Part shown: positions 1 through 64,000 of the stretch, in pieces
Layout: every line of letters begins with the position of its first letter
Numbering within the stretch: position 1 is the stretch's first letter
Origin: an uncultured Myxococcales bacterium
GTDB taxonomy: Bacteria; Myxococcota; UBA727; CAYLZW01
Reading direction: 5' to 3'
Length of the DNA stretch: 64,000 nt
Assembly: GCA_964388085.1 (NCBI GenBank)
Contig: CAYLZW010000002.1
Coordinates: forward strand, 225 to 64,224
The notes under the pieces: generated by a model
Seen by the model: only the letters and a program-made list of their open reading frames with translations
What the model was told of the DNA's origin: nothing
Database searches by the model: none
Made by a program: the position numbers and the translations under genes

Positions 1-674
1 GGCCCGCAGTCGACGACGACGTGGTCGTAGGGCGCCGCGCCGAGCTTCTGCTTGAACACGCCCGCCCGGCTCGGATCGCGAGCGAGCGCCAGCTCCGCGT
101 GCGCGAGGGTGCCGTCCGACGGCAGCACGTCGAAGTCCTTGCCGAGGGGGACAGCGACGTCCTCGAGCGGCGCGTCCTCCATGAGCAGGTGATACAGCGT
201 GCGGCGCGCGCGGATGCCGAGGCTGGCGGCCACGTTGCCCTGCGGATCGCCGTCGACGAGGAGCACCTTCCGGCCGGCCTCGGCGAGCCCGGACGCCACG
301 CTGATGGCCGTCGTCGTCTTGCCGGTGCCGCCCTTCTGGTTCAGCACCGCGAGCCGATGCGCGCGCGGGATCTTCGTCGGCGGCGCCGCGCGCTCGCGGT
401 ACTCGAGCCGCGCGAGGCACGCCTCGGAGCAGACGTGCACGCGACGCTGGCCGCGCGTCTGGGCCTGCCAGGCGAAGCGGACCTCGACGCTGCCGCCGCA
501 GATGTCGCAACCGGCCGTCGCGCTGTCTTGTGCGCGACACGGCAGCGAGCAGTAGAAGCGATCCTTTGCTACGTCGCGCTGGAACGCCAGCCGCGGGCTG
601 AAGCCCTTGCCGCAGACGCTGCAAAGGTGCTCCGCGAGCGCCGTGGCGCTGACCGTCGTCGTCTTGAGCTCCAT
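1..674 (-). CDS. ParA/MinD-family P-loop ATPase with N-terminal double-CxxC zinc ribbon (C-terminus outside window)
   Basis: Reverse-strand translation from ATG at 672-674 reads MELKTTTVSATALAEHLCSVCGKGF...CDICGG...VHVCSEAC... followed by deviant Walker A KGGTGKTT and VLLVDGDPQGN (ParA signature). It has no in-window stop, so it is absent from the ORF track. The frame runs to nt 1. Confidence 0.7.
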   Translation of the reverse strand, partial: MELKTTTVSATALAEHLCSVCGKGFSPRLAFQRDVAKDRFYCSLPCRAQDSATAGCDICGGSVEVRFAWQAQTRGQRRVHVCSEACLARLEYRERAAPPTKIPRAHRLAVLNQKGGTGKTTTAISVASGLAEAGRKVLLVDGDPQGNVAASLGIRARRTLYHLLMEDAPLEDVAVPLGKDFDVLPSDGTLAHAELALARDPSRAGVFKQKLGAAPYDHVVVDCG

Positions 675-841
675 AGGGCGGAAGCTTCCCCGAGGAGAGG
701 CGTCGTCGTCAACGCGCCCGGTACATCGACCTCGATGCACGCCCCCTCGGAGAAGAGCGCATGCACCAGCGAGCGACAGACTTCCTTAAAGGCCTCATTC
801 CACGGCAGAGTGCGGCTCTCGGCTCGGCGCCGAAGCACACC

Positions 842-2458
842 ATGTCGCTCGTGGAGGATCCCGATCCGCTCGTCGGCCAGACCCTGGCCGGACGCTATCG
901 CGTGCGCCGCAAGCTCGAGCAGGGCGGCATGGGCGCCATCTACATCGCGACCCAGGAGCCGCTCGGTCGCGAGGTCGCGCTCAAGCTGCTCCGTCGAGAG
1001 TACGCCGACGACGCTACCGCGCTCGGCCGCTTCGAGAAGGAGGCGCGCGCCGCGAGCGCCCTCGCGCACCCGCACATCGTGACCATCTACGACTTCGGCC
1101 AGACCGGAGACGGGCACCTGTTCCTCGCCATGGAGTACCTCAGGGGGCGCAGCTTGCGCCGCCTGCTCGACGACGAGGGGCGCATGTCCTGGCGGCGCTC
1201 GCTGCGCGTCATCCGCGGCATCGCCAGCGGCCTCGTCGAGGCGCACCGGCACGGCATCATGCACCGGGACCTGAAGCCCGAGAACGTCATGCTCGTGCGC
1301 GCCGGTGACGATGACGACTTCGTGAAGATCCTCGACTTCGGGCTCGCGCGCAGCGTGCAGCGGGATGACGACGTGGACGCGCGCCTGACGCAAAAGGACG
1401 TCATCCCCGGCACGCCGAACTACATGCCGCCCGAGCGCATCAACGGCAAAGACGACGACCTGCGCAGCGACCTCTACGCCATCGGCGCCGTCTGGTTCGA
1501 GCTCTTGACCGGGCGCATCCCCTTCGCGGGCGAGTCCGCGGTGCGCATCCTCGTTCGCCACATGCAGGACCCACCGCCTCGGCCGAGCGAGCATGGCGCC
1601 GGAGCGAGCGTGCCCGCCGTCGTCGACGACCTCGTGTTGCGCCTGCTCGCGAAGAGCCCGGCCGACCGGCCCCCTTCCGCCGACGCCCTGCTCAAAGAGC
1701 TCTCGCGGGTAGACGGCAGCGAGGGCTGGGCCGTCGCCTCCACCGGTGACATCGCGCGCGAGGCCACGCACACGCCGGACGTCGTACAGGCGTGGGCGAG
1801 CGAACCGTCCGTAGACCTCGACTTCGCCGCGATCCCGCCGGTGAGCGCGCCCGAGGAGGGCGCCATCCGTGACGACCAGCCCATCGCGCTCACGCGGCGC
1901 AAGGGAGGCCCCCGATCGTCGCCCCCGCCGGACGACACGAGCCTCGACGCGATCATGTTGCTGACGAAGAAGAAGGCGCCGCCGCCGCCGCCGCGAAGCG
2001 CCATCTCATCGCTGTCCGACGCGGCGATGCGGATCTCGCGCGCCGGCTCGCTCGATGAGGTCGGCGCGGTCACGGTCGACTTCCTGCGCGCGCGCTTCGA
2101 TCGCGCGGCCCTCGTCGACCTGCGCGCGAACCCGCCGCGCGTCGTCGACGCCTGGGGGCTCTCGCCACGGGTGCAGCTCGAGGCCGCCGTCGCCGGCTTC
2201 CCGCCGCTGCACGCCGCCATCGCCACCGGCGAGGCCTACTATGGCCCCCCGCACGACGACGACGGCTGGCTCGAATTCCACCAGCGCGCCTCGGGCGCGG
2301 TGCCCGCCGGCGTGCTGTTCGCGGCCCTGCGCCGAGGCGGTCGCGCGGCGCTGCTCGTGTACGCCGAGCACGATCGCGCCGCGCTCGACGTGGACCTCGG
2401 GGATCTCGGCCGCCTGCTGCGAGAGCTGGCCGCGTCGCTCACGACCCTCCGCTTCTAA
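842..2458 (+). CDS. Hanks-type Ser/Thr protein kinase with C-terminal regulatory (GAF-like) domain
   Basis: Motifs present: GxGxxG (LEQGGMGAIY), VAIK-like (VALKLL), HRDLKPEN, DFGLAR, PGTPNYMPPE. Start taken at internal ATG (MSLVEDPD) rather than ORF-track 761. Divergent from the ParA-like gene. Confidence 0.85.
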   Translation: MSLVEDPDPLVGQTLAGRYRVRRKLEQGGMGAIYIATQEPLGREVALKLLRREYADDATALGRFEKEARAASALAHPHIVTIYDFGQTGDGHLFLAMEYLRGRSLRRLLDDEGRMSWRRSLRVIRGIASGLVEAHRHGIMHRDLKPENVMLVRAGDDDDFVKILDFGLARSVQRDDDVDARLTQKDVIPGTPNYMPPERINGKDDDLRSDLYAIGAVWFELLTGRIPFAGESAVRILVRHMQDPPPRPSEHGAGASVPAVVDDLVLRLLAKSPADRPPSADALLKELSRVDGSEGWAVASTGDIAREATHTPDVVQAWASEPSVDLDFAAIPPVSAPEEGAIRDDQPIALTRRKGGPRSSPPPDDTSLDAIMLLTKKKAPPPPPRSAISSLSDAAMRISRAGSLDEVGAVTVDFLRARFDRAALVDLRANPPRVVDAWGLSPRVQLEAAVAGFPPLHAAIATGEAYYGPPHDDDGWLEFHQRASGAVPAGVLFAALRRGGRAALLVYAEHDRAALDVDLGDLGRLLRELAASLTTLRF

Positions 2459-2459
2459 A

Positions 2460-2489
2460 GCACCGAACAGGTTGGCACCGGTTCGGTGC
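2460..2489 (+). terminator. Stem-loop (9 bp + 3 bp stem, gcaccgaac...gttcggtgc) immediately after kinase stop codon; possible intrinsic terminator
   Basis: Perfect inverted repeat gcaccgaac / gttcggtgc read directly, 1 nt after TAA at 2456-2458, followed by a weakly T-rich tract (gtgttt). Confidence 0.35.
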
Positions 2490-2749
2490 TCCAGGTGTTT
2501 CGAGGGGGCTCGCGCCCTCGCGTTTGGGGTCCAGGCCCCGAGACGCTTCACCCCATCCTCGGTCGCTCCGCTCCGAGCGCACCGAACAGCTCGCCCTTCG
2601 CGCAAGCTGATCGGCGCTCGAGGGCTCGAGGCGGGCGGCGGGAGGACTGCGGAGGGCGAACGATGCGCTTGTCCTACACACGCTCACCAGGTGTGCCGGT
2701 CGTCGACGAGCGGATGCGGAGGCGTTCTCCCGGGTGCTAGCTTTCGACC

Positions 2750-4771
2750 ATGCGCCTCCTCTCGCGCCTCGGCTCCTGGCTTCGCGCCGACAGCGACGCC
2801 GAGCAGAGCCTCGTGGCGGACGCGCCGCCTCCCTCCGCCTTCCCGGGCGCGCCGCTGCGCCGGCTGCCGGTCACGCCGCCCGAGGCGTTCCGCGACGCGC
2901 TGCTCGAGGCCCTCGAGCACGCGCAACGCGTGGGGCGCGCGGACGTGTATCGCCTCGATCCAGCCGTGCAGCTCCTCGTCATCCCGCCGGTATACGAGAA
3001 CGAGGAGAGCGAGGAGCGCCGGCTGGCGACCGACCTCGACACCTCCATCCGCAAGATGCAGTCGGACGGACGCACGCTCTCGTCGCTCACCTGGTCGGCG
3101 CTGCGCGAGGCGCGCCCCGCGTTCGAGCCCACCTACCGGGAGTGGGCCGGAAGCGACGCGCGGCGCTTCGAGGGCGAGGTGGGGCTCATCTTCTTCGTCG
3201 ACGTCGAGGCCATCGGCTTGGCCATGGCGCACGCGGCGCAGGACCTCGGCTTCTCCGCGCGCGTCGATCGCGTGCGCCCCTCCGTGTGGATCACCGACGG
3301 GCGCTTCGAGGCCCACGTCGGTGTGCACGCGCTCGTGGCCGAGGCGCTGTGGACGGCGCGCGGTCCCTTGAGCGTCATCCGTCGACGAGCGCGCTCGTTG
3401 CCGGGCGAGTTTCGCGGCTTCCTCGCGGCGCTGTCCGGCCTCGGCCGCCGCTTCCCCGGGGTGCGCTTCGACATCGACGGCGGCAAGCTGCGCGTGCGCG
3501 GCAACGGCGTCGACGGGCGCGTGAACTACCGGCACCTGACCGCCGCCATCCGCCACGGTTCGCTCGGCGTGGATCGCTGGCTCGCGCGCGTGACCCTCGA
3601 GGACCTCGTCACCCTGCACGGCGACGCCGGCCTCATGCTGCGCTCGGCCACCTACCTGAAGGCCTGGCCCGACGCGCTCGCGCAACGATTCGATGATTAC
3701 TCTATCGTCGCGGTGAGGCACTTCGAGGCGCGCGTGTCGCCGGTGCTTTCGCGCCCGGAGGACCCGCCCGATCGCTTCGAGCACTACCGGCTCGAGGGCC
3801 TCCGCCAGCTCGGCTTCTTGCGCTTCAAAGGGCACGCCTTCGTCGTGCGCCAGGACGAGCACGCGGTGGTCTGCTTCGTCGGGGACGGCATGGCGAGCGC
3901 CGCGCTGCACGAGAGCCTCGTGCGGGGCGCCATCGAGCAGCTCGCGCCCCTGCCCGACACCGTGCGCGTGATCGCGCCGTCCGAGGACGTGCTCCTCATC
4001 GCCCACCCGGAGGCCGGCGTGCGGCTGATTTCGGAGTCCGAGCGCCGCGCCACCCAGCTCGAGCGCGATCTCTACGACGATCCCTCCGATCGGCTGCGCT
4101 ACGAGAAGACGCTCTCGCTCAGCGGCGCGCCGGCGGGCCACTTCGAGCTCACGCTGGTGCCGGGCGACTACTTCGAGCTCTGTGATGACGCGGCCCAGGC
4201 GCTCCGTTCGGCACCTTCGCAAGCGTCGTATCAACGCGGGCTCGCGCTCGAGACCATCGGCCGCCAGGATCTGGCCGCGGACGCCTTCGAGCGCGCGCTG
4301 CGCTCGGACTCCGCGGATGGCGAGGTGTCCTTCGCGCTCGGGCGCTGCTTGAACGTGCTCGGGCAATACGAGCGCGCGGTGCCGCTCCTCGAGCAGGCGG
4401 AGCGTGAGCTGCCCGAGCGCGCGGACGCCGCGAACGCGCTCGGCATGGCGCTGTACCACTCGGGTGACTCGGAGGCGGCGTCGCAGGCCTTCGAGCGCGC
4501 CGTGGCCCTCGACCCCACCGAGTCGGGCTTCTACGTGAACCTCGGCCGCAGCTACTTCGACGACGACGACTATCCCGCGGCCGAGAAGGCGCTCGAGACC
4601 GCCCTGCACCTCGAGCCCGACTGCGCGGACGCGCACGCGTCGTTGGCCCTCGTCTGTCACAAGCGCGGCGACAACCTTCGCGCGCTGCACCACGCGCGTG
4701 AGGCCCTCGCGGAGGAGCCCGAGAACCAGATCATGCGCCAGCTGCTGCGGTCGCTCGACGTGGACGAGTAG
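2750..4771 (+). CDS. Hypothetical protein with C-terminal TPR repeats
   Basis: Long GC3-rich frame. The C-terminal ~250 aa show repeated TPR-like 34-aa units (YQRGLALETIGRQDLAADAFERAL..., AANALGMALYHSGDSEAASQAFERAVALDP..., YVNLGRSYFDDDDYPAAEKALETALHLEP...). The antisense 669-aa ORF is Arg-rich artefact. Confidence 0.6.
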   Translation: MRLLSRLGSWLRADSDAEQSLVADAPPPSAFPGAPLRRLPVTPPEAFRDALLEALEHAQRVGRADVYRLDPAVQLLVIPPVYENEESEERRLATDLDTSIRKMQSDGRTLSSLTWSALREARPAFEPTYREWAGSDARRFEGEVGLIFFVDVEAIGLAMAHAAQDLGFSARVDRVRPSVWITDGRFEAHVGVHALVAEALWTARGPLSVIRRRARSLPGEFRGFLAALSGLGRRFPGVRFDIDGGKLRVRGNGVDGRVNYRHLTAAIRHGSLGVDRWLARVTLEDLVTLHGDAGLMLRSATYLKAWPDALAQRFDDYSIVAVRHFEARVSPVLSRPEDPPDRFEHYRLEGLRQLGFLRFKGHAFVVRQDEHAVVCFVGDGMASAALHESLVRGAIEQLAPLPDTVRVIAPSEDVLLIAHPEAGVRLISESERRATQLERDLYDDPSDRLRYEKTLSLSGAPAGHFELTLVPGDYFELCDDAAQALRSAPSQASYQRGLALETIGRQDLAADAFERALRSDSADGEVSFALGRCLNVLGQYERAVPLLEQAERELPERADAANALGMALYHSGDSEAASQAFERAVALDPTESGFYVNLGRSYFDDDDYPAAEKALETALHLEPDCADAHASLALVCHKRGDNLRALHHAREALAEEPENQIMRQLLRSLDVDE

Positions 4772-4774
4772 CGT

Positions 4775-6157
<1,383 letters not shown>

Positions 6158-6203
6158 GGACGCCAGTCTGCCGTACGGCTTCGAGCAAGGCTATCGTCGC
6201 GCG

Positions 6204-7805
6204 ATGACCGACGCCGGACGCCCTCACGGCAGCGCGCTGCCGAAGCACGACGATCTGCTGGCCCACCTCGAGCCGCTCTGGGACGCGGACCAGATGCGCG
6301 CCGCCGACCGCTGGACCATCGACTCTCTCGGGGTGCCGGGCGCCGTGCTCATGGATCAGGCCGGCCGCTTCGTGGCGGACGCCGCCGAGCGCATGAGCGC
6401 GGGCGGTGCCGTCGTCGTGCTGTGCGGCCCAGGCAACAACGGCGGCGACGGTTGGGTCTGTGCCCGACATCTGTTCGCGCGCGGCGTGCCGGCCATGGTG
6501 CTCGCGCTCAAGGATCCGAGCGCGCTCGAGGGCGACGCGCGCGCCGCGGCGGATGCGTTCGGCAAGGCGGCGGCCGCGCTCGGCTGGCGGGCGCTCGACG
6601 ACGGCAGCCCCTGGCGCGCGCTGCCCCCGCGCGCGGAGCTCGTACGGCTGCTCCGTGCGCTGAAGCCGGCCGTCGTCGTCGACGCCCTCTTCGGTACGGG
6701 GCTCGGCCGCGCGCTCGAGGGGGCGGCCGCGGACACCGTCCTCGGCCTCTCGTCGCTCGAGATCCCCGTGCTCGCGGTCGATCTGCCCTCGGGGCTGCCC
6801 ACCGACGGACAGGCCCCCGCCGGCCCCTGTGTGCGCGCAACGGCGACGCTGACCTTCGGCGGCCGCAAGATCGCGCACGCCACCGAGCCCGGCCGCTTCC
6901 TCTGCGGCGAGGTCGAGCTCCGCGACATCGGCGTCCTCTGGGACGAGAAGCTGCGCGCGGGCGCGTGGGTGTTCGCGGCGCCGAAGCTGTCGTCGCTGCG
7001 CCTGCCGCTGCCGCCCAAAGACGCGCACAAGGGACGCTTCGGTCACGTCGGCGTCCTCGCCGGGAGCGCGGAGACGGCCGGCGCCGCACGCCTCTGCGCG
7101 CACGCCGCGCTGCGCGCCGGGGCCGGCCTCGTCACGATGCTCACCGACGATCCCGCGCGCACAGGTCCCGGCGACGAGCCGGAGGTCATGCGCCTGGGCT
7201 TCGATCCCGAGCGTCCCGACGACGCGCTCGCGCGCCTCACGGTCGTCGTCGTCGGACCGGGGCTCGGACGCAGCGACGAGGCGCGCGCGCGAGGCCGAGC
7301 GCTGCTGCGCGCCGCGGCGGCGAGAGACCTGCCGGTGGTGGTCGACGCCGACGCGCTGCCGCTGCTCCTCGAGGACAAGCTCTCGAGCACGCTGCGAGCG
7401 ATCGCGACGCCGCACCCCGGAGAGGCCGCCACGCTGCTCGACGCCGACGTGATCGACGTACAGCGGGACCGGCACGCGGCCGTGGAAGAGCTGCTTGGCC
7501 AGACCGTGCAGGTGACGTGGCTCCTGAAGGGCGCCTGCCCCATCGTCGGCGGTCCGGCCGGACGCCACATCGTCGTCGAGGGCGGCGCCTACCCGCTCGC
7601 CGTCGGCGGCAGCGGCGACACGCTCGCGGGCACGCTCGCCGCGCTCGTGGCGGGCGGCCTGCCGCTCGAGCTCGCGACCGTCGTCGGCGCGGTCGTGCAC
7701 CAGGAGGCAGGCGCTCGCCTCGCGCGCTCCCGAAGGCGCGGACACACGGCGCGGGAGATCGCGGACGAGAGCGCCCGGGTGCTCGACGAGGCCTGGGCGC
7801 GATGA
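6204..7805 (+). CDS. nnr: Bifunctional NAD(P)H-hydrate repair enzyme Nnr (YjeF_N epimerase + YjeF_C dehydratase)
   Basis: YjeF_N motif LCGPGNNGGDGWV. YjeF_C/carbohydrate-kinase motifs VVVGPGLG and AVGGSGDTLAGTLAAL. Start uncertain: ATG at 6156 (head-to-head overlap with the pepP start) or ATG at 6204. I chose 6204. It is followed by tsaE with a 4-nt overlap, as in the E. coli yjeF-yjeE pair. Confidence 0.85.
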   Translation: MTDAGRPHGSALPKHDDLLAHLEPLWDADQMRAADRWTIDSLGVPGAVLMDQAGRFVADAAERMSAGGAVVVLCGPGNNGGDGWVCARHLFARGVPAMVLALKDPSALEGDARAAADAFGKAAAALGWRALDDGSPWRALPPRAELVRLLRALKPAVVVDALFGTGLGRALEGAAADTVLGLSSLEIPVLAVDLPSGLPTDGQAPAGPCVRATATLTFGGRKIAHATEPGRFLCGEVELRDIGVLWDEKLRAGAWVFAAPKLSSLRLPLPPKDAHKGRFGHVGVLAGSAETAGAARLCAHAALRAGAGLVTMLTDDPARTGPGDEPEVMRLGFDPERPDDALARLTVVVVGPGLGRSDEARARGRALLRAAAARDLPVVVDADALPLLLEDKLSSTLRAIATPHPGEAATLLDADVIDVQRDRHAAVEELLGQTVQVTWLLKGACPIVGGPAGRHIVVEGGAYPLAVGGSGDTLAGTLAALVAGGLPLELATVVGAVVHQEAGARLARSRRRGHTAREIADESARVLDEAWAR

Positions 7806-8296
7806 TCGAGCTGACGACGACGTCGGCGGCGTCTTGCCGGCGCGTGGCGGCGCTGCTCGCCGCGAGCCTCGAGCCCCCCGTCGTGCTCGCGCTGCTCGGC
7901 CCGCTCGGCGCCGGCAAGACGACCTTCGTGCAAGGCCTCGTCGCCGCTCTCCCCGGCGGCCGCGATCTTCGGGTGCAGAGCCCGACCTTCGCGCTCGCGC
8001 GCACGTACGAGACCACGCCGCCCGTGCACCACATGGATCTCTACCGGCTCGACGACGAGGAGGCCGCGCGCGATCTGGGCCTGCTCGAGATGGCGTCGGA
8101 CGAGCGCGCCTTCACCTGCGTCGAGTGGCCCGAGCGCGCGCCTTCGATCCTCGCCGCTCCACGGGTGCTGCTCGTGCGCTTCGCCGCGAACGCGTCGAGG
8201 CGCAGAAAGCTCGTGCTCGACGGTCCGCTGGCGGACGCGCTCCACGACGTGACGGCCGCCCTGCGTCAGGCGGCGCGCTCGCTCGCGCGCGAATAA
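7802..8296 (+). CDS. tsaE: tRNA threonylcarbamoyladenosine biosynthesis ATPase TsaE (YjeE)
   Basis: The last 165 aa of ORF 5408..8296 starting at MIELTTT carry the P-loop LLGPLGAGKTTFVQGL and conserved HMDLYRL and VEWPE motifs typical of TsaE. The remainder of that 962-aa ORF is artefact. Confidence 0.8.
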   Translation: MIELTTTSAASCRRVAALLAASLEPPVVLALLGPLGAGKTTFVQGLVAALPGGRDLRVQSPTFALARTYETTPPVHHMDLYRLDDEEAARDLGLLEMASDERAFTCVEWPERAPSILAAPRVLLVRFAANASRRRKLVLDGPLADALHDVTAALRQAARSLARE

Positions 8297-8333
8297 CGCA
8301 CGGCGATCGTCGTCGAACGATCCAAACGAACAG

Positions 8334-8362
8334 TTGACAGGCAAGCGGGCGCTGCTATGAAT
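8334..8362 (+). promoter_or_regulatory. Near-consensus sigma70-type promoter upstream of tRNA-fMet (-35 TTGACA, 16-nt spacer, -10 TATGAAT)
   Basis: TTGACA at 8334-8339 and TATGAA(T) at 8356-8362 read directly. The tRNA 5' end lies ~11 nt downstream of the -10 element. Confidence 0.5.
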
Positions 8363-8373
8363 CCCGTCAGCAC

Positions 8374-8449
8374 CGCGGGGTGGAGCAGTTGGTAGCTCAT
8401 CGGGCTCATAACCCGAAGGTCGCAGGTTCAAGTCCTGTCCCCGCAACCA
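8374..8449 (+). tRNA. Initiator tRNA-fMet (anticodon CAT)
   Basis: Cloverleaf folded by hand: acceptor cgcgggg/ccccgca with the C1:A72 mismatch; D arm gagc-agttggta-gctc; anticodon arm tcggg-ctCATaa-cccga with three consecutive G:C pairs in the stem, an initiator hallmark; T arm gcagg-ttcaagt-cctgt; encoded CCA. Confidence 0.9.
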
Positions 8450-8457
8450 AACAAGAG

Positions 8458-8499
8458 ACGCGCACTTGGCTTGATGCCTCGTGCGCGTTTTCTCTTTGG
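8458..8499 (+). terminator. Rho-independent terminator after tRNA-fMet
   Basis: acgcgcac ...15-nt loop... gtgcgcgt followed by tttctcttt. The GTG that opens ORF 8481 lies inside this hairpin, so that N-terminus is rejected. Confidence 0.5.
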
Positions 8500-8582
8500 C
8501 CCGATGCGGCCTCTGGCCCCGCGGCCACCGTGACCTAGCGCACGTGCTAGCCTGCGCGCAGATCGGGTGTGGGAGCACGAAC

Positions 8583-9512
8583 ATGAAGATCTTTCTGACG
8601 GGTGCAACGGGAGCGGTTGGCCGCGGCCTCGCGCGTGGCTTCACGAGCGCGGGTCACTCGGTGGTCGGCCTCACGAGCCGGACGGAGAACAAGGCGCTCA
8701 TCGCGGCCGATGGCGGCACGGCGGTGGTCGGCGACGTCCGGGATGGCTCCTCCTGGCTCGAGCACGCCAGAGGCGCCGACGCGGTCGTTCATGCCGCGCA
8801 GCTCACGAGCAAGCGCCCAAACAAGAAGCAGGCGCAGGAGACCGCCGACGCCGATCTCAAATGCGTCGAGCTGCTCATCGAAGCGGCGAAGGGAAAGCCC
8901 CTCCTCTACACGAGCGGCGTCTGGGTCTACGGCGCCGGCAAGGATCGACGCAGCGAGAGCGCGGCGACCGCCCCGTTCCCCCTCATCGCGCACAAGCTGA
9001 GCGCCGAGAAGATGGTGCTGAGCGCGGCTCAGTCGGGCGACGTCAAAGGCGTCGTCATCCGCCCAGCGACCGTCTACCAGCCCTGGGGACTGTTCGAGAA
9101 CCTCTACCTGAAGACCATGGCGAAGGGCGGGTCCGCCAAGTACCCCGGCAGCGGGCAGGATCTGAAGAGCTGGATCCACGTCGACGATCTGGCGCGCGTC
9201 TATGTCGCCGCGGCCGAAAAGGGCCTGAGCGGTCAAGTGCTCAACGCGGCCGATGACGAGCCCGCGACCACGGCGCAGGTGATCGAGGCCATGGCCGAGG
9301 CGTTCGGCGCGAAGAAGCCGGGGAGCGCGCCGGCGTTCATCATCAAGCTCGTGCTCGGCTCCTTGCTGTCGCCGCCGCTGCTCTCCGACATCGTGTGCTC
9401 GAACGACGCCATGAAGAGCGTCCTCGGCGTGCAGCTGGCCTATCCGAGCTATCGCGAAGGCGTGCGCGCCGTCGCCGAGCAGTACCGCGGCCTGCAGCAG
9501 CAGGCGGCCTGA
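8583..9512 (+). CDS. NAD(P)-dependent epimerase/dehydratase-family (extended SDR) protein
   Basis: Starts MKIFLTGATGAVGRGLARG (Rossmann GxxGxxG). Length ~310 aa. Lies 8 nt upstream of the giant kinase gene. Confidence 0.75.
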   Translation: MKIFLTGATGAVGRGLARGFTSAGHSVVGLTSRTENKALIAADGGTAVVGDVRDGSSWLEHARGADAVVHAAQLTSKRPNKKQAQETADADLKCVELLIEAAKGKPLLYTSGVWVYGAGKDRRSESAATAPFPLIAHKLSAEKMVLSAAQSGDVKGVVIRPATVYQPWGLFENLYLKTMAKGGSAKYPGSGQDLKSWIHVDDLARVYVAAAEKGLSGQVLNAADDEPATTAQVIEAMAEAFGAKKPGSAPAFIIKLVLGSLLSPPLLSDIVCSNDAMKSVLGVQLAYPSYREGVRAVAEQYRGLQQQAA

Positions 9513-9519
9513 CGCCGGC

Positions 9520-12500
9520 ATGCGCGAAGCTCTCGATGGCCTGGTGCTGCGGACGCTGTCGTGGGCCGACGGGCTCTGGCCGGCGCCGCCGAGCGCGTCG
9601 CCATCCGCGCCCGCGGGCAGCGTCGACGCGCTGGCGCCCGGCTCCGTGGTCGCCAATCGCTACCGGCTCGAGGACGTGCTCGGGGAAGGCGGCTTCGGTC
9701 GCGTGTGGCGGGCGCGTGATCTGAGCGCAGAGCGCGACGTGGCCTTCAAAGAGATGCGGAGACCGGCGACGGCGGACGACGAGGGCGCGAGCACGGCGCA
9801 GCTCGAGCAGGAGTTCTACTCGCTCTCGAAGCTGCAGCACCCGAACATCGTGCGCGTGTTCGACTACGGCGAGCTCGACGACGGCACCCGCTATCTCGTC
9901 ATGGAGCTCGTCCCCGGCTACGACGTCTACGAGAAGGTGAAGCGCGGCCCGCTCGAGCGCGACAGCGTCTTTCGCGTGCTCATCGATATGTGCCAGGCGC
10001 TTCACCTCATGCACTCGCGCCTGTTCGTGCACTGCGACATCAAGGCCGAGAACATCCGCGTCACGAGCAAGGGCGCGAAGCTGATGGACTTCGGCCTCTT
10101 GCACCAGCTCGGCACGCCCGCCACAGAGGCGCGCGGCACGCCGCAGTACATGGCGCCGGAGATGATTCAAGGCGGCGTCATCGACGGACGCACCGACCTC
10201 TACTCGCTCGGCGCGCTCGCCTACGAGATGTTCTCCGGCCGGCTCCCCTTCGAGGGAGCGACGCCGCTCGAGGTCATGCAGCAGCACCTCGGCGAACGGC
10301 CGAGGGAGCCGAGCTATTACCTCGACCTCCCCGACGGCGTCGACGAGCTCGTGCTGCGCCTGCTCGCGAAAGACCCCAAGGAGCGGTTCAAGAGCGCCGC
10401 CGATGTGCTCGCGTCTTTGACGTCGCTCTCCGGCATCGACGCCGAAGACCTGCCGGTCACCCATCGCACGAGCTACCTCTACAGCGCCAACCTCGTCGGG
10501 CGAGAGCGGGAGAGCGCGGAGCTGCGTTCGCTGCGCGAGCTGCTGCAGGAGGGCAAGGGCGGCGCACTCTTTTTGAGCGGCCGAGGCGGTGAAGGCAAAA
10601 CGCGCCTGCTCGAGGAGCTGCGGCTCGGCATCAAGCTCGATCGCATCCCGTGGGCCTCGTCGGTGTGTCGGCGCGAAGGGCTCGCGCCCCTGCAGCCGAT
10701 GGTCGAGGTGCTCGAGCTCCTCGCCGCGCGGACCTCGGACCCGATCCTCGCCCCCCATGGCGCCGTGCTCTCGCACATCCTGCCGTCGCTGCGCGGGCGC
10801 GGCTTCAGCCCTCCCCCGTTCGCTAGCCCGACGACGGCGAAGTTCCGCGTCAACGAGGCCGCCGCGGCGTGGCTGAAGGACCTCGCCGCCGAGCGGCCGC
10901 TCTGCCTCGCGCTCGAGGATCTGCACGCCGCCGACGGGGCGACGCTGGATCTGTTCAACCACCTGATCCGAGAGCTGAAGGGCAGCGCGGTCTTGCTGCT
11001 CGGCACGTTCCGTAGCACCGAGGTGGACCGGACGTCGCCGCTGTACGCGACCGTGAGTGAAGGCGCCGCGCGCTGCCTGGAGCTCTCGCCGCTGTCGCGC
11101 GCCGCCGTCGACGAGCTGCTCGCGAGCACGTTGACCGAGCACGCCCTCTCGAACGACTTCATCGACGTGATGTTCGAGCGCACGGGTGGCAACGCGTTCT
11201 TCGTCATCGAGATGCTGCGCTATCTCGTCGAGGCGGGCCACCTGGCCGAGCACGAGGGCCGCTTCGCGATGACCGCGGAGGCGGTGGAGCTACCAGGCGA
11301 GATCGGCGCCATCGTCGAGAAGCGCCTGCTCGCGCTACCGGACGAGCTGGCCGACTTCTGCCGCGCCGTGGCGCCCATCGGTCGCGCGCTGTCGGCGAAG
11401 CTGGTCGAGGAGCTCACCGCGAGCTCTCGGGAGTCCGTGCAGGAGCGCTTCGAGCAGCTGGTGGAGCGACAGTTCCTATCGCGGGAGCGCGGGCAGTTCT
11501 CGTTCGCGAACGACGCGGTGCGAGAGGGCATCTACCGCAACACCGCCGACGACGAGCGCCAGGCGCGGCACCTGCGCATCGGCGAGCTGCTCGAGAAGGG
11601 CGTCGGCGTCCCCGACGAGCAGCCGGCGCCGCCGAACCAGCTCGCCTACCACTACAAGCGCAGCCGAACCCCCGAGCGCGCCGTCGACTTCTTCTTGGCC
11701 GCCGCGCAGCTCGCCATCAAGAAGCAGCTCCTGCTCGAAGGCAGCCAGATGCTGAGCGAAGGCGCGGAGCTGCTCGAGCAGTCCTCACGCAAGGACAAGA
11801 CGCCCTTGTTGGCGACCTTCTACGACGCGATGGCCGCTGCCGCCGTCGGGACCCATCCACCGTCGACGGTGAAGGCCGTCGCTCGGCTCGACGAGCTCTG
11901 GCAGAACAAGGTGGATCCCGATCGCGTGCTCGCGCTCATCAAGAAGCGCAAGGAGCGCGCGGAGAAGGCGCCGGCGTTCTTGAAGAAGTACTTCTCGCCG
12001 CCGCCGGGGCCGCCCCCGCCGTTCGATCCGAAGACCGACGATCCGGTGCGCATCTTCGACCGGCAGCTGCAGCTCCACGGCATGCAGGCGATGGCCTTCG
12101 CCGTCCTCGGTCAGCCGGACCAGGCCATGGCCGTCGCCGACCGACTGGTCGCGCGCCTCCCCGACCCCCGCTCGCCGCTGAAGGCGGTGGCGGCGGTGCC
12201 GCGCATCCTCGCGCTCTTTCACATGGGGCGCTTCGGTGAGCTGCGCGAGGTGGCGAGAGGCGCGATGGCCGCCTTCGAGGCCGCCGGTGATCGTCTGCCG
12301 CCGCCGCTGCGCATCTTCTGGTTCTTGTCGACGTACGTGTACTCGCTGTCCGAGGCCGTCGACGGGCGCGTGCTCGACGAGGACGTCGCGAACAAGGCGA
12401 AGGACATCGCGGAGCGCTTCGACCTGCCGCAAGAGCGCGCCTTCGCCATGCTGCCCCGGCTCGTGCGCGCGGCCGTCTCCGGCATCCCGTCCGAGCTGAA

Positions 12501-13188
12501 CCGATGGTTCGCCGAGATGGACGACATCATCCGTCGCCTCGGCTACCCCCACGCGCTGCACAGCCGCTTCCGTCTGTGGCTGCCCATCTATTACCTCGAG
12601 CGCGGTGAGCTCGAGCTCTCCCGCGCCACCGCCGCGCGCCTCGAAGGAATGGGCAAGGCCACCCGAGACGTATGGCTGCTCACCTACGCCGGCATCTATC
12701 ACGCGCTCGACGCCATGGAAGCTGGCGAGCACGAGCGCGCCGACCAGCTGCTCATCGGCGCCATCGAGGGAGCGCGCGCGCGCAAGCTCGGCCGCCTCGC
12801 CACGGCGCTGTGTGCGCGCGGGCAGCTCTTGTCCTCGGTGCAGCGCGACGCGGAGGCGCGCCCGCTGCTCGAAGAGGCGCTGCAGCGCGCGACCTCGAGC
12901 GAGCTCCGCTGCAGCTACGACGAGAGCGTCGCCAGCCGCCTGCTCGGCGAGGTCAGCGACGGCGAGCCCGGGGACAACCTCCTCGCCCGGGCGCTCGAGG
13001 TCGCCGCCGACATGCAGAGCCCCGTACAGCAGGGCTTCGCGTGGTACGCCATCGCACGTCGACGGCAGCGGCTCGGAAACGGTGACGTGCAGCAAGCGGT
13101 CGACGAGGCGATCGGCCAGTTCTCTTCCATCGACAACACGCGCTGGTGCGAGCGCGCGAAGAAGCTGGCGCTCGTCCGCGCCGAATAG
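9520..13188 (+). CDS. Multidomain Ser/Thr kinase - AAA+/STAND NTPase - TPR protein (1222 aa)
   Basis: N-terminal Hanks kinase (GEGGFGRVW, AFKEM, HCDIKAENI, DFGLLH, GTPQYMAPE). Then a P-loop GRGGEGKTRLLEEL (AAA/NB-ARC-like). Long helical/TPR-like C-terminus. Confidence 0.85.
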   Translation: MREALDGLVLRTLSWADGLWPAPPSASPSAPAGSVDALAPGSVVANRYRLEDVLGEGGFGRVWRARDLSAERDVAFKEMRRPATADDEGASTAQLEQEFYSLSKLQHPNIVRVFDYGELDDGTRYLVMELVPGYDVYEKVKRGPLERDSVFRVLIDMCQALHLMHSRLFVHCDIKAENIRVTSKGAKLMDFGLLHQLGTPATEARGTPQYMAPEMIQGGVIDGRTDLYSLGALAYEMFSGRLPFEGATPLEVMQQHLGERPREPSYYLDLPDGVDELVLRLLAKDPKERFKSAADVLASLTSLSGIDAEDLPVTHRTSYLYSANLVGRERESAELRSLRELLQEGKGGALFLSGRGGEGKTRLLEELRLGIKLDRIPWASSVCRREGLAPLQPMVEVLELLAARTSDPILAPHGAVLSHILPSLRGRGFSPPPFASPTTAKFRVNEAAAAWLKDLAAERPLCLALEDLHAADGATLDLFNHLIRELKGSAVLLLGTFRSTEVDRTSPLYATVSEGAARCLELSPLSRAAVDELLASTLTEHALSNDFIDVMFERTGGNAFFVIEMLRYLVEAGHLAEHEGRFAMTAEAVELPGEIGAIVEKRLLALPDELADFCRAVAPIGRALSAKLVEELTASSRESVQERFEQLVERQFLSRERGQFSFANDAVREGIYRNTADDERQARHLRIGELLEKGVGVPDEQPAPPNQLAYHYKRSRTPERAVDFFLAAAQLAIKKQLLLEGSQMLSEGAELLEQSSRKDKTPLLATFYDAMAAAAVGTHPPSTVKAVARLDELWQNKVDPDRVLALIKKRKERAEKAPAFLKKYFSPPPGPPPPFDPKTDDPVRIFDRQLQLHGMQAMAFAVLGQPDQAMAVADRLVARLPDPRSPLKAVAAVPRILALFHMGRFGELREVARGAMAAFEAAGDRLPPPLRIFWFLSTYVYSLSEAVDGRVLDEDVANKAKDIAERFDLPQERAFAMLPRLVRAAVSGIPSELNRWFAEMDDIIRRLGYPHALHSRFRLWLPIYYLERGELELSRATAARLEGMGKATRDVWLLTYAGIYHALDAMEAGEHERADQLLIGAIEGARARKLGRLATALCARGQLLSSVQRDAEARPLLEEALQRATSSELRCSYDESVASRLLGEVSDGEPGDNLLARALEVAADMQSPVQQGFAWYAIARRRQRLGNGDVQQAVDEAIGQFSSIDNTRWCERAKKLALVRAE

Positions 13189-13202
13189 CTCGAGGTGATG
13201 CC

Positions 13203-13709
13203 ATGCCGGAGACCGGGAACTTGCGCTGGGAGGTCGAGAACGACGCGGACGGCGCCGCGCGGCTGGTGCTGAGCGGAGACATCGACGACCACGTGCGTAT
13301 GGGCGCGGTCGAGCCGCCGGCCGCGAGCAAGCTCGTCGTCGACCTCTCGGGCGTGCGGCGCATCAGCTCCTTCGGGGTAAAGGAGTGGGTGCCCTTCGTG
13401 CGCGGGCTGAAGGCGCGCGGCGGCTCCATCGTCTTCGAGCGCTGCCCGAGCGTCATGGTGCGGCAGTTCAACATGGTGCCGTCGACGCGCGCCGGCGCCG
13501 TCATCAAGAGCGTTTTTTTGCCCTACTTCTGCGACGACTGTGACGACGAGCGGAACGACTTCCTGCTCGAGGTGAGCGGCGACGAGCCGCCCTTCGAGCC
13601 GCCCGCGCGCGCCTGCCCCGAGTGCGGCGCCGAGCTCGAGTTCGACGACGTACCCGAGTCCTACTTCGGCTTCTGGACGCAGCGAGACGAGCTCATCGAC
13701 GAGGACTGA
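13203..13709 (+). CDS. Standalone STAS (anti-sigma-factor-antagonist-like) domain + C4 zinc-ribbon protein
   Basis: VVDLSGVRRISSFGVKEWV...IVFERCPSVMVRQFNMV aligns to SpoIIAA DLSFMDSSGLGVI...MVVCAISPAVKRLFDMS, with the conserved phospho-acceptor position (SS). Followed by FCDDCDDE...CPECGAEL. Overlaps the stop of the giant kinase. Paralog of 42763..43254 and of the kinase A/B/C N-termini. Confidence 0.75.
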   Translation: MPETGNLRWEVENDADGAARLVLSGDIDDHVRMGAVEPPAASKLVVDLSGVRRISSFGVKEWVPFVRGLKARGGSIVFERCPSVMVRQFNMVPSTRAGAVIKSVFLPYFCDDCDDERNDFLLEVSGDEPPFEPPARACPECGAELEFDDVPESYFGFWTQRDELIDED

Positions 13710-13754
13710 GGGTCCGCCTCTCTACGCCGGCGGTGACCACGCCCCCCGAGGCCG

Positions 13755-14213
13755 CTACGCCTCGCTCGCCGGCAGCTCGTAATCGTGCCGGCAGGCGAGC
13801 ACACGCGTACGGATCCGGCCGGTGGAGACGTCGATGACGCCCTCCTCGAGGCCGAGGATCGTGTTGAGCCACGCGAACGAGTCGACCTTCGAGTAGAAGC
13901 GCACGCTGGCGACGATGCGGCGCAGCGTCGGATGCGCGGGATCCGGCGGCTCGCTGAAGCCCTGCGTCTCGTAGCGGATGCGGCCCCCGTCCTCACACAG
14001 GATGAGCCCTCGCACGTTCGGCGTGAAGACGCCGTCGCTGCGAAAGCGCGGCGCGTTCTCCCACTCGACCGCCCCACGGATGCGCTCTCCGCGCACGCGG
14101 CCGTCGCCGCCGCCGAACAACTGCATGCGCTTGTTCTCGTCGAAGGGGGAGACGACGAGCTCGAGCGCGCCCGTGTAGAGGTAGTCGCCGTCGAAGAGGT
14201 GCTCGAGCTTCAC
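13755..14213 (-). CDS. Hypothetical protein (~152 aa)
   Basis: GC3-rich frame. GTG start preceded by GGAGGG. No recognisable motif. The ORF-track N-terminal extension is Arg-rich and rejected. Confidence 0.4.
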   Translation of the reverse strand: MKLEHLFDGDYLYTGALELVVSPFDENKRMQLFGGGDGRVRGERIRGAVEWENAPRFRSDGVFTPNVRGLILCEDGGRIRYETQGFSEPPDPAHPTLRRIVASVRFYSKVDSFAWLNTILGLEEGVIDVSTGRIRTRVLACRHDYELPASEA

Positions 14214-14349
14214 TGTCCCTCCACGCTTTGGGTGCCGCCTACGTGCGGGATCGCAGGTCGAGACGAGGAGTATAGACGACACAGGCACGTCGCCGCGCGC
14301 TGCCAGGCCCTCGGTTGCGACGCCCAAGGGCACCTGCGATTCTCGACGG

Positions 14350-17300
14350 ATGCGATGCCCTCCCCTTGCACGTCTCCGCCGCCGCATGCGCCTCGTCGTC
14401 ATGCTGGTGTGCAGCCTGCCCCTGCTGAGCTGCGTCGAGCCTCCCGAGCAACCGGACGCGCTGCCCTACTGGATGCTGAACAAGGCCCACTTCGCCGACG
14501 GCGGCGAGTGGTACTTCCAGCGCACCGTCACCGAGGTCCCCTACACGGCCGGCTTCACCTTCGTCGGCGACGCGGACCTGGTCGATCGCATCCAATGGAA
14601 GATCGAGGAGGGCTTCCTCATCGCCTACCGCGCGCATCCGCTCATCGGAGGCAACGAGCACGACGTCGCGGGTGGCAACGACTACGACGCGCCGGTCGCC
14701 ATGTACCCGATCCGGCGCCACTTCGACGTCGAAGGGGACTCCGTCATCGAGCGCCCCATGCGGCCCTGGTACGAGCGCGGATGGATGGACGTCGACTGGG
14801 GAAACGACCTCGTGACCAGTCACCGCTTCAGCGTCGCCCGTCTCGAGCGCGGCGGCCCCTCCTACGTCGTCACCGACCCGAGCGACCCGGAGGCGATTCG
14901 CTTCGGCGTCCGGAGCGGCGGCGGCTGGCAGGACTCCATGGGCGGCGAGCTGCCGCGCATGCCGCGCATCGACCACATCGAGTTCACGACGCACGTGACG
15001 GTCTCCCCGACGCTGCAAGCCGACCCGGAGACGGGCAACCCCGGCTGTAACGGCGGCATCGCCGACAGCATCATCGACATCTACGACTGCGCGCCCAGCG
15101 ACATCGCCTTTCGAACGTCGATCCTGCGCCGCTTGCCGGACAACGACTTCGAGCAGAAGAAGCGCCCGACCGGCCTCCTGGCCAAGCGCTGGTTCGCGCG
15201 CTTCTTCCAGATGGGCACGTACTTCCTCGACGACGAGTACGGCCTCACCGACGCCGGGCTCGACCTCAAGGTGTCGCACTTCGGCATCTGGCAGCGCAGC
15301 ACCGACGACGACGGCGCCCCGCTGCCCTACCGCGAGCGCAAGGTGCGGCCCATCGCGTTTCACGTCAACGGCAACTTCGATCCGGCCCTGCTCGGCGTGG
15401 CGCGAGACGCGCTCGAGTCCTGGGACGAGGCGTTCGTGGAGACCGTACGTGACCTCCGTCTCTCCGAGTGCGTCGACGCCGGCGGCAGCGCCGCCGACTG
15501 CGCGGGCGACGTCGAGGTCCCCGAGGACGTGCTGGTGTTCTGTCCGCACAACCCCGTGCAAAAGGACGATCCAGAGGCCTGCGGCATAGCGGGCACCGTC
15601 GCCCGCGTCGGAGACCTCCGCTACAACATGCTCGCCTGGATCACGACGCCGAACGTGAACCGGATCGTCGGCCTCGCCTGGTGGGCGCCCGACCTGCAGA
15701 CGGGCGAGATCGTCAACGCGAGCGCGAAGCTCTACGCGCCGGACATCGATCGAGCCGCGGCCACGACGCGCGACGCCATTCTCCTCATGCGCGGCGACAT
15801 CACCCCCGAGGATCTCTTTCGCGGCGGCTACGTGCCGAGCAGCATGGCGGACCTCGAGGAGCTCGTGCACAGCCTCGAGCGCTACAGCGAGGATCCGTTC
15901 GCCGCGAACATCGAGGTCTCGGAGCGTACGCGGCCCTTCGGTGGGCCCGACGGCTCACCGGTGCCCGGCCAGTCGCTCGGGACGCCGGACACCTTCGACG
16001 GCGCCAGCTTTCGCTCCTCGTCGCTGGCGCCCTTCGTCGGCACCCGCTTCGAGTCCTCCGCCGTCGATGTGGAGTCGCTGTTGCTCGCCGGCATCGATCC
16101 GCGCAGTGACGATCTGAGCGCCGAGATGATCGGCGCCGCCTCACCGCTGCGGCGCTCGTTCGCCTCGCGCCCTCGGCGGCTCACGGAGACCAAGCTGCGA
16201 GAGCTCGGCGGCGACCTCGATCTTCCGGTGGCGGCGGATCTCGCCTATCTCCTCGACGAGACCAGCGAGCTCTCGGCGGACGAGCTGTACCAGGAGGTCC
16301 GCCGCCGCTTCGCGCAGGCGACCATGATGCACGAGCTCGGTCACGCCTTCGGCCTGACACACAACTTCTCGGGCTCCTACGACGCGTTCAATTACAAGCA
16401 GGGCTATTGGGACGCGCGCGACCCGACGCCGCGCTACGACCGCCAACCCTCACCCGGCGAGCGCGACGGCAACCTGACGGACTACGCCTATGCCAGCGTC
16501 ATGGACTACCACCCGTCTGCGAACGCCTACCTGCACGGCATCGGCAGCTTCGACAAGGCCGCCATCAAGTGGCTCTACGGCGATCTGGTCGAGGTCTTCG
16601 ACCCGGGTGACGGTGATCTCGAGCTGCTGAAGGCGATGTGGTTCCGCCAGCCGGAGCCGCACCTGCCGACGGTCATCGTCGACGACCCGAGTCACCCCGG
16701 CGGTCATACGCACCGGAGCCTCCACCCGGCGAAGCTCGCCCAGGAGTACCCAAACCTCTTGCAGCGCGATTGGGTCCCGCTCGCCAAGCTCGAGGATCCC
16801 TACGATTGGGGCGCTCCTCTCGCCGCCGCCGATGGGCGTGTGGCCGTGCCTTATCTGAGCTGCAACGACGAGCTCATCGGTGTGCTGCCGTACTGCCAGC
16901 CGTACGACATGGGCCTCGACCCGTACGAGATCGTGTCGAACCTGAGCAATTGGTACCACGCGTACTACATGCTCAATAGCTTCCGGCGCGCGCGCCTCGA
17001 CTTCTCGACGACGCGTTACGTCGACCAGATGTGGATGCGCGTCTTCTTTCCGCTGAAGAAGTGGCAGAACTGGCTGGCTCACTCGCAGTGGGAATTCGCC
17101 ATGCAGGAGCCGACGGTCCACTCCGACGAGGACTTCCTGGAGCCGCTCGCCAGGTCCGCCGACGTGTCCTTCAATTTTCTGGCGCGCTTGCTCGCCGTCC
17201 CGAACTTCGGTCCGCACCGGCAGGTGACGATGCCCACGGGCGAAGAGCTGCTGGTCACGCACGAGTTCAACCTCGCCATCAGCCACCCCGATCCGCCCAT

Positions 17301-18084
17301 GGACGCGCCGACGATGACGCTGCCGCTCGGGCCCGGGCGCATCTACACCAGCCTGTTCTCCATCACGACGTCACGCTTCGACGTCGAGAACATCGGGACC
17401 GCGGTGGACAAGGAGCTCGCGCTCGAGGCGCTGCTCGATCCCTCCTTCTTCTGGTTCCCTGGCCGCGAGACCTGGTCCGACGTCGAGCTGTGGATGGTGA
17501 ACTTCTATTGGACGCACGCGCCCGAGCTGCTCGACGTCATGGGCTCGGTCATCGTCGCAGACACCACCCGGCTCGCCGCGTACTGGGACGGCGACGAGGC
17601 CAGCTACCGTGACTTCACGGATCTCTCGTCGACGTCCGCGGGCGTCGCCATCGACCCGGCCATCGGCTTCAGCCTGCGCCTGCGCGCCGCCATCTACGGC
17701 ATCGGCCTGCTCTACAGCGGCTACGTCGACAAGTCCTTCCTCGATTACAGCCGCATCTACGTCGTGGGCGCGGACGACGAGGTCCCGCTCGATCCGAGCG
17801 TTCCCGTCGTGGACTTCCTCGATCCCCGCACCGGCAAGCTGTATCGGGCGCCCAGCTTCCTCACCGTCGAGGGCATCGAGCTCGGCATCGGCGCGCGTCT
17901 GCTACAGAAGGCGCAGGGCTCGCTGTTGGCCTCGACGGGCGCGGCATCGCCCGAATACGCGGCCTGGGCAGCGGACATGCTGAAGGACGACCTGGCGGTC
18001 ATCGAGCTGCTGCGCGGGCTCGTGCAGCGCTTCGAAGACGCGACGTTCACCGGCCCGATCAACTCTCTGGATCGGCTCCCGTGA
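14350..18084 (+). CDS. Large secreted lipoprotein with metzincin-type zinc-protease motif
   Basis: Signal peptide with lipobox (LPLLSC). HELGHAFGLTH = HExxHxxGxxH metzincin zinc site in mid-protein. Start may be 14350 or 14386. Confidence 0.75.
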   Translation: MRCPPLARLRRRMRLVVMLVCSLPLLSCVEPPEQPDALPYWMLNKAHFADGGEWYFQRTVTEVPYTAGFTFVGDADLVDRIQWKIEEGFLIAYRAHPLIGGNEHDVAGGNDYDAPVAMYPIRRHFDVEGDSVIERPMRPWYERGWMDVDWGNDLVTSHRFSVARLERGGPSYVVTDPSDPEAIRFGVRSGGGWQDSMGGELPRMPRIDHIEFTTHVTVSPTLQADPETGNPGCNGGIADSIIDIYDCAPSDIAFRTSILRRLPDNDFEQKKRPTGLLAKRWFARFFQMGTYFLDDEYGLTDAGLDLKVSHFGIWQRSTDDDGAPLPYRERKVRPIAFHVNGNFDPALLGVARDALESWDEAFVETVRDLRLSECVDAGGSAADCAGDVEVPEDVLVFCPHNPVQKDDPEACGIAGTVARVGDLRYNMLAWITTPNVNRIVGLAWWAPDLQTGEIVNASAKLYAPDIDRAAATTRDAILLMRGDITPEDLFRGGYVPSSMADLEELVHSLERYSEDPFAANIEVSERTRPFGGPDGSPVPGQSLGTPDTFDGASFRSSSLAPFVGTRFESSAVDVESLLLAGIDPRSDDLSAEMIGAASPLRRSFASRPRRLTETKLRELGGDLDLPVAADLAYLLDETSELSADELYQEVRRRFAQATMMHELGHAFGLTHNFSGSYDAFNYKQGYWDARDPTPRYDRQPSPGERDGNLTDYAYASVMDYHPSANAYLHGIGSFDKAAIKWLYGDLVEVFDPGDGDLELLKAMWFRQPEPHLPTVIVDDPSHPGGHTHRSLHPAKLAQEYPNLLQRDWVPLAKLEDPYDWGAPLAAADGRVAVPYLSCNDELIGVLPYCQPYDMGLDPYEIVSNLSNWYHAYYMLNSFRRARLDFSTTRYVDQMWMRVFFPLKKWQNWLAHSQWEFAMQEPTVHSDEDFLEPLARSADVSFNFLARLLAVPNFGPHRQVTMPTGEELLVTHEFNLAISHPDPPMDAPTMTLPLGPGRIYTSLFSITTSRFDVENIGTAVDKELALEALLDPSFFWFPGRETWSDVELWMVNFYWTHAPELLDVMGSVIVADTTRLAAYWDGDEASYRDFTDLSSTSAGVAIDPAIGFSLRLRAAIYGIGLLYSGYVDKSFLDYSRIYVVGADDEVPLDPSVPVVDFLDPRTGKLYRAPSFLTVEGIELGIGARLLQKAQGSLLASTGAASPEYAAWAADMLKDDLAVIELLRGLVQRFEDATFTGPINSLDRLP

Positions 18085-19369
18085 GCGCCACGGAGAACAC
18101 GCGCTCGAGCTCGTCGCCGTAGAGCTGCTTCAGGATGACCGCCGTGGGCGGCAGCTTCGGCGGATCGCGACCGAGCGCCGCGTACAGGCGTCGCTCCGCG
18201 CCCTCGATGTAGTGACCGACCCGCTGCGCCATGGCGCCGTGCACGAGCGCGCGATCCAGCACCACGGCGGCGACGTCGTCGGGGAGATCAGCCCGAGGGG
18301 CCAGACGTCTGCCTGTGAGTGCGGCGAGCTCCTCCCGCGGGCGCGTCCAGTCGTCGGCGATGGCCCCCGCGACCTGCACCGCGCCGTCGTGCGGCAGCCC
18401 CTCGAGATCGGGCACCACGACGCCCAGCACGCCGCTCATCACCGTCCGCTCGTCGTCATCGAGCTCGTTCACCGCCTGATCGAGGAGCGTCGCCGGCATG
18501 GCCTCGTGCGCGGCGCCGATCGCCTCCGTGAGCGCGGCCGGCACGTCCTCGCGCTCCCAGGTGGCGCGCGCGAGGTCGTCGAGGATCAGCCGGCGCGCGT
18601 TGCGCAGCAGGTACTGCACGACGATGAAGTTGTACGTCCCGTAGGCATAGCTGCGGAACGCGTCGAGGTCCGGCAGCACGCGCGCCACCTCGGCCGCGGT
18701 CACGTCGGCGTCGAAGTCGCCCTCGCCCGCGCCGAGCAGGAACGCAGCCAGCGCCTCCGAGAACATATGCCTTGGACCGGCGCAGACCTGCTCCGGCCCG
18801 ATCAAGAGCCCGGACCCATCCGCTTCTTCCCACACGCGCTCGGGCGTGACGGGCGGTCCCTCGTCGCCGCCCATCTCCGCGAGCAGCGCGTCGACGTTCA
18901 GCATGCTGGTGACGGGGTTGAAGCCGAGCACGAGCTTGAAGGCGGAGCCCACCACGGGGGGCACCGGATGGTCGCCGAGGGCCGGCTCTCGTCGTCGCCA
19001 CAAGAACCACGGCACCATGGTGATGAGCTGGCCGACGCACTGCGCGTCCCGGTAGCGCAGCTCGCTGACGCCGGTGTCCTCGAGGTACAGCGTCCGGAAG
19101 TAGCGAACGTAGGAGAGCAGCTCCTTCCAGTGCTTCGTCATTTGTCGAAGCGCCGAGACGTTCATGGGGTTCTCGTGCCCCTGGCGCGAGTCCTCGTACG
19201 GGCAGCGGCGCAGCTCCATCTCGAAGCCCGGCGCGCGACTCTCAGGCGGCACGCGCCACTCCCCGAGGTGGCGGCCTTCGCCGTCGAGCAGCAGGTGCAA
19301 GCGTGCTTGGGCGATGAGCCCGTGCTCGACGACGAGCTCTGCGTCGGGCGAAGGGATGGCATCAGACAT
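18059..19369 (-). CDS. Hypothetical protein, paralog of 19362..20552 (conserved RCPYxxSR...HExPMNxSAL N-terminal motif)
   Basis: Start taken at MSDAIPSPD (M60 of the ORF-track frame). ~40% identity to the upstream paralog by eye. 8-nt overlap with the upstream gene's stop. Confidence 0.6.
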   Translation of the reverse strand: MSDAIPSPDAELVVEHGLIAQARLHLLLDGEGRHLGEWRVPPESRAPGFEMELRRCPYEDSRQGHENPMNVSALRQMTKHWKELLSYVRYFRTLYLEDTGVSELRYRDAQCVGQLITMVPWFLWRRREPALGDHPVPPVVGSAFKLVLGFNPVTSMLNVDALLAEMGGDEGPPVTPERVWEEADGSGLLIGPEQVCAGPRHMFSEALAAFLLGAGEGDFDADVTAAEVARVLPDLDAFRSYAYGTYNFIVVQYLLRNARRLILDDLARATWEREDVPAALTEAIGAAHEAMPATLLDQAVNELDDDERTVMSGVLGVVVPDLEGLPHDGAVQVAGAIADDWTRPREELAALTGRRLAPRADLPDDVAAVVLDRALVHGAMAQRVGHYIEGAERRLYAALGRDPPKLPPTAVILKQLYGDELERVFSVALTGADPES

Positions 19370-20552
19370 CGGGCACCTCTCGAGAGACGCGGGAGAAGTA
19401 GCGCGCCAGCGCGTCACCAAACAACTCGTGAGCCAAGGCAACCGGATCCTTCGGGTCGCGCGCCAGCGCCTCTCTGCCGAGCGCCGCGCGGACGGCGTCT
19501 TCGCAGCGTAACGCACCCTCCCCCACGAGCACCTCGAGGCGCTCATGGAGCGCAGCGCGATCCGGCACGGCGCGCTTGGCGTGCTCGCGAAAGGCGGCGG
19601 CCATGTCGTCGAGGGTCCGCCGCGCGGCGGCGCCGCTCGGGCTCAGCATGGCGGACAGCGCCTGCAGCATGTCTGCGCGCTCATCGTCGTCGAGCGCCGA
19701 GAACGGCTCCGTCCAATCGCTCGCCGGGGCCGCCTCCTCGAGCGCGCGCTTCGTCTCGGGGGCGTCCGGCCCTGCCGCCAGCAGGTCCTCGACGAGGAGG
19801 CGCCTCACGACGACGAAGCAGAAGCGCAGCACGGTGAAGTCGATGCTGGCGTGCACGTAGCGCGCGAACACCTGGCTGTCCGGCAGCCATCCCCGCACGC
19901 GGGAGACGACGTCGGCCGGCACCGCGGGGCCCACGATGAGGGCGCCGGCGAAGTCTTCGATGAGCTTCGGCGGCCCGGCGCACACCTCGTTCGGCCCGAT
20001 GAGGGCACCGGACTGCTCCGCCTCGTCGTGGATCGACGCGCCGGTGAGCGGCGGCGCGCTCTCGAGCTCGCCCGCCATCTCGTACAGCAGCTCGTTCAGC
20101 GACATCCGCTGCACGACGTCGTCGATGCCGCGCATAAGCTTGAAGGTCACCGCCGCGAGCGGATCGAGGGCGCCGCTCTCGACCGGTGCCTGCGCGCGGC
20201 GCGTGAGGAACCAGGGCAGCAGCTTCATGTGCTGGATGACGTGCCACACCTCGAAGAAGCGCGCGGGGGCGTGGCCGAGCGCAGCGCTGTGCAGGGAGTG
20301 GAAGTAGCCCACGAGCCCCAACACGTCGCTCCAGCGCTGCGTCATTTGCGTCAGCGCCGACGCGTTCATGGGGTGCTCGTGATGATGCCGCGAGCCCGTG
20401 TAGGGGCAGCGCTTCAAGACCATCTCGGCGCCGCCCGCCGGCTCGTCGAGGACCGCCCGCTCGCCGAGCGCTCGCCCCTCGCGATCGCGCAGGGCGAAGA
20501 TGCGCTCGCGAGGCACGTGCAGCACGAAGAGCTCACGGGGAGACGGGGACAC
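19362..20552 (-). CDS. Hypothetical protein, paralog of 18059..19369
   Basis: Shares the motif LKRCPYTGSRHHHEHPMNASALTQMT. Divergently transcribed from the HlyD-like gene (~90-nt intergenic). Confidence 0.6.
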   Translation of the reverse strand: MSPSPRELFVLHVPRERIFALRDREGRALGERAVLDEPAGGAEMVLKRCPYTGSRHHHEHPMNASALTQMTQRWSDVLGLVGYFHSLHSAALGHAPARFFEVWHVIQHMKLLPWFLTRRAQAPVESGALDPLAAVTFKLMRGIDDVVQRMSLNELLYEMAGELESAPPLTGASIHDEAEQSGALIGPNEVCAGPPKLIEDFAGALIVGPAVPADVVSRVRGWLPDSQVFARYVHASIDFTVLRFCFVVVRRLLVEDLLAAGPDAPETKRALEEAAPASDWTEPFSALDDDERADMLQALSAMLSPSGAAARRTLDDMAAAFREHAKRAVPDRAALHERLEVLVGEGALRCEDAVRAALGREALARDPKDPVALAHELFGDALARYFSRVSREVPDV

Positions 20553-20644
20553 CGTGCATGAGTAGCGCGTCCGCGGTCACGGCGTCATCGTGTCGCCCTG
20601 CAGACGGGCCAGGTGCTTCAGGTTGGTAGGCGTACCCGGCCTGC

Positions 20645-22594
20645 GTGCACGAAAGCAGCGAGGGCGACGGTCCTTGCGCTATTCTGCCCACCGGCCGTTG
20701 TCAGAAATCCTCAGCGGCCTCCTCGACGTGCATCGGTGGGACGTTGGCCACGCAGTTCCCGAAGCTACGCTCCGACTTGATCGTCCAGCGCCTCGACGAG
20801 GGCAGCCGCGTGGTGTTCGCGGTGTCGACCCCGGACGGCGCGGTCGACCAGCGCTTCAGCGAGCGGGTCTACTTCGCGATCCATGCGCTCCGGGGGGTGA
20901 ACGACGCCGGCAGCTGGCTCGCCGCAGTGCGTCAGCGCGATCCCTCGCTCACCATCGGGCAGCTGCAAAAGCTCCTCGACAAGGTGCAGGCGATGGGGCT
21001 CCTCGAGGTCACGGACCCTCGCGCGCGCGCCCCCGCTCCGCCGCCAGCGGCGGTGCACTATGTCGCTCCCCAGCCGGAGGGCGGCGGGGAGGACGACTTC
21101 GGCGAGCGCACCGTCGTCGCCGCCGTCTACAGCGATCCGTCCGTCTCGCTCGAGGCCGAGCCTCGCTTCGTCACGACACCGGTGACCGCGCCCATCGCGC
21201 CCTTCCAAGCGCCGCCCTCGGTGCCGTCCGCGCCGCCGCAGAGCGACCTCGATCGTCGCTACCTGCAGGCCGGGCTCGAGCACTTTCGCGCGGGCGCGCT
21301 CGACGAAGCCGAGCGCTACCTCCACGCCGCGCTCGAGACGAACCCGTCGAACGCCGAGGCCGGCAGCCTCTTGCAGATGGTCCGTGACGCGAAGGCCGGC
21401 CGCGGCCCTTTGAGCCGCGACGACATGCCCCCCGTCGAGGCGACGAACGAGCCGGTGCCGAGCGAAGGCGAGGAGCCCGCCGGCGAGGCGGTGGACGAAG
21501 GTGGCGCGGCTGCCTACGAGGACGCGGCGCTGCAGGCAGAGTCACAGGCGGACGCCACACGTCGACGTTGGGCTTGGCGCGCCAAGATCTTCGGGCGCCT
21601 GGTCGCGCTGCCTGCCGCCATCATCGTCGCGCTCGCGTTCATCCCCTACCCGCTCAGCATCACGTATCCGTGCGCGGTCAAGCCGCTGCAGCAGGACACC
21701 GTGCGCGCTCCACGAGACGGCGTCATCGCCGCCATCACCGTCGACGAAGGCGCGCGCGTCACGAAGGGCCAGGAGATCGGCAACCTGCACAACGCCGCGA
21801 CGCGCACCGCGGTGGTCAAGAGCCGCGCGGCCGTCGAGAAGGCGAAGGCCGAGCTGCAGGCGCTCAAGGAGGGCAACCGCGCCGAGGAGATTCAGGCGGC
21901 GCGCGCGCGTGTGAACGGCCTCTATCGCGAGCTCAGCGTCGCCAAGGACCGGGTCCGCCGCGTGCGCGGGCTGGTCAAGCAAGGCATCGCCCCGCGCGGC
22001 GAGCTCGAGACCGCGCGCGCACAGGAGGCGGCCATCTCCGGCCAGCTCTCGCAAGCCAACGCGGACCTGAAGCTCGTGCAGGCCGGCGCGCGCGACGACG
22101 AGCTGGTGAAGAAGGAGGCCGAGATCAAGAGCCTGCAGGCGCAGCTCGAGCTCGACGAGGCGAACCTCGAAGGCACCGTGTTGCGCTCCTCCATGGACGG
22201 CCTCGTGACGACGCTGAAGCCGCGCGACCTCGTCAGCACGCGCGTGGTCGCCGGCCAGCCCGTGCTCGAGATCGCCGTGCTCGACGAGATGCTCGCCGAG
22301 GTGCTCGTCAACGAGCGCGACTTCGACGTGCTGAAGCCCGGGCTGCCGATCGAGATCAAGGTCGCGGCCTACCCCGGCGCCGTGTTCCAGGGGAAGGTGG
22401 AGCGCATCGCGCAGCAGGTCGAGATCATCGACGGGCAGACCATCATCCGCGTCGAGGGCGCCATCAAGAACCAGGACGGGCTGCTCGTGCCCAACATGAC
22501 GGGCTTCGCGCAGATCGAAGCGGAGGAGATCCCCATCTTGAAGCTGCTGACGCGCCGCGCGATCCGCTGGATCCGCGTCCGCTTCCTCATCTGA
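20645..22594 (+). CDS. HlyD-family periplasmic adaptor (membrane fusion protein) with long cytoplasmic N-terminal extension
   Basis: Single TM (LVALPAAIIVALAFIPY) at ~aa 320, then a biotinyl/lipoyl-like hairpin plus coiled coil (KAELQALKEG...LKLVQAG) and a beta-barrel region typical of HlyD. The N-terminal 300 aa are unusual for HlyD. Start uncertain. Confidence 0.75.
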   Translation: MHESSEGDGPCAILPTGRCQKSSAASSTCIGGTLATQFPKLRSDLIVQRLDEGSRVVFAVSTPDGAVDQRFSERVYFAIHALRGVNDAGSWLAAVRQRDPSLTIGQLQKLLDKVQAMGLLEVTDPRARAPAPPPAAVHYVAPQPEGGGEDDFGERTVVAAVYSDPSVSLEAEPRFVTTPVTAPIAPFQAPPSVPSAPPQSDLDRRYLQAGLEHFRAGALDEAERYLHAALETNPSNAEAGSLLQMVRDAKAGRGPLSRDDMPPVEATNEPVPSEGEEPAGEAVDEGGAAAYEDAALQAESQADATRRRWAWRAKIFGRLVALPAAIIVALAFIPYPLSITYPCAVKPLQQDTVRAPRDGVIAAITVDEGARVTKGQEIGNLHNAATRTAVVKSRAAVEKAKAELQALKEGNRAEEIQAARARVNGLYRELSVAKDRVRRVRGLVKQGIAPRGELETARAQEAAISGQLSQANADLKLVQAGARDDELVKKEAEIKSLQAQLELDEANLEGTVLRSSMDGLVTTLKPRDLVSTRVVAGQPVLEIAVLDEMLAEVLVNERDFDVLKPGLPIEIKVAAYPGAVFQGKVERIAQQVEIIDGQTIIRVEGAIKNQDGLLVPNMTGFAQIEAEEIPILKLLTRRAIRWIRVRFLI

Positions 22595-22612
22595 GCTGCG
22601 CAAGGAGGAGCC

Positions 22613-25165
22613 GTGACCGTCGAACGACCGCTGGGACGCGACGACCTCGAGATCGCTCCTCGCATGGTGAACGGCGAGCTCACCTACTTCGTCGCGGATC
22701 CGCTGAAGAACGAATACCAGCAGCTCGAGGAGCTCCAGTACGAGGTGTTCCGCCGGCTCGACGGCCAGCGCAGCATCGACGACATCTGTAAGGAGCTGTA
22801 CGACACCTACGAGCTCGAGGTGGACGCACAAGAGCTCGCCGAGTTCATCGACAACCTCGGTGAGCTCAACCTGCTCGACATCACGAGCGACGAGCGCGTC
22901 GACACCAAAGACGGCCTCGACCTCGCGAAGAAGGTGAAGAAGTTCCTCGAGCGCGAAGGCGTCGCCTACAGAGGACGGGGCGTCGCCAGCCGCGCACCGC
23001 ACGGTCGCGAGCGGCGCGGCAACCAGCGCGACGCGCAAGCCATCGACCGCGCGCTCGAGCACCTCGACCGGGGTGAGATCCGTCCCTGCGCCATCGTGCT
23101 CCGTCAGCTGCTGACGACGAGCCCGAGCAATTGGCGGGCGCGCTATCTGCTTCAGGCCCTACAGAAGGCAAACGTCGGCGGCCTGCGCAACATCGACAAC
23201 GCGTGGTGGTGGCGGGTGCCGCTCACGAACCCGGATCGCTGGCTCGGGCGCCTCGAGCGCGTGCTGCGGCCGTTCGTGTTCAACCGCCTGTTCCTGCCCG
23301 CGTTCCTGCTGCTGTTCGCGTTCGCCTGGGTCCTCGTCGGCTACCAATGGGAGCGCCTCGAGCAGGACCTGCGCCACATGATGCGCTTCGGCTGGATGCT
23401 CGAGTACCCGCTGTTCTTCCCGCTCTTCTTCCTCTCCGTCACGCTGTCGATGGCGCTGCACGAGCTCGCCCACGGCGTGACGTGCAAACACTTCGGCGGC
23501 CACGTCCGGGAGATGGGGCTGCTGTTCGCCTACGGCAGCCCCGCCGCCTATTGCGACATCTCCGCGACCTATCTCTTCGAGAACCGCTGGCATCGTGTCG
23601 CGGTGCCCGTCGCCGGCCCCATCTTCACGCTCGCGTACTGGGCGCTCACCGTCGTCGTCTACTCGCTGGTGGAGTCGAACAGCGCCCTCGGCGTCTATTG
23701 CGTGGTGTCGATCCCGCTCATCATGGTCGAGAGCATGGGGGCGATGCTCAACCCGCTGGTGAAGAACGACACCTATTACGCCCTCACCGACGCCCTCGAC
23801 TATCCGAACCTGCGCGATGACGCCTTTCAGTATCTGCAGGCGCGCGTCGAGGGCTGGCTCGTCGCGCAGCACATCGAGATGCCGGAGGAGATGGAGGCGC
23901 GACGCGGCACGCTGCTCGGCTACGCGATCCCCGGCACCCTGTTCACGGGCGTCGTCATCATCGCGATGCTGTACACGTTCGCCCAGATCCTGGTTCGCGA
24001 GCTGCACACGCTGGGGCTCATCCTGAGCGTCGCGTTGTTCTGGTACACCGTCGCCCGCCCCGTCCGTCGTTGGTTCGGGAGCTTGTGGCAGCGACGGGCG
24101 CTGTTCTGGCAGTCACGCCGCTTCAAGCGCATTGTCACGGCGACGGGGACGGCGCTCGTGTTGGCGCTCATCGCCCCGTGGCCGCTACGCATCGAAGGCC
24201 CTTGCACCGTGACCCCCGAGATCAAGAAGGTGCGCGCGCCGCGAAGCGACATCATCGTCGAGGTGCTCGCCCAGGAAGGGGAGCATGTCGCGGAGGGGCA
24301 GCCCCTGCTCCGGCTGCGATCGGAAGAGCAGGTCGCCGCGCTGATCCACGCGGAGGCCGAGCTCGAGACCGGCGAGCTCGAGCTGGCGCGCCTGGTCACC
24401 GGTATGCGCAGCGAAGAACGCGGCGTGCTCGTCGCCCAGGTCACGAGCGGGCGGCGCTCGCTACGCGCCGCGGCAGCTCGCGTTCACCGCCTGCGCAGCC
24501 TCGTCGGTCGGGGGCTCGCCTCCCGCGCGGCCCTCGAGGAGGCGCTCGCCGCCGAGGCCGCCGCGCGCACGGACGCCTCGTCGGCGTCCATGAAGCTGCG
24601 CGCGAAGGCCGCGGCGGCGTCGTCGAGCGACCTGATGATCGCGCAGTCGCAGGTCGAGCTGCTCATCGCGCAGCGCGACGCGGCCCGCCGGGAGCTCGAG
24701 CAGTCGCTCGTGCGCAGCCCCGCCGACGGCTATGTCCTCTCGGTCCCAGGCACTCCCGCCAGCGAGCTCGTCGGCTCGCACCTCGAGGCGGGCACCGAGC
24801 TGCTGCGCGTGCGCACCGGCGGCCCGGTCCGCTTGTCCGTCGAGATCCCCGTCACCGAGCCCATCTCGTCGCTGACGCCCGGCGCCAAGGTGGAGGCGCG
24901 CCTGCTCGGCTTCCCCTCCCTCGCCATCGCGGGCACGCTCGAACGCGTGAGCCGATCGTTCGCGGAGGCGTCGCAGAACGACACCGGCATCTCGGTCTTG
25001 CCGGCCGACGTGCTCCTCGACGAGGAGAGCGTAGCGCCGGGGACGCTCGCCGCGGGCCTGAGCGGGCGCGTGAGCATGCGCGCCGGCTGGCATCCGGTCG
25101 CTTGGCACATCTATTTGCGTGTCGCGCGGCTCATCCAGATCGACGCGAGCCGCCTGCTCGGCTGA
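22613..25165 (+). CDS. Tripartite fusion: PqqD-like (RRE) domain + M50-like membrane zinc protease + HlyD-like adaptor
   Basis: GTG start with AAGGAGG RBS. The N-terminus DDLEIAPRMVNGELTYFVADPLKNEYQQLEELQYEVFRRLDGQRSIDDI is PqqD/RRE-like. HELAHGV (HExxH) sits within a multi-TM region. C-terminal hairpin/coiled-coil HlyD-like region (EAELETGELELARL...). Confidence 0.8.
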   Translation: MTVERPLGRDDLEIAPRMVNGELTYFVADPLKNEYQQLEELQYEVFRRLDGQRSIDDICKELYDTYELEVDAQELAEFIDNLGELNLLDITSDERVDTKDGLDLAKKVKKFLEREGVAYRGRGVASRAPHGRERRGNQRDAQAIDRALEHLDRGEIRPCAIVLRQLLTTSPSNWRARYLLQALQKANVGGLRNIDNAWWWRVPLTNPDRWLGRLERVLRPFVFNRLFLPAFLLLFAFAWVLVGYQWERLEQDLRHMMRFGWMLEYPLFFPLFFLSVTLSMALHELAHGVTCKHFGGHVREMGLLFAYGSPAAYCDISATYLFENRWHRVAVPVAGPIFTLAYWALTVVVYSLVESNSALGVYCVVSIPLIMVESMGAMLNPLVKNDTYYALTDALDYPNLRDDAFQYLQARVEGWLVAQHIEMPEEMEARRGTLLGYAIPGTLFTGVVIIAMLYTFAQILVRELHTLGLILSVALFWYTVARPVRRWFGSLWQRRALFWQSRRFKRIVTATGTALVLALIAPWPLRIEGPCTVTPEIKKVRAPRSDIIVEVLAQEGEHVAEGQPLLRLRSEEQVAALIHAEAELETGELELARLVTGMRSEERGVLVAQVTSGRRSLRAAAARVHRLRSLVGRGLASRAALEEALAAEAAARTDASSASMKLRAKAAAASSSDLMIAQSQVELLIAQRDAARRELEQSLVRSPADGYVLSVPGTPASELVGSHLEAGTELLRVRTGGPVRLSVEIPVTEPISSLTPGAKVEARLLGFPSLAIAGTLERVSRSFAEASQNDTGISVLPADVLLDEESVAPGTLAAGLSGRVSMRAGWHPVAWHIYLRVARLIQIDASRLLG

Positions 25166-25182
25166 CGGGTCGTCCACTCGCC

Positions 25183-27531
25183 TCACGCGTTCGCGTGCGG
25201 ATCGCGATTGCGCTCCCCCGGTGGCAGACACGGGCGCCCCGCGCGCGCCGCGACCTCGTCGAGGCGAGACGTCGCCAGCCGCCGGCTCTGGCGTCCCGGC
25301 GTGAGCTCCACCAGCCCGGGCACGAGCACCTTGCAGACGCGGAAGCCGATCTCCGCGATCTCGTCGGACACGAGGTCGAACGCGAAGGCCTCGAGGTCGC
25401 GCTCCTCCAGCGCGGCGAGGATGTGCTCGACGTCAGTCCTCGGATCGACGCCGCCGACGGGCGCGATGTCGTCGAGCGCGACGGTGTCGTCGGCGACGAG
25501 AAACGAGAGCTTCGCCGCGTTGGCTGGGTTCAAGTAGTAGAGGTACGTCGGGAACCAGGTGCGCCAGCCCTGCTCCACGTCTTCGGGATCATAAGGCGTA
25601 TTGCGCCAGTCCTTGGCGGGGTCGGGCGTCATGCCGAGGGTCTCGTAGTGCAACGCCAGCTCGCACAGCCCTCGCGAGAGCGCGGCTCGTGGGTCCAGAT
25701 CGGCGGTGGCGACGACGACCATCCCGCCCGCGTCGAAGTTTCCGCGCCGCTCGCGCATGCGACCGAGGGTCAAGAAGGCCGGCAGATCGAAGTCGATGCG
25801 CAGATCGAGGACCACGACGTCCATGCCCGCGGCGTCGACGAAGCGCAGCAGCTCATCCGCATAGGCGTCGGGCAGCGTCGGCGGGAGCCGCACTCGCCGC
25901 AACGCCATGCGTTTGTACCACGCGATGACGTACTGATCGCGCTCGATGACCTCGCGCAGACCGTTCAGCAACGCGCGACGATAGGACACGTGCGACGCGC
26001 CGCCCGTCGTCAGGTTCTGATCGACGACGCGGTTTGGGTACGTGTCGTCGGTGAGGCACGGCGTCACGAGCTCTTGCGGGAACAGCTTCGCTTCGCCTGT
26101 CTTCAGCGAGCATCCCCAGGTCCAGTTGAGCGGGTGGTCGTCCGAGAAGCGGGGGCGCGGAAAGCCCGGCGTGCGGTATTGCTCCTCCTCGTAAAGGATC
26201 AGGCCGCGCGGATCGAAGGCGTGCCCGGCGACGTCTCGGTACGGCACGCCGACGAGATAAGGGCGGTGCGTGTACTGCGCGTAGCGCTCTATCCCCTCGC
26301 TCATCGACACGAGGCGTCGATGCTGCAGCGTCGGGCCCGTGCCGTTGATGCCCTGAAACCCCGTGGAGATGTGCTCTCGGCCGCGGGCGAGCGCGACGCC
26401 CCCCCAGCACAGCGGGAAGCGGCGGAAATAGTGCGCGCGCTCGCTCCACTCCTCGGCGTACTTGAAGATGCCCGTGGCCGGGTCGTTGTAATCCAGCATC
26501 AGGCGGTCGTCGGGCACGTCAACGTCGACGTCATCGCGCAGGATTGCGCGCCAACGCTCGGCATAAGCGCGCGCCGCGTCGTCGAGGGGCGCCGCGCTCG
26601 CCCCCGTGAAGGCCTTGACGCTCGGTCCGCACGCCGGGCAGTGCGCGTGGCGGATGACGCGATGTGCGGTCACCAGCCCGGTGCGATGGCAGACGCGCAC
26701 GGCGGCGTCGCGGCGTCCGGCGAACGCGCCGTCATCGTCGACGGCGGAGAGAAACCCCAGCAGCGCCGCGGCGACGCGCTGCGCTCGACCATCGACGGTG
26801 CGCGCCGCGAAGCGCACGACCGGCTCCCGTTCCGCCGCGTCCCACAGCTCGACCTGATGCCAATGCACACGCGCCATGACGCGCAGCGCGAGACAGGTCG
26901 AGCACGGCGTCGCCGACGGGCGCAGCGGCCCGATGAACGTCTCGTCGGCCATGAGCACGACGGGAACGAAGCTGAGCCCCAGCTCGAGCGCAGCGGCCTC
27001 TAGCTGGTCGCGCCTGCGATCGTGCACGGTCTGAAAGCAGGCGACCACGAGACATCCCCGCGCACGCGCGAGGTCGCTCGGGTGCGCGCTCGCCAGGACG
27101 GTGACGTCGATGCCGGCCGCTCGCAGCGCCTCCGCGACCGAAGGCGTGGTCGCGTCGTCACCGAGGAGGAGCGCCCCCTTCGCGAGCGCGGCCGCGACGC
27201 GCGTGCTCGCGAAGTCGAGTGAGACCGCGGAGGCCCGCTCGACGGCGCCCTCCGCCAGGAGGAGATCGAGGACCTCTCCGACGTCGTCCTCCCCGAGCCC
27301 GCTCGCCTCCGCCAGCTCCCGGAGCGTCTTCGGCTGCTCGAGGCCGCGCAGCACCGCGCCGACCGGTCCGTCTGCGTCCGCGTCGATCTCCCGCACCATC
27401 TCGCGGTCCGACACCGCGATGCGCCCACTTCGGGAGAAGCACGTGACAGAGCTGACGAGTTGGTAGCGCGCCTCGGCCGGAGCTTCGTTGGGGGCGCGCG
27501 CGTCGGCGGGAGCCACTTCGTCGTGCGACAT
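25183..27531 (-). CDS. Fused E1-like (ThiF/MoeB-type, with CxxC) / YcaO-domain protein (RiPP-type cyclodehydratase or thioamidase)
   Basis: YcaO motifs GTGPTLQHRRLVSMSEGIERYAQ (SEAIERY-like), WGGVALARGREHISTGFQGIN and a proline-rich C-terminal region. The N-terminal half is Rossmann-like with HCPACG. Most N-terminal ~80 aa are helix-turn-helix/RRE-like. Confidence 0.85.
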   Translation of the reverse strand: MSHDEVAPADARAPNEAPAEARYQLVSSVTCFSRSGRIAVSDREMVREIDADADGPVGAVLRGLEQPKTLRELAEASGLGEDDVGEVLDLLLAEGAVERASAVSLDFASTRVAAALAKGALLLGDDATTPSVAEALRAAGIDVTVLASAHPSDLARARGCLVVACFQTVHDRRRDQLEAAALELGLSFVPVVLMADETFIGPLRPSATPCSTCLALRVMARVHWHQVELWDAAEREPVVRFAARTVDGRAQRVAAALLGFLSAVDDDGAFAGRRDAAVRVCHRTGLVTAHRVIRHAHCPACGPSVKAFTGASAAPLDDAARAYAERWRAILRDDVDVDVPDDRLMLDYNDPATGIFKYAEEWSERAHYFRRFPLCWGGVALARGREHISTGFQGINGTGPTLQHRRLVSMSEGIERYAQYTHRPYLVGVPYRDVAGHAFDPRGLILYEEEQYRTPGFPRPRFSDDHPLNWTWGCSLKTGEAKLFPQELVTPCLTDDTYPNRVVDQNLTTGGASHVSYRRALLNGLREVIERDQYVIAWYKRMALRRVRLPPTLPDAYADELLRFVDAAGMDVVVLDLRIDFDLPAFLTLGRMRERRGNFDAGGMVVVATADLDPRAALSRGLCELALHYETLGMTPDPAKDWRNTPYDPEDVEQGWRTWFPTYLYYLNPANAAKLSFLVADDTVALDDIAPVGGVDPRTDVEHILAALEERDLEAFAFDLVSDEIAEIGFRVCKVLVPGLVELTPGRQSRRLATSRLDEVAARAGRPCLPPGERNRDPHANA

Positions 27532-27653
27532 TCTCTCTCGACGAGCTCGTCGCTCGCGCTCGCAGGGCGGCGATCGCGGGAGCAGACGAGGAAGAAGGTG
27601 GAGGGGCGCTCGCGCTATCCCGCCTTACGGTGGGCCGCTAACAGAACCGATGA

Positions 27654-27773
27654 TCAGGTGTACCCAATCACCGGGCTCGACCCACGCGCTTTCATGGGGG
27701 CCGTCTTCTTCTCGAGCGTCTTGACCTTGAGGTTCAACTTCTTCTTCTCAGGAGCCTGAAGCTTCGCGTCCAT
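27654..27773 (-). CDS. Candidate small ORF (39 aa, Lys-rich: MDAKLQAPEKKKLNLKVKTLEKKTAPMKARGSSPVIGYT)
   Basis: 33/38 codons end in G/C, consistent with genuine coding. AAGAGG lies 6 nt upstream of the ATG. Located in an AT-richer 470-nt divergent region, same strand as and ~120 nt upstream of the YcaO gene. Confidence 0.35.
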   Translation of the reverse strand: MDAKLQAPEKKKLNLKVKTLEKKTAPMKARGSSPVIGYT

Positions 27774-27998
27774 GGTCTGCCTCTTGATTCGCCAGCGCAC
27801 CATATCGAGAACGACGTAGGTGGCATGGGGCACGTGAACAAGGTTTCCCTTGCACACGACATCTCACTCAACGACGCGAGTGCCCCTCCTCACTGATCTG
27901 TAGTGCGGGAAGACACGCCGACGCAAGCTTGCTTCCCGATGGGACATGTGCGCGGGTGTAGTCGTGTCCGTTTTACACACCCGCGCTAGAGTGTCGTC

Positions 27999-30329
27999 GT
28001 GACCATCGAACCCTCTCCGCAACAGACCGGACGCTTCTCGTCGTCGGGCCTGTCGCTCGCGTACGAGGTCCACGGTGACGCGCCGCTCACGCTCGTGTTC
28101 TTGCCCGGCGTGGGCTTCTCCCGAGTGTGCTTTCGGCCCATCGCTCGCTACCTCGCCCGACATGTGCGCTGTGTCCTCGTGGACGCGCGGGGCACCGGCG
28201 AGTCCGAGGCACCCGAGGGGGACGACGCCTACGCGCTCGCGCGGCAGTCGGACGACGTCATCGCCTTGCTCGACCACCTCGAGATCGAGCGTGTCGTCAT
28301 CGTTGGGCACTCCTTCGGCGCCAACGTCGGCGTGGATGTCGCGCTGCGTGCGCCGTCGCGCGTGCAAGGGATCGCGCTGCTCTCGGTCGCGCTCGCCGCT
28401 GAGCTCATCGACGCGGCGCTGCAGGTCGCCGGTGACGATCCCGACCGATTGAAGGTGGACGTCCCGGCGGCGCTCGCGCCTGCCATGCGCCAGTGGCCCG
28501 CGCCGGGGGACGCGCTGTGGGGGCGCGAGGGACACCACCGCCTGACCGGCAAGATGCGCGAGATCGATCAGCGCGACAAGGTCGCGACGCTGCCGATGCC
28601 CTGGCTCGCGCTCGTCGGTGCGCGCGACCCCATCTCGGCTACGTCGCTGCCGCTGCTGCGGGACCTGCTGCCGCCGGCGCGCTGCCTGCTGCTCGACGAG
28701 GCGGGTCATCATCCACACATCGAGGCCCCCGAGCGCAGCGCGGACGAGATCGCGCGCTTCCTTCAGCAAGCGGTGCTCACGCCGCCCGCGTCCGCCACGC
28801 CGCCGCTGCGCGTGACGGTCACGCTCGTCGAGCAGGAGGACGGTGTCGTCGTCGATGACCAGCTCACCGGCTTCTCCTTCGCGCTCGGCGAGAGCGAGGC
28901 CGCCATCCTGCGCGGGCTCGGCGGCGCGCTGCCCGAGCTGGCGCGCGCCGTGGACGTCGCGGAAGACGACGTCGCGAGCTTCATCGAACAGCTCCGCGCG
29001 CTCGGGCTCCTCTCGGAGGGCCTCTCGGCGGCCGAGATCGAAGGGCGCCAGGCGATGGCGCGCCGCGCGTCGCGGGACGAAGAGCGCTTCGAGGCCGTCC
29101 TGAACGCGATTCGCTTCGCCTTCGATCGCGTCTCGCTGCACCGACAACGGATGAGCGCCGCGGGCGTCACGCCCGACGACCTCGCTGAAGAGTCGGACCT
29201 CGGCCGCATCCCGCCCATGACCAAGGACGTGCTGCGGGCACATTTCCCCGATGGGCTCGTGCCCGACGGCGTCGACGTCGCCTCCCTGCTGCGGGACGGC
29301 AAGATCGTCGTCGGCGCCACCAGCGGAAGCACCGCCGAGCGCCTGCAGGTGCTCTTCGACGCGTCCGCCGGCGGGCTGCCGGAGGCGTCGCACTCTCTCT
29401 GGGGCCTCGACGACGACGTGGAGCTGAGCTCAGGCGCGGTGTTCACGAGCCCCATCTGCGCGGGCTTCGAATGTCACCTCGGCATGACGTCCAAGGCGGC
29501 GCGGACCCGCGGCTCGACGCTCACGCTCAACTCTTGCGACGATCCCTTCGCCATCAGCGACGAGGAGGTGCGCGCCATCGCCGCGGAGATGCGCGAGTAC
29601 CAGCCGCGCGTGCTGTTCGTGAACCCCTGGTACGCCGTCGTGCTGTTGCGACGGGTCCGCGCGCTCGCGCTCACGCTGCCGGACGTCGACGTCGTGCTGG
29701 CGAGCTATCAGTACCTGACCCGCCGTCATCGCCAGCTTTTGCGCCAAGGCTTCCGCGCGCCGGTGTTCTCCTATTACGGAGCGACGGACCTCGGCGGCGC
29801 GCTCATCGGGGTCGAGTGTCACCGTGGATCCATGCATGTGCGGGAGGACCACGTGCACCTCGAGATCGAAGCGCTCGGCGGGGATGACGACAGCCTCGGC
29901 TGGGTCACCGTCACGACGCTGTCGAGCCCGCACATGCCGCTCGTGCGCTATCGCGTCGGCGACCTCGCTCGTCCGACGCCGGAGCCCTGCCCTTGCGAGC
30001 AGGGGGGCGAGTGGCGCTCCTTCATCCTCGAGGGCCGCGCGCGAGACACCCTGCAGAGCACAGGCCGGCGGACCGTCACCACCCGCATGATCGACGACGC
30101 CATCGGTGAGGACGGCCCCGACTTCTATCGCCTCGTGCAAGAGGGCGGCGACCGCTTTCGCCTCGAGACGCTGAGCGGCGCCGATGAAGCGCACGCCATC
30201 GGCGCCGCGCTCTCGCGCTTGCCGCGCGTGCTGGGAGAGGGCGCGCGTATTCGCGCCGTCACGGTGAAGCAGTTCTCCCCCGAGCGCTCGCTCAAGTTCC
30301 GCCAGACCGTGCGCGAGGACTCGGCATGA
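27999..30329 (+). CDS. Alpha/beta-hydrolase domain fused to PaaK/CoF390-synthetase-like adenylate-forming domain
   Basis: N-terminus LVFLPGVGFSRV...VIVGHSFGANVG (GxSxG nucleophile elbow). C-terminal half has the phenylacetate-CoA-ligase-like layout (GATSGSTAERL...YYGATDLGG...VRYRVGDL). GTG start. Confidence 0.75.
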   Translation: MTIEPSPQQTGRFSSSGLSLAYEVHGDAPLTLVFLPGVGFSRVCFRPIARYLARHVRCVLVDARGTGESEAPEGDDAYALARQSDDVIALLDHLEIERVVIVGHSFGANVGVDVALRAPSRVQGIALLSVALAAELIDAALQVAGDDPDRLKVDVPAALAPAMRQWPAPGDALWGREGHHRLTGKMREIDQRDKVATLPMPWLALVGARDPISATSLPLLRDLLPPARCLLLDEAGHHPHIEAPERSADEIARFLQQAVLTPPASATPPLRVTVTLVEQEDGVVVDDQLTGFSFALGESEAAILRGLGGALPELARAVDVAEDDVASFIEQLRALGLLSEGLSAAEIEGRQAMARRASRDEERFEAVLNAIRFAFDRVSLHRQRMSAAGVTPDDLAEESDLGRIPPMTKDVLRAHFPDGLVPDGVDVASLLRDGKIVVGATSGSTAERLQVLFDASAGGLPEASHSLWGLDDDVELSSGAVFTSPICAGFECHLGMTSKAARTRGSTLTLNSCDDPFAISDEEVRAIAAEMREYQPRVLFVNPWYAVVLLRRVRALALTLPDVDVVLASYQYLTRRHRQLLRQGFRAPVFSYYGATDLGGALIGVECHRGSMHVREDHVHLEIEALGGDDDSLGWVTVTTLSSPHMPLVRYRVGDLARPTPEPCPCEQGGEWRSFILEGRARDTLQSTGRRTVTTRMIDDAIGEDGPDFYRLVQEGGDRFRLETLSGADEAHAIGAALSRLPRVLGEGARIRAVTVKQFSPERSLKFRQTVREDSA

Positions 30330-31546
30330 GCGAGCCCCTCGACGTCGCCCGCGTACGCAGCGACTTCCCGTTGCTCGCGCGCGAGGTGCACGGACGCCCC
30401 GTCGTCTATCTCGACAACGCCGCGACCACGCCGAAGCCGCGCGTCGTGCTCGAGGCGATGCGCCGCTACGACGAGGACATCAGCGCGAACATCCACCGGG
30501 GCAAGCACCTGCTGTCCGAGGAGGCCTCCGAGCTGTTCGAGGACGCGCGTCGCAAGGTCGCGCGTTTTCTGAACGCGGCGCCCTCCGAGGTGGTGTTCAC
30601 GCACAACACGACGCACTCGTTAAACCTCGTCGCGCTCGGCTCTCGCCTCGACGGAAGCGCCAACGTGGTCACGACCGTGCAGGAGCACCACTCGGTGCTG
30701 ATGCCGTTTCTGCAGCGAACCAATGTGCGCTTCGTCCCGGTCGGCAAGGATGGCCGCGTCGATCCACAGCGGGTCTTCGACCAGGTCGACGACGACACGG
30801 CGCTCATCGCCGTGGCCTGGGCGTCGAACGCCACCGGCGCCGTCCAGCCCATCGCGGAGATCACGCGGCGCGCGAGGGAGAAGGGCATCCCGACCCTGGT
30901 CGACGGCGCGCAGGCGGTCCCGCACCTGCCCGTCGATGTCGACGCGCTCGGTTGCGACTTCCTCGCCTTCTCTGGTCACAAAATGCTGGGCCCGACGGGC
31001 GTCGGCGTCCTTTGGGGCAAGCGAGACCGCCTCGAGGCGCTCGGCTCCCCCCTCCCCGGAGGCGGCTCACCGCGGCTCGTCACGCCGAGCGGCTTTACCC
31101 TGAAGCCCGTGCCCCACCGGCTCGAGGCAGGCACCCCCGCCATCTCGCAGGTCATCGGCCTCGGCGCTGCCGTCGACTACCTGCAGTCCTTTCCGCCGGA
31201 GTCTCTGCTGGCGCATGAGCGAGCGCTCGCCGAGCGGCTGACGCGCGGCCTGCAGGACATCCCCGGCGTGGAGCTTCTCGGCCCGCCGGCCGGCGAGGAG
31301 CGGCTCGCGCTGGCGTCATTGGTCCTGCACTCGCAATCGCTGAGCGGCGACCACGTGGCCATGATCCTGAGCGACACGAAGTCCATCCTCGTGCGCTCGG
31401 GCCATCACTGCTGTCACCCGTACTTCGACTCGTTCGGCGCCAACGGCGCGGTGCGTGCGTCGGCTTATCTCTACAACACCCTCGAGGACATCGACGCGTT
31501 CACCGACGCCTTCCGCGAGATCGTTTCCCGCCTCTACGCTTCTTGA
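30326..31546 (+). CDS. Class V aminotransferase-fold cysteine desulfurase (SufS/CsdA-like)
   Basis: LDNAATTPKP, SGHKMLGPTGVGVL (PLP-lysine), HHCCHPY... with RxGHHCA-like persulfide cysteine region. Start overlaps the stop of the upstream gene (ATGA). Confidence 0.85.
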   Translation: MSEPLDVARVRSDFPLLAREVHGRPVVYLDNAATTPKPRVVLEAMRRYDEDISANIHRGKHLLSEEASELFEDARRKVARFLNAAPSEVVFTHNTTHSLNLVALGSRLDGSANVVTTVQEHHSVLMPFLQRTNVRFVPVGKDGRVDPQRVFDQVDDDTALIAVAWASNATGAVQPIAEITRRAREKGIPTLVDGAQAVPHLPVDVDALGCDFLAFSGHKMLGPTGVGVLWGKRDRLEALGSPLPGGGSPRLVTPSGFTLKPVPHRLEAGTPAISQVIGLGAAVDYLQSFPPESLLAHERALAERLTRGLQDIPGVELLGPPAGEERLALASLVLHSQSLSGDHVAMILSDTKSILVRSGHHCCHPYFDSFGANGAVRASAYLYNTLEDIDAFTDAFREIVSRLYAS

Positions 31547-33377
31547 CGCTCGCGGCCGGCGGCTTGTCGTCGGTGGCGTCCGCGGCGTCGACATCCGCGC
31601 CGTCGGGCTCCTCGTCGTCGTCTTCCTCGTCCGCTTTCGCGGAGTCCTCGGCGTCGGTGTCGTCGGCGCCGGAGTCCGCCCCGTCGGCCTCGCTCGCCGT
31701 CTTCGCGTCGCTCGACGCACTCCCGACGGACGGGGTCGCGGGTTGAAACAGCGCGGCGTGCTCGGGCGAGAGCTGGCCGAGCTCCGCGCGCAGCTCGAGC
31801 GCGGTGCGCATGGCCTGATACTGCGCCTCGACCTCTTGCAGCTCCGCCTGCGTCACCAACACCTGGGCTTGCAGCAGGTCGAACACCGTCGAGCGTCCCC
31901 CGCGGAGCTTCCGGCCCTCGGCGTCGAGCGCGACGGCCGCGAGCCGCTTGGCCTCGGCGGCGGCGCCGAGCACGGTTCCGCGCTGCTCGACGTCGTTCAG
32001 CAGCCGCGCGATGCGGTTGTCGATCATGGCCTCCGTCGCGGTGCGCTCGAAGCGCAGGGCCTCCACCTCGTGACGACGTGCCGTCTCGCGATTCCCTTCC
32101 GTCCCCGGCCACAGCGGGGTGGAGCCGCTGACGACGACGCCGACGCTCCAGGAGCGCCCGACGTTGAGCAGCGCCTTCTCGTAGCCGCCGTGCAGCGCTG
32201 GGTCGACGAGGCAGGGACCCAGCTGATTCGGCAGCGTGCCTCCGTGGCAACGCGACTCGCCCGCGAGACCACCGACGCTCCCCTCGAGCCCGACGCTGAG
32301 CTCGGGGAGGCCATCGAGCGCCACCGCCTCGCGCTCCGTCTCTGCGCGCGCGATCTCCGCGTCGAGGGCGAGGAGCGCGGGGCTGCGCTCCCTCGCGCGC
32401 GCTTTGGCCGCGTCTCTCGCGACGCCGGGAGCGCGCCAGGGGTTGAGCGGCGCGACCTCTACAGACGCTGCGTCCATGGGGACGCGCAGCTCCTCGACGA
32501 GGCGCCCGAGCGCCGCTTCGCGATCCGCCACCGCCGCGGACAGCTCGACGTTCCGCTGCGCGACCGTCTGCTCGGCGATGGCGAGCTCGAGCCGGGAGAG
32601 CTGTCCACCGTCGATGAGCTGCTGGGTCAGGCGCTGGAAGCTCTCGGCGAGCTTCACGGCGCTTGCGCGTAGGGCGACCACGCGCGCCGCGCGCGCAGCG
32701 TCGAGCCAGGTGCCCGCGATGCGGCGATACAGCGCGTCTCGCCTCGCTGCGGCGGCCGCGTTCATCACGGTGACGCGCGCGTCCGCCGTGCGGATCGCCG
32801 CCATGGTACGGGACGGCCACAGCCCGAGCAGGAGAGGCTGCTCGACGCGCAGTCGTAAGCGAGGCTCGTAGCGAGGGGCCAGGGCCGCGCCGACGTCTTC
32901 GGTGAAGAGCGCGTCGTTGTCGAGGCGGAGCTGGTAGGTGGTCCCTGTCGGCAACAGGCCGAGCACTCCGGCGCCCGCGGTGACGCCTTGTGTGTCGACG
33001 CGTCCGTCGGGGTACAGATACGAGATGACCGGCCCGACGCTCGGCTGCGCGTCGTGGACGACGCCGCCGTCGATCACGAGGCGGGGAATGAAGATGGACC
33101 ACTCCGCGGCCGCGGCGGCCTCGCTCGCCTTGACGCGCTCGGCCGCCGCGCGCAGCTCCGGATGCTGCTCGTCGACGAGGCGCAGCGCGTCCGCGAGCGT
33201 CAACGTCCGCACCGGCGCGGGGGCGCCAGGCGACGCCTGCCCTCCTGTTGGTTCCGCTGCCGGCGTCGCTGCCGGCGTCGGCTCGGCCGCCTCTGCTGTC
33301 GCTACGGTGAACAGCGCCGCCACGAGGATCGCTCGAGCGCGGCGGGACACTATCGATTCACTTCGCAACGGCGGCAT
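31500..33377 (-). CDS. TolC-family outer membrane efflux protein with acidic/basic low-complexity C-terminal tail
   Basis: Signal peptide RARAILVAALFTVATAEA, then LTLADALRLVDEQHPELRAAAERV and repeated coiled-coil/beta segments typical of OMF. The 3' end overlaps the sufS-like 3' end by ~46 nt (convergent). Confidence 0.8.
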   Translation of the reverse strand: MPPLRSESIVSRRARAILVAALFTVATAEAAEPTPAATPAAEPTGGQASPGAPAPVRTLTLADALRLVDEQHPELRAAAERVKASEAAAAAEWSIFIPRLVIDGGVVHDAQPSVGPVISYLYPDGRVDTQGVTAGAGVLGLLPTGTTYQLRLDNDALFTEDVGAALAPRYEPRLRLRVEQPLLLGLWPSRTMAAIRTADARVTVMNAAAAARRDALYRRIAGTWLDAARAARVVALRASAVKLAESFQRLTQQLIDGGQLSRLELAIAEQTVAQRNVELSAAVADREAALGRLVEELRVPMDAASVEVAPLNPWRAPGVARDAAKARARERSPALLALDAEIARAETEREAVALDGLPELSVGLEGSVGGLAGESRCHGGTLPNQLGPCLVDPALHGGYEKALLNVGRSWSVGVVVSGSTPLWPGTEGNRETARRHEVEALRFERTATEAMIDNRIARLLNDVEQRGTVLGAAAEAKRLAAVALDAEGRKLRGGRSTVFDLLQAQVLVTQAELQEVEAQYQAMRTALELRAELGQLSPEHAALFQPATPSVGSASSDAKTASEADGADSGADDTDAEDSAKADEEDDDEEPDGADVDAADATDDKPPAASVKKRRGGKRSRGRRR

Positions 33378-33421
33378 GATGGCGGCGAAAGTATAGCCCC
33401 ATCAGCCGACGAGAGCGCCAC

Positions 33422-35890
33422 ATGCACCCTCCCCTGTTACCGACCCCGCCCCAGGGCGCGCACGAGAGCGCGCGAGGCATCTCTCGCGTGCTCTCGGGGC
33501 ACCGTCTCGCGCGCATCGGACTTCGGCGCCTCGGGCAGGCGCGCGTGGTGTCCGCGCTCTCCGAGCTGCGCGTCGTGGCGTCGTCGCACGAGGCTGCGTT
33601 CGCGGCGACGGTCGCGGCCGAGGTCGCGCGGCGGAGCGGAGACCTGCGTGGCGCTGCCGCGCTGCACAAAGACGCGGCGGAGCAGTGGCGAGAGGCCGGC
33701 AACGCGTCCCTCTCCGCCGTCGCGCTCGCGCTCAGCGTCGAGGACGCCGTGCTCTCCGGCGAGCTGCAGAGCGCGCAGGCGAACCTGCGCGACGTCGAGG
33801 CGGCCGGCGGATCGGTGCACGTCGCGAACGCGTTCTTGAGCTTCGCGCGCGGCGACACCGCGGCCGCGCGCGCGTCCTTCAAGGTGTTGATGGACGCGGC
33901 GCCCGGCGACGCGTGGGCGGCCTGCTGGGTCGACGCCTACGGAGCCGAGGTCCTCGTCGAGATGGGCGCGCTCGTCGGGGCCCAACAGGCGCTCGACAGG
34001 CTCGGCGGCAGGCTCTCCCCCGAGCACCGCTTCTCCGAGGCGTTCCTGCGACACGCCGTGCTGCGCGCCCGCCATGAGTCCTTGCGCCGCCTGACGCTCG
34101 GCGGTGATGAGGACGACGAGAAGGCCAAGCTGCACGCGCTCGTCGTACGCGCGCAGCGCTACGCCCAGGGGTTCCCGCTCTATCGCGCGTGGGCGCATCA
34201 GGTCGCGGGGGAAGAGGCGCTGCTCAACGCGGGCGACCCCGCCGCCCTCTTCGACAAGGCCATCGCGGACGCCGAGGAGGCCGGCAGCCCCTACCTGCAC
34301 GGGCGCCTATTGGCCCGTCAGGTCGAGTCGATGCGCGCCGTCCAGGAGCGGCGCTCCAACCCGCGTGCCTTGCGCGCGCGCAGCCTGCTGCTCGACTCCG
34401 GCGCGACCGGCTTCCTCGGCGCGCTGACGACGTCGAAGGGCGGCGCTCCCGAACGGATGCCCTCGCGCATGTCGATCGCGCTGCGCCTCGAGACGTCGCT
34501 CGATCAGATGAACCTGAGCGACGAGGCGGGGCTCGACGCCGTCATCGAGGTCAGCCGCCACCTCCAGAGCGTGCGCAGCCTCGACGAGCTGCTCGAGCGC
34601 ATCGTCGACTCGGTCTCGCGCGTGCTGCGCGCCGAGCGAGCCGCCCTGCTCAAGCACGACGGAAGCGAGTTCGAGTGCCTGGTCGCGCGCGGCATCGCCG
34701 CCGCCGACGTTCGCGAGGGCAACAAGGGTGTCTCGTTCGGCGTCGTGCGCGAGGCGATGCGCTCGGGAGAGCCGGTGCTGTCGGACAACGCGCTGGCCGA
34801 CGCGCGCTTCATGGATCGGGCGTCGGTGATGGCGACCGACATCCGCTCGGTGCTGTGCTCGCCCATCCGCACCAAGGACCACACCTTCGGCTTCCTCTAT
34901 CTCGACCGCCGCCTCACCGGTGTGCCGTTCTCGCCCGAGCACCTCGACCTCCTGGCCGCGTTCTCCACGCAGGTCGCGGTCGCCTGGGAGAACGCCGTGT
35001 CGTTCGAAGAGATCGCGCGCCTCAATGAGGGCCTCGAGCGGAAGGTCAGCGATCGCACCGTCGAGCTGCGCAAGAAGAACGACGAGCTGCAGACCACCCT
35101 CGACGAGCTCACCAACACGCGCCTCAAGCTGGCCGAGGCCGAGCGCGACGCGCTCGAGAAGGAGATGCAGCTCGCGCGCGACATTCAGCGTTCGATCCTG
35201 CCCCCCGAGGACACGCAGCGGCTGAGCGGCCTGTCGGTGTGCGGCCAGGTGATCCCCGCGAGCTATTGTGGCGGCGACTTCTGGGGGTACGCCGCGCTTC
35301 CCGACGGGCGCACGCTCGTCATCATCGCCGACGTCACCGGGCACGGAATGGCGTCGAGCTTGATCACCGCGGTGGCGCGCTCCTGCCTCGACACCCTGCG
35401 AGAGCAGGAGGCCATCCGCTCCGCCGCCGACGTGCTGCGCACCATGAACCAGGTCATCTTCGCGTCCGCGCACGGGAAGCTCTGCGCCACCGCGTTCGCC
35501 GGCATCTTCGATCCGGCGGCGCGGCAGCTCTCCTTCGGCAACGCCGGACACAACTTCCCGTATCTGCTCCGCGAGGGCGCCGACGCCGCGCCGCTCGTAG
35601 CAGCCGGCACCCGCCTCGGGGAGGCCGCGAACACCGACTTCGAGACGCACGTGCGAGAGATCCTGCCGGGCGATCGGCTGGTGCTGTTCACCGACGGCAT
35701 CATCGAGTGGCCGAACGCCAAGGGGAAGGACTACGGAGACCGGCGCTTCCGCAAGTCCGCGCAGGCGCGACGGGGCGAGGCGCCGGACGAATGCATCCGC
35801 GGCCTCATCGACGACGCCACGGCGTACACGGACGGCATCGAGCGTGACGACGATCTGACGCTGGTGATCGTCGACGTCGCCACCGAGTGA
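33422..35890 (+). CDS. GAF domain + PP2C-family (SpoIIE/RsbU-like) Ser/Thr phosphatase with N-terminal TPR-like region
   Basis: PP2C motifs GGDFWGY, IADVTGHGMASSL, FGNAGHNFP, LFTDGIIE, DDLTLVIVD. Preceded by a GAF-like segment (LDELLERIVDSVSRVLRAERAALL...FLYLDR) and a coiled coil. Confidence 0.85.
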   Translation: MHPPLLPTPPQGAHESARGISRVLSGHRLARIGLRRLGQARVVSALSELRVVASSHEAAFAATVAAEVARRSGDLRGAAALHKDAAEQWREAGNASLSAVALALSVEDAVLSGELQSAQANLRDVEAAGGSVHVANAFLSFARGDTAAARASFKVLMDAAPGDAWAACWVDAYGAEVLVEMGALVGAQQALDRLGGRLSPEHRFSEAFLRHAVLRARHESLRRLTLGGDEDDEKAKLHALVVRAQRYAQGFPLYRAWAHQVAGEEALLNAGDPAALFDKAIADAEEAGSPYLHGRLLARQVESMRAVQERRSNPRALRARSLLLDSGATGFLGALTTSKGGAPERMPSRMSIALRLETSLDQMNLSDEAGLDAVIEVSRHLQSVRSLDELLERIVDSVSRVLRAERAALLKHDGSEFECLVARGIAAADVREGNKGVSFGVVREAMRSGEPVLSDNALADARFMDRASVMATDIRSVLCSPIRTKDHTFGFLYLDRRLTGVPFSPEHLDLLAAFSTQVAVAWENAVSFEEIARLNEGLERKVSDRTVELRKKNDELQTTLDELTNTRLKLAEAERDALEKEMQLARDIQRSILPPEDTQRLSGLSVCGQVIPASYCGGDFWGYAALPDGRTLVIIADVTGHGMASSLITAVARSCLDTLREQEAIRSAADVLRTMNQVIFASAHGKLCATAFAGIFDPAARQLSFGNAGHNFPYLLREGADAAPLVAAGTRLGEAANTDFETHVREILPGDRLVLFTDGIIEWPNAKGKDYGDRRFRKSAQARRGEAPDECIRGLIDDATAYTDGIERDDDLTLVIVDVATE

Positions 35891-35903
35891 GCCGCGCCGC
35901 GAG

Positions 35904-38183
35904 CTACTCGGCCACGGGCGCTCCAGCGCAGCGGCCATCGGTTGGATCGCAGGGAGCGACGAGGAAGACGACCTCCCCCTCGTCCGCAGCGCTCGGGGCG
36001 TCCAGCGCGAAGTAGTGCGTCCCGGCGGCGAACGTGCCGCGCAACATGACGTCCCCAGCGCTCACGCAAGATCCCGCCGACGTCGACGTCAGCCAGGCGA
36101 CGTCCACATCGACACCGGAGGCGTGCAGCGCCATGACGCGGAGGCGAGTCGGGCTCGGCAGGTCGACGCGATAGACCACGTCCGCGCCGGACAGGGTGAC
36201 GCCGCAGCCGCCGCCATAGCTCCCGAGCGCCGAGCTCGCGCCGCCCCTCAGGTCGCGCAGCTCGGCGAAGGGCAAGCTGTCCACGACGCGGGGCGATGCA
36301 GGGGTGCCGCTGCCGGCGAGGGCCGGCGCGCCGGCGCCGTCCCAGGCGTCCCGCGCGGGCGTCGTCGTCGTGACCTGCCACACGCGATCGAGGGCCTGCA
36401 GCGAGAGCAGGTTCCTCAGATTGTAGCCCCAGATGAGACCGGTCTCCGCGTCGAAGTTGCAGAGTGAGATGTAGTCGGCGCTCGGGTGCACGCCGTCCGA
36501 CCGCAGCCCATAGTCCGGCAGCTGCAGCATCTCGCTGTAATAGTCGACGAAAGGCAGCTGGCGCCCCTCGGCCACCGCCCGCAGCACGACGTTCCACGAT
36601 GAGATGAGGTCGCGGAGCTCCGGATACTGGCCCGTATACGGAGGGATCGAATACAGGATGGGGATGACGCCGCGGGCGACGATCCAGTCGACCAGCTCGA
36701 CGATGTTCTCGTACATCCAGGGGAACTTCACGGCCGCGCTCGCGTCGAAGCCGCCGTACCCCATGTCGTTGGTACCGTACATCAGGAGCGCATAGCGGGG
36801 ATTGAGCGCGAGCAGCTCCTGCTCCACCGGCGGCGGGGTACCGCGCAGCGCCCAGTCCGCCGTCTTCGATGCCACGGCCGCGAAGCCACGACGCGCATAC
36901 GAGCTCGTGCCGCCCACGTCCGTCTCCAAGAACCACGCGTGTGCGGGGACGAGGTCGCCATAGCCCACCGCCGAGAGCGAGAAGGTCTCGGTCTCGAAGC
37001 AGCTCATGAACTCGTGGCCGGCGGAGATGGAGTCGCCCACCTTCATGAAGACCCGATCCCGACGGCTCGGCTGCTGCGCCGCGATCGCACGCAGGTTCTC
37101 GGTTACCGCGCAGGTAATGGGCGAATGCGTCCGATCCGCTGGATAGCGTGTCCAATTCTCGACGCACGCCTCCGGTGGCGGGGGCGGTGGCGGTGGCGGT
37201 GGTGGTGGTGGTGGCGGTGGCGGTGGAGGTGGCTCCGCGACGTCACAGACATCTCCGACGCCGTCCGCGTCAACGTCCGCCTGGCTCTGGTTCCACTCCA
37301 GCGGGCAGTTGTCTTCGTCGTCACAGAGCGCGTCGAAGTCCTGATCCGCGCAGCCCGTGTCCGACGTCGGGATGGTTGGCTGTGGATCACAGACTCCGCC
37401 TAGACCATCACCGTCCTGGTCCGCCTGATTCGGGTTCCACTGTGCCGGGCAGTTGTCATCGGCGTCGCAGGCGCCGTCACCGTCGCGGTCCGCGCAGGGA
37501 GCCGGCGCGCTCGGCCTGCTCGGAAGCGCGTCGCAGCTGTCCCCGAGGCGGTCGCCGTCCTCGTCGACCTGGCCAGCGTTCCACACGAGCGCGCAGTTGT
37601 CGGTCGCGTCGCAGACGCCGTCCCAATCTGTGTCGGTGCCAGCGCCTTCGCACCAATCGCAGCGCCAACACTCCCCGAGGCCGTCCTCGTCGTCGTCGAG
37701 CTGGGACGGGTTGTAACAGCCCACGCAGTTGTCGGCGTCGTCGCACACGGCGTCGTTGTCCGCGTCGATACAGCGGGCGCTCTTGGGCGCAGGGTCGCCC
37801 GCCTCGCCGCGACCTTCGTCCCCCGCGGGCGGGCTCGGATCCTCGGGGTCTGCGTCGCAATAGTCGCCGCGCCCGTCATCGTCGCGATCGCGTTGGTCGT
37901 GGTTCCATTCGAGGGGGCAGTTGTCGAGCTCGTCACAGACGTTGTCCCAGTCGAGGTCCGCGCCCGCGCCGTCACACTCATCACAGGGCCAGCAGTCCCC
38001 AAGACCGTCGCCATCCGCGTCGATCTGCAGGGGGTTGTAGCAAGCGGTGCAGTTGTCTTCGATGTCTGCTGTGCCATCGCCGTCGTCGTCGATGACCTGC
38101 GCCGCGGCGGGTGCAGGAAGCGCGGCGACGAGGCACGAGAGCAGCAGCGGGCACGAGCGGATGGGGCGGGCCGGATGGCGCAT
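35904..38183 (-). CDS. Secreted protein: thrombospondin-type-3-like Ca-binding repeats + 20-residue poly-Pro linker + GDSL/SGNH hydrolase domain
   Basis: Start taken at MRHPARPIRSCPLLLSCLVAALPAPAAAQ (signal peptide), not ORF-track 38696. Repeated D-x-D-x-DG-x-x-D/C units (DADGDGLGDCW, DDDEDGLGECW, DQDGDGLGGVCD). P20 run. VGDSISAG GDSL motif. Confidence 0.75.
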   Translation of the reverse strand: MRHPARPIRSCPLLLSCLVAALPAPAAAQVIDDDGDGTADIEDNCTACYNPLQIDADGDGLGDCWPCDECDGAGADLDWDNVCDELDNCPLEWNHDQRDRDDDGRGDYCDADPEDPSPPAGDEGRGEAGDPAPKSARCIDADNDAVCDDADNCVGCYNPSQLDDDEDGLGECWRCDWCEGAGTDTDWDGVCDATDNCALVWNAGQVDEDGDRLGDSCDALPSRPSAPAPCADRDGDGACDADDNCPAQWNPNQADQDGDGLGGVCDPQPTIPTSDTGCADQDFDALCDDEDNCPLEWNQSQADVDADGVGDVCDVAEPPPPPPPPPPPPPPPPPPPPEACVENWTRYPADRTHSPITCAVTENLRAIAAQQPSRRDRVFMKVGDSISAGHEFMSCFETETFSLSAVGYGDLVPAHAWFLETDVGGTSSYARRGFAAVASKTADWALRGTPPPVEQELLALNPRYALLMYGTNDMGYGGFDASAAVKFPWMYENIVELVDWIVARGVIPILYSIPPYTGQYPELRDLISSWNVVLRAVAEGRQLPFVDYYSEMLQLPDYGLRSDGVHPSADYISLCNFDAETGLIWGYNLRNLLSLQALDRVWQVTTTTPARDAWDGAGAPALAGSGTPASPRVVDSLPFAELRDLRGGASSALGSYGGGCGVTLSGADVVYRVDLPSPTRLRVMALHASGVDVDVAWLTSTSAGSCVSAGDVMLRGTFAAGTHYFALDAPSAADEGEVVFLVAPCDPTDGRCAGAPVAE
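37172..37233. repeat. GGN/CCN trinucleotide microsatellite-like tract encoding the P20 linker
   Basis: ~60 nt of (ggc/ggt/gga)n read directly on the plus strand. Confidence 0.8.
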
Positions 38184-38332
38184 GGGCGCTGACCTGAGGA
38201 AGGACCGTGCCAATGGCGCCCGGCGGTCGCGCACGCCTTTCTGGGCGATGCAGCGCGATCCATTCGAGCGAGTCCGACGCGCGTGTGGCGTGGCACGACG
38301 CCAATCAGCCACCGCATCGGCTGCGACCCACG

Positions 38333-39316
38333 TCAGCGTGCCAGGAAGACGTTGAACGACTTTGGGCGCTCCGAGAAGTCGCGATAGCGGCCGCGGATGT
38401 CGATGACGCCGATGAGCTCGGTCCGCCGGCCGGGGTGCACGTTGATGATGAACTGGGAGAGCGTCTCGAAGAGATAGTAGAGCCCGAGCCCCGCCCCGCC
38501 CTCCTTGTCGTCCACCTGATCGCTCCCCTTGCGGAAGCACTTGCCGAGATAGGCGACGACCGTCTCCGTGGCGAGCGATCCGAAGGGGTCGCGCACCGAG
38601 ATGCCGAGCTTGCGGCCGTCGGTGCAGAAGACGGCCTCCACCGACTTCCCGGCGGCGAGCTCTACCTCTTCGGTGCGGCTCAGGTGCGCGAAGCAACGCT
38701 CGCCGGCGTCGTTCGTGGGCGCGTTGTAGATGGCGTTGGTGATGAGCTCATCGGCCGCGCTCTGAAACAGCTCCACGAAGCGCGCTTGGGCACCCTTGCG
38801 CGTGGCGAAGGCGGCGGCGGCCCGGATGGCGGCGAAGCGATCGGAGGCGCGCGAGAGCGTGAGTCGCTCGTGCTCCGCGCCCCAGGGGAAGTACTTCTCG
38901 AGGCCGAAGATGTCGTCGCGCAGGATCTTCTGCACCGTGACCAGCAGCTCGTCGCCGTCGAGGTCACCGCTGCGCGCCAATAGGTGCGTAAGCGTGTGGC
39001 GCGCGAACAGCCCGGCCAGCTCGGTGCGCTGCGCTCCGCCCATGAAGAGCACGAAGCGCCCCGCGTCCTGCTGCCGCGCGAAGCGCTCGAAGATCGCGTC
39101 CCGCGCGCCTTCTTCGATCGCTTCATAGTCGACGACGACGAGATCGGCGTCGTCTGCCGCGACCTCGTCGGGCGTCGCTACGATCCGTACGTCGTCGACG
39201 ACGGCGCGGGCGATGCGTCCCAGGTCGCGCAGCGACGTCTTGTCCCCGACGAGAAACACGCGCTGCGCGGCACCCGGCCGCGCCTGTGGCGACGGAGCGT
39301 CGTCGGGCCGGTTCAT
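38333..39316 (-). CDS. Receiver-like domain + GHKL (RsbW/SpoIIAB-like) ATPase, paralog 2
   Basis: N-box ADELITNAIYNAP, G1 DPFGSL, G2 GGAGLGL. N-terminal CheY-like segment (ADLVVVDYEAI). Start MNRPDD overlaps the upstream stop (ATGA). Paralog of 45395..46360. Confidence 0.7.
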   Translation of the reverse strand: MNRPDDAPSPQARPGAAQRVFLVGDKTSLRDLGRIARAVVDDVRIVATPDEVAADDADLVVVDYEAIEEGARDAIFERFARQQDAGRFVLFMGGAQRTELAGLFARHTLTHLLARSGDLDGDELLVTVQKILRDDIFGLEKYFPWGAEHERLTLSRASDRFAAIRAAAAFATRKGAQARFVELFQSAADELITNAIYNAPTNDAGERCFAHLSRTEEVELAAGKSVEAVFCTDGRKLGISVRDPFGSLATETVVAYLGKCFRKGSDQVDDKEGGAGLGLYYLFETLSQFIINVHPGRRTELIGVIDIRGRYRDFSERPKSFNVFLAR

Positions 39317-40401
39317 GCGGGAGTCAGATCCGCGGCGGAGCGGTCCGGCGCGGCGCTGGGCGCGCGCTCTTCGCAGACGCGTACGCGCCAACCGATGCGA
39401 CCATCCACGCGCCCTTCGTCGAGCGACTCCCGTTCCACGATCTGCACCTCGACGGCGCCCATCACCCGGGGCGAGAGGATGTCGAGCGACAAGATGTCAC
39501 CCACGTCATACGGCACGAAGAACGCCCTCCGCGGCACGAGCAAGGCGCCCGCCTGCAGGTCGCCTCGCAGCAGGAAGAAGTCGACGCGCGTGCCGTGGCG
39601 CGCGCGCACGCGGATCTGGCCAGGCGAAGCCTCCGAGCGCTTCGTCGTCGCTGGCCTCACGCGCATCACGTTCGTGTCGCGCACGAAGCGGGTGATGGCC
39701 GCCCGTGCCGGGGCCGACACCGCGACGAACTCCACGCCCATGCGTATGCGCTCGGCGCCGGTCGGGCCCGTGAAGCGCTCGCGCCAACGAACGCGCGCGT
39801 TCAGCTCCGCCGCCTGCTCGAAGACATTGATCTCGAAGGTCAGCCCCTCGAGCTCTTCGTGCTCGAGGCCGCACTCGATCATCGCGCCGCAGGCGCTGAT
39901 GTTCACCAGCTCGCCCTCGAACTGAAGGCCGGACTGGCCGCTGATCTCGTCGTTGACGGCGGCGCGCTCGGCGAGCCGGTGCAGCGTCACGTTCGGCAGC
40001 ATCGCCAGGCGCCGCATGAGCTGTCCGAACGCTCCCTCCGGCCAGACGAACACCTGGCGCAGGCCGAGCTTCGCGGCGCGTCGCGTCGAGCCCGCGCTGC
40101 GCGTCGACGAGCACGCGATGAACACGGCGGAGTCCGGTGTTTCGGCGCAGCGTTCGGCCACGTGCGCCCAGATCTTCTCCGGCGCGTTGCTGCCGATGGC
40201 GAGGTCGACGAGCACGAACGCTTTGCCCTTCGCCCCGTCGATCGCCTCGCACACAGCCCGAACGGAGCGGGCGCGCACCACGTCGATGCCCGCGCGAGCG
40301 AGCAGCTCGCGCTTGCCGTCATCGAGCGAGAGGCGATGCAGCACCACGCGCCCGTGGCCGCCCCGCTCCCCCTCTTCACGTTCGCCCGCGGTCGACGTCA
40401 T
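39313..40401 (-). CDS. Response-regulator receiver + PilZ-domain protein
   Basis: Receiver-like AFVLVDLAIG...KLGLRQVFVWP. PilZ motifs RLAERAAVNDE (RxxxR) and NISACGAM (D/NxSxGG-like). The second C-terminal beta-barrel may be a degenerate PilZ. Confidence 0.65.
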   Translation of the reverse strand: MTSTAGEREEGERGGHGRVVLHRLSLDDGKRELLARAGIDVVRARSVRAVCEAIDGAKGKAFVLVDLAIGSNAPEKIWAHVAERCAETPDSAVFIACSSTRSAGSTRRAAKLGLRQVFVWPEGAFGQLMRRLAMLPNVTLHRLAERAAVNDEISGQSGLQFEGELVNISACGAMIECGLEHEELEGLTFEINVFEQAAELNARVRWRERFTGPTGAERIRMGVEFVAVSAPARAAITRFVRDTNVMRVRPATTKRSEASPGQIRVRARHGTRVDFFLLRGDLQAGALLVPRRAFFVPYDVGDILSLDILSPRVMGAVEVQIVERESLDEGRVDGRIGWRVRVCEERAPSAAPDRSAADLTPA

Positions 40402-40513
40402 TGCGCTCCGGCACGAGACCTTCGTTCAGGCATCTTTCCGCGCGCGCCGCGCGGAAGCAAAGCGAGACACGCGAGCGATGGCGCCGGCGGGGCATGTGGG
40501 CGTCGTGCGCACA

Positions 40514-42760
40514 TCACCCGCGGGGCGGCTTCTTTCGCTTCGGCGCCTTTGCCGGTGCGGCCGCCTCAGCGGTCTGTCGGAGCGCGCCGTGAAGGGTGAT
40601 GCCGCCGTCGATGGAGATGGTCGAGTGCGTGGGCGTCAGAAGCGGCAGGTCCATGGCGCCCGACTCGTGGGAGCGCGCGGCGAGCGCCTCGAGCCACTGC
40701 GAGAGATGAGCGGCCGTGGCCACGCGAGCGATCGCGACCAGCGTCGCCTCGAGCTCAAGCTGCAGCGCTCTCGCCGACGAGAAGCGCGCGTCCGGCTCGC
40801 GGCTCACGCAGCGCGCGATGATGTCGTCCAGCGCGCCCGGCACATCGGGGCGCACGGAACGGACCGAGGGCACCGGCTCGTTCAGCACCGCGAACATCGA
40901 CATGTACTCGCTGTCGCGGCGGAACAGCGGCGTGCCGGTCAGCATCTCCCACAGCACCACGCCGACGGCCCAGAGGTCCGTGCGCCGATCGACGTCACCG
41001 CGCGCGGGGTCGATCTGCTCCGGCGCCATATAGATGACCTTGCCCTTCAGGTTCCCCGCGCGCGTCTCGAGCAGCGAGTGCGCCACCTTGGAGACGCCGA
41101 AGTCCGTGAGCTTCACGGCGCCGTTCAGGGACAACAGGACATTGTGCGGCGAGACGTCGCGGTGGACCAGCTCCAGCACCCTGCCGTCGTCATCGGCGCA
41201 GCTGTGCGCCGCGTGCAGGCCGGCACAGATATCGGACGCGATGCGACACGCCAGCTCGACGGGCAGCGCCACGTCCAGGTGCTGCGCGGCGCTGATGACC
41301 GAGCGCAGGTCCCAGCCGTCGACGAGCTCCATGGCGATGAAGTAGCCGTCGTCGTCTTGGCCGAGATCGAAGATCTGCACGACGTTCGGGTGCGTGATGG
41401 CCGCCGCCACACGCGCCTCTTGCAGGAAGAGCTGAGAGAAGTGTTCGTTGGCTGCCAGCTCCGGCAGGATTCGCTTGAGCGCGACCTGCTTGACGAAGCC
41501 CTCGGGCCCCCGCTGCTTGGCGACGGAGACCTCCGCCATACCGCCGCGCCCGAGCGGTCGGACGGCCTCGTAGCGGGTGAGCGCGGAGCCGCTCAGCGTC
41601 CCCGTCGAGGGCGGCGCGCTCGCCGGCACACGGACGGCGCCGACGTCGGGCAGCGCTTCGCCGGGATGCGCTGCCAGGTAGGACATCACCGCGCTCGGCA
41701 CGCGCTCGGCGAACAGGTCGAGGACCTCCGTGGCCCCAGCGGCGCTGTCGACCGGCCATGGGGCGCCGCACGCGGGACAATTCGCGCGTGGCTCGCCGGC
41801 GTGCACAGGAGAACGATCCGTGGACGACCTCGCGAGCAACGCCTTCATCGCGATCGCGTCTAGCTCCAGGGTGACGAGCTTCGCACAGCTCGCGCACGAC
41901 GACGACAGCAGCACGGTGGCGACGCGTCCCGCGAGCGCCGCCTGCAGCGGAGCGTTGCCCGTGTCCAGCAACGAGAGCGGGACCCTCGCCCAATACACGT
42001 CCGCGTCCGCGCTCTCTGCGACGTCGAGCAGCCTGCTGCTGCCAGCGTCGTCGACGCTGGTGACGCCCGCCAGCACCACGAGCACGATCCCCTCGAACCC
42101 GTCCGCGAGGCGCCGGAGTCGCGCCTTCGACGACACGCAGCCCTGAAGCCACAGGGAGGTGACGAGGCCGGTCACCTCCTTTTGGGCACGAAAGGGAGCG
42201 GGCCGAGGCGACGTCGCCGCGCCGAGCGCGACGTCGACCAGCGCGTTCAGCGCCGACGGCAACGGCGGTGAGCCCTGCGTGCGCGCGAACGACAGGTAGG
42301 CCTCGGGCACGTCGTCGAGCTCGGCCTCGGCGCCACAGCGATGACAGCGCGCCACGGGGAGCGGCGCGCTCGGCTGCAGCACGCTCTTGCCCGGCGGCGT
42401 CCGCAGGTCCACGAGGAGGTCGGTCTCGACGTCGCACGCCTCACACACGTAGGGCAGATAGAAGCTGACGAGCGCGGCGCCTCCGGCGAAGCCGCCCACC
42501 ATATTGAGCTGCGCCACGATCGCGGGGCGCGCGTGGATGATGCAGGCGTGCTCTACGTCGAGCGCGCCCATGGCGGAGACCCATTCGCGCACGCCAAACG
42601 ACGTGATGCGCCTCACCCCGTCGAGGTCGAAGACGACGAGGCCCGCCAGATCGCGCAGGTCCGCTCGCTGGAAGCTGGCGTCGAGCTCCCCCGCGATGTG
42701 GACGAGCGTGCCTCCCGGCAGCTTGCGCTTGTCGATGCGCAGCGTCTGGCTCGGCGCCAT
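40514..42760 (-). CDS. 2x(STAS + zinc ribbon) - Hanks Ser/Thr kinase, paralog C
   Basis: Start MAPSQTLRIDK. STAS-1 VVFDLDGVRRITSFGVREWV + VCEACD...CHRCGAE. STAS-2 with SCASCAK...CPACGAP. Kinase motifs GRGGMAEV, VALKRI, HRDVSPHN, DFGVSK, YMAPEQ. Confidence 0.85.
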   Translation of the reverse strand: MAPSQTLRIDKRKLPGGTLVHIAGELDASFQRADLRDLAGLVVFDLDGVRRITSFGVREWVSAMGALDVEHACIIHARPAIVAQLNMVGGFAGGAALVSFYLPYVCEACDVETDLLVDLRTPPGKSVLQPSAPLPVARCHRCGAEAELDDVPEAYLSFARTQGSPPLPSALNALVDVALGAATSPRPAPFRAQKEVTGLVTSLWLQGCVSSKARLRRLADGFEGIVLVVLAGVTSVDDAGSSRLLDVAESADADVYWARVPLSLLDTGNAPLQAALAGRVATVLLSSSCASCAKLVTLELDAIAMKALLARSSTDRSPVHAGEPRANCPACGAPWPVDSAAGATEVLDLFAERVPSAVMSYLAAHPGEALPDVGAVRVPASAPPSTGTLSGSALTRYEAVRPLGRGGMAEVSVAKQRGPEGFVKQVALKRILPELAANEHFSQLFLQEARVAAAITHPNVVQIFDLGQDDDGYFIAMELVDGWDLRSVISAAQHLDVALPVELACRIASDICAGLHAAHSCADDDGRVLELVHRDVSPHNVLLSLNGAVKLTDFGVSKVAHSLLETRAGNLKGKVIYMAPEQIDPARGDVDRRTDLWAVGVVLWEMLTGTPLFRRDSEYMSMFAVLNEPVPSVRSVRPDVPGALDDIIARCVSREPDARFSSARALQLELEATLVAIARVATAAHLSQWLEALAARSHESGAMDLPLLTPTHSTISIDGGITLHGALRQTAEAAAPAKAPKRKKPPRG

Positions 42761-42762
42761 CG

Positions 42763-43254
42763 TCAAGTGGAGGTACGTCCCGCCGACTCGTCGACGAAGG
42801 CGAGATACGACTCCGGCGTGTCGTCGAGCTGCATCTCGCCGCCGCACTCCGGACAGGGGGCGCACTCGTCGAGCGTCGGTCGTCGCCCCGGCTGCAGCTC
42901 GAGGGGGAGCGTACGCTCGTCGTCACACGCCTCACAGAAATAGGGCACGAGGATCGACGTCACCGCGGCGTCCCCCCGCATGGTCGCGATCATGCTGAGC
43001 TGCCGGACCATGACGGGCGAGCAGCGCTCGAGCTCGACCTTGGTGGCTTTGCTCGATAGGCGCTGCAGAAAGCCGATCCACTCGCGCACGCCACAGGAGT
43101 TGATGCGTTGGACCTCGGACAGGTTCAGCACCACGCGCTCTGTCGCCGCCGCGACGACACCCGAGAAGTCGGCCTCTTCCGTGATCTCGCCCCTCATGAC
43201 GAATCGATGGGTCGCGCCGCTCTCCTCGAGGCTCCAGGTCAGACCGTCGGTCAC
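42763..43254 (-). CDS. Standalone STAS + zinc-ribbon protein (paralog of 13203..13709)
   Basis: VVLNLSEVQRINSCGVREWI...VELERCSPVMVRQLSMI; FCEACDDE...CPECGGEM. GTG start overlapping the kinase B stop (GTGA). 2 nt before the kinase C ATG. Confidence 0.75.
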   Translation of the reverse strand: MTDGLTWSLEESGATHRFVMRGEITEEADFSGVVAAATERVVLNLSEVQRINSCGVREWIGFLQRLSSKATKVELERCSPVMVRQLSMIATMRGDAAVTSILVPYFCEACDDERTLPLELQPGRRPTLDECAPCPECGGEMQLDDTPESYLAFVDESAGRTST

Positions 43255-45395
43255 GGGACCTCCTCATCCGGTATGGACATCGTCACCTCCGGCCAGGCGT
43301 CGACCTCCGTCTGGGTCCGGTCGAAACCACGCTCTTCCTCGTCGTTCGGGAGGAGCGCGCCGTGCGGGGGCGTGAAGTCCAGGCGACGGATCTCCCCCTC
43401 AGCGTATCCCTGTCTCGCCAGCCCGTGCAGCCAGTGCGCCAGGTGTGCCGAGCTGGCCGGTTGGCCGATGTCGAGGAGCACGCGCTCGAGCGCGAGGTGG
43501 AGGTGGCGCGCCGTCTCGAAGCGATCCGTCGGCAAGCGCGCCGTCGCGCGACGGATGACGTCGACCAGCGACGGGGGAACGTCCGGCCGCTTCTCCTCGA
43601 TGGGCGGGATGTCAGCTTCGAGCGCGGCCCGCATGGAGGCCAGCTCTTCGTTGCGCCACAGCGCCGGGACGCCGGTGAGACACTCGTGCAGCACCAGGCC
43701 GGCGGCGAACACATCGACGCGGCGGTCCACCGCGCCGAGGGTGCCGTCGAGCTGCTCGGGAGAGATGTAGATGACCTTGCCGCGCACCGTGCCCGGCCGG
43801 GTGCCGAGGTTCGCGCCGGCCGGCTTGGAGATGCCGAAGTCGGTCACCTTGACGCCGCCTTGCACCGAGATGAGCACGTTGTCCGGCGAGACGTCTCGGT
43901 GAATGATCTCGAGGCGTCGGCCGTCCTCGCCGCGCGCCGAATGGGCGGCGTGCAGCCCGGCGGCGACGTCGCTGACGACGCGGCAGCACAGCTCGATGGG
44001 GAACGACCGCTTGAGCCGGCGGGCGTAGCGCAGCACGCTGCGCAGGTCCCACCCGCGCACGTACTCCATGGCGATGAAGTAGTCCGCGCCCTCTTGTCCG
44101 AGGTCGTGGATCTGCACCACGTTCGGGTGGGAGATGCGAGCGGAGAGGCGCGCCTCCCGCAGGAACATCTCGGAGAGCTCCGGATCGCGCGTGAGCTCGG
44201 GCAGCACGCGTTTGACGACGACGCGCTTCTTGAACCCGCCGGGACCGAGCACCTCGGCGAGCAGGACCTCGGCCATGCCGCCTCGCCCGATGCGGCGCAC
44301 GATGCGGTAGCGCTCACCGATGCGCCCGGGTGCGCGCGCGGAAGCGGTGTCCTTCGGCTCGACGGGGGTCGGCTCGCCGCCGGGTCGATCGCGGAGATAG
44401 TCGGCGAGCTCGATCGGTGACTCGCCCGCCAGCAGGTCCTTCAACGTCGCCAGCATGTCCGCGGTCAGCCACTCGGCGGCGCGTCCACCGCCGTCGACTC
44501 GAGCGATCTCCTGCGCGAGGATGCGCGCGTCGAACTCGAGCGTCTTCCGATGTGGCGGCGTCAGCAGCGCCGAGAGCACGCGACCGCGAAACGCCCGTAC
44601 GCCCGCGGGTGGCAACGACTGCAGCAGAGCGAGCGAGACGCGCGCGAAGTACGCGTTGGTGCGCTCCGCCAGCTCTCGCAAGCGTTCGGCGCCGAGCTCG
44701 TCCATACCGGTGACACCCGCGCAGATGACGACGACGTGCCCCTCGAGCCCATCGAGCAGGCGCTTGGTGCGCAGGCGGCGATCGATGTGCCCGCCGATCC
44801 ACAGCGCGGTGACGTCACCCTCGACCTCTTTGCGCAGCTGAAAGCTCGACGAGGGCGTCGCGCCCTCGAGCAAGCCGAGCAGACGGCTGACGGCGCGCGG
44901 CGGCGACGGCTCCGGCGCCGAGGACACGAACGAGAGATACGAGGAGGCGATGTCGTCGAGCTCCGCCGGCTCTTTGCAGCGCGGACAGGGCAGCGGTCTC
45001 GGCCCCCCGCGTCGAAGGGCGAGCACTGCCTCCTTCGCGCTCATCAGCACCTGCTGCTCGTGATCGCAGTGCTCGCAGATGTACGGCAGGTACAGGCTCA
45101 GCACCTCGCCACGCCCCACGAAGCCCGCCACCATGTTGAGCTGCGCGACGATGGCAGGGCGACAGCGGATGAGCCCGAGGAAGGAGGCGTCGATCGACTC
45201 GAGCGCGGCGATCCACTCGGGCACGCCGTAGCTCGTGACGCGCGTGACGCCGTCGAGATCGAGCACCACGGCGCCCTGCAGGTGGTCGAGCTTGTCGCGC
45301 GGGAAGCCCGCGCCGATGGTGCCGCTCAACGTCACCAGCGACACGCCGGGCGCCGGCGAGCTGACGATCGCTTCGAGTGAGGCGGGCGCCGTCAT
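43251..45395 (-). CDS. 2x(STAS + zinc ribbon) - Hanks Ser/Thr kinase, paralog B
   Basis: Start MTAPASLEAIV (TGATG overlap with the upstream stop). VVLDLDGVTRVTSYGVPEWI + ICEHCDHE...CPRCKEP. Kinase motifs GRGGMAEV, VVVKRV, HRDVSPDN, DFGISK, YISPEQ. Confidence 0.85.
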   Translation of the reverse strand: MTAPASLEAIVSSPAPGVSLVTLSGTIGAGFPRDKLDHLQGAVVLDLDGVTRVTSYGVPEWIAALESIDASFLGLIRCRPAIVAQLNMVAGFVGRGEVLSLYLPYICEHCDHEQQVLMSAKEAVLALRRGGPRPLPCPRCKEPAELDDIASSYLSFVSSAPEPSPPRAVSRLLGLLEGATPSSSFQLRKEVEGDVTALWIGGHIDRRLRTKRLLDGLEGHVVVICAGVTGMDELGAERLRELAERTNAYFARVSLALLQSLPPAGVRAFRGRVLSALLTPPHRKTLEFDARILAQEIARVDGGGRAAEWLTADMLATLKDLLAGESPIELADYLRDRPGGEPTPVEPKDTASARAPGRIGERYRIVRRIGRGGMAEVLLAEVLGPGGFKKRVVVKRVLPELTRDPELSEMFLREARLSARISHPNVVQIHDLGQEGADYFIAMEYVRGWDLRSVLRYARRLKRSFPIELCCRVVSDVAAGLHAAHSARGEDGRRLEIIHRDVSPDNVLISVQGGVKVTDFGISKPAGANLGTRPGTVRGKVIYISPEQLDGTLGAVDRRVDVFAAGLVLHECLTGVPALWRNEELASMRAALEADIPPIEEKRPDVPPSLVDVIRRATARLPTDRFETARHLHLALERVLLDIGQPASSAHLAHWLHGLARQGYAEGEIRRLDFTPPHGALLPNDEEERGFDRTQTEVDAWPEVTMSIPDEEVP

Positions 45396-46360
45396 CAACC
45401 GGCCACGAAGACGTTGAAAGACTTCGGGCGCTCCGCGAAGTCGCGAAAGCGGCCGCGGATGTCGATGAGGCCGATCATCTCGGTGCGCCGTCGGGCGTCG
45501 ATGTTGACGACGAGCTGGGAGCAAGACTCGTACACCGTGAACAGGCCGAGGCCGGCGCCGCCGGAGCGATCGCTTATCTGATCGTCTCCCCGACGGAAGC
45601 AGCGGCCCAGGTAGTCGACGATCGTGTTCGCGCCGAGGGAGCCGAAGGGGTCGCTGACCGCGCAGCCAAGCGTGCGCCCGTCCGACGAGAGCACCACCTC
45701 GATGCCCTCGCCGCGCTGCAACGACACAGGCTCCCCCCGCTTCAGGTGGGAGAAGCGCTCGGCGCCGTGCTCGTCGATGGGCGCGTTGTAGATGGCGTTC
45801 GTCGTCAGCTCGTCGACCACCGTACAGAAGAGCTCCACCATGCGGCTCTGCGTGCCGAGGGCCTCCGCCAGCGCGCGCGCCTGCTCGCGGATCGCGTCGC
45901 GCCCGCCGCTGTTGTCGAGCGTGAAGCGCAGGTGCGAGGCGCCCCAGGGGAAGTACTTCTCGATGCCGAAGATCTCGTCACGCAGGATCTTCTGCACCGT
46001 GATGAGCAGCTCCTGCCCGTCGACCTCCTCGTGGCGGCCGAGCATGTTGCGCACGCCGAGCTCGCCGAACAGCACCGACAGAGCCTCCGGCCGGCGCACC
46101 GCCGAGCACAGCACGAGGCGTCCACGGTCGCGCTCTGCACAGAAGCGCTGAACGGACCGGGCCCGCTCCTGATCGTCGAGAGCGTCGTAGTTCAACAGTA
46201 CGAGGTCGAAGGCGCGCGCGGGAGCGTCCTCGACGCGCTCCACGGTGTCGACGTGAGGCACGATGGAGCGCAGCACGCGGGCCACCGAGCGCGCGTGCTG
46301 CTTGTCCGCATCTACCAGGAGCCCGGACAGCGCGCCGGGTTCCTCGGGGCTCGGCGGCAT
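45395..46360 (-). CDS. Receiver-like domain + GHKL (RsbW/SpoIIAB-like) ATPase, paralog 1
   Basis: Start MPPSPEEPG, 2 nt after the kinase A stop. VDELTTNAIYNAP (N-box), DPFGSL, GGAGLGL. The receiver-like N-terminus has Asn at the usual phospho-Asp position (LVLLNYD). Confidence 0.7.
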   Translation of the reverse strand: MPPSPEEPGALSGLLVDADKQHARSVARVLRSIVPHVDTVERVEDAPARAFDLVLLNYDALDDQERARSVQRFCAERDRGRLVLCSAVRRPEALSVLFGELGVRNMLGRHEEVDGQELLITVQKILRDEIFGIEKYFPWGASHLRFTLDNSGGRDAIREQARALAEALGTQSRMVELFCTVVDELTTNAIYNAPIDEHGAERFSHLKRGEPVSLQRGEGIEVVLSSDGRTLGCAVSDPFGSLGANTIVDYLGRCFRRGDDQISDRSGGAGLGLFTVYESCSQLVVNIDARRRTEMIGLIDIRGRFRDFAERPKSFNVFVAG

Positions 46361-46362
46361 GG

Positions 46363-48567
46363 CTACTCCAGCTCCGTGTCGTGCTTGCGGACGCGGGTGT
46401 GGAGGCTCGCCACCGCCCGGGCGCGCGCGCTGCCGTCGATGGTGTCGGTGGCGTCGAGGCCGCCGGTCTCGTGCGTGGGCGTCAGCAGCGGCGCGGACAG
46501 CTCGCCGCCCTCGAGCGCCTTCTCGACGAGACCCTCGAGCCACTGCGCGAGGTGGGCCGACGTCGCGGCGCGGCCCATCCCCATGAGGGCCGTCTCGAGG
46601 CCGAGCTGCAGATCGCGAGCGCTGCGGAAGCGCTCGTCGTGCTCGCGCCGCAGGGCCTGCTCCACGAGCTGCTCGAGCGAGCGCGGGCAATCGGCGCGCC
46701 GCTCGCGCACGCGGGGGATGGCCGCGTTCAACACGGCGTGCATGGAGCTGTACTCACTGTCGCGACGAAAGAGCGGCTCCCCGACGAGGATCTCCCAGAG
46801 CACGAGCCCGGTCGCGAACACGTCGCTGCGCGCGTCCACCGGCCCGAGCTGTCCGTTGATCTGCTCCGGCGCCATGTAGACGACCTTGCCCTTCAGTTGC
46901 CCCGAGCGCGTCTGGAAGAACGAGTTCGCCACCTTCGAGACGCCGAAGTCCGTCAGCTTCACGGCGCCCGCGTTCGAGAGGAGGATGTTGTGCGGGCTCA
47001 CGTCCCGGTGGACGATGCCGAGCGCGTTCCCCTCTTCGTCGGTGCAGGTGTGCGCGGCGTGGAGCCCCGCGCAGATGTCACTCGCGATGCGACAAGCGAG
47101 CTCGATGGGCACGCGCTGCTCGAGGCGACGAGCGGCCGTCAGCACGGTGCGCAGGTCCCAGCCCTTCACGTACTCCATGGCGATGAAGTAGGCGTCGCCT
47201 TCCTGGCCGAGCTCGAAGATCTGCACGACGTTCGGGTGGGTGATGGCGGCGGCGACGCGCGCCTCCTGCAACAACATCCCCGAGAACTGCTGGTGACGTG
47301 CGAACTCCGGCAGGATCTTCTTCAGCGCTACGCGCTTGACGAAGCCTTGTGGGCCACGCTGCGTCGCCAGGAACACCTCGGCCATGCCGCCGCGCCCGAG
47401 CAGGCGCACGCTCTCGTACTTCGAGAGCAGGGACTGGGTCTCGACCCGAGGGTTCGAGCCGCTGCTGGCCGTGCTGACCTCCGACGTCGACACGCCCGCG
47501 AGCGCGACGCCGGGGTGCGCGTCGAGGTACGCCTTGACGTCGAGCGGGATGGCGGGCGCCATCAACGCCAGCGCGCGCTGGACGCTCTCCGCGCGATCGG
47601 TGCGCAACACGGCGCTGCCGCACACCGCGCAGCCCAGCGCACCCCCGCCGACGTGCGCCTTCAACGTGCCGGCGTCGAGCTCGACGTCGATCGGTCCGCA
47701 TTTGCCGCACGACGCGCGCACGAGGACGGTGGCGACGCGCCCCTTCGCGCGGGCGAGCGCGCTCTCATCCAGCATCCCGGCCACGCGGAGCGGCAGGCGC
47801 GCGAGATAGACCTCGGCGCCGCCGATGTGCATCAGCTCGTCGAGGCGGCGCTCGCCCCCGGGCGCGATCTCGGTGATGCCCGCCAGCACGGCCACGACCA
47901 CGCCCTCGAGGCCGTCGACGAGGCGCTTGAAGCGGGACTTCTTGTCGATGGCGCCCTGCAGCCAGAAGCCGGTGACCTTGCCGTGCACCTCTTTCTGAAC
48001 GGCGAGCTGCGCCGGTGCGTGCGCGGGCGCCTTCCCGAGCGCGCGATCGACGATTCCCTCCAGCTCACGCGCGAGCTTTGGCGGACGCTGGCTCGAGACG
48101 AACGAAAAGTACGCCTCGGGCGAGTCGTCGAACTCGGCCTCCTCGCCGCAAGCCTCGCAGCGGTGCACGGGCGCTTCGCCGCGCGCCACGTGCTCGTCGT
48201 CGTGACGCAGGTCGATCAGCACCTCGCTCTCGTGATCGCAGTGCTCGCAGAGGTACGGCAGGTACATGCTGACCAGCGCGCCGTTCCCGGCGAACCCGGC
48301 CACCATGTTGAACTGCGAGACCAGCGCCGGCCGCGCGTTCACGAAGCAGTAGACGTCGGCCGCGAGGCTCCGGAGGGCGGCGACCCATTCGCGTACGCCG
48401 AAGGACGTAATGCGCCGAACCCCGTCGAGATCGACGACGACCGCGCCGGCGAGCCCGTCGACCATCGCCCGGCTGGCGAAGTCCGCGTCGATCTCGCCGG
48501 AGAGGCGCACGATGGCACCTCCCGGGACGGCGAGCTTGTCGATGCGAAGCTGTGGATCTTTCGGCAT
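46363..48567 (-). CDS. 2x(STAS + zinc ribbon) - Hanks Ser/Thr kinase, paralog A
   Basis: VVVDLDGVRRITSFGVREWV + LCEHCDHE...CEACGEE; second module with SCGKCGP...CAVCGS. Kinase motifs GRGGMAEV, VALKKI, HRDVSPHN, DFGVSK, YMAPEQ. Start taken at the ATG (MPKDPQLRIDK) rather than the TTG at 48591. Confidence 0.85.
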   Translation of the reverse strand: MPKDPQLRIDKLAVPGGAIVRLSGEIDADFASRAMVDGLAGAVVVDLDGVRRITSFGVREWVAALRSLAADVYCFVNARPALVSQFNMVAGFAGNGALVSMYLPYLCEHCDHESEVLIDLRHDDEHVARGEAPVHRCEACGEEAEFDDSPEAYFSFVSSQRPPKLARELEGIVDRALGKAPAHAPAQLAVQKEVHGKVTGFWLQGAIDKKSRFKRLVDGLEGVVVAVLAGITEIAPGGERRLDELMHIGGAEVYLARLPLRVAGMLDESALARAKGRVATVLVRASCGKCGPIDVELDAGTLKAHVGGGALGCAVCGSAVLRTDRAESVQRALALMAPAIPLDVKAYLDAHPGVALAGVSTSEVSTASSGSNPRVETQSLLSKYESVRLLGRGGMAEVFLATQRGPQGFVKRVALKKILPEFARHQQFSGMLLQEARVAAAITHPNVVQIFELGQEGDAYFIAMEYVKGWDLRTVLTAARRLEQRVPIELACRIASDICAGLHAAHTCTDEEGNALGIVHRDVSPHNILLSNAGAVKLTDFGVSKVANSFFQTRSGQLKGKVVYMAPEQINGQLGPVDARSDVFATGLVLWEILVGEPLFRRDSEYSSMHAVLNAAIPRVRERRADCPRSLEQLVEQALRREHDERFRSARDLQLGLETALMGMGRAATSAHLAQWLEGLVEKALEGGELSAPLLTPTHETGGLDATDTIDGSARARAVASLHTRVRKHDTELE

Positions 48568-48845
48568 CTGTTTGGACGTCGACGGGGGCAACGAAGCGGC
48601 GCTTCATCCTCGCCTCCCCCCGTATCGTTGTCCAGGCGACCGCGTCGGGGTGAGACACGCGCACCGGCACCGGACGGCAGTGCGAGCGTTCCCCACAGCC
48701 GTTCCGCCACAGCGCGACAGGTTGCCCCCGTCGGCGAGCCGGGCCGTGAGCGTGCATGCCGTGCCAGGCGCCCGCGGAGCACGCAGCGGCTGGCGCGGTG
48801 TCTGCTTCGTTTGCGCTCACGTCATCACGACGCCGGGAGCCGCTC

Positions 48846-50723
48846 ATGAGCGAGAACGTCAGCGAATATATGATCCGCCGCCTCATCGACTGGGGCATCG
48901 ACCGCATCTTCGGCTACCCCGGCGACGGCATCAACGCGTTCCTGGGCGCGCTCGACGAGCGGCAGGACGCCGTGCGCTTCATCCAGACGAGACACGAAGA
49001 GCTGGCGGCCTTCATGGCGTGCGCGCACGCGAAGTTCACCGGCAAGGTCGGTGTGTGCCTCGCCACCTCCGGGCCCGGCGCGATTCATCTCCTGAACGGC
49101 CTCTACGACGCGGCCAAGGACCACCAGCCCGTCGTCGCCATCATCGGGCAGCAGGCCAGCACGGCGCTCGGCACCGACTATCAGCAGGAGGTGGACCTGC
49201 CGAACCTGTTCAAGGACGTCGCCCATCTGTTCTGTCACACCTGCATGACGCCGGCGCAGGCACGCCACCTCATAGACCGCGCGGTCCGCATCGCGATGGC
49301 GGAGCGCGACGTCACTTGCATCATCGTGCCGAACGACGTGCAGGAGATGGACGCGGTGACGAGCCCAGCGCGCACGCACGGCACGACGCTCTCCGGCATG
49401 GGCTGGAGCCCGCCGCGCGTCATCCCGCACGACGACGACCTGCGCCGCGCCGCGGACGTCCTGAACGAGGGACAGCGCGTCGCCATCCTCGCGGGCGCCG
49501 GCGCGCTCGGCGCCGGGGAGGAGCTCGCTTCCGTCGCCAACCGGCTCGGCTCCGGGATCGCGAAGGCGCTGCTCGGGCGCGCCGTGCTGCCGGACGCGCT
49601 GCCCTATGTGACGGGCTCCATCGGCCTGCTCGGCACGAGGCCCACCGATCTCATGATGCAGCGCTGCGACACGTTGCTCATGGTCGGCTCGAGCTTCCCG
49701 TATTCCGAGTGGCTGCCGCGCGAGGGTCAGGCGCGTGGTGTGCAAATCGACTTGAAGCCGCGCATGCTCGGGCTCCGCTACCCCATGGAGGTGAACCTCT
49801 GCGGCGACGCACGCGAGACGCTGCGCGCGTTGCTGCCGCTGTTGCGTGACAAGCCGAACAAGGCGTTCCAGGAGGAGATCTTCGGCTGGGTGAAGGACTG
49901 GTGGGCGGTGCTCGAGGAGCGCGCGATGCTGGACGCCCAGCCCATCAATCCGCAGCGCGTCTTCTGGGAGCTCTCGCCGCTGCTCCCCGATCGATCGATC
50001 GTCACCGCCGACTCGGGCTCGGCCGCGAATTGGTGGGCGCGCGACCTCAAGCTGCGCGACGGCATGATGGCGTCGCTCTCCGGCAACCTGGCGACGATGG
50101 GGCCGGGCGTCCCCTACGCCATCGCGGCCAAGCTCGCGCACCCGGACCGCCTCGTCATCGCCTGCGTCGGCGACGGCGCCATGCAGATGAACGGGATCAA
50201 CGGGCTCATCACCATCGCCGAGCTGTGGGAGGAGTGGGCCGACCCGCGCCTCATCGTGCTCGTGCTGAACAACCGGGATCTGAACCAGGTGACGTGGGAG
50301 CAGCGGGTCATGGCCGGCGATCCGAAGTTCAACACCTCACAGGTGGTGCCCGACTTCTCGTACGCGGGCTACGCCGAGCTCATCGGGCTCAAGGGCGTCC
50401 TGATGGAGCGCCCCGACGACATCGTCCCCGGCTGGGAGGAGGCGCTGGCCGCCAAGCGCCCCGTCGTCGTGGAGGCGATCACCGATCCGGAGGTGCCGCC
50501 GCTGCCGCCGCACATCAAGCTCGAGCAGGCGACGAAGTACGCGCAGGCGATCTTCAAGGGCGATCCGCACGGCTGGCGCGCCGTCAAACAGTCGGTGAAG
50601 GGGCTCTCCGCGCGCATCACGGGACCGGCGAAGAGCCACGCCGGCCGCGACGCCGGGAAGTCGCAGAGGAACCGCCGCGCCGGTAACGGCGGTGGCCCCC
50701 ACGACGGGCGAGGCGACGAATGA
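48846..50723 (+). CDS. Thiamine-diphosphate enzyme, pyruvate oxidase/pyruvate:quinone oxidoreductase (PoxB)-like
   Basis: IFGYPGDGINAFLGAL, HEELAAFMACAHAKFTGKVGVC, GPGAIHLLNGLYDA, CVGDGAMQMNG...VLNNRDLNQV. Colinear with E. coli PoxB over the full length. Start at MSENVSEY. Confidence 0.85.
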   Translation: MSENVSEYMIRRLIDWGIDRIFGYPGDGINAFLGALDERQDAVRFIQTRHEELAAFMACAHAKFTGKVGVCLATSGPGAIHLLNGLYDAAKDHQPVVAIIGQQASTALGTDYQQEVDLPNLFKDVAHLFCHTCMTPAQARHLIDRAVRIAMAERDVTCIIVPNDVQEMDAVTSPARTHGTTLSGMGWSPPRVIPHDDDLRRAADVLNEGQRVAILAGAGALGAGEELASVANRLGSGIAKALLGRAVLPDALPYVTGSIGLLGTRPTDLMMQRCDTLLMVGSSFPYSEWLPREGQARGVQIDLKPRMLGLRYPMEVNLCGDARETLRALLPLLRDKPNKAFQEEIFGWVKDWWAVLEERAMLDAQPINPQRVFWELSPLLPDRSIVTADSGSAANWWARDLKLRDGMMASLSGNLATMGPGVPYAIAAKLAHPDRLVIACVGDGAMQMNGINGLITIAELWEEWADPRLIVLVLNNRDLNQVTWEQRVMAGDPKFNTSQVVPDFSYAGYAELIGLKGVLMERPDDIVPGWEEALAAKRPVVVEAITDPEVPPLPPHIKLEQATKYAQAIFKGDPHGWRAVKQSVKGLSARITGPAKSHAGRDAGKSQRNRRAGNGGGPHDGRGDE

Positions 50724-51814
50724 GCGCCGAACCCCGTGTCGAGCGGCTCGGCGCCAGCGCCTACACGTTCCCGCTCGAAGAGGCGGAGTCAGACGGCACG
50801 CTCTCTTGGGACGCGGTCACCGTGGTGGTCGTCGAAGCGCACGCCGGAGGCCGCTATGGTCTCGGCTATGGCTACACAGCGGCGGACGCCGCCCAGCTCG
50901 TCGAGGAGGAGCTGCGCGCGCAGGTGGAGGGCACCCCCGCGCTCGCCCCCGAGGTCGCCTGGCAGCGTTCACTCCGTCATCTTCGAAACTTTGGCACCCG
51001 TGGCATCGGCGCGACCGCCGTCTCGGCGGTGGACGTCGCGCTCTGGGACCTGAAGGCCAAGCTGCTCGACCTGCCGCTCGTGGATCTGCTCGGCGCCGTT
51101 CGCGACGAGATCGCCGTCTACGGCAGCGGCGGCTTCACCTCGCTGGATCCGTCGTCGCTGTGCGCGCAGCTCACGGACTTCGCCGATCAGGGGATGATGC
51201 GCGTGAAGATGAAGGTGGGCCGCGCCCCCGACGAGGACGCCGCGCGGGTGGCGGCCGTGCGCGCCTCCCTCGACGACGATATCGAGCTCTTCGTCGACGC
51301 CAACGGGGCGTACACCGAGAAGCAGGCGCTCCAGCTCGCGGCCGGCTTCGCCGACCAGGGAGTGACCTGGTTCGAGGAGCCCGTCTCCTCCGACAACCTG
51401 CGTGGGCTGCGCTTTGTTCGAGAGCGCTGCCCCGTAGGCATCTCCGTGAGCGCCGGCGAGTACGGCTACGCGCCCGGGGACTTTCGGCGCATGCTCGAGA
51501 GCCGCGCGGTGGATGTGCTGCAGGCGGACGCGACCCGCTGCCTCGGCGTCACCGGCTACCTGAAGGCGGCCGCCCTGGCCGAGGCGTTCTTCATCCCCCT
51601 CTCGTCGCACTGCGCGCCGGCGCTGCACGCTCACCTCGGCTGCGCGCTGCGCCAACAGATCCACGCGGAGTGGTTTCACGATCACGTAGTTATCGAATCG
51701 ATGCTCTTCGACGGCGGACCGCGGCTCGTGGGCGGGACCCTGCGTCCTCTCCGTGACGCCGCCGGGCTCGGCCTCGTGCTGAAGCGCCAGGACGCGGAGC
51801 GCTTCGCCGCCTGA
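50720..51814 (+). CDS. Enolase-superfamily (mandelate racemase/muconate-lactonizing-enzyme-like) protein
   Basis: KMKVG, ELFVDANGAY and FEEP acidic metal-ligand pattern. ATGA overlap with the poxB-like stop. Confidence 0.8.
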   Translation: MSAEPRVERLGASAYTFPLEEAESDGTLSWDAVTVVVVEAHAGGRYGLGYGYTAADAAQLVEEELRAQVEGTPALAPEVAWQRSLRHLRNFGTRGIGATAVSAVDVALWDLKAKLLDLPLVDLLGAVRDEIAVYGSGGFTSLDPSSLCAQLTDFADQGMMRVKMKVGRAPDEDAARVAAVRASLDDDIELFVDANGAYTEKQALQLAAGFADQGVTWFEEPVSSDNLRGLRFVRERCPVGISVSAGEYGYAPGDFRRMLESRAVDVLQADATRCLGVTGYLKAAALAEAFFIPLSSHCAPALHAHLGCALRQQIHAEWFHDHVVIESMLFDGGPRLVGGTLRPLRDAAGLGLVLKRQDAERFAA

Positions 51815-51829
51815 GCGCAGGGAGGTCCG

Positions 51830-54766
51830 GTGTCCCAGCTCGTCCCTCTGGTCTCGTCCGTGGACCGGCGATGTCCGCCCGACGGCGAGGCCGATGCATC
51901 GCTGTACCACGCGCTCTCCGACGTCATCGAAGGCGACGTGCGCTTCGATCGCGCGCATCGGGCCATGTACGGCGTGGACGCGTCCAACTACCGGGAGATG
52001 ACGATCGGCGTCGTGCGGCCGGAGCACGAGCTCGACGTGCTGCGCGCGCTCGAGGTGTGTCGAGCCTTCGGAGCGCCCGTGCTCGCGCGCGGCGGCGGCA
52101 CGAGCCTCGCGGGCCAGACCTGTAACCACGCCGTCGTGCTCGACTTCACCGCGCACATGAACGAGGTGCTCGAGGTGGACGTCGAACGCCGGCTGGCGCG
52201 GGTCCAGCCGGGCGTCGTGCTGGACGCTCTGCGCGCGCGCACCCTGCCCCACGGCCTCACCTTCGGCCCCGACCCGGCGACGCACAACCGCTGCACGCTC
52301 GGCGGCATGATCGGCAACAACTCGTGCGGGACCCACGCGGTGCAAGCGGAGTTTTATGGGCCTGGCGCGAGGACCTCCGACAACGTCGCGCGGCTGCTCG
52401 TCGCCACCTATGACGGCGCCGTGCTGGACGTCGGCCCGACACCGCCGGAGGAGCTCGAGCGCGTCGTCGCGGGCGGCGGTCGCGTCGCGCAGATCTACCG
52501 CCGCCTGCGCCGCCTCGTGGAGACGCACGGCGATCTCATCCGCGAACGCTACCCGGACCTCCCCCGGCGCGTCAGCGGCTACAACCTGCCGGACCTCTTG
52601 CCCGAGAACGGCTTCGACGTCGGCAAGGCGCTCGTCGGCAGCGAGTGCACCTGCGTCATCGCGCTCGAGGCGACGCTGAAGCTCATCCCGGCGCTCCGAG
52701 AGCGCACCCTTGTCGTCTGCGCCTACGACAGCATCGATCAAGCCGCCGATCATGTCCCCGTGCTGCGCGAGCTCAAGCCGGTCGGCTGCGAGGCCTTCGA
52801 CTGGCGCCTCGTCGAGCTGCTCGAACAGAGCGAGCAGTACCGCGACGCGCTGAAGGTGCTGCCCGAGGGGCGCGCGTGGATGCTCGTGGAGCTCGGCGCC
52901 GACACCCGGGAAGAGGCCCGCGAGAAGGCCGAGCGCGTCGTGCGGCGGCTCGAGGGACATCGGCTGCCGTGCCGGCTCCGCCTCGTCGACGACGAGGACG
53001 AACAGGCGAAGCTGTGGGCGGTGCGCGAAGCCGGCCTTGGTGTGACGGCGCACGTACCGGACATCGGGTTCTCCGCGCCGGGCTGGGAGGACGCCGCCGT
53101 GCCCCCTGAGAACCTGGGCGCCTACCTGCGTGACTTCGAGGCGCTCATGAGAGCGCTGCACCACGAGGGCGCGCTCTACGGACACTTCGGCCAAGGCTGC
53201 GTGCACACGCGCATCGACTTCGATCTGCATGACGAGGCCGGCGTGCGATCGTTCCGGGACTTCACCCGGCGCGCGGCCGAGCTCGTGGTCCATTACGGCG
53301 GGTCCCTCTCGGGAGAGCACGGCGACGGACGCGCGCGCGGCGACCTGCTGCCGCTGATGTTCGGTGACGACGGCGTCGAGATGATGCGCGAGTTCAAGCA
53401 CATCTGGGATCCGGCGGGCAAGATGAACCCCGGCCGGGTCGTCGACGCGGAGCCGCGCGGCACGGACCTTCGCATCTTGCACTACCCGCCGGCGCAGCCC
53501 GACACGGTGTTCGGCTTTCCCGAGGACGAGGGCCGGCTGACCCACGCCGCGCTGCGCTGTGTCGGCATCGGTGAGTGCCGCCGCAGCGAGGGCGGCACCA
53601 TGTGCCCGAGCTGGATGGTGACACACGAGGAGAAGCACTCGACGCGCGGCCGCGCGCACCTCTTGTGGGAGATGCTCGAGGGCGACGTCGTGCGAGACGG
53701 CTGGAAGAGCGAAGAGGTGAAGGACTCGCTCGAGCTGTGCCTGTCCTGCAAGGGCTGCAAGAGCGACTGCCCGGTGAACGTCGACATGGCGACGTACAAG
53801 GCGGAGTTCCTGTACCACTATTACCGAGGGCGCCTCCGGCCGCGCTCGGCCTATGCGTTCGGGTATGTGCATTTGTGGTCGAGGCTGGCGTCGCTCGCGC
53901 CGTGGCTGGCGAACTTCGTGGCGCACGCGCCCGGACTGTCGCGCGCGTTCAAGGTCGCCGCGGGGCTGCACGCGGATCGGGAGCTCCCGCGCTTCGCCAA
54001 GACGACCTTTCGACGCTCGTTTCGCCCGGCGCCGGGGAGCGGCAGCGGGCGCCGCGTCCTCGTGTGGGTCGACACGTTCAACAATCACTTCCATCCGAGC
54101 GAGCTGCACGCGCTCGTCGACGTGCTGGCGCGGACGGGCTGCGCGCCCCAGCTCTCGCCTGCGCGCCTGTGCTGCGGCAGGCCGGCATACGAGTACGGAC
54201 AGCTCGACGTCGCTCGAGGCCTCCTGCGTCAGGCGCTCGACGCGCTGGAGGGCGAGATCTCCCTCGGGACCCCCATCGTCGGCCTCGAGCCGAGCTGCGT
54301 GTCGGTGTTTCGCGAGGAGCTGCCCGCGCTCTTTCCCGACGACCCGCGCGCGCAGCAGCTCTCCAAACAAGTGTTCACGCTCGCGGAGCTCCTACGCGAC
54401 GAACATCGCGACTGGTCGCTGCCCGAAATGCGCGGCCACGTGCTGCTGCACGGCCACTGTCACGACAAGTCGGTGCTCGGCTTCTCCCAGACGCCGTCGC
54501 TGCTGGAGGAGCTCGGCTTCGAGGTCGAGGTGCCCGACTCGGGCTGCTGCGGCATGGCCGGCGGCTTCGGCTACGAGCGCGAGAAGTACGACGTGAGCCG
54601 GGCCTGCGGGGAGCGCGTGCTGCTCCCCGCGGTGCGGGACGCCGAGGCGGGCAGCCTCATCTGCGCGGACGGCTTCTCCTGCCGCTCCCAGATCCGCGAT
54701 CTCAGTCAGCGTGAAGCGCTCACGTTGCCCAGCGTGATCACGCGCGCGCTCGGGAGGCGAACATGA
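51830..54766 (+). CDS. FAD-linked oxidase (GlcD-like) fused to Fe-S/CCG-domain (GlcF-like) oxidoreductase
   Basis: N-terminal FAD-binding PCMH region (VVRPEHELDVLRALEVCRAFGAPVLARGGGTSLAGQ). Cys clusters CLSCKGCKSDCP...CCG. GTG start after GGAGG. Confidence 0.85.
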   Translation: MSQLVPLVSSVDRRCPPDGEADASLYHALSDVIEGDVRFDRAHRAMYGVDASNYREMTIGVVRPEHELDVLRALEVCRAFGAPVLARGGGTSLAGQTCNHAVVLDFTAHMNEVLEVDVERRLARVQPGVVLDALRARTLPHGLTFGPDPATHNRCTLGGMIGNNSCGTHAVQAEFYGPGARTSDNVARLLVATYDGAVLDVGPTPPEELERVVAGGGRVAQIYRRLRRLVETHGDLIRERYPDLPRRVSGYNLPDLLPENGFDVGKALVGSECTCVIALEATLKLIPALRERTLVVCAYDSIDQAADHVPVLRELKPVGCEAFDWRLVELLEQSEQYRDALKVLPEGRAWMLVELGADTREEAREKAERVVRRLEGHRLPCRLRLVDDEDEQAKLWAVREAGLGVTAHVPDIGFSAPGWEDAAVPPENLGAYLRDFEALMRALHHEGALYGHFGQGCVHTRIDFDLHDEAGVRSFRDFTRRAAELVVHYGGSLSGEHGDGRARGDLLPLMFGDDGVEMMREFKHIWDPAGKMNPGRVVDAEPRGTDLRILHYPPAQPDTVFGFPEDEGRLTHAALRCVGIGECRRSEGGTMCPSWMVTHEEKHSTRGRAHLLWEMLEGDVVRDGWKSEEVKDSLELCLSCKGCKSDCPVNVDMATYKAEFLYHYYRGRLRPRSAYAFGYVHLWSRLASLAPWLANFVAHAPGLSRAFKVAAGLHADRELPRFAKTTFRRSFRPAPGSGSGRRVLVWVDTFNNHFHPSELHALVDVLARTGCAPQLSPARLCCGRPAYEYGQLDVARGLLRQALDALEGEISLGTPIVGLEPSCVSVFREELPALFPDDPRAQQLSKQVFTLAELLRDEHRDWSLPEMRGHVLLHGHCHDKSVLGFSQTPSLLEELGFEVEVPDSGCCGMAGGFGYEREKYDVSRACGERVLLPAVRDAEAGSLICADGFSCRSQIRDLSQREALTLPSVITRALGRRT

Positions 54767-55152
54767 CGAAGGGGAGCACCGGAACGACGCGCTGGGTGAT
54801 CCCCGAGGGGTACATCCCGGGCGAGAGCCACGGACCGGCGCCGGCGATGACGAGCCACGAGACCGCGTGCATGTTGAACACGGGGGACCAAGATGCACAC
54901 GTCGAGATCTGGATCTATTTCCACGACCGCGCGCCCGCTGGTCCCTTCGTCGTCGTCGTGCCCGCCGAGCGCACGCTACACCTGCGCTTCAACGACCTGC
55001 GCGAGCCCGAGGCGATCCCGAAGGAGACCGACTATGCGTCGCTGATCCTCTCGGACGTCCCCATCGTCGTGCAGCACACGCGCCTCGACTCGCGCCAAGC
55101 GGAGCTATCGCTGCTCTCGACGATGGCCTTCCCCGACGAGCGCACGCCCTAG
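54763..55152 (+). CDS. ASRT-family (sensory-rhodopsin-transducer-like) small beta-sandwich protein
   Basis: 129 aa, with segments (AEGYIP, SHET.C.LN.GD.DAHVEI.IY, P.R.T.H.RFNDL, VPIVVQHTRLDSRQAE) that I recall as conserved in the ASRT family (memory-based, not checked against a database). ATGA overlap with the upstream stop. Confidence 0.5.
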   Translation: MTKGSTGTTRWVIPEGYIPGESHGPAPAMTSHETACMLNTGDQDAHVEIWIYFHDRAPAGPFVVVVPAERTLHLRFNDLREPEAIPKETDYASLILSDVPIVVQHTRLDSRQAELSLLSTMAFPDERTP

Positions 55153-55309
55153 ACGGGCCGAGCGCCGCAAGCGGTGCGTCCGTCTCATCCCCTGCCGCCG
55201 CGGCCTACGAAGTAGCGCCCGTCCCTCGAGTCCTGACAAGATCGGCAAGCTCGGGGGTCGCAGGCGATAGCGCTCGCGACGTCGCCGACGGAAGGGCACG
55301 CGTCGGGGG

Positions 55310-57733
55310 ATGTCGAAGCCGCACGAGAAAGACGACACGACGGGTCGCGCGGGACCGGCGGCGACGGGCGATCCGACGCTCGAGCTCGAGAGCGCCGCGA
55401 GCGGCGACGGCGGGCATGACGAGTTCGACGGCCCCACGCAGCTCGTCGACCCCGGCGCCTACGCGGCCACCGTGTCGAAGACCCAGCGCAGCGAAGAGCA
55501 GGACGCCGACGAGACAGAGCTGCGACAGCCTCGGGGAGACGCCGACGACACGGTGATTCGCGCGAGCAGCAGCTCCCCGACGAGCGGCGGGCTGTTCCCC
55601 GACACGGGCCTGCAGCTGCCGCAACGGCTCGGTCAATACACGCTGGTCGAGCTGCTCGGGCTCGGCGGCATGGCCGAGGTGTTCCGCGCGCAACAAGACG
55701 GCCCCTCGGGGTTTCGCCGCGAGCTCGTCATCAAGCGCATCCACCCGCACCTCTCCATCGACGAGCGCTTCGTGCAGATGTTCCTGCGCGAGGCGCGCGT
55801 CGCGCAGGGGCTGCAGCACCGCAACATCGTGCGCATCGATGAGCTCGGCGTCGACAAGGGCATCTACTTCATCGCCATGGAGCTCGTGGACGGGCTGACG
55901 CTGCAGCGCCTCGCACGCCGCGCCTGGCGCAGCGGGCTCAGCGTGCCGATGGAGCTCATCGTCGCCGCCGCGGCCGACGCCGCCACCGCGCTCAACTACG
56001 CGCATAGCTACATCGACCCCGACGGGAGCGCGCGCCGCATCGTCCACCGCGACGTCAGCCCCGACAACCTCATCATCGATCGCGCGGGCAACACCAAGCT
56101 GCTCGACTTCGGCGTCGCCAAGGCCGCGGGCTCCATCTCCGTCACGCGCGCGGGGGAGGTGAAGGGCAAGGTGCCTTATATGGCGCCCGAGCAGTTGCAC
56201 GGCCGGCCCCTCGACGGGCGCTCGGACCTCTACTCGCTCGGCGCGACCCTGTACTGGCTGCTCACCGGCAAGCGGCCGTTCCGTGGCGAGACGGACCTCG
56301 AGGTGATGCAGGCCATCGCCTACCAGGAGCCGGTCCCGCCGCGGGAGCTCAACGGCGAGATCCCGGAGGTGCTCGAGCGGGTCGTCTTGCGCCTGCTCTC
56401 GAAGCAGCCCGATGGCCGCCACGCCAACGGCCAGCAGCTCGCCGACGAGCTCACCGCCATGGTGCTGCCTTCGCGGCGAGACGTCGCGTCCTTCGTCGAG
56501 GAGGCCATGGCGCTCGACAAAGCCGACGACAACGATCCGATCAGCGTCTCGAGCTTCATCGCGGCCACGCCGCGTACGACGCACTTCGTCGCGGAGTCCC
56601 GGCGGCTGTGGCTCGAGCGCTACCTCCCCGAGGAGGACGGCGCCGCTCCCTCCGTGCCGGCGGCGCCCGAGCCGACCGAGACCGCCCGCTTCCACGACGA
56701 CATGCAGCTACTCGCCGACGCGGACCTCGAGGAGCTCGAGGAGGCCGACGTCGGCGACGGCGATCCCGGCGCGCTGCAAGCGAGCGACGCGCCGGAGCCG
56801 GAGCGCCGCGCGACCGCGCCGCTCGGACCGCTCGGCCTCGAGGACGCCGCCGTCGTCGAGCCGCACGCCGCACCCACGCCGGACGTGCCTCCGCGCCGCC
56901 TCCCCGTCACGGCGATGGGAGCGGGCGCCGCGGCCGCGGTGGTGCTCGCCGGGATCGGCTGGGCGCTCTCCGGCAGCGACGAGCCCGCGCTGCGGACGCT
57001 CCCCTCCCCCGCCGTCATGGCCGCCAGCGGAGCGGGGAAGGACGGGAAGGCCGGCGGCGACGGCGACTGGAGCTTCCTCGGGGAAGAACCTTCCACGCTC
57101 GAAGGCGCGCGCGACGACGACACAGAGCGACCGACGAGCGACGACGAGCACACGCAGGCGGGCGCCGCCGAGAAGCGCGCGCCCCAGGTGACGAACCCCG
57201 GCGCTGGCATGGAGCACACCGTCGCGACGAACGCGGGCGAGAATGACGACGACGTCGCAGAACGGACGCAGCGCGCGTCAGCCGGCGAGAGCGAGGGCAG
57301 CGCGAGCAGACAGCAGGCTCATCGCGCCGCGATCCCGACGATCACCGTGGAAGCGCTCGGTCCCGCGAGCGTCGCCTGGCGCCTCGGTCGACGCACCCTC
57401 GGCACCGGCTCGACGACGCTCCAGGTGCCCGAGGGTACGACGGCGCTCTCGGCCTATCACCGCACGCGCAAGGTCCGGACGCGCATCCCCGTTCGCAACG
57501 GCAAGGTGAGCTACGACGACGCGCCCACCGGCACGCTCGACATCCGCGTCGTGCCCTACGCGACGATCTACGCGGGCAGCGAAAAGCTGTGGAAGGTGCC
57601 TGCGCCGCCGCGCGCCGTCCCCACGGGCACCTACACCCTGCGCATCGAGTACGACGGCAGGTCGAAGACGGAGACCGTCGTCGTCGAGAAGGGCGGGACC
57701 GCGAAGGTGCGCGTCAACATGATGGCGCCGTGA
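55310..57733 (+). CDS. Hanks Ser/Thr kinase (same subfamily as A/B/C, no STAS N-terminus) with Pro/Ala-rich linker and C-terminal beta (PEGA-like) domain
   Basis: LGLGGMAEVF, VIKRI, HRDVSPDN, DFGVAK, YMAPEQ. C-terminus ...GTYTLRIEYDGRSKTETVVVEKGGTAKV. Confidence 0.85.
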   Translation: MSKPHEKDDTTGRAGPAATGDPTLELESAASGDGGHDEFDGPTQLVDPGAYAATVSKTQRSEEQDADETELRQPRGDADDTVIRASSSSPTSGGLFPDTGLQLPQRLGQYTLVELLGLGGMAEVFRAQQDGPSGFRRELVIKRIHPHLSIDERFVQMFLREARVAQGLQHRNIVRIDELGVDKGIYFIAMELVDGLTLQRLARRAWRSGLSVPMELIVAAAADAATALNYAHSYIDPDGSARRIVHRDVSPDNLIIDRAGNTKLLDFGVAKAAGSISVTRAGEVKGKVPYMAPEQLHGRPLDGRSDLYSLGATLYWLLTGKRPFRGETDLEVMQAIAYQEPVPPRELNGEIPEVLERVVLRLLSKQPDGRHANGQQLADELTAMVLPSRRDVASFVEEAMALDKADDNDPISVSSFIAATPRTTHFVAESRRLWLERYLPEEDGAAPSVPAAPEPTETARFHDDMQLLADADLEELEEADVGDGDPGALQASDAPEPERRATAPLGPLGLEDAAVVEPHAAPTPDVPPRRLPVTAMGAGAAAAVVLAGIGWALSGSDEPALRTLPSPAVMAASGAGKDGKAGGDGDWSFLGEEPSTLEGARDDDTERPTSDDEHTQAGAAEKRAPQVTNPGAGMEHTVATNAGENDDDVAERTQRASAGESEGSASRQQAHRAAIPTITVEALGPASVAWRLGRRTLGTGSTTLQVPEGTTALSAYHRTRKVRTRIPVRNGKVSYDDAPTGTLDIRVVPYATIYAGSEKLWKVPAPPRAVPTGTYTLRIEYDGRSKTETVVVEKGGTAKVRVNMMAP

Positions 57734-57750
57734 GCGTGCGCCATGTGGGC

Positions 57751-58428
57751 TCATTCCTCGAGCCGATCGAACGCGATCAGCGCGGCGCCGGCGCCGGCGA
57801 GCGCGATGCCGGCCACGCCCAGGACGGCGGCCGTCGCGACCTGCGCGTTCGCGGCCTGGAGCGGGTTCGAGGCGTCGATTTGAAACGCCTCCGGGTCGCT
57901 CGCCGACGCGAGGCTGCCCGCCGTCAGGGCGCCGAACAACGCCGCTCCGCCGAGCCCTACGACGCCGAGCCCCGCCATCGTGCCGCCCGCGATGAGCAGC
58001 AGCGGTAGCTCTTCCCCCGCGGGCGCTCTTTGGGCGGCGGGCGCCTGCTCGGCGGCGATCGGCTCCGCGGCGGCCGCGGCGGCCTCGGCGAGCGCCGCCA
58101 CCTCCGCGCGCTGCTCGTCGAGAAACCCGCGAACTTTCGGCGGCGCGATCTCGGGCGGCACGACGTCGAGTCTGAGCTCGAGCGCGCGACGCGCGGCCGC
58201 CTTCGCGCCCTCGTCGTCACCGACGCCCGCACGACACATGGACTCCCACACGGCCAGCGTCGCGCGCTCGTCGTCGCTGCGGCCCTCCTCGGCGGACGCC
58301 GCGCGGAAGCGCTCGAGGGCGAGCTCGAACTCGAGGTCCTGATACGCGGCGAGGCCCTCTTGGAACGCAGGGCTGTCCGCGAGAGCGCCAGCGACAGCGA
58401 GCCACGCAGCCAGTGTCAAAACGAACAT
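57751..58428 (-). CDS. Small signal-peptide/TPR-like protein with C-terminal Gly/Ala-rich TM segment
   Basis: Start taken at MFVLTLAAWLAVAGALA (signal peptide). Convergent with kinase D. The ORF-track N-terminal extension is rejected. Confidence 0.45.
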   Translation of the reverse strand: MFVLTLAAWLAVAGALADSPAFQEGLAAYQDLEFELALERFRAASAEEGRSDDERATLAVWESMCRAGVGDDEGAKAAARRALELRLDVVPPEIAPPKVRGFLDEQRAEVAALAEAAAAAAEPIAAEQAPAAQRAPAGEELPLLLIAGGTMAGLGVVGLGGAALFGALTAGSLASASDPEAFQIDASNPLQAANAQVATAAVLGVAGIALAGAGAALIAFDRLEE

Positions 58429-58531
58429 GGCGCCGAGAGTATCAAAAGCGCGGGTACCCGCGTCACTCCGCCACCGCCCCCAAAGGGGTTGTTGACCCTT
58501 GCATGAACTCGCTAAGCAGGGAGACTCGAGC

Positions 58532-60649
58532 ATGAGGTGCACGGTGCGACGTTCGACGCAGGCCCGAACGCGACGGAACGCAGCGGCAGCGGTGCTTTGC
58601 TGCGCCGCCGTCGGCATCATCGCGCTCAGCGCCGCCGAGCAGGGGCACTCGAAGAAGGCCTTCGCGAAGAAGGAAGACAAGCGCTGCTCGCACTGCCACG
58701 ACAACCCGAACGGAGGCGGGCCCCGCAACCTGACCGGCCTCTACTACCAGGCAATGAGCGAGCTGCCCGCCGGGCTCTCGCGTGGGGAGACCGAGGCGGT
58801 CGTCGACAGGTGGCTCGACGAGGTGACGCACACGACGCCTGACCTCGTGTGGCGTCACACCCCCGTGATGGCGTTGGCCGACGTCGCGAAGCCCGCCTAC
58901 GAGCGGGCCAGCGACCTCGAGATCCTGCGGCGCATGTCCCTCGACCTACGCGGGGCGCCGCCCAGCGCGCGTGACGTCGACGAGGTGTCCTCGGGCCGGA
59001 AATCGCTCGACGACAAGCTCGAGCAGTACCTCGCCAGCGACGACTTCGTGCGCACCTTCGAGCTCTACCACATGGACCTCGTGCGCCCGCGTACGGGCAT
59101 CTTCAACAAAGCGGCCTCCCTCTCGCTGGTGCACGAGCGGCGGACGCCGGCGGGTACGGTGTTCACGTCGTCGCGCGTCGGTGACGAGCTCAAGAGCGGT
59201 GACTGCGACGCGGACAAGGTCGTCGAGGTGAGCCCCTATTGGGACCGCAAGGAGCGCGTGAAGGTCTGTCGCAAGAGCGCCCGCGAGGAGCGCTACGCGA
59301 CGACGGAGGCCGGCGCCCAGATCGACTGTGCGACCGAGATCGGGCAGCGCTCGGGGCTCTGCGGCTGCGGGCCGAACCTCGTGTACTGCTATCGGAAGAA
59401 AGACCGCGGCTACGTGAAGAAGTCGATGCTCCAGGAGGGCGCGCGCGTCGCCATGGAGATAGTCGAGCGAGACCTGCCCTACTCGCAGGTGCTCACCGCC
59501 GACTGGAGCATGTGGAACGGCCGCCTCGAGCACTTCTACGCGCGCCTCGACGGCCGGCTCGGCGAGCTGAAGGACGCCGACGTCTACCGGCCCTTCCACC
59601 GCGTCGAGCGGGACCCGCGGCACTCGGGCGTGCTCACGACGCACTCGTACCTGAACTTCTTCTACAACGGCCGGCGCTGGGCGCAGCGGACCTTCGAGAG
59701 CTTCCTCTGCCACGACACCTGGCCGGACTACGAGCTGCTCGACGAGCACGAGGGCAAGCCGCCGGTGCCCTACCGGCATCACCCGACGGCCAAGGCCGAG
59801 ATCAACGTCAACTCCGGTCGCGCCTGCGCCGCCTGTCACCTGCAGCTCGACGGGCTGAGTCGCGTGAAGGACCGCTGGGACAACTTCGGGCAGTACTACG
59901 ACCTCGCGAACGTGCCGCAGAGCATCAACTTCCTCGGCGAGACGGTCGACGGCATGGACGCGTTCGGGCGCGCGCTCGCCAAGTCCGATGTCTTTCTCGA
60001 CTGCGCCGTGAGCCAGGCCTGGGAGCACTTCCTCGGGCATCGCTTCGAGCCGAAGGAGGTGCGGACGCGTCGCGCCCTCCTCGGTGAGCTGAAGAGCAGC
60101 GGCGAGAGCTTCAAGTCGCTCCTCCGGGCCATCGTCCGGAGCGACGAATACCGCGCGAAGGACGCGCTCAAGATCATGGAGCGTGAGCTGTATTGGCGCT
60201 CCATGGAGCGCATCACGGGCGTGAAGTGGCGCGTCGGCAAAAAGCGCGGCTTCGACGTGTTCTACGACAAGGTCGCCGGCATGGATTATCGGAAGATCGA
60301 GGAGCGCGACCGCTCTCCGAGCCAGGGGCACTCGCTCGTCCAGTACAAGGCCGCGGCCGAGACCTGTGACATCGCCATCGACCGCGATGAGGAGCGAGCC
60401 GCCGCCGAGCGCAAGATGCTCGCCGACGTCGACGACGTGGACGAGGCCCCGAGCGACGCCGAGCTCGATGCGGTGCTGAACGACTGGTACACGCGGATCT
60501 ACGCGCGCCCGCTCTCGCTCGTGCCGGACGACGAGAAGCAGCTGATGCGCGGGCTCTTCAAGCGCGTGAGCGACGAGCACTCGCCGGCGGATGGTTATAA
60601 GGCGGTGTGCACGGCCCTGTTCGCGTCCGCGGACTTCGCCCTCTATTGA
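58532..60649 (+). CDS. DUF1549/DUF1553-type protein with N-terminal CxxCH (PSCyt2-like) motif
   Basis: Signal peptide, CSHCHDNPNGGGPRNLTGLYYQ, long Cys-containing central and C-terminal regions (CAACHLQLDG). Architecture as in Planctomycete PSCyt2-DUF1549-DUF1553 proteins. Confidence 0.7.
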   Translation: MRCTVRRSTQARTRRNAAAAVLCCAAVGIIALSAAEQGHSKKAFAKKEDKRCSHCHDNPNGGGPRNLTGLYYQAMSELPAGLSRGETEAVVDRWLDEVTHTTPDLVWRHTPVMALADVAKPAYERASDLEILRRMSLDLRGAPPSARDVDEVSSGRKSLDDKLEQYLASDDFVRTFELYHMDLVRPRTGIFNKAASLSLVHERRTPAGTVFTSSRVGDELKSGDCDADKVVEVSPYWDRKERVKVCRKSAREERYATTEAGAQIDCATEIGQRSGLCGCGPNLVYCYRKKDRGYVKKSMLQEGARVAMEIVERDLPYSQVLTADWSMWNGRLEHFYARLDGRLGELKDADVYRPFHRVERDPRHSGVLTTHSYLNFFYNGRRWAQRTFESFLCHDTWPDYELLDEHEGKPPVPYRHHPTAKAEINVNSGRACAACHLQLDGLSRVKDRWDNFGQYYDLANVPQSINFLGETVDGMDAFGRALAKSDVFLDCAVSQAWEHFLGHRFEPKEVRTRRALLGELKSSGESFKSLLRAIVRSDEYRAKDALKIMERELYWRSMERITGVKWRVGKKRGFDVFYDKVAGMDYRKIEERDRSPSQGHSLVQYKAAAETCDIAIDRDEERAAAERKMLADVDDVDEAPSDAELDAVLNDWYTRIYARPLSLVPDDEKQLMRGLFKRVSDEHSPADGYKAVCTALFASADFALY

Positions 60650-60703
60650 GCCTCGCCGAAGCTCGTGCGATCCCAGGACGTGCTCTGCGACGGATGACCG
60701 ACG

Positions 60704-62035
60704 ATGGATGACACCAAGCTGAACCGACGATCGCTGCTGGCGCGCATGGCGCTCGCCGGTGGGGCGCTCGTGCTGCCGTCGTCCGCGTGGATCGCCTGTC
60801 GTCCCGAGCGCGAGGAGCCGCCGGTGTCGAGCGAGCGACGCAGCGACCGCTACTTCGTGTTCTATTACATGATGGGCGGCTGGGACCTGACGCTGCTGTC
60901 CGATCCGCTCATCGAGAGGGGCCGCATCTCCACGCAGTACGAGCCGTCCGAGATCTTCGAGGCCGGACGACAGCGCTTTGGCCCCGCCATGCGGCCGGTG
61001 ACGCCGTTCTTCGACCGCATGGCGATCATTCGCGGCATCGAGGCCCAGGCGCTGAACCATCCGCAGGCGCGCTTCCAGCTGGTGAGCGGCCACTTCAAAG
61101 AGCCCGGCGAGGAGGTCCAGGCGAGCCTGCAGACGCGCATCGCGGCCGCCATCGGCAAGCGCTATCCGCTGCCGAACCTGTCGAGCGACGCCATGCGGCC
61201 CGCCGTCTACCTCGGTGAGATGGACGCGCACGTGAAGCCGCTGCGCATCGCCAGCGCGCGCCAGCTCGAGTCCCTCGCGCGCGTGGAGGGCGCCACCCCT
61301 GGCTACCGGAAGGACATCGAGGAGGTCATCGCCGCGCGTGATCGCGCGTTCGCCACACGTTACGAGAGCGCGCTCGCCGACGACTTCGTCTCCTACGCGC
61401 AGCTCGCGCGCGCGGCCGGCAACTCGGACCTCGTGGCGCGCGCCAAGCTCGCGGAGCCGGTCTCGTTGCCCGACGGCCTGAAGCATGTGCGGCCCGACAA
61501 CCGCTGGGGCACCCAGGTGCAGCTCGCGGTCGAGTGCATCAAGCACGACATGGCGCCTTGCGTCACCGTCGGCAGCGGCGAGTTCGACTCGCACGACCGG
61601 AACGAGTACGTGTCACACCGGCAGAAGGTCGAGCGCGGCATGGAGACGGTAGCGGCCATCTGCCACGGGCTCCTTCGGCACCGGCTCGACGACGGCAGCA
61701 CGCTGCTCGACAAGACGACCGTCTGCGTCTTCAGCGAGTTCAGCCGCGAGCCCTGGATCAACGAGCTCGGCGGCAAGCACCACTGGTCCGCTAACGCGGC
61801 CATGATCATCGGCAACGGCGTCAAGCGCTCGGCGCCCGGCGAGGGACCGGTTGTCTTCGGGGAGACCGACGACGGGCTCTTTCCCGTCCCCATCGACGCG
61901 GAGACGGGCAGCCGCACGAGCAAGAACGCCGACCTGCTGCTCATCACGCACGCGCTCTCGACGGTGCTCAGCATCGCCGGCGTGGATCCTGCCACGCACT
62001 TCGACGAGCCCCCCATCGCGGCGGTGCTCAGCTGA
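60704..62035 (+). CDS. DUF1501-family (sulfatase-like) protein with Tat signal
   Basis: RRSLLARMALAGGALVLP twin-arginine signal. Conserved HHWS and FGETDDG-type segments of DUF1501. It is the canonical partner of DUF1549/1553 genes. Confidence 0.7.
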   Translation: MDDTKLNRRSLLARMALAGGALVLPSSAWIACRPEREEPPVSSERRSDRYFVFYYMMGGWDLTLLSDPLIERGRISTQYEPSEIFEAGRQRFGPAMRPVTPFFDRMAIIRGIEAQALNHPQARFQLVSGHFKEPGEEVQASLQTRIAAAIGKRYPLPNLSSDAMRPAVYLGEMDAHVKPLRIASARQLESLARVEGATPGYRKDIEEVIAARDRAFATRYESALADDFVSYAQLARAAGNSDLVARAKLAEPVSLPDGLKHVRPDNRWGTQVQLAVECIKHDMAPCVTVGSGEFDSHDRNEYVSHRQKVERGMETVAAICHGLLRHRLDDGSTLLDKTTVCVFSEFSREPWINELGGKHHWSANAAMIIGNGVKRSAPGEGPVVFGETDDGLFPVPIDAETGSRTSKNADLLLITHALSTVLSIAGVDPATHFDEPPIAAVLS

Positions 62036-62895
62036 TGGACATCCTGATCGCGCTCTTCGGACGCTTTCACCCCATGCTCGTGCACTTCCCCATCGCGCTC
62101 CTCGTGGTGGCGACCGGGCTCCGCCTCGGCGCGCTCACGCTGAAGCGCCCGGCGTTGAATGCCGGCACGCGGGGGCTCGTCTATCTCGCCGCGGCATCGG
62201 CGGTGTTGTCTGCCGGCGCGGGCCTCGCCCTCGCGGCGGGCGACACCTGGCACGGGTCGTCGGCCGACACCCTCGAGCGACACAAGTGGCTGGCGCTCGC
62301 GGGAACTCTCATCGCCGTCGTCGCGGCGGCCCTCGAGCGTGCTCGTCCCCAGAAGGAGAATGATGTGATGAACGCGGTCCTCCTCGTCGTTTCCACCGGC
62401 CTCATCGCGGCGGGCGCTCACCTCGGCGGCAGCCTGGTCTTCGGTGACGACCACTTCTCGTCGGCCTTCGCTGCGCAGGAAGCTCCCGAGGTCGCCGCGG
62501 CCGACCCCGTGAAGGACGAGAAGGCGCCCGAGAAGAAGGCGCCCGAGAAGAAGGCGCCCGAGAAGAAGGCGCCCGACGAGAAGAAGGCGCAGGCGAAGGT
62601 CGACTTCAAGACGCAGATCGAGCCCATCTTCGAGAAGTCGTGCCTGAAGTGCCACGGCGTGAAGAAGAAGAAGGGCGACCTGCGCCTCGATAAGCGCGAG
62701 TACGCGTTGAAGGGCGGCGAGAGCGGCGAGCCCGCCATCCTCCCCGGCAAGGGCGCCGAGTCGCACCTGTACAAGCTCATCACGCTGCCCGAGGACCACG
62801 AAGACGTCATGCCGGCCAAGGGCGACCTGCTCACCAAGGAGCAGCAGGAGCTCATCCGTCGCTGGATCGACGAGGGCGCTCACTGGTCGAAGTAG
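62035..62895 (+). CDS. Polytopic membrane protein with KAPEKK repeats and C-terminal PSCyt1-like CxxCH domain
   Basis: 4 predicted TM helices, (KAPEKK)x4, CLKCHGVKKKKGDLRLD... TGATG overlap with the upstream stop. Confidence 0.6.
   Translation: MDILIALFGRFHPMLVHFPIALLVVATGLRLGALTLKRPALNAGTRGLVYLAAASAVLSAGAGLALAAGDTWHGSSADTLERHKWLALAGTLIAVVAAALERARPQKENDVMNAVLLVVSTGLIAAGAHLGGSLVFGDDHFSSAFAAQEAPEVAAADPVKDEKAPEKKAPEKKAPEKKAPDEKKAQAKVDFKTQIEPIFEKSCLKCHGVKKKKGDLRLDKREYALKGGESGEPAILPGKGAESHLYKLITLPEDHEDVMPAKGDLLTKEQQELIRRWIDEGAHWSK
62515..62592. repeat. 15-nt tandem repeat (aaggcgcccgagaag)x4 encoding (KAPEK)n
   Basis: Read directly at 62521-62580, with flanking degenerate copies. Confidence 0.8.
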
Positions 62896-62985
62896 CTGCT
62901 CGTCGGAGAGACACAAGCTCTCTCGCCACGCCGCGACGAAACACAAAGAAGGTGCCGTTGCGGCGTTGCGTGAGATTCGTTTCGC

Positions 62986-64000
62986 TCAGTCCAGCGCACG
63001 GACCTCGAGCGAGCGCTTGTCCGCGAGGCCGGTGTCGTCCGTGACGACGATCTCGTGGTGCCCTGGCGACGGCGTCCACCAGAGCGGCTCCTCCGGGCCG
63101 ACGGTGCCGAGGTAGCGGCCGTCGACGAACCAGCTGAGCTTCGCCCCGGCCCCTCCCGCGCGCGCCTCGAGCGGGATCTCCTGCCGGTCGAGCGCGACGC
63201 CCGGGACGAGGAGCGCCACGCGGCCGTCCTGCGGCGACACGATGGCGGGCGCCACACGACCGCTCGCGACCGCGCAACCTTCGGCCCACTCCGGCGGCGG
63301 CGGTAGACGACGCTGCTCTTGTCGCAGCCAACGGCGCACCTCCGGGGGCAGCACGAGGAAGGCCCGCGTCTCCCACTGCCGGCCCGCGCGGCACGCGGGC
63401 GTGACGGCGCGATCGGTCTTCACGTCGACGTCGATGGCCTTGTGGAAGGGGCACTCGTCCGTCGGCACGCGGTCGGCCAACGCGTCGACGACGACGGTGT
63501 GCGGGCAGGCGTCGCTGGCCGGCCGCCCGGACCACGAGCAGACCTCGATGGGACGGAGCCCTTCGCTCGGCGGCCGCGGCGCGACGAGGCGCGATCCACC
63601 GAGCGCCTCGAGCACGTCGAACAGGATGGGCCCCGCCGCGTCCGCTCCCACGAGGTGCGCGCTCGGCGTGTTGTCGAGGTTGCCGAGCCAGACCACGGCC
63701 GTGAACGCGTCGTCGTAACCGGCGCTCCACGCGTCTTTGTGGCCGAAGGAGGTGCCCGTCTTCCAGCGCACCTGGGGCGGCACGCCCGTCATCCGACGTC
63801 GCTCGGGGAAGTCCGGTCGGTCTCGCAGCGACAGCGCTCGGCTCGTCAGCTCGACGGCCGCGGCGGACAGGATCCTCGTTGTCTTCGTGCCCTCGGCTGC
63901 GTCGCCGGTGTCGGCGCCCTCGCTGGAGCCCGCGAGCACTCGCAGCCGGCTGTGCTGCCCTCCTCGCGCGAGCATGCTGAACAGGCTGGCGAGCTCGAGG
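62986..64000 (-). CDS. Penicillin-binding protein 1C (PbpC)-like, C-terminal part (N-terminus outside window)
   Basis: KTG transpeptidase motif in VRWKTGTSFGHKDAWSAGY, then a PbpC-type C-terminal beta domain. The frame stays open upstream of the ORF-track M at 63975 to the window edge. Confidence 0.75.
   Translation of the reverse strand, partial: LELASLFSMLARGGQHSRLRVLAGSSEGADTGDAAEGTKTTRILSAAAVELTSRALSLRDRPDFPERRRMTGVPPQVRWKTGTSFGHKDAWSAGYDDAFTAVVWLGNLDNTPSAHLVGADAAGPILFDVLEALGGSRLVAPRPPSEGLRPIEVCSWSGRPASDACPHTVVVDALADRVPTDECPFHKAIDVDVKTDRAVTPACRAGRQWETRAFLVLPPEVRRWLRQEQRRLPPPPEWAEGCAVASGRVAPAIVSPQDGRVALLVPGVALDRQEIPLEARAGGAGAKLSWFVDGRYLGTVGPEEPLWWTPSPGHHEIVVTDDTGLADKRSLEVRALD

Follow-up and report, generated by a model that had tools for sequence, protein, structure and literature searches.

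A divergent STAS module with a putative four-cysteine zinc ribbon, most likely a partner-switching phospho-switch, stands alone and in tandem on Hanks-type kinases in a myxobacterial locus

Introduction

The 64-kb stretch of myxobacterial DNA analysed here (the window; G+C about 70%) carries a recurrent domain that forms two small free proteins and is found in pairs ahead of the kinase domain of three Hanks-type Ser/Thr kinases. A first, sequence-only reading described this unit as a STAS core followed by a zinc ribbon and proposed that the free copies, lying next to kinase genes, are kinase substrates or regulators. The locus poses two questions: what the repeat unit is, and which enzymes act on it. 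Partner switching and STAS domains are well known; myxobacteria possess hundreds of Hanks kinases, the inputs of most of which are not known. A local HMM locates six Hanks-type kinase domains in the 64 kb (887-1708, 9649-10413 and 55631-56464 on the plus strand; 40721-41590, 43461-44327 and 46567-47433 on the minus strand), a density typical of Polyangia-like myxobacteria.

Fold and sequence recognition of the module

The module was modelled on its first free copy, free1:

13203..13709, plus strand: free1, standalone STAS and Cys4 zinc-ribbon protein of 168 aa (ORF, tblastn, model, hhalign); putative phospho-site Ser56, cysteines C110, C113, C138 and C141, then the acidic tail EFDDVPESYF

The AF2 model, computed from a 13-sequence alignment (mean pLDDT 89.9), displays the alpha/beta SpoIIAA-like (STAS) fold that the sequence-only reading had anticipated. 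Strand beta-5 continues into a hairpin (residues 103-110 and 115-123) that bears C110xxC113 at its turn; C138xxC141 follows the hairpin, between short strands, and two short helices carry the (E/D)FDDxPxxYFxF tail, while the usual C-terminal helix is absent. Helix alpha-2 starts exactly at residue 56, and hhalign places Ser56 on Ser58 of SpoIIAA, the residue that is phosphorylated in that protein; the match is weak (probability 42%), and it puts the conserved serine of the module at the canonical phospho-site position of STAS domains.

Sequence databases barely recognize the module. Free1 scores 24.6 against Pfam STAS_2 (cut-off 29.2) and free2, the second free copy, 20.9 against Pfam STAS (cut-off 22.6); no copy in the window reaches the gathering score of PF01740 or PF13466; among 40 diverse family members, 10 match Pfam STAS at E<=0.01. 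No NCBIfam model covers the module, and the Pfam and NCBIfam searches return sub-threshold STAS and generic zinc-finger matches, nothing more. The best STAS match of a family profile in PDB sequences is TM1442 (E 1.5e-3); C2H2 matches in the same search are spurious and due to the 'PYxCxxC' motif. The Cys4 part gives weak Zn_ribbon_8 and LysW matches. Many members bear the COG-based IMG name 'anti-anti-sigma regulatory factor / DNA-directed RNA polymerase subunit RPC12/RpoP', a composite that amounts to independent recognition of a STAS domain plus a zinc ribbon, as the sequence-only reading had it. The repeat unit is therefore a divergent STAS switch domain of the anti-sigma-antagonist type, ending in a conserved four-cysteine element that presumably binds zinc.

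Copies of the module in the window

Apart from free1, the copies and the proteins that bear them are as follows:

42763..43254, minus strand: free2, standalone STAS and zinc-ribbon protein of 163 aa; its GTG start overlaps the kinB stop (GTGA)
40514..42760, minus strand: kinA, two modules and a Hanks Ser/Thr kinase domain (about 40721-41590); ATG at 42760
42266..42760, minus strand: kinA canonical module, copy 1 (tblastn, profile)
41666..42202, minus strand: kinA degenerate module, copy 2; CxxC…CxxC kept, Asp for Ser, no acidic tail
43251..45395, minus strand: kinB, two modules and a Hanks kinase domain (about 43461-44327); ATG at 45395
44901..45395, minus strand: kinB canonical module, copy 1 (tblastn, profile)
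44559..44852, minus strand: kinB degenerate copy 2; STAS part alone, Cys4 ribbon lost, Glu at the Ser position
46363..48567, minus strand: kinC, two modules and a Hanks kinase domain (about 46567-47433); ATG at 48567
48073..48567, minus strand: kinC canonical module, copy 1 (tblastn, profile)
47515..48018, minus strand: kinC degenerate module, copy 2; Cys4 kept, Pro at the Ser position

Queried with free1 and free2, tblastn finds five strong copies, namely free1, free2 and the N-termini of kinA, kinB and kinC (paralogue-versus-paralogue E 1e-18 to 1e-36); a profile of these canonical copies matches all five at 1e-59 to 1e-68. The three kinases, about 715-750 aa long and each with a C-terminal Pkinase domain according to Pfam, have one further, degenerate copy apiece, placed after the first module and ahead of the kinase domain. 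To the canonical profile these second copies are weak matches (i-E 7e-6, 6e-5 and 5.5e-4), while one derived from 131 such copies in other proteins matches them strongly (1e-32 to 4e-42), and the first-copy and second-copy profiles align with each other (probability 99.9%, E 1e-31). The earlier count of eight copies in 64 kb, two of them in each kinase, is thus right, as five canonical and three degenerate copies, of which kinB copy 2 consists of the STAS part alone.

Several details had been drawn too uniformly. The ribbon does not always follow the STAS core, kinB copy 2 being without any Cys, and the acidic DDxPxxY tail, taken to end every copy, is confined, like Ser56 and Trp62, to the five canonical ones. 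Both free copies exist as open reading frames, free2 on the minus strand, and free2 departs from the consensus motif proposed for the unit (NLSEVQRINSCGVREW). A Hanks kinase gene does precede each of them directly; in the case of free1 there is no overlap, its ATG lying 14 nt past the TAG of that gene and behind a GAGG.

Family size, range and architectures

The family of zinc-ribbon STAS proteins is genuine, large and coherent. When 1.84 billion representatives were searched exhaustively with a profile, 4,506 clusters matched at E≤1e-3, 3,640 at ≤1e-10 and 777 at ≤1e-30; the weakest of these matches may be generic STAS domains. About half of the best 148 representatives (71, plus variants) share the module-module-Pkinase layout, and about 56 are module pairs without a kinase domain, some of them lone, others about 700-750 aa long and in part with weak PDZ matches. 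FIST-module-module and Pkinase-FIST-module-module proteins are also present among the best 148, as is a single chain (P0132) that combines two modules, a Hanks kinase domain and a kinase domain of the RsbW-like type described below.

A scan of GTDB species genomes with two narrow peptide patterns gave 68 loci; as the patterns are narrow, the sample is biased and its taxonomic range is a lower bound. All 68 belong to Myxococcota (Polyangiales, Kofleriaceae and others) or Bdellovibrionota (Bdellovibrio, Bacteriovoracaceae, Oligoflexia), with G+C contents of 31 to 74%, and most encode a stand-alone protein of 150-165 aa; a module protein is present in the cultured predator Peredibacter starrii.

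Two groups of larger proteins deserve description. Members P0005-P0027 (e.g. L010 5989-6789, L013, L005), of about 250-290 aa, join the module through a low-complexity Pro/Ala/Ser linker to a highly conserved basic C-terminal helix, 'SVDRLRKLQDELDVTRDRLxxMIKxRKSK', with an RsbW-like kinase gene about 0.8 kb downstream. The large proteins P0081, P0109, P0160, P0162 and P0123 combine FIST_N/FIST_C sensor domains (up to three sets) and the module pair with an apparent hydrophobic, membrane-spanning stretch followed by a C-terminal PDZ region; some have an N-terminal Pkinase domain too.

Conservation of the serine, the ribbon and the tail

Ser56, Gly58, Trp62 and Gln88 are invariant in the 68 genomic homologues, as are C110 and C113, with C138 in 66 and C141 in 62; part of the motif invariance (PYxCxxCDxE, VRQxNMV) is subject to ascertainment bias from the pattern-based scan. 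Proteins with two modules separate an intact from a decayed copy. In their first copies, Ser56 and Trp62 are found in 131/131 and Gly58 is invariant, the four Cys are each kept in 128-131/131, and Asp148 in 128/131. In the 131 second copies, Ser56 is replaced by Pro, Ala, Glu or Asp (Ser persists in 10/131), Trp62 and the acidic tail are lost, and the Cys are retained in 114-124/131. By these alignments the tail co-varies with the phospho-site and not with the ribbon, which suggests that the tail may dock the modifying enzymes and that the ribbon may be structural. Next to the serine, position 55 is occupied by Thr or Ser in 130/131 first copies fused to kinases, versus Asn in 55/68 genomic homologues, which are mostly stand-alone.

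The gene cluster of the window

On the minus strand, the module genes form a cluster in the order kinC, HATP2, kinB, free2, kinA, PilZ protein and HATP1, with TGATG, GTGA and ATGA overlaps or 2-nt gaps at the junctions and one gap of 112 nt. The further genes of interest are:

45395..46360, minus strand: HATP2, REC-like domain and RsbW/SpoIIAB-like GHKL Ser-kinase, 321 aa, between kinC and kinB; its stop overlaps the kinB start (TGATG)
39313..40401, minus strand: PilZ-domain protein of the same cluster, between kinA and HATP1
38333..39316, minus strand: HATP1, REC-like domain and RsbW/SpoIIAB-like GHKL Ser-kinase, 327 aa; its ATG overlaps the PilZ gene stop (ATGA)
33422..35890, plus strand: TPR-GAF-SpoIIE (PP2C) phosphatase, candidate switch phosphatase (SpoIIE E 2.4e-40)

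The N-box (E190, N194) and the G-boxes (D243..G246, G273-G-A-G-x-G278) of these RsbW-like proteins, hereafter HATP, are invariant in 24 homologues, and HATP is therefore probably an active kinase. Pfam HATPase_c_2 gives a below-threshold match to HATP1 (E 1e-3) and none to HATP2, and most homologues are annotated 'hypothetical'. The TPR-GAF-SpoIIE gene is convergent with the cluster and lies about 2.4 kb from HATP1, outside the cluster proper; a large GDSL-lipase-domain protein (35904-38183, minus strand) is encoded between the two, with no evident link to the module. The PilZ protein has a receiver-like N-terminal region. PilZ proteins account for 3 of the 148 neighbour genes sampled elsewhere, and GGDEF genes come after the module in several loci; together these hint at a c-di-GMP link. 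A defence function for the cluster was considered and rejected: PADLOC gave no match to the module, HATP or PilZ, and its hits on kinA are generic kinase models, via the kinase domain only.

Neighbourhoods of related loci

Neighbours within 3 kb of the 68 modules were scored with locally built HMMs. A HATP gene is present in 41/68 loci, in most cases on the strand of the module and with its end less than 100 bp upstream of it, and a PP2C gene in 40/68 (Pfam confirms it in L014, L015, L073 and L078); the usual order is PP2C, RsbW-like kinase, module. An adjacent HATP is absent from 27/68. The sequence-only reading had proposed that co-occurrence with HATPase_c_2 and with Hanks kinase genes be checked; the former is strongly positive, while a Hanks kinase occurs within 3 kb in 7/68 loci.

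In Bdellovibrionota, the module follows a HAMP-SpoIIE phosphatase and a GHKL-motif protein of about 240-315 aa, fused to each other in some loci, and precedes, with overlaps or gaps of a few nt, PAS-HisKA-HATPase-REC and REC, PAS-GGDEF or PAS-cyclase genes; in Peredibacter starrii the run reads HAMP-SpoIIE, 310-aa HATP, module, HK-REC and REC. The layout of a module-Hanks kinase, then a HATP, then a module is also found in L007, L009, L019 and L034, and L009 (PP2C, module-kinase, HATP, module, module-kinase) closely resembles the window. In a census by Pfam of 148 further neighbour genes, Response_reg, Peptidase_S41/PDZ, HisKA/HATPase_c, GGDEF and PilZ are the leading families; the 25 commonest include no sigma-70 family, single occurrences being possible. 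Near the HATP homologue of Haliangium ochraceum there is no annotated STAS or Hanks-kinase gene; as the module itself has no Pfam model, this absence says little.

Variants of these arrangements occur. Three Bdellovibrionota loci (L026, L028, L039) contain HATP-module-HATP-module or module-module arrays followed by PAS-GGDEF, which suggests branched or competing switches. The genes 3' of the stand-alone module (L014, L015, L020, L035, L042, L050 etc.) differ in output (HK-REC, cyclase, GGDEF) and share an N-terminal PAS-like segment, 'F..YD.LF.PV.V......YFN..F...F.L.PR', that could be the docking site of the switch. In the Kofleriaceae-type loci L018, L045 and L049, a stand-alone module sits in another conserved setting, with clusters c27, c56 and c14 upstream and c15 downstream and with no adjacent HATP or PP2C; some members thus lie outside any recognisable switch cluster.

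The free1 locus can be judged against its orthologues. The gene upstream is:

9520..13188, plus strand: STK-AAA_16-TPR protein; its adjacency to free1 is not conserved in orthologues

The closest free1 orthologues (P0002-P0004; 49-57% identity) lie on short contigs. The gene upstream of the orthologue is a SpoIIE phosphatase in L073 (E 3e-42) and an unrelated Pro/Thr-rich protein in L074, neither of which looks like the C-terminal end of the STK-AAA-TPR protein. These differing neighbourhoods give no support to a functional tie of free1 with the STK-AAA-TPR gene, and free1 probably lies behind a Hanks kinase by chance. Convergent to free1, a gene for a 152-aa protein without Pfam or PDB sequence match (13755-14213, minus strand) is kept beside the orthologues in L073 and L074, the two contigs examined, at 61-67% identity; its product may be a functional partner of free1 or a mere syntenic neighbour. 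Downstream of free1, at 14350-18084 on the plus strand, a 1,244-aa protein with a Met-zincin motif (DUF4953; weak M66 and astacin matches) has no evident link to the module.

Partner switch, kinase substrate or zinc sensor

Since HATP and PP2C accompany the module in 41/68 and 40/68 loci, versus 7/68 for Hanks kinases, the module most likely works as a phospho-switch in partner switching rather than mainly as a substrate of Hanks kinases. In the classical scheme, the unphosphorylated antagonist sequesters its kinase (reviewed in PMC8256260). Here, a STAS domain in which the Cys4 ribbon and an acidic-aromatic tail replace the last helix forms a distinct subfamily of the SpoIIAA/RsbV type. Dedicated GHKL serine kinases with a REC-like and an RsbW-like part (HATP1 and HATP2 in the window) would bind the unphosphorylated module and phosphorylate it on Ser56, the N-cap residue of helix alpha-2; a SpoIIE/PP2C phosphatase linked to a sensor would strip the phosphate, its HAMP, GAF or TPR parts taking the signal, and the unphosphorylated module would then sequester HATP. 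That the module is the phospho-acceptor of such a switch, acted on at Ser56 by an RsbW-like kinase and a PP2C phosphatase and gating the Hanks kinases to which it is fused, seems to us reasonably probable.

The stand-alone form of Bdellovibrionota and of many Myxococcota would be ancestral, co-transcribed with PAS-histidine kinase, GGDEF or cyclase outputs and not with sigma factors. In Myxococcota, the domain would have been duplicated into an active and a non-phosphorylatable copy, and the pair set ahead of Hanks kinases; with such a pair in front of them, the three Hanks kinases of the window would be gated by the RsbW-like kinases and PP2C, and free2 would act as a competing soluble antagonist. 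The description of copy 1 and pseudo-copy 2 as the regulatory head of a Hanks kinase is speculative. More doubtful than the phospho-acceptor role itself, and in our judgement a tentative proposal, is the wider one that an RsbW-type/PP2C switch gates Hanks kinases, FIST proteins and TM-PDZ proteins alike through an active-plus-pseudo STAS pair, the ribbon tail being a docking element for the REC-RsbW kinase family.

The modules might instead be substrates or regulators of the adjacent Hanks kinases, phosphorylated in cis or trans at the S/T-S dyad formed by positions 55 and 56; in the fused proteins, the Hanks kinase domain may phosphorylate the module in cis. Each free copy follows a Hanks kinase gene, three kinases of the window carry the module, and module-module-Pkinase fusions make up roughly half of the 148 best representatives; the Thr or Ser at position 55 of kinase-fused copies, where others have Asn, could mark an added Hanks-type site, and fusions of STAS domains to eukaryotic-like kinases have been noted in Sorangium (PMC2887360). 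This arrangement is nevertheless the exception around the module: besides the low count within 3 kb, no Hanks kinase is found at that distance in the low-GC loci labelled Bdellovibrionota, a free1 orthologue lies behind a SpoIIE phosphatase and not a kinase, and the invariant residue is a Ser at an RsbW-type site with its cognate RsbW-like kinase alongside. The proposal that proximity to kinases makes the modules kinase substrates therefore loses most of its ground, and we regard it as unlikely.

Still less probable is a module that senses its signal itself, the Cys4 element being a zinc or redox sensor whose oxidation or zinc loss unfolds the ribbon and alters partner binding. ZAS anti-sigma factors and Hsp33 are precedents for such sensors; the four Cys are nearly invariant and kept in about 90% of the degenerate second copies, and the first CxxC lies at the end of STAS strand beta-5, which makes the ribbon part of the core. 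Cys4 ribbons of a structural kind are common, however, and conservation alone does not mean sensing; the phosphatase already bears sensor domains (HAMP, GAF, TPR), and the neighbour census contains no redox partners. That the ribbon binds nucleic acid or RNA polymerase and acts directly on transcription, as the RPC12/RpoP part of the IMG name of many members could imply, is very improbable, as this label and the weak Pfam zinc-ribbon and C2H2 matches rest on generic CxxC spacing, an acidic tail follows the ribbon, and neither sigma factors nor any DNA-binding family are enriched among the neighbours.

Two sizeable families missed by current Pfam and NCBIfam models, the zinc-ribbon STAS proteins and the REC-RsbW-like kinases, come into view. 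The family offers a concrete and testable input for a large class of myxobacterial Hanks kinases and, in predatory Bdellovibrionota, would take partner switching beyond sigma factors, with histidine kinases and c-di-GMP and cyclase enzymes as outputs. If true, the gating of Hanks kinases by an RsbW/PP2C switch would physically couple two phospho-signalling worlds in the bacteria with the largest kinomes; if the ribbon is purely structural and the switch conventional, the result is a useful gain in annotation and not a new principle.

Comparison with known systems

Literature searches on STAS domains with zinc ribbon, CXXC, Bdellovibrio or Myxococcus returned no description of a zinc-ribbon STAS subfamily, and none was found of the REC-RsbW kinase family, the active-plus-pseudo tandem or the Bdellovibrionota stand-alone systems. 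The nearest precedent for the fusions is Sorangium cellulosum, where one sentence reports COG1366 (STAS) fused to eukaryotic-like kinases (Treuner-Lange 2010, PMC2887360); SpoIIE phosphatases and COG2172 kinases have expanded there in parallel (PMC2887360). Both cases involve STAS domains on Hanks-type kinases in a polyangial myxobacterium, and the Sorangium fusions may belong to the present subfamily; the zinc ribbon, the active/degenerate tandem, the REC-RsbW-like kinase family and the Bdellovibrionota stand-alone form do not figure in that paper.

As in the SpoIIAA/SpoIIAB/SpoIIE and RsbV/RsbW/RsbU systems of Bacillus, a STAS-fold antagonist with a conserved Ser at the alpha-2 N-cap is accompanied by a GHKL Ser kinase of the SpoIIAB/RsbW fold and a SpoIIE-type PP2C. 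Unlike in Bacillus, a Cys4 ribbon and an acidic tail replace the C-terminal helix, a REC-like domain forms the N-terminus of the kinase, sigma factors are missing from the commonest neighbour families, and the sequences fall below the Pfam STAS and HATPase_c_2 thresholds.

Partner switches with non-sigma output are known in HsbR-HsbA-HsbD of Pseudomonas aeruginosa (PMC5085249) and SypE-SypA of Vibrio fischeri (reviewed in PMC8256260). In comparison with these, the present loci differ in their zinc-ribbon STAS subfamily, in their downstream partners (PAS-HK-REC, PAS-GGDEF or PAS-cyclase) and, in Myxococcota, in the fusion of tandem modules to Hanks kinases, FIST sensors or TM-PDZ proteins. They share with both systems PP2C and RsbW-like activities directed at a STAS-only protein and a link to a diguanylate cyclase or two-component system; at some loci (L014), PP2C and HATP are fused in one protein, as in HsbR. 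For the non-sigma output of the zinc-ribbon STAS switch, HsbR-HsbA-HsbD is the closest analogy.

Follow-up and report, generated by a model that had tools for sequence, protein, structure and literature searches.

In a 64-kb window, the whole stretch of DNA analysed here, from an uncultured Myxococcales bacterium, a gene was found (gene 2) that combines a PqqD/RRE domain, an M50 zinc protease and an HlyD/EmrA-like adaptor in one polypeptide. Based on sequence comparison and structure models, we propose with moderate confidence that gene 2, its protease-less paralogue (gene 1) and a TolC-like protein constitute a leader-directed processing and export module, with the small peptide encoded at 27654-27773 as its cargo. 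The features of the region are listed in Table 1.

Table 1. Predicted genes and protein features in and around the cluster.
Feature	Residues	Position	Strand	Remarks
Ser/Thr kinase-AAA_16, then small STAS protein		9520-13709	+	kinase of 1,222 aa
Lipoprotein with Met-zincin (DUF4953) motif		14350-18084	+	1,244 aa; lipobox ...LLSC
Two paralogous genes		18059-20552	-	~495 and 396 aa; divergent from gene 1; ORFs overlap at 19362-19546
Gene 1		20744-22594	+	616 aa; RRE-like, TPR-like, one TM, HlyD
Gene 1 RRE/PqqD-like domain	1-85	20744-20998	+	
Gene 1 linker				follows RRE-like domain; disordered, Pro-rich
Gene 1 TPR-like unit	168-217	21245-21394	+	three helices
Gene 1 TM helix	~282-300	21587-21643	+	periplasmic HlyD adaptor C-terminal to it
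Gene 2		22613-25165	+	850 aa; PqqD/RRE, M50 zinc protease, HlyD/EmrA-like adaptor
Gene 2 RRE	1-89	22613-22879	+	
Gene 2 TPR-like insert	137-188	23021-23176	+	clade-specific
Gene 2 M50 membrane domain	199-525	23207-24187	+	7 predicted TM
Gene 2 HExxH	283-287	23459-23473	+	
Gene 2 NPLxxxD	380-386			
Gene 2 HlyD/EmrA-like adaptor	526-850	24188-25162	+	
Gene 2 hairpin-tip motif	626-637			RLRSLVGRGLAS
Fused TOMM-type cyclodehydratase		25183-27531	-	leader-binding domain and YcaO/SagD; convergent with gene 2; directly downstream of peptide gene
Candidate cargo/precursor peptide		27654-27773	-	39 aa; MDAKLQAPEKKKLNLKVKTLEKKTAP, then MKARGSSPVIGYT; just upstream of YcaO gene
Alpha/beta-hydrolase, internal RRE-like domain, PaaK-like adenylating ligase		27999-30329	+	divergent from peptide gene
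SufS-like cysteine desulfurase		30326-31546	+	Pfam Aminotran_5 3.6e-112; conserved in clade clusters
TolC-like outer-membrane factor (OEP)		31500-33377	-	signal peptide; Pfam OEP 2.4e-36; 6.3 kb from gene pair
GAF-SpoIIE phosphatase		33422-35890		

Domain structure of gene 2

Gene 2 opens with a GTG codon 18 nt beyond the stop of gene 1 and, as originally predicted, a ribosome binding site (AAGGAGGA) lies just 5' of it. The three domains assigned to the protein in that prediction proved correct, all scoring at or above the Pfam cut-offs: PqqD (PF05402) with 23.4 bits, exactly the cut-off, Peptidase_M50 (PF02163) with 28.8 bits versus a gathering threshold of 27.2, and HlyD_3 with 43.5 bits versus a cut-off of 22.2. 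HlyD_3 and HlyD_D23 matches were present in both gene 1 and gene 2.

A profile built from the first 97 residues matched PqqD (3G2B) over the whole domain with an E-value of 8.9e-9, and the RRE profile also matched the lasso-peptide RREs TfuB1 (E 1.6e-4) and TbiB1 (E 0.012). The AF2 model of gene 2 (pLDDT 87.3) displays a beta-beta-beta-alpha-alpha-alpha RRE at residues 13-84, with strands at 13-19, 22-29 and 34-39 and helices at 40-48, 55-66 and 72-84 (pLDDT ~90).

In the M50 domain, the motif residues H283, E284, H287, P381 and D386 are invariant among 43 homologues and N380 is nearly so. The predicted topology has the N-terminus inside, seven transmembrane helices and the HlyD domain outside; in it, the HExxH and NPLxxxD motifs fall at the cytoplasmic ends of TM2 and TM4. 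A search of the PDB with the single gene 2 sequence yielded for this domain only a non-significant match, to MjS2P (3B4R, E 0.41). The best NCBIfam match was daptide_HExxH (NF041824; E 8e-41) with 140.4 bits versus an equivalog cut-off of 300, while YydH-LiaK (NF058609) reached 25.1 bits versus a cut-off of 225. By these scores gene 2 is related to both families, but falls outside them.

The top Foldseek match of gene 2 in the PDB was EmrA of EmrAB-TolC (8ZAR, E 2e-16, target-normalised TM-score 0.63-0.69), and the adaptor part was also matched to MacA and AcrA. The tip of the predicted hairpin, RLRSLVGRGLAS, fits the pattern R-x3-L-x6-S, which we take to be the TolC-docking 'RLS' motif of MacA, AcrA and HlyD; several homologues in the clade deviate from it. 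The M50 domain sits where the membrane anchor of an adaptor would be.

Gene 1, a paralogue of gene 2

The longest open reading frame of gene 1 opens at the GTG at 20645, and the true start is likely the TTG at 20744, because the N-termini of orthologues agree with it and the public record P0201 also calls a protein of 616 aa. The product had been described as an HlyD protein with a long cytoplasmic N-terminus, which is confirmed: a cytoplasmic part of ~280 aa precedes a single predicted transmembrane helix, and the adaptor part matched TIGR01730 (108.6 bits versus a cut-off of 94.9) and Pfam HlyD_D23 (3e-16). The N-terminus matched the RRE profile of the family (hhalign 96.7%, E 4.5e-10) and was modelled by AF2 as a beta-beta-beta-alpha-alpha-alpha fold at residues 13-83 (pLDDT ~80-89).

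Upon alignment, gene 1 and gene 2 share 31% identity across the transmembrane and HlyD parts (E 1e-23) and 38% in the TPR-like part. By this measure gene 1 is a paralogue of gene 2 minus the protease. At its hairpin tip, a proline takes the place of the serine of the RLS motif. Orthologues of gene 1 can stand apart from gene 2 (loci L004, L087 and L093). In L093, a 794-aa gene adjoining the gene 1 orthologue was considered as a candidate M50-HlyD protein and rejected, as it is not an M50-HlyD protein.

Candidate peptide and leader family

All open reading frames were included in the searches for small genes and neighbours, greedy calling of the longest frames being unreliable at 70% GC. The candidate peptide gene was not listed in the original prediction; it was also called as a gene in an independent assembly. 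Its product consists of a Lys-rich leader ending in ...KKKLNLKVKTLEKKTAP, followed by MKARGSSPVIGYT. The peptides of the clade family (11 members) have a leader ending in Ala-Pro, a linker that varies and, at the C-terminus, a conserved [ST]P[VI]IG[YAFS][TSCG]. Such peptides lie next to the cluster in L001/L002 and in L086.

Among 80 loci with distant homologues, taken at species level, at least 37 also have small frames that flank the M50-HlyD gene on its own strand and share a leader, LxLx[VI]EELE[QE]RIAP. The strict leader pattern was present in 62 frames in this set, every one of them on the strand of the M50-HlyD gene; 50 are located upstream of that gene, separated from it by a median of 219 nt. 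Near matches added seven loci to give the total of at least 37. In about half of the 80 loci, many of them truncated, no frame with this type of leader was found.

When all small frames of the loci were ranked with an HMM of the clade peptides, the next-best matches were peptides of the wider family. In the reverse search with the leader HMM of the wider family, three clade peptides ranked first, second and fourth of 2,652 frames, with E-values of about 1-6 that are not significant for this 17-column HMM. Based on these ranks and the shared pattern L-x-L-x-V-x-x-L-E-x-[KR]-x-A-P, the peptide of the window can be joined to the wider leader family as a putative divergent, Lys-rich version, a relationship that is not significant by E-value. 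No NCBIfam model fits either the clade peptides or those of the wider family.

The RRE carries a net charge of −10 to −17 in seven proteins of the clade, compared with a median of −1 in 36 others. Leaders of the clade have a net charge of +5 to +6, those elsewhere one of roughly −5 to +1.5. The strongly acidic RRE of the clade thus matches its basic leader by charge complementarity, a covariation that gives indirect evidence for binding of the leader by the RRE. Gene 1 lacks such an acidic RRE, the net charge of its domain being +1.

Genes surrounding the pair

The YcaO enzyme that had been noted beside gene 2 was confirmed as its convergent neighbour. It matched Pfam YcaO (5e-54) and, at residues 188-320, TIGR03882 (46.6 bits versus a cut-off of 36.9). 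With TIGR03604 it scored 203.9 bits (3.6e-60), under the curated cut-off of 219.25, and it is therefore regarded as SagD-related, not as a certified member. The internal segment of the hydrolase-ligase protein matched the RRE profile as well (hhalign 95.1%, E 3.3e-8), so that one profile matches gene 1, gene 2 and the hydrolase-ligase, next to the YcaO enzyme with its own leader-binding domain. The hydrolase-ligase is again linked to the peptide in L090 and L091. The earlier idea of RiPP export gains from the precursor-like peptide gene beside YcaO, the three RRE-type domains and the leader-binding domain of YcaO. The cysteine desulfurase, present also in L001, L004 and L087, reached 408.9 bits with TIGR01979 (2e-122), under the cut-off of 475.1. 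The two paralogous genes divergent from gene 1 gave no match in Pfam or NCBIfam and are homologous to two genes adjoining the gene 2 orthologue in L086.

The DUF4953 lipoprotein is kept in every long locus of the clade (L001, L004, L086 and L087), and YcaO is not, which could mean that the pair exports another cargo, such as this 1,244-aa metalloprotease, or serves as an efflux pump for self-immunity. We regard this as very improbable. RRE domains bind short leaders, and in L001 and L086 members of the peptide family accompany the cluster. The lipoprotein itself was rejected as cargo: it carries its own lipoprotein signal peptide (...LLSC), so that a route via the export pair is not needed.

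The kinase-AAA_16, STAS and GAF-SpoIIE proteins surround the cluster as a conserved signalling set, found also in L004, L087 and L088. PilZ and several kinases are likewise conserved around the clusters of the clade, and across the wider family the most frequent neighbour is Pkinase-AAA_16 (26 loci). Since the classic role of M50 proteases is, as generally known, regulated intramembrane proteolysis, gene 2 might be a regulatory site-2-type protease in a kinase/phosphatase/STAS network, with the HlyD part as a periplasmic scaffold or sensor and without an exporter. The RRE of the PqqD/lasso-B1 type and the adjacent small frames with leaders point instead to soluble peptide substrates, and the adjacency of TolC and the TolC-type hairpin tip to a duct that spans the envelope, which makes a purely regulatory protease improbable. 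Export and regulation could be compatible if the kinases sense the exported peptide as a signal.

TolC and the search for a pump

The TolC-like gene expected in the window is present as an OEP gene (Table 1). Its orthologue directly adjoins that of gene 2 in L001 and L088 and is nearby in L086, and TolC is adjacent or nearby in four Planctomycetota loci too. The statement that the window holds no ABC or PCAT transporter was borne out: no open frame with both LSGGQ and Walker A was found when the six reading frames of the 64 kb were searched, no ABC, MFS or RND match was obtained with Pfam among 32 scanned gene products from across the window, and no C39 gene was found among the scanned products.

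Among 87 loci of the family, no ABC or polytopic transporter was consistently near the RRE-M50-HlyD gene; the only ABC-like frames encode soluble ATPase subunits of ~285 aa, at 4.7-7.6 kb, in seven related Acidobacteriota loci. This argues against an ordinary tripartite exporter, in which genes 1 and 2 would be adaptors, one of them with a leader peptidase, for an ABC, PCAT or MFS pump encoded elsewhere, because adaptor and pump are normally co-encoded and none is adjacent in these loci from many phyla. The M50 domain of the family, moreover, takes the place of the membrane anchor of the adaptor. Such a pump is unlikely in our view, even though every characterised HlyD-family adaptor is generally known to partner an energised pump, the adaptor fold is nearest to EmrA, itself the adaptor of an MFS pump, TolC is often unlinked and the view taken here is that of 64 kb of one contig, which extends over roughly 15.7 kb more outside the window.

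Proposed mechanism

In the export module that we favour, the cytoplasmic RRE of gene 2 would dock the helical, Lys-rich leader ending in ...KKKLNLKVKTLEKKTAP, and the 7-TM M50 protease would cut this leader off at or near the conserved Ala-Pro. The 13-residue core, possibly modified beforehand by the YcaO and hydrolase-ligase enzymes, would then leave through a periplasmic duct composed of the EmrA/HlyD-like domains of gene 2 and gene 1, docked on TolC. In this scheme, we infer the binding of the leader, the site of its cleavage, the translocation step and a hetero-oligomer of gene 1 and gene 2. The module would be analogous in function to a PCAT/HlyD/TolC exporter, with the RRE and M50 domains replacing the C39 peptidase and the ABC transporter. 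Energy could come from an unlinked pump, the proton-motive force or cleavage-driven release.

We know of no M50 protease proven to translocate a peptide; the known ones release what they cut into the cytoplasm or the membrane. Nor do we know of a precedent for a tripartite duct without an energy-coupled inner-membrane pump. For the epipeptide EpeX, cleavage and export are both proposed to be performed by EpeP, and M50 proteases are known in RiPP maturation (PMC10885120).

Distribution of the fusion

The original prediction presented the fusion as a peculiarity of this locus, and here it has to be revised. The search for the fused architecture in other genomes gave 7,685 cluster representatives of the RRE-M50-HlyD family and at least 589 species genomes of many phyla; among the best 150 of the 7,685 RRE-M50 relatives, most are 680-870 aa long. 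Public entries named 'putative peptide zinc metalloprotease protein' are M50-HlyD fusions of 710-800 aa, and alignment places the same RRE-like domain at their N-terminus. By these comparisons, the triple fusion is what is usually seen in a large, uncharacterised family. Its members, thousands of them in soil bacteria, are frequent in Acidobacteriota, Gemmatimonadota, Planctomycetota, Verrucomicrobiota and myxobacteria-like genomes, and current annotation names them just 'HlyD family adaptor' or 'putative peptide zinc metalloprotease'.

Specific to the clade are the protease-less RRE-HlyD paralogue, the TPR-like insert, the acidic RRE with a basic leader and the link to a YcaO cassette. This last link is not universal within the clade, no YcaO gene being found in the available sequence of L004, L086 and L087. 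A scan of a genome collection with an alignment of 13 sequences retrieved no close relative of the clade, with 33% identity for the best match. In the literature, as far as it was incompletely covered, no paper was found that describes an M50-HlyD fusion or a leader of the LEERIAP type; the mentions of 'M50' in two reviews on adaptors turned out to be DOI strings only.

A broader reading, which we put forward tentatively and hold to be possible more than probable, is that RRE-M50-HlyD proteins represent an undescribed, widespread type of envelope-spanning peptide secretion, in which the protease-adaptor itself is the inner-membrane component and release into the HlyD/TolC duct is coupled to cleavage of the leader instead of to an ABC, MFS or RND pump. 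The cytoplasmic RRE may then select substrates by an N-terminal leader of the LxLxVEELExRIAP type, and the cargos may include Gly/Asn/Pro-rich peptides of 30-40 aa that are near-identical in six phyla. As kinases recur among the neighbours, these peptides may be intercellular signals.

If the proposed export reading is right, it would give a testable function to a family of thousands that is now only vaguely annotated, and a substrate signal usable for mining genomes for new secreted peptides and RiPPs. For the field of secretion, it raises the question whether a tripartite duct can operate with a protease in place of a pump. For the present locus, the reading predicts both a product, a 13-mer ending in SPVIGYT that is probably azoline-modified, and a recognition pair, an acidic RRE with a basic leader.

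Comparison with known systems

With the PCAT/HlyD/TolC systems (CvaAB-TolC for class II microcins, RaxABC), the proposed module shares a small peptide with a leader, removal of this leader coupled to export, an HlyD-type adaptor and a TolC-type channel. The leader here is an amphipathic helix whose spacing of Leu and Glu (L-12, E-8 and L-7 in ...LxLxVEELEQRIAP) resembles that of a double-glycine leader, but it ends in Ala-Pro and not in Gly-Gly. Unlike in PCAT and type I secretion, no ABC transporter or C39 peptidase was found in the window; recognition by an RRE and cleavage by M50 are proposed instead, with the M50 domain fused to the adaptor itself. By analogy, the locus would work like a type I/PCAT system and is not a member of it.

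EpeP/YydH of the epipeptides, the daptide protease and TglG/TmoG of the pearlins are, like gene 2, polytopic HExxH intramembrane zinc proteases for ribosomal peptides, but gene 2 scores far under the family cut-offs. To our knowledge, none of them has an N-terminal RRE, a C-terminal HlyD adaptor or a TolC partner. The predicted periplasmic part of gene 2 resembles EmrA of EmrAB-TolC in its long alpha-hairpin, lipoyl domain and beta-barrel domain. EmrA, however, has a single TM anchor and depends on the MFS pump EmrB, whereas in gene 2 a 7-TM protease serves as the anchor, without a linked MFS gene. The RRE resembles PqqD, TfuB1 and TbiB1 by profile match and by its predicted beta-beta-beta-alpha-alpha-alpha fold. 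PqqD and the lasso B1 proteins are free-standing or placed on a modifying enzyme, whereas the RRE of gene 2 is fused to a membrane protease-adaptor and is one of three RRE-type domains within a single cluster.

Domain architecture of the gene pair

Gene 1, a protease-less adaptor gene with an RRE (RiPP recognition element, a PqqD-like leader-binding domain), and gene 2, a fusion of an RRE, an M50 site-2-type intramembrane zinc protease and an HlyD adaptor, are co-directional and 18 nt apart in a window of about 70% GC, as supported by a third-codon-position GC filter. The PqqD, M50 and HlyD domains predicted for gene 2 were borne out by Pfam, with 23.4 bits for PqqD (exactly at the cut-off), 28.8 bits for Peptidase_M50 (cut-off 27.2) and 43.5 bits for HlyD_3 (cut-off 22.2). 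A profile of its N-terminal 97 residues matched the solved PqqD 3G2B (E 8.9e-9) as well as TfuB1 and TbiB1, which bind lasso-peptide leaders. The top NCBIfam match of the protease part was the daptide intramembrane metalloprotease (E 8e-41), at a score of 140, far below the equivalog cut-off of 300 bits. Across 43 aligned homologues, H283, E284, H287, P381 and D386 never vary and N380 hardly does; these residues make up the M50 HExxH...NPxxxxD signature.

By hydropathy, the N-terminus is predicted to lie inside, residues 226-525 to form seven TM helices and the last 325 residues to be periplasmic. In the AlphaFold2 model (pLDDT 87.3, pTM 0.70), residues 13-84 fold as a beta-beta-beta-alpha-alpha-alpha RRE unit, the membrane domain is helical, and the alpha-hairpin of the adaptor is about 60 residues long. 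Among PDB structures, Foldseek placed EmrA of EmrAB-TolC (8ZAR, E 2e-16) at the top, with MacA and AcrA next. The hairpin tip, RLRSLVGRGLAS, agrees with R-x3-L-x6-S, the motif by which MacA, AcrA and HlyD dock on TolC.

Gene 1 is, as predicted, an HlyD adaptor with a cytoplasmic extension (TIGR01730 score above the NCBIfam cut-off; one predicted TM helix). Its start was moved from 20645 to the TTG at 20744, where the aligned orthologues begin (MSRxLPKL...); the 616-aa product that results is also the one called in the public record. Compared by hhalign with the RRE profile built for the gene 2 family, residues 1-90 matched at 96.7% (E 4.5e-10), and AlphaFold2 gave the same order of beta-beta-beta-alpha-alpha-alpha elements. 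The three-helix TPR-like unit of gene 1 shows 38% identity to the gene 2 insert, and the TM and HlyD parts show 31% (E 1e-23), which makes gene 1 a protease-less paralogue of gene 2. In four orthologues there is a further RRE-like domain (...EREYRLLLELDGVRDL...), absent from gene 1 of the window. A SufS-like gene lies between the two genes in L004 and L087, and in L093 gene 1 has no adjoining gene 2.

Distribution of the fusion family

A word-indexed search yielded seven full-length relatives of gene 2 (36-45% identity) and dozens of proteins of 710-800 aa, named 'putative peptide zinc metalloprotease protein' by JGI, all of which align over the whole stretch of RRE, M50 and HlyD. The closest homologue comes from a 'Deltaproteobacteria bacterium' MAG. 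With the RRE-M50 part only (residues 1-525) as query, exhaustive phmmer matched 7,685 cluster representatives (E <= 1e-3), of which 4,222 reached E <= 1e-10; among the best 150 of the 7,685, most measure 680-870 aa and are thus fused. The original prediction, that these domains are separate elsewhere and fused here, was therefore wrong, as the fusion is present across a large family. When each species was represented by one genome, the scan gave at least 589 loci, the matches listed including Acidobacteriota, Gemmatimonadota, Verrucomicrobiota, Planctomycetota, Eisenbacteria, Bacteroidota, Betaproteobacteria and others.

Gene content and search for a transporter

The gene map was based on Pfam and NCBIfam scans of the gene products of the window.

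Features of the window and of related loci
Feature	Position	Strand	Remarks
Epimerase	8475-9512
Ser/Thr kinase-AAA_16	9520-13188	+
STAS	13146-13709	+
DUF4953 lipoprotein	14350-18084	+	1,244 aa
Two paralogues	18059-20552 (18059-19546; 19362-20552)	-	no assigned family
Gene 1	20744-22594	+	likely TTG start, 616 aa
Gene 2	22613-25165	+	GTG start, 850 aa, AAGGAGGA ahead of start
Fused TOMM-type YcaO cyclodehydratase	25183-27531	-
39-aa ORF	27654-27773	-	clade peptide family
Alpha/beta-hydrolase, RRE-like, PaaK-like ligase	27999-30329	+
SufS-like desulfurase	30326-31546
TolC	31500-33377	-
GAF-SpoIIE	33422-35890
More kinases and PilZ protein			beyond GAF-SpoIIE
Signalling genes	9520-13709; 33422-35890; 38333-48591
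PSCyt2/PSD2 (DUF1549/DUF1585), DUF1501, PSCyt1	58499-62895	+
Clade peptides, other loci	L002:2761-2874; L086:8899-9018	-	protein records P0190-P0200
Gene 1 orthologues with second RRE-like domain	L001:7850-9994; L004:6526-8607; L086:305-2521; L087:1445-3520
Leader ORF examples	L023:4331-4880 and 7235-7646; L030:7122-8383; L017:8887-9728
Three-gene variant, Acidobacteriota	L058, L064, L066, L070, L073, L074, L079, L080, L083
Three-gene variant, Gemmatimonadota	L060, L061, L084
Downstream genes without Pfam hit, examples	L010:2865-3929; L043:3482-4222

The predicted lack of an ABC or PCAT transporter in the window held: no ORF in any frame combined an ABC signature with a Walker A motif, and no ABC, MFS or RND transporter was present among the 32 gene products scanned. 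Around the distant M50-HlyD homologues, ABC-like ORFs occurred in seven related Acidobacteriota loci only, as soluble ATPase subunits of about 285 aa at 4.7-7.6 kb, and polytopic ORFs were sporadic. That the adaptors, with their resemblance to EmrA, are served by an unlinked pump is rather unlikely, though the foremost of the alternatives to the proposed cleavage and export module.

Gene 1-type, gene 2-type, TolC, DUF4953, SufS-like, kinase-AAA_16 and GAF-SpoIIE genes recur in the clade of close relatives (L001, L004, L086, L087, L088). In the wider family the M50-HlyD gene is usually the sole adaptor gene; two extra HlyD genes lie upstream in about 14 loci, and TolC adjoins it in four Planctomycetota loci. 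In the three-gene variant, M50-HlyD is joined by a long HlyD of 650-900 aa, in some cases with a GAF-like N-terminus, and by a short one of about 310-350 aa. Two kinds of unannotated gene, one about 350 aa and the other about 246 aa long, lie directly downstream of M50-HlyD on the same strand in six loci each, and are possible additional components or modifying enzymes.

Among the neighbours of distant M50-HlyD genes, the commonest family is kinase-AAA_16, in 26 loci. It is nevertheless improbable, beside a module that cleaves and exports peptides, that the system is a site-2-type protease with a purely regulatory role tied to this kinase network; given the same association, one may speculate that the exported peptides are signals. 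The signalling neighbourhood of the window, syntenic with L004, L087 and L093, comprises kinase-AAA_16, STAS, GAF-SpoIIE phosphatase and PilZ genes, with three tandem Ser/Thr kinases bearing STAS-like N-termini. The PSCyt2/PSD2-DUF1501-PSCyt1 set is typical of Planctomycetes-like genomes and is found here in a kinase-rich genome of 70% GC.

The lipoprotein (lipobox LLSC; only a short Met-zincin match, DUF4953, near residue 650) is a conserved neighbour of the export genes in all long loci of the clade and could be an extracellular processing protease; it is unlikely as cargo because it carries its own lipoprotein signal. The two unassigned paralogues, without Pfam or NCBIfam match, have the common motif RCPY...HE(N/H)PMN(V/A)SAL.QMT, and their sole homologues in the loci compared are two genes adjoining the M50-HlyD gene of L086. 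They overlap by 185 nt, so the gene at 18059-19546 probably starts later than its first ATG.

Candidate precursor peptides

A 39-aa gene upstream of YcaO, MDAKLQAPEKKKLNLKVKTLEKKTAPMKARGSSPVIGYT, was called in an independent assembly of the locus and has homologues in the related clusters L001/L002 and L086. A profile search brought the family to 11 members of 37-50 aa, none of them listed in the original prediction. All 11 have a leader of the form KKKLNLKVKTLEKKTAP, Lys-rich with AP at its end, then 5-10 residues that vary and, at the C-terminus, [ST]P[VI]IG[YAFS][TSCG]. Peptides ending in Thr, Ser or Cys accompany a YcaO gene (window, L001), while the L086 peptide ends in LIGFG, without C-terminal Ser/Thr/Cys, on a 15-kb contig without YcaO gene, which points to the last residue as the target of YcaO. 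The peptide occurs together with YcaO and the hydrolase-ligase in the window and L001, and with the hydrolase-ligase again in L090 and L091, both also with an arginase-family gene, making four independent loci for the hydrolase-ligase. The ligase part is a DVU_1553-family match.

When the clade-peptide HMM was run over 80 distant loci (L006-L085), the next-best matches were small ORFs beside M50-HlyD genes with a common leader, ...LxLx[VI]EELE[QE]RIAP. The strict pattern gave 62 such ORFs in 30 loci, one to five in tandem per locus. All 62 share the strand of M50-HlyD, with none opposite, and 50 of them lie upstream of it (median gap 219 nt); seven further loci had near-matches. By a rough estimate from residue frequencies, about one match would arise by chance in the some 2 million translated residues covered. 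In reverse, the wider-family leader HMM ranked the three clade peptides first, second and fourth of 2,652 clade-locus ORFs, at non-significant E-values. Both leader types share L-x-L-x-V-x-x-L-E-x-[KR]-x-A-P, and as conservation ends at the Pro, this is likely the processing point. Another cargo, or a role of the pair in self-immunity, is very improbable.

Core lengths run from 7 aa to over 100 aa, most being 30-42 aa and Gly/Asn/Ser/Pro-rich. The core ...GNPGNNNPP[RL]NNTNNPGNEGTGG... recurs with hardly any change in 11 loci, which represent six phyla, and GY[DE]GQPGNQ repeats inside some cores. Two peptides with very short cores (about 6-9 aa, e.g. ...ELSVEELEERIAP-AKRPSLA) precede the Gemmatimonadota three-gene variant. 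NCBIfam held no model for the clade or wider-family peptides.

The net charge of the RRE is -10 to -17 in seven clade proteins, against a median of -1 (range -9 to +4) in 36 other family members; the last 17 residues of the clade leaders carry +5 to +6, and wider-family leaders about -5 to +1.5. Such an opposite shift would be expected if the RRE contacts the leader. The hydrolase-ligase holds another RRE-like segment (about residues 258-330; profile match, E 3.3e-8) and YcaO has a TOMM leader-binding domain of its own, so that several proteins of the cluster seem, by sequence, built to hold the same leader.

Proposed mechanism and comparison with known systems

On the best-supported reading, the gene 1/gene 2 system would cleave and export peptides under the direction of their leader. 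The RRE would dock the leader in the cytoplasm, M50 would cut it off near Ala-Pro, and the core would exit through an adaptor ring docked on TolC, in this clade probably made of gene 1 and gene 2. HlyD/TolC ducts are already known. M50 proteases are likewise known in RiPP maturation, from EpeP/YydH, TglG/TmoG and the daptides (PMC10885120). No paper on an M50-adaptor fusion or an LxLx[VI]EELE[QE]RIAP-type leader was found in the literature searched, the coverage of which was incomplete, and a prior description is possible. It is a tentative proposal, and one more doubtful than not, that RRE-M50-HlyD forms a distinct, pump-less type of secretion system. The module lacks the ABC, the C39 and the Gly-Gly leader that define the PCAT/HlyD/TolC exporter, but would work alike.

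Follow-up and report, generated by a model that had tools for sequence, protein, structure and literature searches.

A rare, very probable RiPP locus of Myxococcota-like bacteria combines an E1-like/YcaO fusion enzyme, an RRE-bearing PaaK-fold adenylating enzyme and a SufS-type desulfurase

YcaO enzymes that form thioamides normally require a thiocarboxylated carrier and TfuA, and how sulfur reaches a YcaO outside the TfuA/ThiS route is a stated question for the E. coli enzyme (PMC13063428). The thiocarboxylates of ThiS and MoaD arise by adenylation and then persulfide, and RRE-fused adenylating enzymes such as MccB and IndF work on the C-termini of RiPPs (PMC12596934). The cyanobactin heterocyclases TruD, LynD, PatD and MusD share length, three-domain order, zinc CxxC pairs and YcaO ATP/Mg motifs with an enzyme encoded in the stretch of DNA analyzed here (64,000 nucleotides, termed the window), at an identity of only about 25–30%. 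We conclude that the locus around this enzyme is very probably a rare, previously undescribed RiPP pathway of Myxococcota-like bacteria, with the YcaO fusion as its amide-activating enzyme.

A first-pass annotation of the window had placed a fused E1-like/YcaO enzyme at 25183–27531, and profile searches uphold that assignment. The gene (25183..27531, minus strand; ATG start, GC3 of 0.88 in a window of 70% GC) encodes 782 residues, with an RRE at about aa 20–100, an E1-like domain at about aa 105–330 and a YcaO domain at aa 396–740. Pfam YcaO (PF02624) covers aa 396–740 over profile positions 1–324 of 325 (E=5e-54). The NCBIfam model TIGR03882 (E1-like, 'TOMM precursor leader peptide-binding') matches aa 188–320 with 46.6 bits, above its cutoff of 36.9. 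A profile of 17 family sequences is collinear over the full length with the three closest solved relatives, TruD (E=2e-66), LynD (E=7e-62) and MusD (7u58; E=2e-53), aligning from LynD residue 3 and from TruD residue 37 through to the C-terminus; the proposed N-terminal wHTH/RRE-like region thus holds at the profile level. The AlphaFold model is poor overall. Only aa 20–100 are moderately confident (pLDDT 55–84), modelled as beta-strands and then three helices.

Both motifs quoted in the annotation were located, SEGIERYAQ at aa 411–419 and HCPACG at aa 297–302, the latter with a partner, PCSTC, at aa 209–213. The four zinc cysteines (C210, C213, C298 and C301) are invariant in 17/17 YcaO family members. 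E412, E415 and R416 of the ExxER motif (412–416) and E527, E530, R531 and D532 of the ExxERD motif (527–532) are likewise invariant in the 17 members and align with TruD. The ATP/Mg motifs of the YcaO domain are intact, and the E1-like domain is probably inactive. The E1-like domain, which gives a weak match to MccB in profile comparison, probably serves for peptide binding only, because no glycine-rich ATP loop was seen on reading its sequence. From its sequence we assign the protein as a genuine three-domain YcaO peptide-modifying enzyme.

MusD is reportedly an ATP-dependent peptidase, and its place among the three closest solved relatives would fit a YcaO domain that acts mainly as an ATP-dependent peptidase, trimming the precursor and forming no heterocycle or thioamide. 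We consider this very unlikely, as the locus already has a dedicated RRE-M50 protease and no follower sequence extends beyond the conserved tail of the precursor.

By HMM score, the fusion enzyme groups with the azoline-type YcaO family. The SagD model TIGR03604 gives 203.9 bits, slightly below its trusted cutoff of 219.25; the E. coli-type model TIGR00702 gives 43.3 bits (cutoff 75.65) and the McrA-thioamidation model 55.5 bits (cutoff 365). Grouping with housekeeping YcaOs, which the annotation had raised, is therefore not what was found, and the notion of an S12-associated housekeeping YcaO is itself dated, E. coli YcaO having been reported to thioamidate uL16 (PMC13063428). An E. coli-type housekeeping YcaO was rejected on the TIGR00702 score and on the size of the subfamily: of 1.84 billion clusters, no more than 37 representative ones match at E<=1e-30. 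The subfamily is rare and patchy, unlike a housekeeping function, and a literature search found no paper on it. A TfuA-dependent thioamide YcaO is not matched either: the enzyme is E1-fused, its McrA-type score is far from the cutoff, and TfuA had no match among the 35 window ORFs (Pfam) or in related loci.

A proline-rich C-terminus had also been noted. Prolines are present there (LPPGERNRDPHANA), but the canonical PxPxP, a feature of azoline-forming YcaOs, is degenerate: the protein ends in NRDPHANA against a family consensus of NPDPHPNA, and distant members end in NPMPHPLS or NPLPHPLG.

The annotation had found no obvious precursor. This has to be revised, as a conserved 39-aa ORF (MDAKLQAPEKKKLNLKVKTLEKKTAPMKARGSSPVIGYT; 27654..27773, minus strand) precedes the co-oriented YcaO gene by 122 bp. 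It sits in an intergenic island of 55% GC, has a Shine-Dalgarno site (AAGAGG) 6 nt ahead of its ATG, and was also predicted by an independent gene caller on three metagenome contigs. Homologues are present in seven other independent loci, adjoining the YcaO gene in L001, L002, L007, L008, L032 and L033 and located elsewhere in the cluster in L034. The precursors are about 40 aa long, with a single short C-terminal core. They have in common a strand-like leader motif, h-x-L-x-[IV]-[KRQ] (extended form h-x-L-x-[IV]-[KRQ]-x-[LV]), and a C-terminal tail of the pattern [VI][VI]-small-x-x-stop. Across the eight YcaO-containing loci (the window and the seven just named), the sole invariant core features are beta-branched residues at -5/-4, a small residue at -3 and a stop exactly three residues on. 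A motif search returned one match per locus in 8/8 family loci and none in a control set of 23 other YcaO loci (418 kb); the regular expression was built from its own matches, so the result is a specificity check only. A stem-loop (27647..27674, minus strand) with a 12-bp stem and then a T-rich tail lies over the precursor stop codon (MFE -43.2 kcal/mol, z=-2.1) and might, on weak evidence, serve as an attenuator between the precursor gene and that of the enzyme.

The proposal of a RiPP-type locus is borne out by the conserved precursor family, by three PqqD/RRE domains, and by synteny across eight or more independent loci. One of these domains lies in the YcaO fusion, another in the adenylating enzyme and the third in the M50-HlyD protein; judging by their family, they would bind the leader. 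That the locus is a RiPP pathway using the 39-aa precursor is very probable. The contrary reading is a YcaO whose target is a housekeeping protein, like uL16 for the E. coli enzyme, or a sulfur-carrier system beside a spurious small ORF; E. coli YcaO does thioamidate a ribosomal protein with an unknown sulfur donor (PMC13063428), and SufS is a primary-metabolism family. We find this very unlikely in view of the TIGR00702 score of only 43 bits, the rarity and patchiness of the family, the conservation of the small ORF at the amino-acid level in eight loci with a fixed C-terminal register, and the presence of three RRE domains, a leader protease/exporter and TolC.

The cores also bear on the chemistry. 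Ser or Thr is found within the last three residues in 7/8 cores, and Ser at -7 in 4/8; the window core has Ser-Ser plus a C-terminal Thr. Plain oxazoline formation is therefore possible, and a Ser/Thr oxazoline is the main rival to a sulfur-modified tail. In a canonical linear azoline pathway, the YcaO would cyclodehydrate core Ser/Thr (or Cys) to (methyl)oxazolines or thiazolines, and the adenylating enzyme and SufS would perform separate tailoring, such as C-terminal thiocarboxylation. This would agree with the SagD-type best HMM (204 bits), with the full-length collinearity with TruD, LynD and MusD, and with the modularity suggested by the adenylating enzyme and SufS lying beside a LanB-like enzyme where no YcaO was seen. 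However, the eight precursors share no Cys, Ser or Thr position, and in L034 the core finishes with GVVADY and has no heterocyclisable residue among its last nine. Conservation falls instead on a beta-branched pair at a constant distance from the C-terminus. The degenerate PxPxP of the window protein and the lack of a dehydrogenase also weigh against this pathway, which we hold to be possible but on the unlikely side. Should the YcaO make nothing more than oxazolines, this would still be a new family of linear azoline peptides, if an ordinary one. The annotation was right that no SagB-like dehydrogenase is present: SagB/nitroreductase had no match among the 35 window ORFs (Pfam) or among the called genes of related loci. 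A SagB-dependent azole-forming LAP/TOMM is accordingly not matched, there being no FMN dehydrogenase in the window or related loci.

The YcaO gene, the adenylating-enzyme gene and the small ORF occur together in 8/8 loci. SufS is present in six of the eight, directly after the adenylating enzyme in five (the window, L002, L007, L008 and L034) and about 8 kb from it, inside the cluster, in L001; in L032 and L033 it was not found within 10 kb. The direct order recurs in L036, in one JGI contig and in L035, where a YcaO gene is present with no precursor on the available fragment. L002, L007 and L008 contain only the precursor, YcaO, adenylating enzyme and SufS, all in one direction. As a pair, the adenylating enzyme and SufS also occur next to a LanB-like protein where no YcaO was seen, so the two chemistries may be independent. 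Within the YcaO system, no other partners are as tightly linked as these two proteins, which are not incidental neighbours. Domain searches confirmed every neighbour listed in the annotation (HlyD, PqqD-M50-HlyD, TolC, a cysteine desulfurase and an adenylating enzyme).

The adenylating enzyme (27999..30329, plus strand, 776 aa) consists of an alpha/beta-hydrolase domain (aa 1–260, with a GHSFG nucleophile elbow), a PqqD-like RRE (aa ~274–334) and a PaaK-fold adenylating domain (aa ~380–776) with a family-specific Cys pair, C487/C492. Its AlphaFold model (pLDDT 91) has an RRE-like beta3-alpha3 unit ahead of the PaaK fold, and the top Foldseek matches are PaaK1 2y27 (E=6e-24; TM-score 0.72, normalised to the target) and related structures. 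The family profile, five of whose sequences are true PaaKs, finds PaaK structures at E=1e-75. PqqD Pfam matches were obtained in 9/30 homologues. The motif T[ST]PxC[AS]GxEC[HT]LG is found in 29/30 closer family members, 28 of which keep both cysteines. It stands in place of the YGYGLFTGG loop of PaaK, in the acyl pocket, and is not present in true PaaKs; the Ser/Thr-Gly-rich phosphate loop (ATSGST) and the residues of the Cys/His zinc site (C607, H613, C664 and C666) are common to both. PaaK equivalog models score 54–66 bits, below cutoffs of 646–700. The enzyme belongs to the PaaK family by fold and is not a phenylacetate-CoA ligase. To our knowledge it would be the first PaaK-fold RRE-fused adenylating enzyme in any RiPP pathway.

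The desulfurase gene (30326..31546, plus strand, 406 aa) has a start that overlaps the adenylating-enzyme stop codon (ATGA) in the window, and the two are probably translationally coupled. The protein is of SufS type (group II), retains the PLP lysine (SGHKM) and the catalytic cysteine (GHHCC), and matches Synechocystis SufS (1t3i) at E=2e-94; TIGR01979 gives 409 bits, below its cutoff of 475. Pfam scans detected no SufE/SufU acceptor gene in the locus.

A further possibility is that the adenylating enzyme activates the C-terminus for closure into a lactone, lactam or thiolactone, as do IndF and GrcB, with the YcaO adding azolines, the hydrolase helping cyclisation or proofreading, and SufS chemically uninvolved. 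The layout of RRE and adenylation domain parallels that of MccB, IndF and GrcB (PMC12596934), Cys lies upstream of the tail in the cores of L001, L033, L034 and L036, and PaaK-like ligases such as NatL2 and AjiA1 pass acyl groups on to nucleophiles that are not CoA. We nevertheless regard macrocyclisation as quite unlikely. SufS adjoins the adenylating enzyme in most loci, with overlapping genes in the window; Cys is missing from the cores of the window and of L032; and the acyl-pocket Cys pair would have no obvious role.

Genes for processing and export flank this set. The gene at 22613..25165 (plus strand) encodes an 850-aa protein in which a PqqD-like RRE is joined to an intramembrane metalloprotease of M50 type, with HELAH at aa 283 and about 6 TM helices, and to a periplasmic adaptor domain of HlyD type. 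It is conserved in L001, L033, L034 and L035, where the gene for a second adaptor, comprising a TPR domain, a single TM helix and a HlyD-family periplasmic part (20645..22594, plus strand, 649 aa), is kept beside it. A TolC-family outer-membrane channel (31500..33377, minus strand, 625 aa) is conserved in L001, L032, L034 and L037, and no ABC transporter was seen within the conserved gene set. A predicted lipoprotein met-zincin (DUF4953; 14350..18084, plus strand, 1244 aa, HELGH at aa 661) recurs near the system in L001, L032, L034, L036, L037 and one JGI contig; extracellular processing is one possibility for its role. A Ser/Thr kinase with an AAA_16 (STAND) domain (9520..13188, plus strand, 1222 aa) has orthologues of 34–54% identity in L001, L032, L033, L034 and L037 and a weaker 29% match in L007, and a GAF-SpoIIE (PP2C) phosphatase (33422..35890, plus strand, 822 aa) is conserved in L001, L032, L034 and L037. 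Both recurrent neighbours are probably regulatory.

We favour a pathway in which the product is most likely a short exported peptide with sulfur in its C-terminal tail, as a thiocarboxylate and then a thioamide or thia-heterocycle. The RRE-PaaK-fold enzyme would adenylate the C-terminal carboxylate of the precursor, chosen here because it is the only carboxylate common to all cores. The coupled SufS would load a persulfide onto the Cys pair, which would turn the acyl-adenylate into a peptide thiocarboxylate by ThiS/ThiI logic. With ATP, the E1-like/YcaO enzyme would then O-phosphorylate a backbone amide of the tail, which the thiocarboxylate sulfur would attack to yield either a thioamide or a thia-heterocycle at the C-terminus. 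PqqD-M50-HlyD would take off the leader and, with the second HlyD adaptor and TolC, export a product of about 5–13 residues. We put the probability of this sulfur-coupled pathway as a whole at about 0.5. Its first part, a sulfur-installing module of adenylating enzyme and SufS acting on the peptide, is reasonably probable; that the YcaO step itself consumes this sulfur is a tentative proposal, at slightly under even odds. The annotation's decision not to choose between an azoline and a thioamide product was appropriate.

Several facts count against the sulfur-coupled pathway. All characterised E1-partnered YcaOs that we know of form azolines or an amidine, with a side chain or an amine as the nucleophile, and we know of no thioamide-forming YcaO with an E1-like partner. 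The azoline-type HMM score, the degenerate PxPxP-type motif and the failure to find SufS within 10 kb in L032 and L033 point the same way. In one specific form, which we consider unlikely, the precursor's own C-terminal thiocarboxylate, made by RRE-PaaK and SufS, would be the nucleophile for the E1-like/YcaO cyclodehydratase. The ring geometry would equal that of Cys-to-thiazoline conversion, and a thiazol-5(4H)-one/5-hydroxythiazole would form at the C-terminus, with no need of a SagB dehydrogenase; in the alternative, the sulfur would be passed on to a neighbouring amide, making it a thioamide. If true, either variant would be a TfuA- and ThiS-independent delivery of sulfur to a YcaO and a new RiPP class. 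The peptide might then serve in signalling, in view of the conserved kinase, phosphatase and STAS neighbours.

The four-gene set of precursor, YcaO, RRE-bearing adenylating enzyme with its Cys pair, and SufS, a minimal one-direction operon in three loci, makes the locus a compact, genetically defined candidate answer to the question of non-TfuA/ThiS sulfur supply. It would also give the RiPP field a new family of precursors and a PaaK-fold RRE-fused adenylating enzyme, and the unusual PqqD-M50-HlyD fusion would unite leader recognition, cleavage and export in one protein.

For the M50/HExxH domain the most similar model is the daptide protease (NF041824; 140 bits, E=8e-41, cutoff 300 not reached), and the HlyD adaptors are of the RiPP-export type, like NHLP-type HlyD secretion proteins. 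Unlike the daptide protease, the window protease is fused to an N-terminal PqqD and a C-terminal HlyD and paired with TolC. Daptides have precursors with an invariant C-terminal Thr and an aminotransferase and methyltransferase set; a daptide pathway was rejected on the NF041824 score and because the last residue of the precursors here varies (T, S, Y or A). Cyanobactin pathways use PatA/PatG-type proteases, recognition sequences and a multi-cassette precursor, which the window locus does not have. A cyanobactin pathway was rejected because Pfam found no PatA/PatG-type subtilisin protease or macrocyclase families among the 35 window ORFs and the precursor has a single core. Unlike those of cyanobactins, the cores have few or no Cys, the YcaO partners are a PaaK-fold adenylating enzyme and SufS, and the family C-terminal motif is NPDPHPNA in place of PxPxP.

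The TfuA/ThiS thioamide YcaOs (thioamitides, McrA thioglycine) resemble the window YcaO in ATP-dependent activation of a backbone amide. They need a protein-borne sulfur donor made by adenylation and persulfide transfer (PMC13063428, PMC12596934), a need echoed by the adenylating enzyme and cysteine desulfurase encoded with the window YcaO. In contrast to them, the window YcaO is fused to an E1-like domain and groups by HMM with the azoline type, and neither TfuA nor a ThiS-like gene was found; with an adenylating enzyme of PaaK fold that brings an RRE of its own, sulfur would form on the substrate peptide or enzyme and not on a carrier protein. The logic of ThiF/ThiS-ThiI-IscS and MoeB/MoaD, namely C-terminal adenylation, persulfide, an acyl-disulfide resolved by a second Cys, and thiocarboxylate (PMC12596934), would be matched, although the adenylating fold differs, the desulfurase is SufS-type without SufE/SufU, and the molecule modified would be a ~40-aa precursor with T, S, Y or A as its last residue and not a ubiquitin-fold protein ending in GG. 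MccB, PaaA, GrcB and IndF, like the window enzyme, join an N-terminal leader-binding domain to a carboxylate-adenylating domain for a RiPP C-terminus or side chain (PMC12596934), and the conserved short tail of the precursor resembles the NWYFI of IndA. Their fold is E1/ThiF and that of the window enzyme ANL/PaaK, which is further set apart by its acyl-pocket Cys pair, its coupling to SufS and the frequent fusion to an alpha/beta-hydrolase.

The window has a GC content of about 70%, and a filter on GC by codon position singled out the frame at 25183–27531(−) as a real gene of 782 aa (GC3 0.88). In its product, the YcaO enzyme, Pfam places a complete YcaO domain at aa 396–740 (E=5e-54), and residues 188–320 match the NCBIfam E1-like 'TOMM precursor leader peptide-binding' domain above cutoff. 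The NCBIfam SagD-type YcaO model falls just short of its cutoff (203.9 against 219.25 bits); the E. coli-type and McrA-type models reach no more than 43 and 55 bits. The YcaO signature SEGIERYAQ and the HCPACG motif quoted in the first-pass annotation are both present, at aa 411–419 and aa 297–302, the latter with a partner, PCSTC, at aa 209–213. All four zinc cysteines, as well as the ATP/Mg motifs ExxER and ExxERD, are invariant among 17 family members. The C-terminal proline motif reads NPDPHPNA in the family and is degenerate in the window protein (NRDPHANA). Judged by its sequence, the YcaO enzyme is probably catalytically intact.

The first-pass annotation had reported no obvious precursor, which is not borne out. 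The YcaO gene is separated from the divergent hydrolase-adenylase gene by a gap of 467 bp, where GC falls to 55%. Inside this gap, at 27654–27773(−) and thus on the YcaO strand, lies an ORF of 39 aa (MDAKLQAPEKKKLNLKVKTLEKKTAPMKARGSSPVIGYT), with AAGAGG six bases 5' of its ATG and a predicted stable hairpin spanning its stop codon. The same ORF was called independently, by a separate gene caller, on three metagenome contigs carrying the identical enzyme. Six further loci have a homologous small ORF beside the YcaO gene; a seventh, L034, has one within the cluster. These precursors are MDQNNQPKKTLKLQVKKLEPKSAPAKCAASSPIIGAT in L001, MDTNQQQKPKALSLKVKTLEKKTAPKAAMEATGSPVIGYT in L032, the partial sequences ...LTLTIQSLESKLAPKMCGTIRSPIIGSS and ...VQLKIKALEAKNTPRWMCGRLGVVADY in L033 and L034, ...LDLTIRPVQ...AASVVVVTTA in L002, ...IELSIRTVK...GARVVVVTSY in L007 and ...LDLSIRPLR...KVKVVVVTYA in L008. 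Alignment of the precursors from the eight family loci reveals a leader with the amphipathic motif h-x-L-x-[IV]-[KRQ]-x-[LV], and a conserved tail: positions −5 and −4 are Val or Ile, position −3 is a small residue, and the stop always comes two residues further on. A regular expression combining leader and tail matches once in each of the eight loci and nowhere in 418 kb from 23 unrelated YcaO loci; as it was derived from its own matches, this is a check of specificity only. The aligned precursors have no Cys, Ser or Thr in a conserved position, and the L034 tail contains none of these residues. None of the five precursors tested is matched by an NCBIfam or Pfam model, and no precursor was found on the fragments searched of L035 and L037. 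Taken together, the eight loci define a precursor family.

A precursor with the same leader but a two-cysteine core (MQNTEKKPQKKLKLQVKVLEKKTATKAAESLCMGNPAVCNI) is encoded at 6292–6417(−) of L036, a contig that shares its sequencing study with the window. After it come a 362-aa protein of no assigned family, a methyltransferase and a met-zincin, and it is divergent from an adenylating enzyme and SufS; no YcaO gene is present on this 8.6-kb contig.

The related loci were compared by tblastn with the window proteins as queries and by reading tables of called genes. The YcaO gene is always accompanied by the C-terminal two-thirds of its 776-aa neighbor, the adenylating enzyme (27999–30329(+) in the window). 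A SufS-type desulfurase gene lies directly 3' of the latter in the window (30326–31546(+)), L002, L007, L008, L034, L035, L036 and a JGI contig; in the window, stop and start codon overlap in the sequence ATGA. In L001, SufS is about 8 kb away and still in the cluster, and in L032 and L033 it was not seen within 10 kb. The adenylating enzyme is tightly coupled to SufS. Neither gene occurs in 23 other YcaO loci from a genome scan (L009–L031), which served as controls only. The minimal loci, L002, L007 and L008, consist of precursor, YcaO enzyme, adenylating enzyme and SufS, the four genes sharing one orientation. One YcaO protein, that of L034, is divergent: it has 650 aa, matches positions 79–324 only of the Pfam YcaO profile, and is directly adjoined by a 509-aa protein without Pfam match (276–1805(−)), which may be its split-off partner domain.

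The AlphaFold model of the adenylating enzyme is confident (pLDDT 91, from a 33-sequence alignment) and has four parts: an alpha/beta-hydrolase (aa 1–260), a unit of three strands and three helices (aa 274–334), a long helix, and a PaaK fold (aa 380–776). PaaK1 and related ligases are the best Foldseek matches, in agreement with the profile search. The hydrolase part is missing from about half of the homologues. The three-strand/three-helix unit is predicted to be a PqqD-type RRE; the Pfam PqqD model is detected in 9 of 30 family members, with a best E-value of 5e-5. The zinc-site residues C607, H613, C664 and C666 are common to true PaaKs. Where PaaK has the YGYGLFTGG loop, the family carries T[ST]PxC[AS]GxEC[HT]LG, with two cysteines. 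SufS retains both the PLP lysine and the catalytic cysteine, and no SufE or SufU acceptor was detected in the locus.

The C-terminus is the sole carboxylate common to all cores, and its spacing to the invariant [VI][VI] pair is constant; the adenylating enzyme would therefore most likely activate the C-terminal carboxylate of the precursor. For the thiocarboxylates of ThiS and MoaD, the established route is adenylation followed by a desulfurase persulfide (PMC12596934). The cysteine pair of the adenylating enzyme could take up the persulfide and resolve an acyl-disulfide, and a tail amide would then be activated by the YcaO enzyme. This enzyme may spend the installed sulfur on the amide, giving a thioamide or thia-heterocycle; alternatively, it may use a Ser/Thr hydroxyl to form an oxazoline. 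We tentatively favor sulfur chemistry, because no Ser, Thr or Cys is conserved in the precursors, SagB and TfuA are absent among the scanned window ORFs, and SufS is linked, and assign a sulfur-coupled YcaO step a probability of roughly 0.45. Plain azolines formed by the YcaO enzyme, with independent tailoring, we consider less likely, although the family membership of the enzyme argues for cyclodehydration. A caution against sulfur coupling comes from a contig of JGI 3300056388, on which an adenylating-enzyme homologue (P0025) and SufS adjoin an HlyD gene and a Lant_dehydr_N (LanB-like) protein of 794 aa; the genes in view there include no YcaO. From this arrangement, the adenylating enzyme and SufS appear to form a portable module that also serves other RiPP enzymes.

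Larger loci (window, L001, L033, L034 and L035) add PqqD-M50-HlyD and HlyD genes. In the window, the 850-aa PqqD-M50-HlyD protein (22613–25165(+)) begins with a PqqD domain and ends with a periplasmic HlyD domain; the M50-type membrane protease between them carries HELAH at aa 283 and spans the membrane with about six TM segments. The best model for the protease is the daptide protease, with a score under cutoff. A second adaptor, TPR-HlyD (649 aa, 20645–22594(+)), and TolC (31500–33377(−)) would complete a trans-envelope route. TolC is also found in L001, L034, L032 and L037 and was not seen on the L033 and L035 stretches examined. The conserved gene set contains no ABC transporter. By domain content, three proteins of the locus are predicted to bear an RRE.

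Three genes recur as neighbors, encoding a GAF-SpoIIE phosphatase, a met-zincin lipoprotein (about 1220 aa) and a kinase-AAA_16 protein (about 1216 aa). The window copy of the second is a predicted lipoprotein (1244 aa, 14350–18084(+)) with an LLSC lipobox, HELGH and a DUF4953 met-zincin domain; it is conserved beside the system in no fewer than six loci. Around the cluster are encoded a kinase-AAA_16 (STAND) protein of about 1220 aa, STAS-domain, GAF-SpoIIE and PilZ proteins and more Ser/Thr kinases (9520–13188(+), 13146–13709(+), 33422–35890(+), 39313–40401(−), 40514–45524(−)). Synteny with the RiPP genes holds for kinase-AAA_16 and GAF-SpoIIE in L001, L032, L034 and L037, which suggests that partner switching or phospho-signaling controls the cluster or that the peptide acts as a signal in its own right. 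A defense-system reading was dropped, as PADLOC gave no match to the core proteins and only generic kinase matches for a neighbor. An NAD-dependent epimerase/dehydratase gene (8481–9512(+)) may encode a tailoring enzyme, since L001 and L034 also have this gene next to the cluster. Between the met-zincin and HlyD genes lie two overlapping high-GC3 ORFs of 495 and 396 aa (18059–19546(−) and 19362–20552(−)), which were dropped as system members because they have no Pfam, NCBIfam or PADLOC match and no counterpart in related loci.

Farther along, downstream of TPP-enzyme, enolase-superfamily and FAD-oxidase/Fe-S genes, a 129-aa protein (54763–55152(+)) strongly matches the Anabaena sensory rhodopsin transducer family (PF07100, E=1e-52). 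A trio at 58499–62895(+) encodes PSCyt2/PSD2 (DUF1549/DUF1585), DUF1501 and PSCyt1 cytochrome c proteins, a gene type common in Planctomycetes.

The YcaO subfamily is small: exhaustive HMMER among 1.84 billion representative proteins gave 4154 matches at E≤1e-3 and just 37 at E≤1e-30. This search and that with the adenylating enzyme were productive; word-indexed searches with the YcaO enzyme were lossy (3, then 5 matches). Related loci with a named organism belong to Myxococcota-type MAGs (Polyangiaceae, Archangiaceae, 'Deltaproteobacteria bacterium'); the window, too, is consistent with this phylum in its GC content and its many Ser/Thr kinases. The sole NCBI name on a homologue is 'TOMM precursor leader peptide-binding protein'. 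No account of the system turned up in literature searches that paired YcaO with PaaK/phenylacetate-CoA ligase, cysteine desulfurase, PqqD/M50/HlyD or thiocarboxylate. On the features tested, we rejected membership of the cyanobactins, the daptides, the TfuA-type thioamidases and the housekeeping YcaO proteins. AlphaFold gave a mean pLDDT of 36 for the YcaO enzyme from a 3-sequence alignment; instead of a fold search, a profile from 17 family members was searched against the PDB. It aligns full-length with TruD (E=2e-66, profile 40–748 on residues 37–780), LynD (3–747 on residues 3–773) and, likewise, MusD. The first-pass reading of a fused E1-like/YcaO enzyme in a RiPP-type locus stands; what it lacked was the precursor and the module of adenylating enzyme and SufS. 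Given these full-length alignments, the order RRE, E1-like, YcaO is that of the cyanobactin heterocyclases, and the YcaO enzyme can be assigned, at the level of sequence, to the fused E1-like/YcaO heterocyclase architecture.
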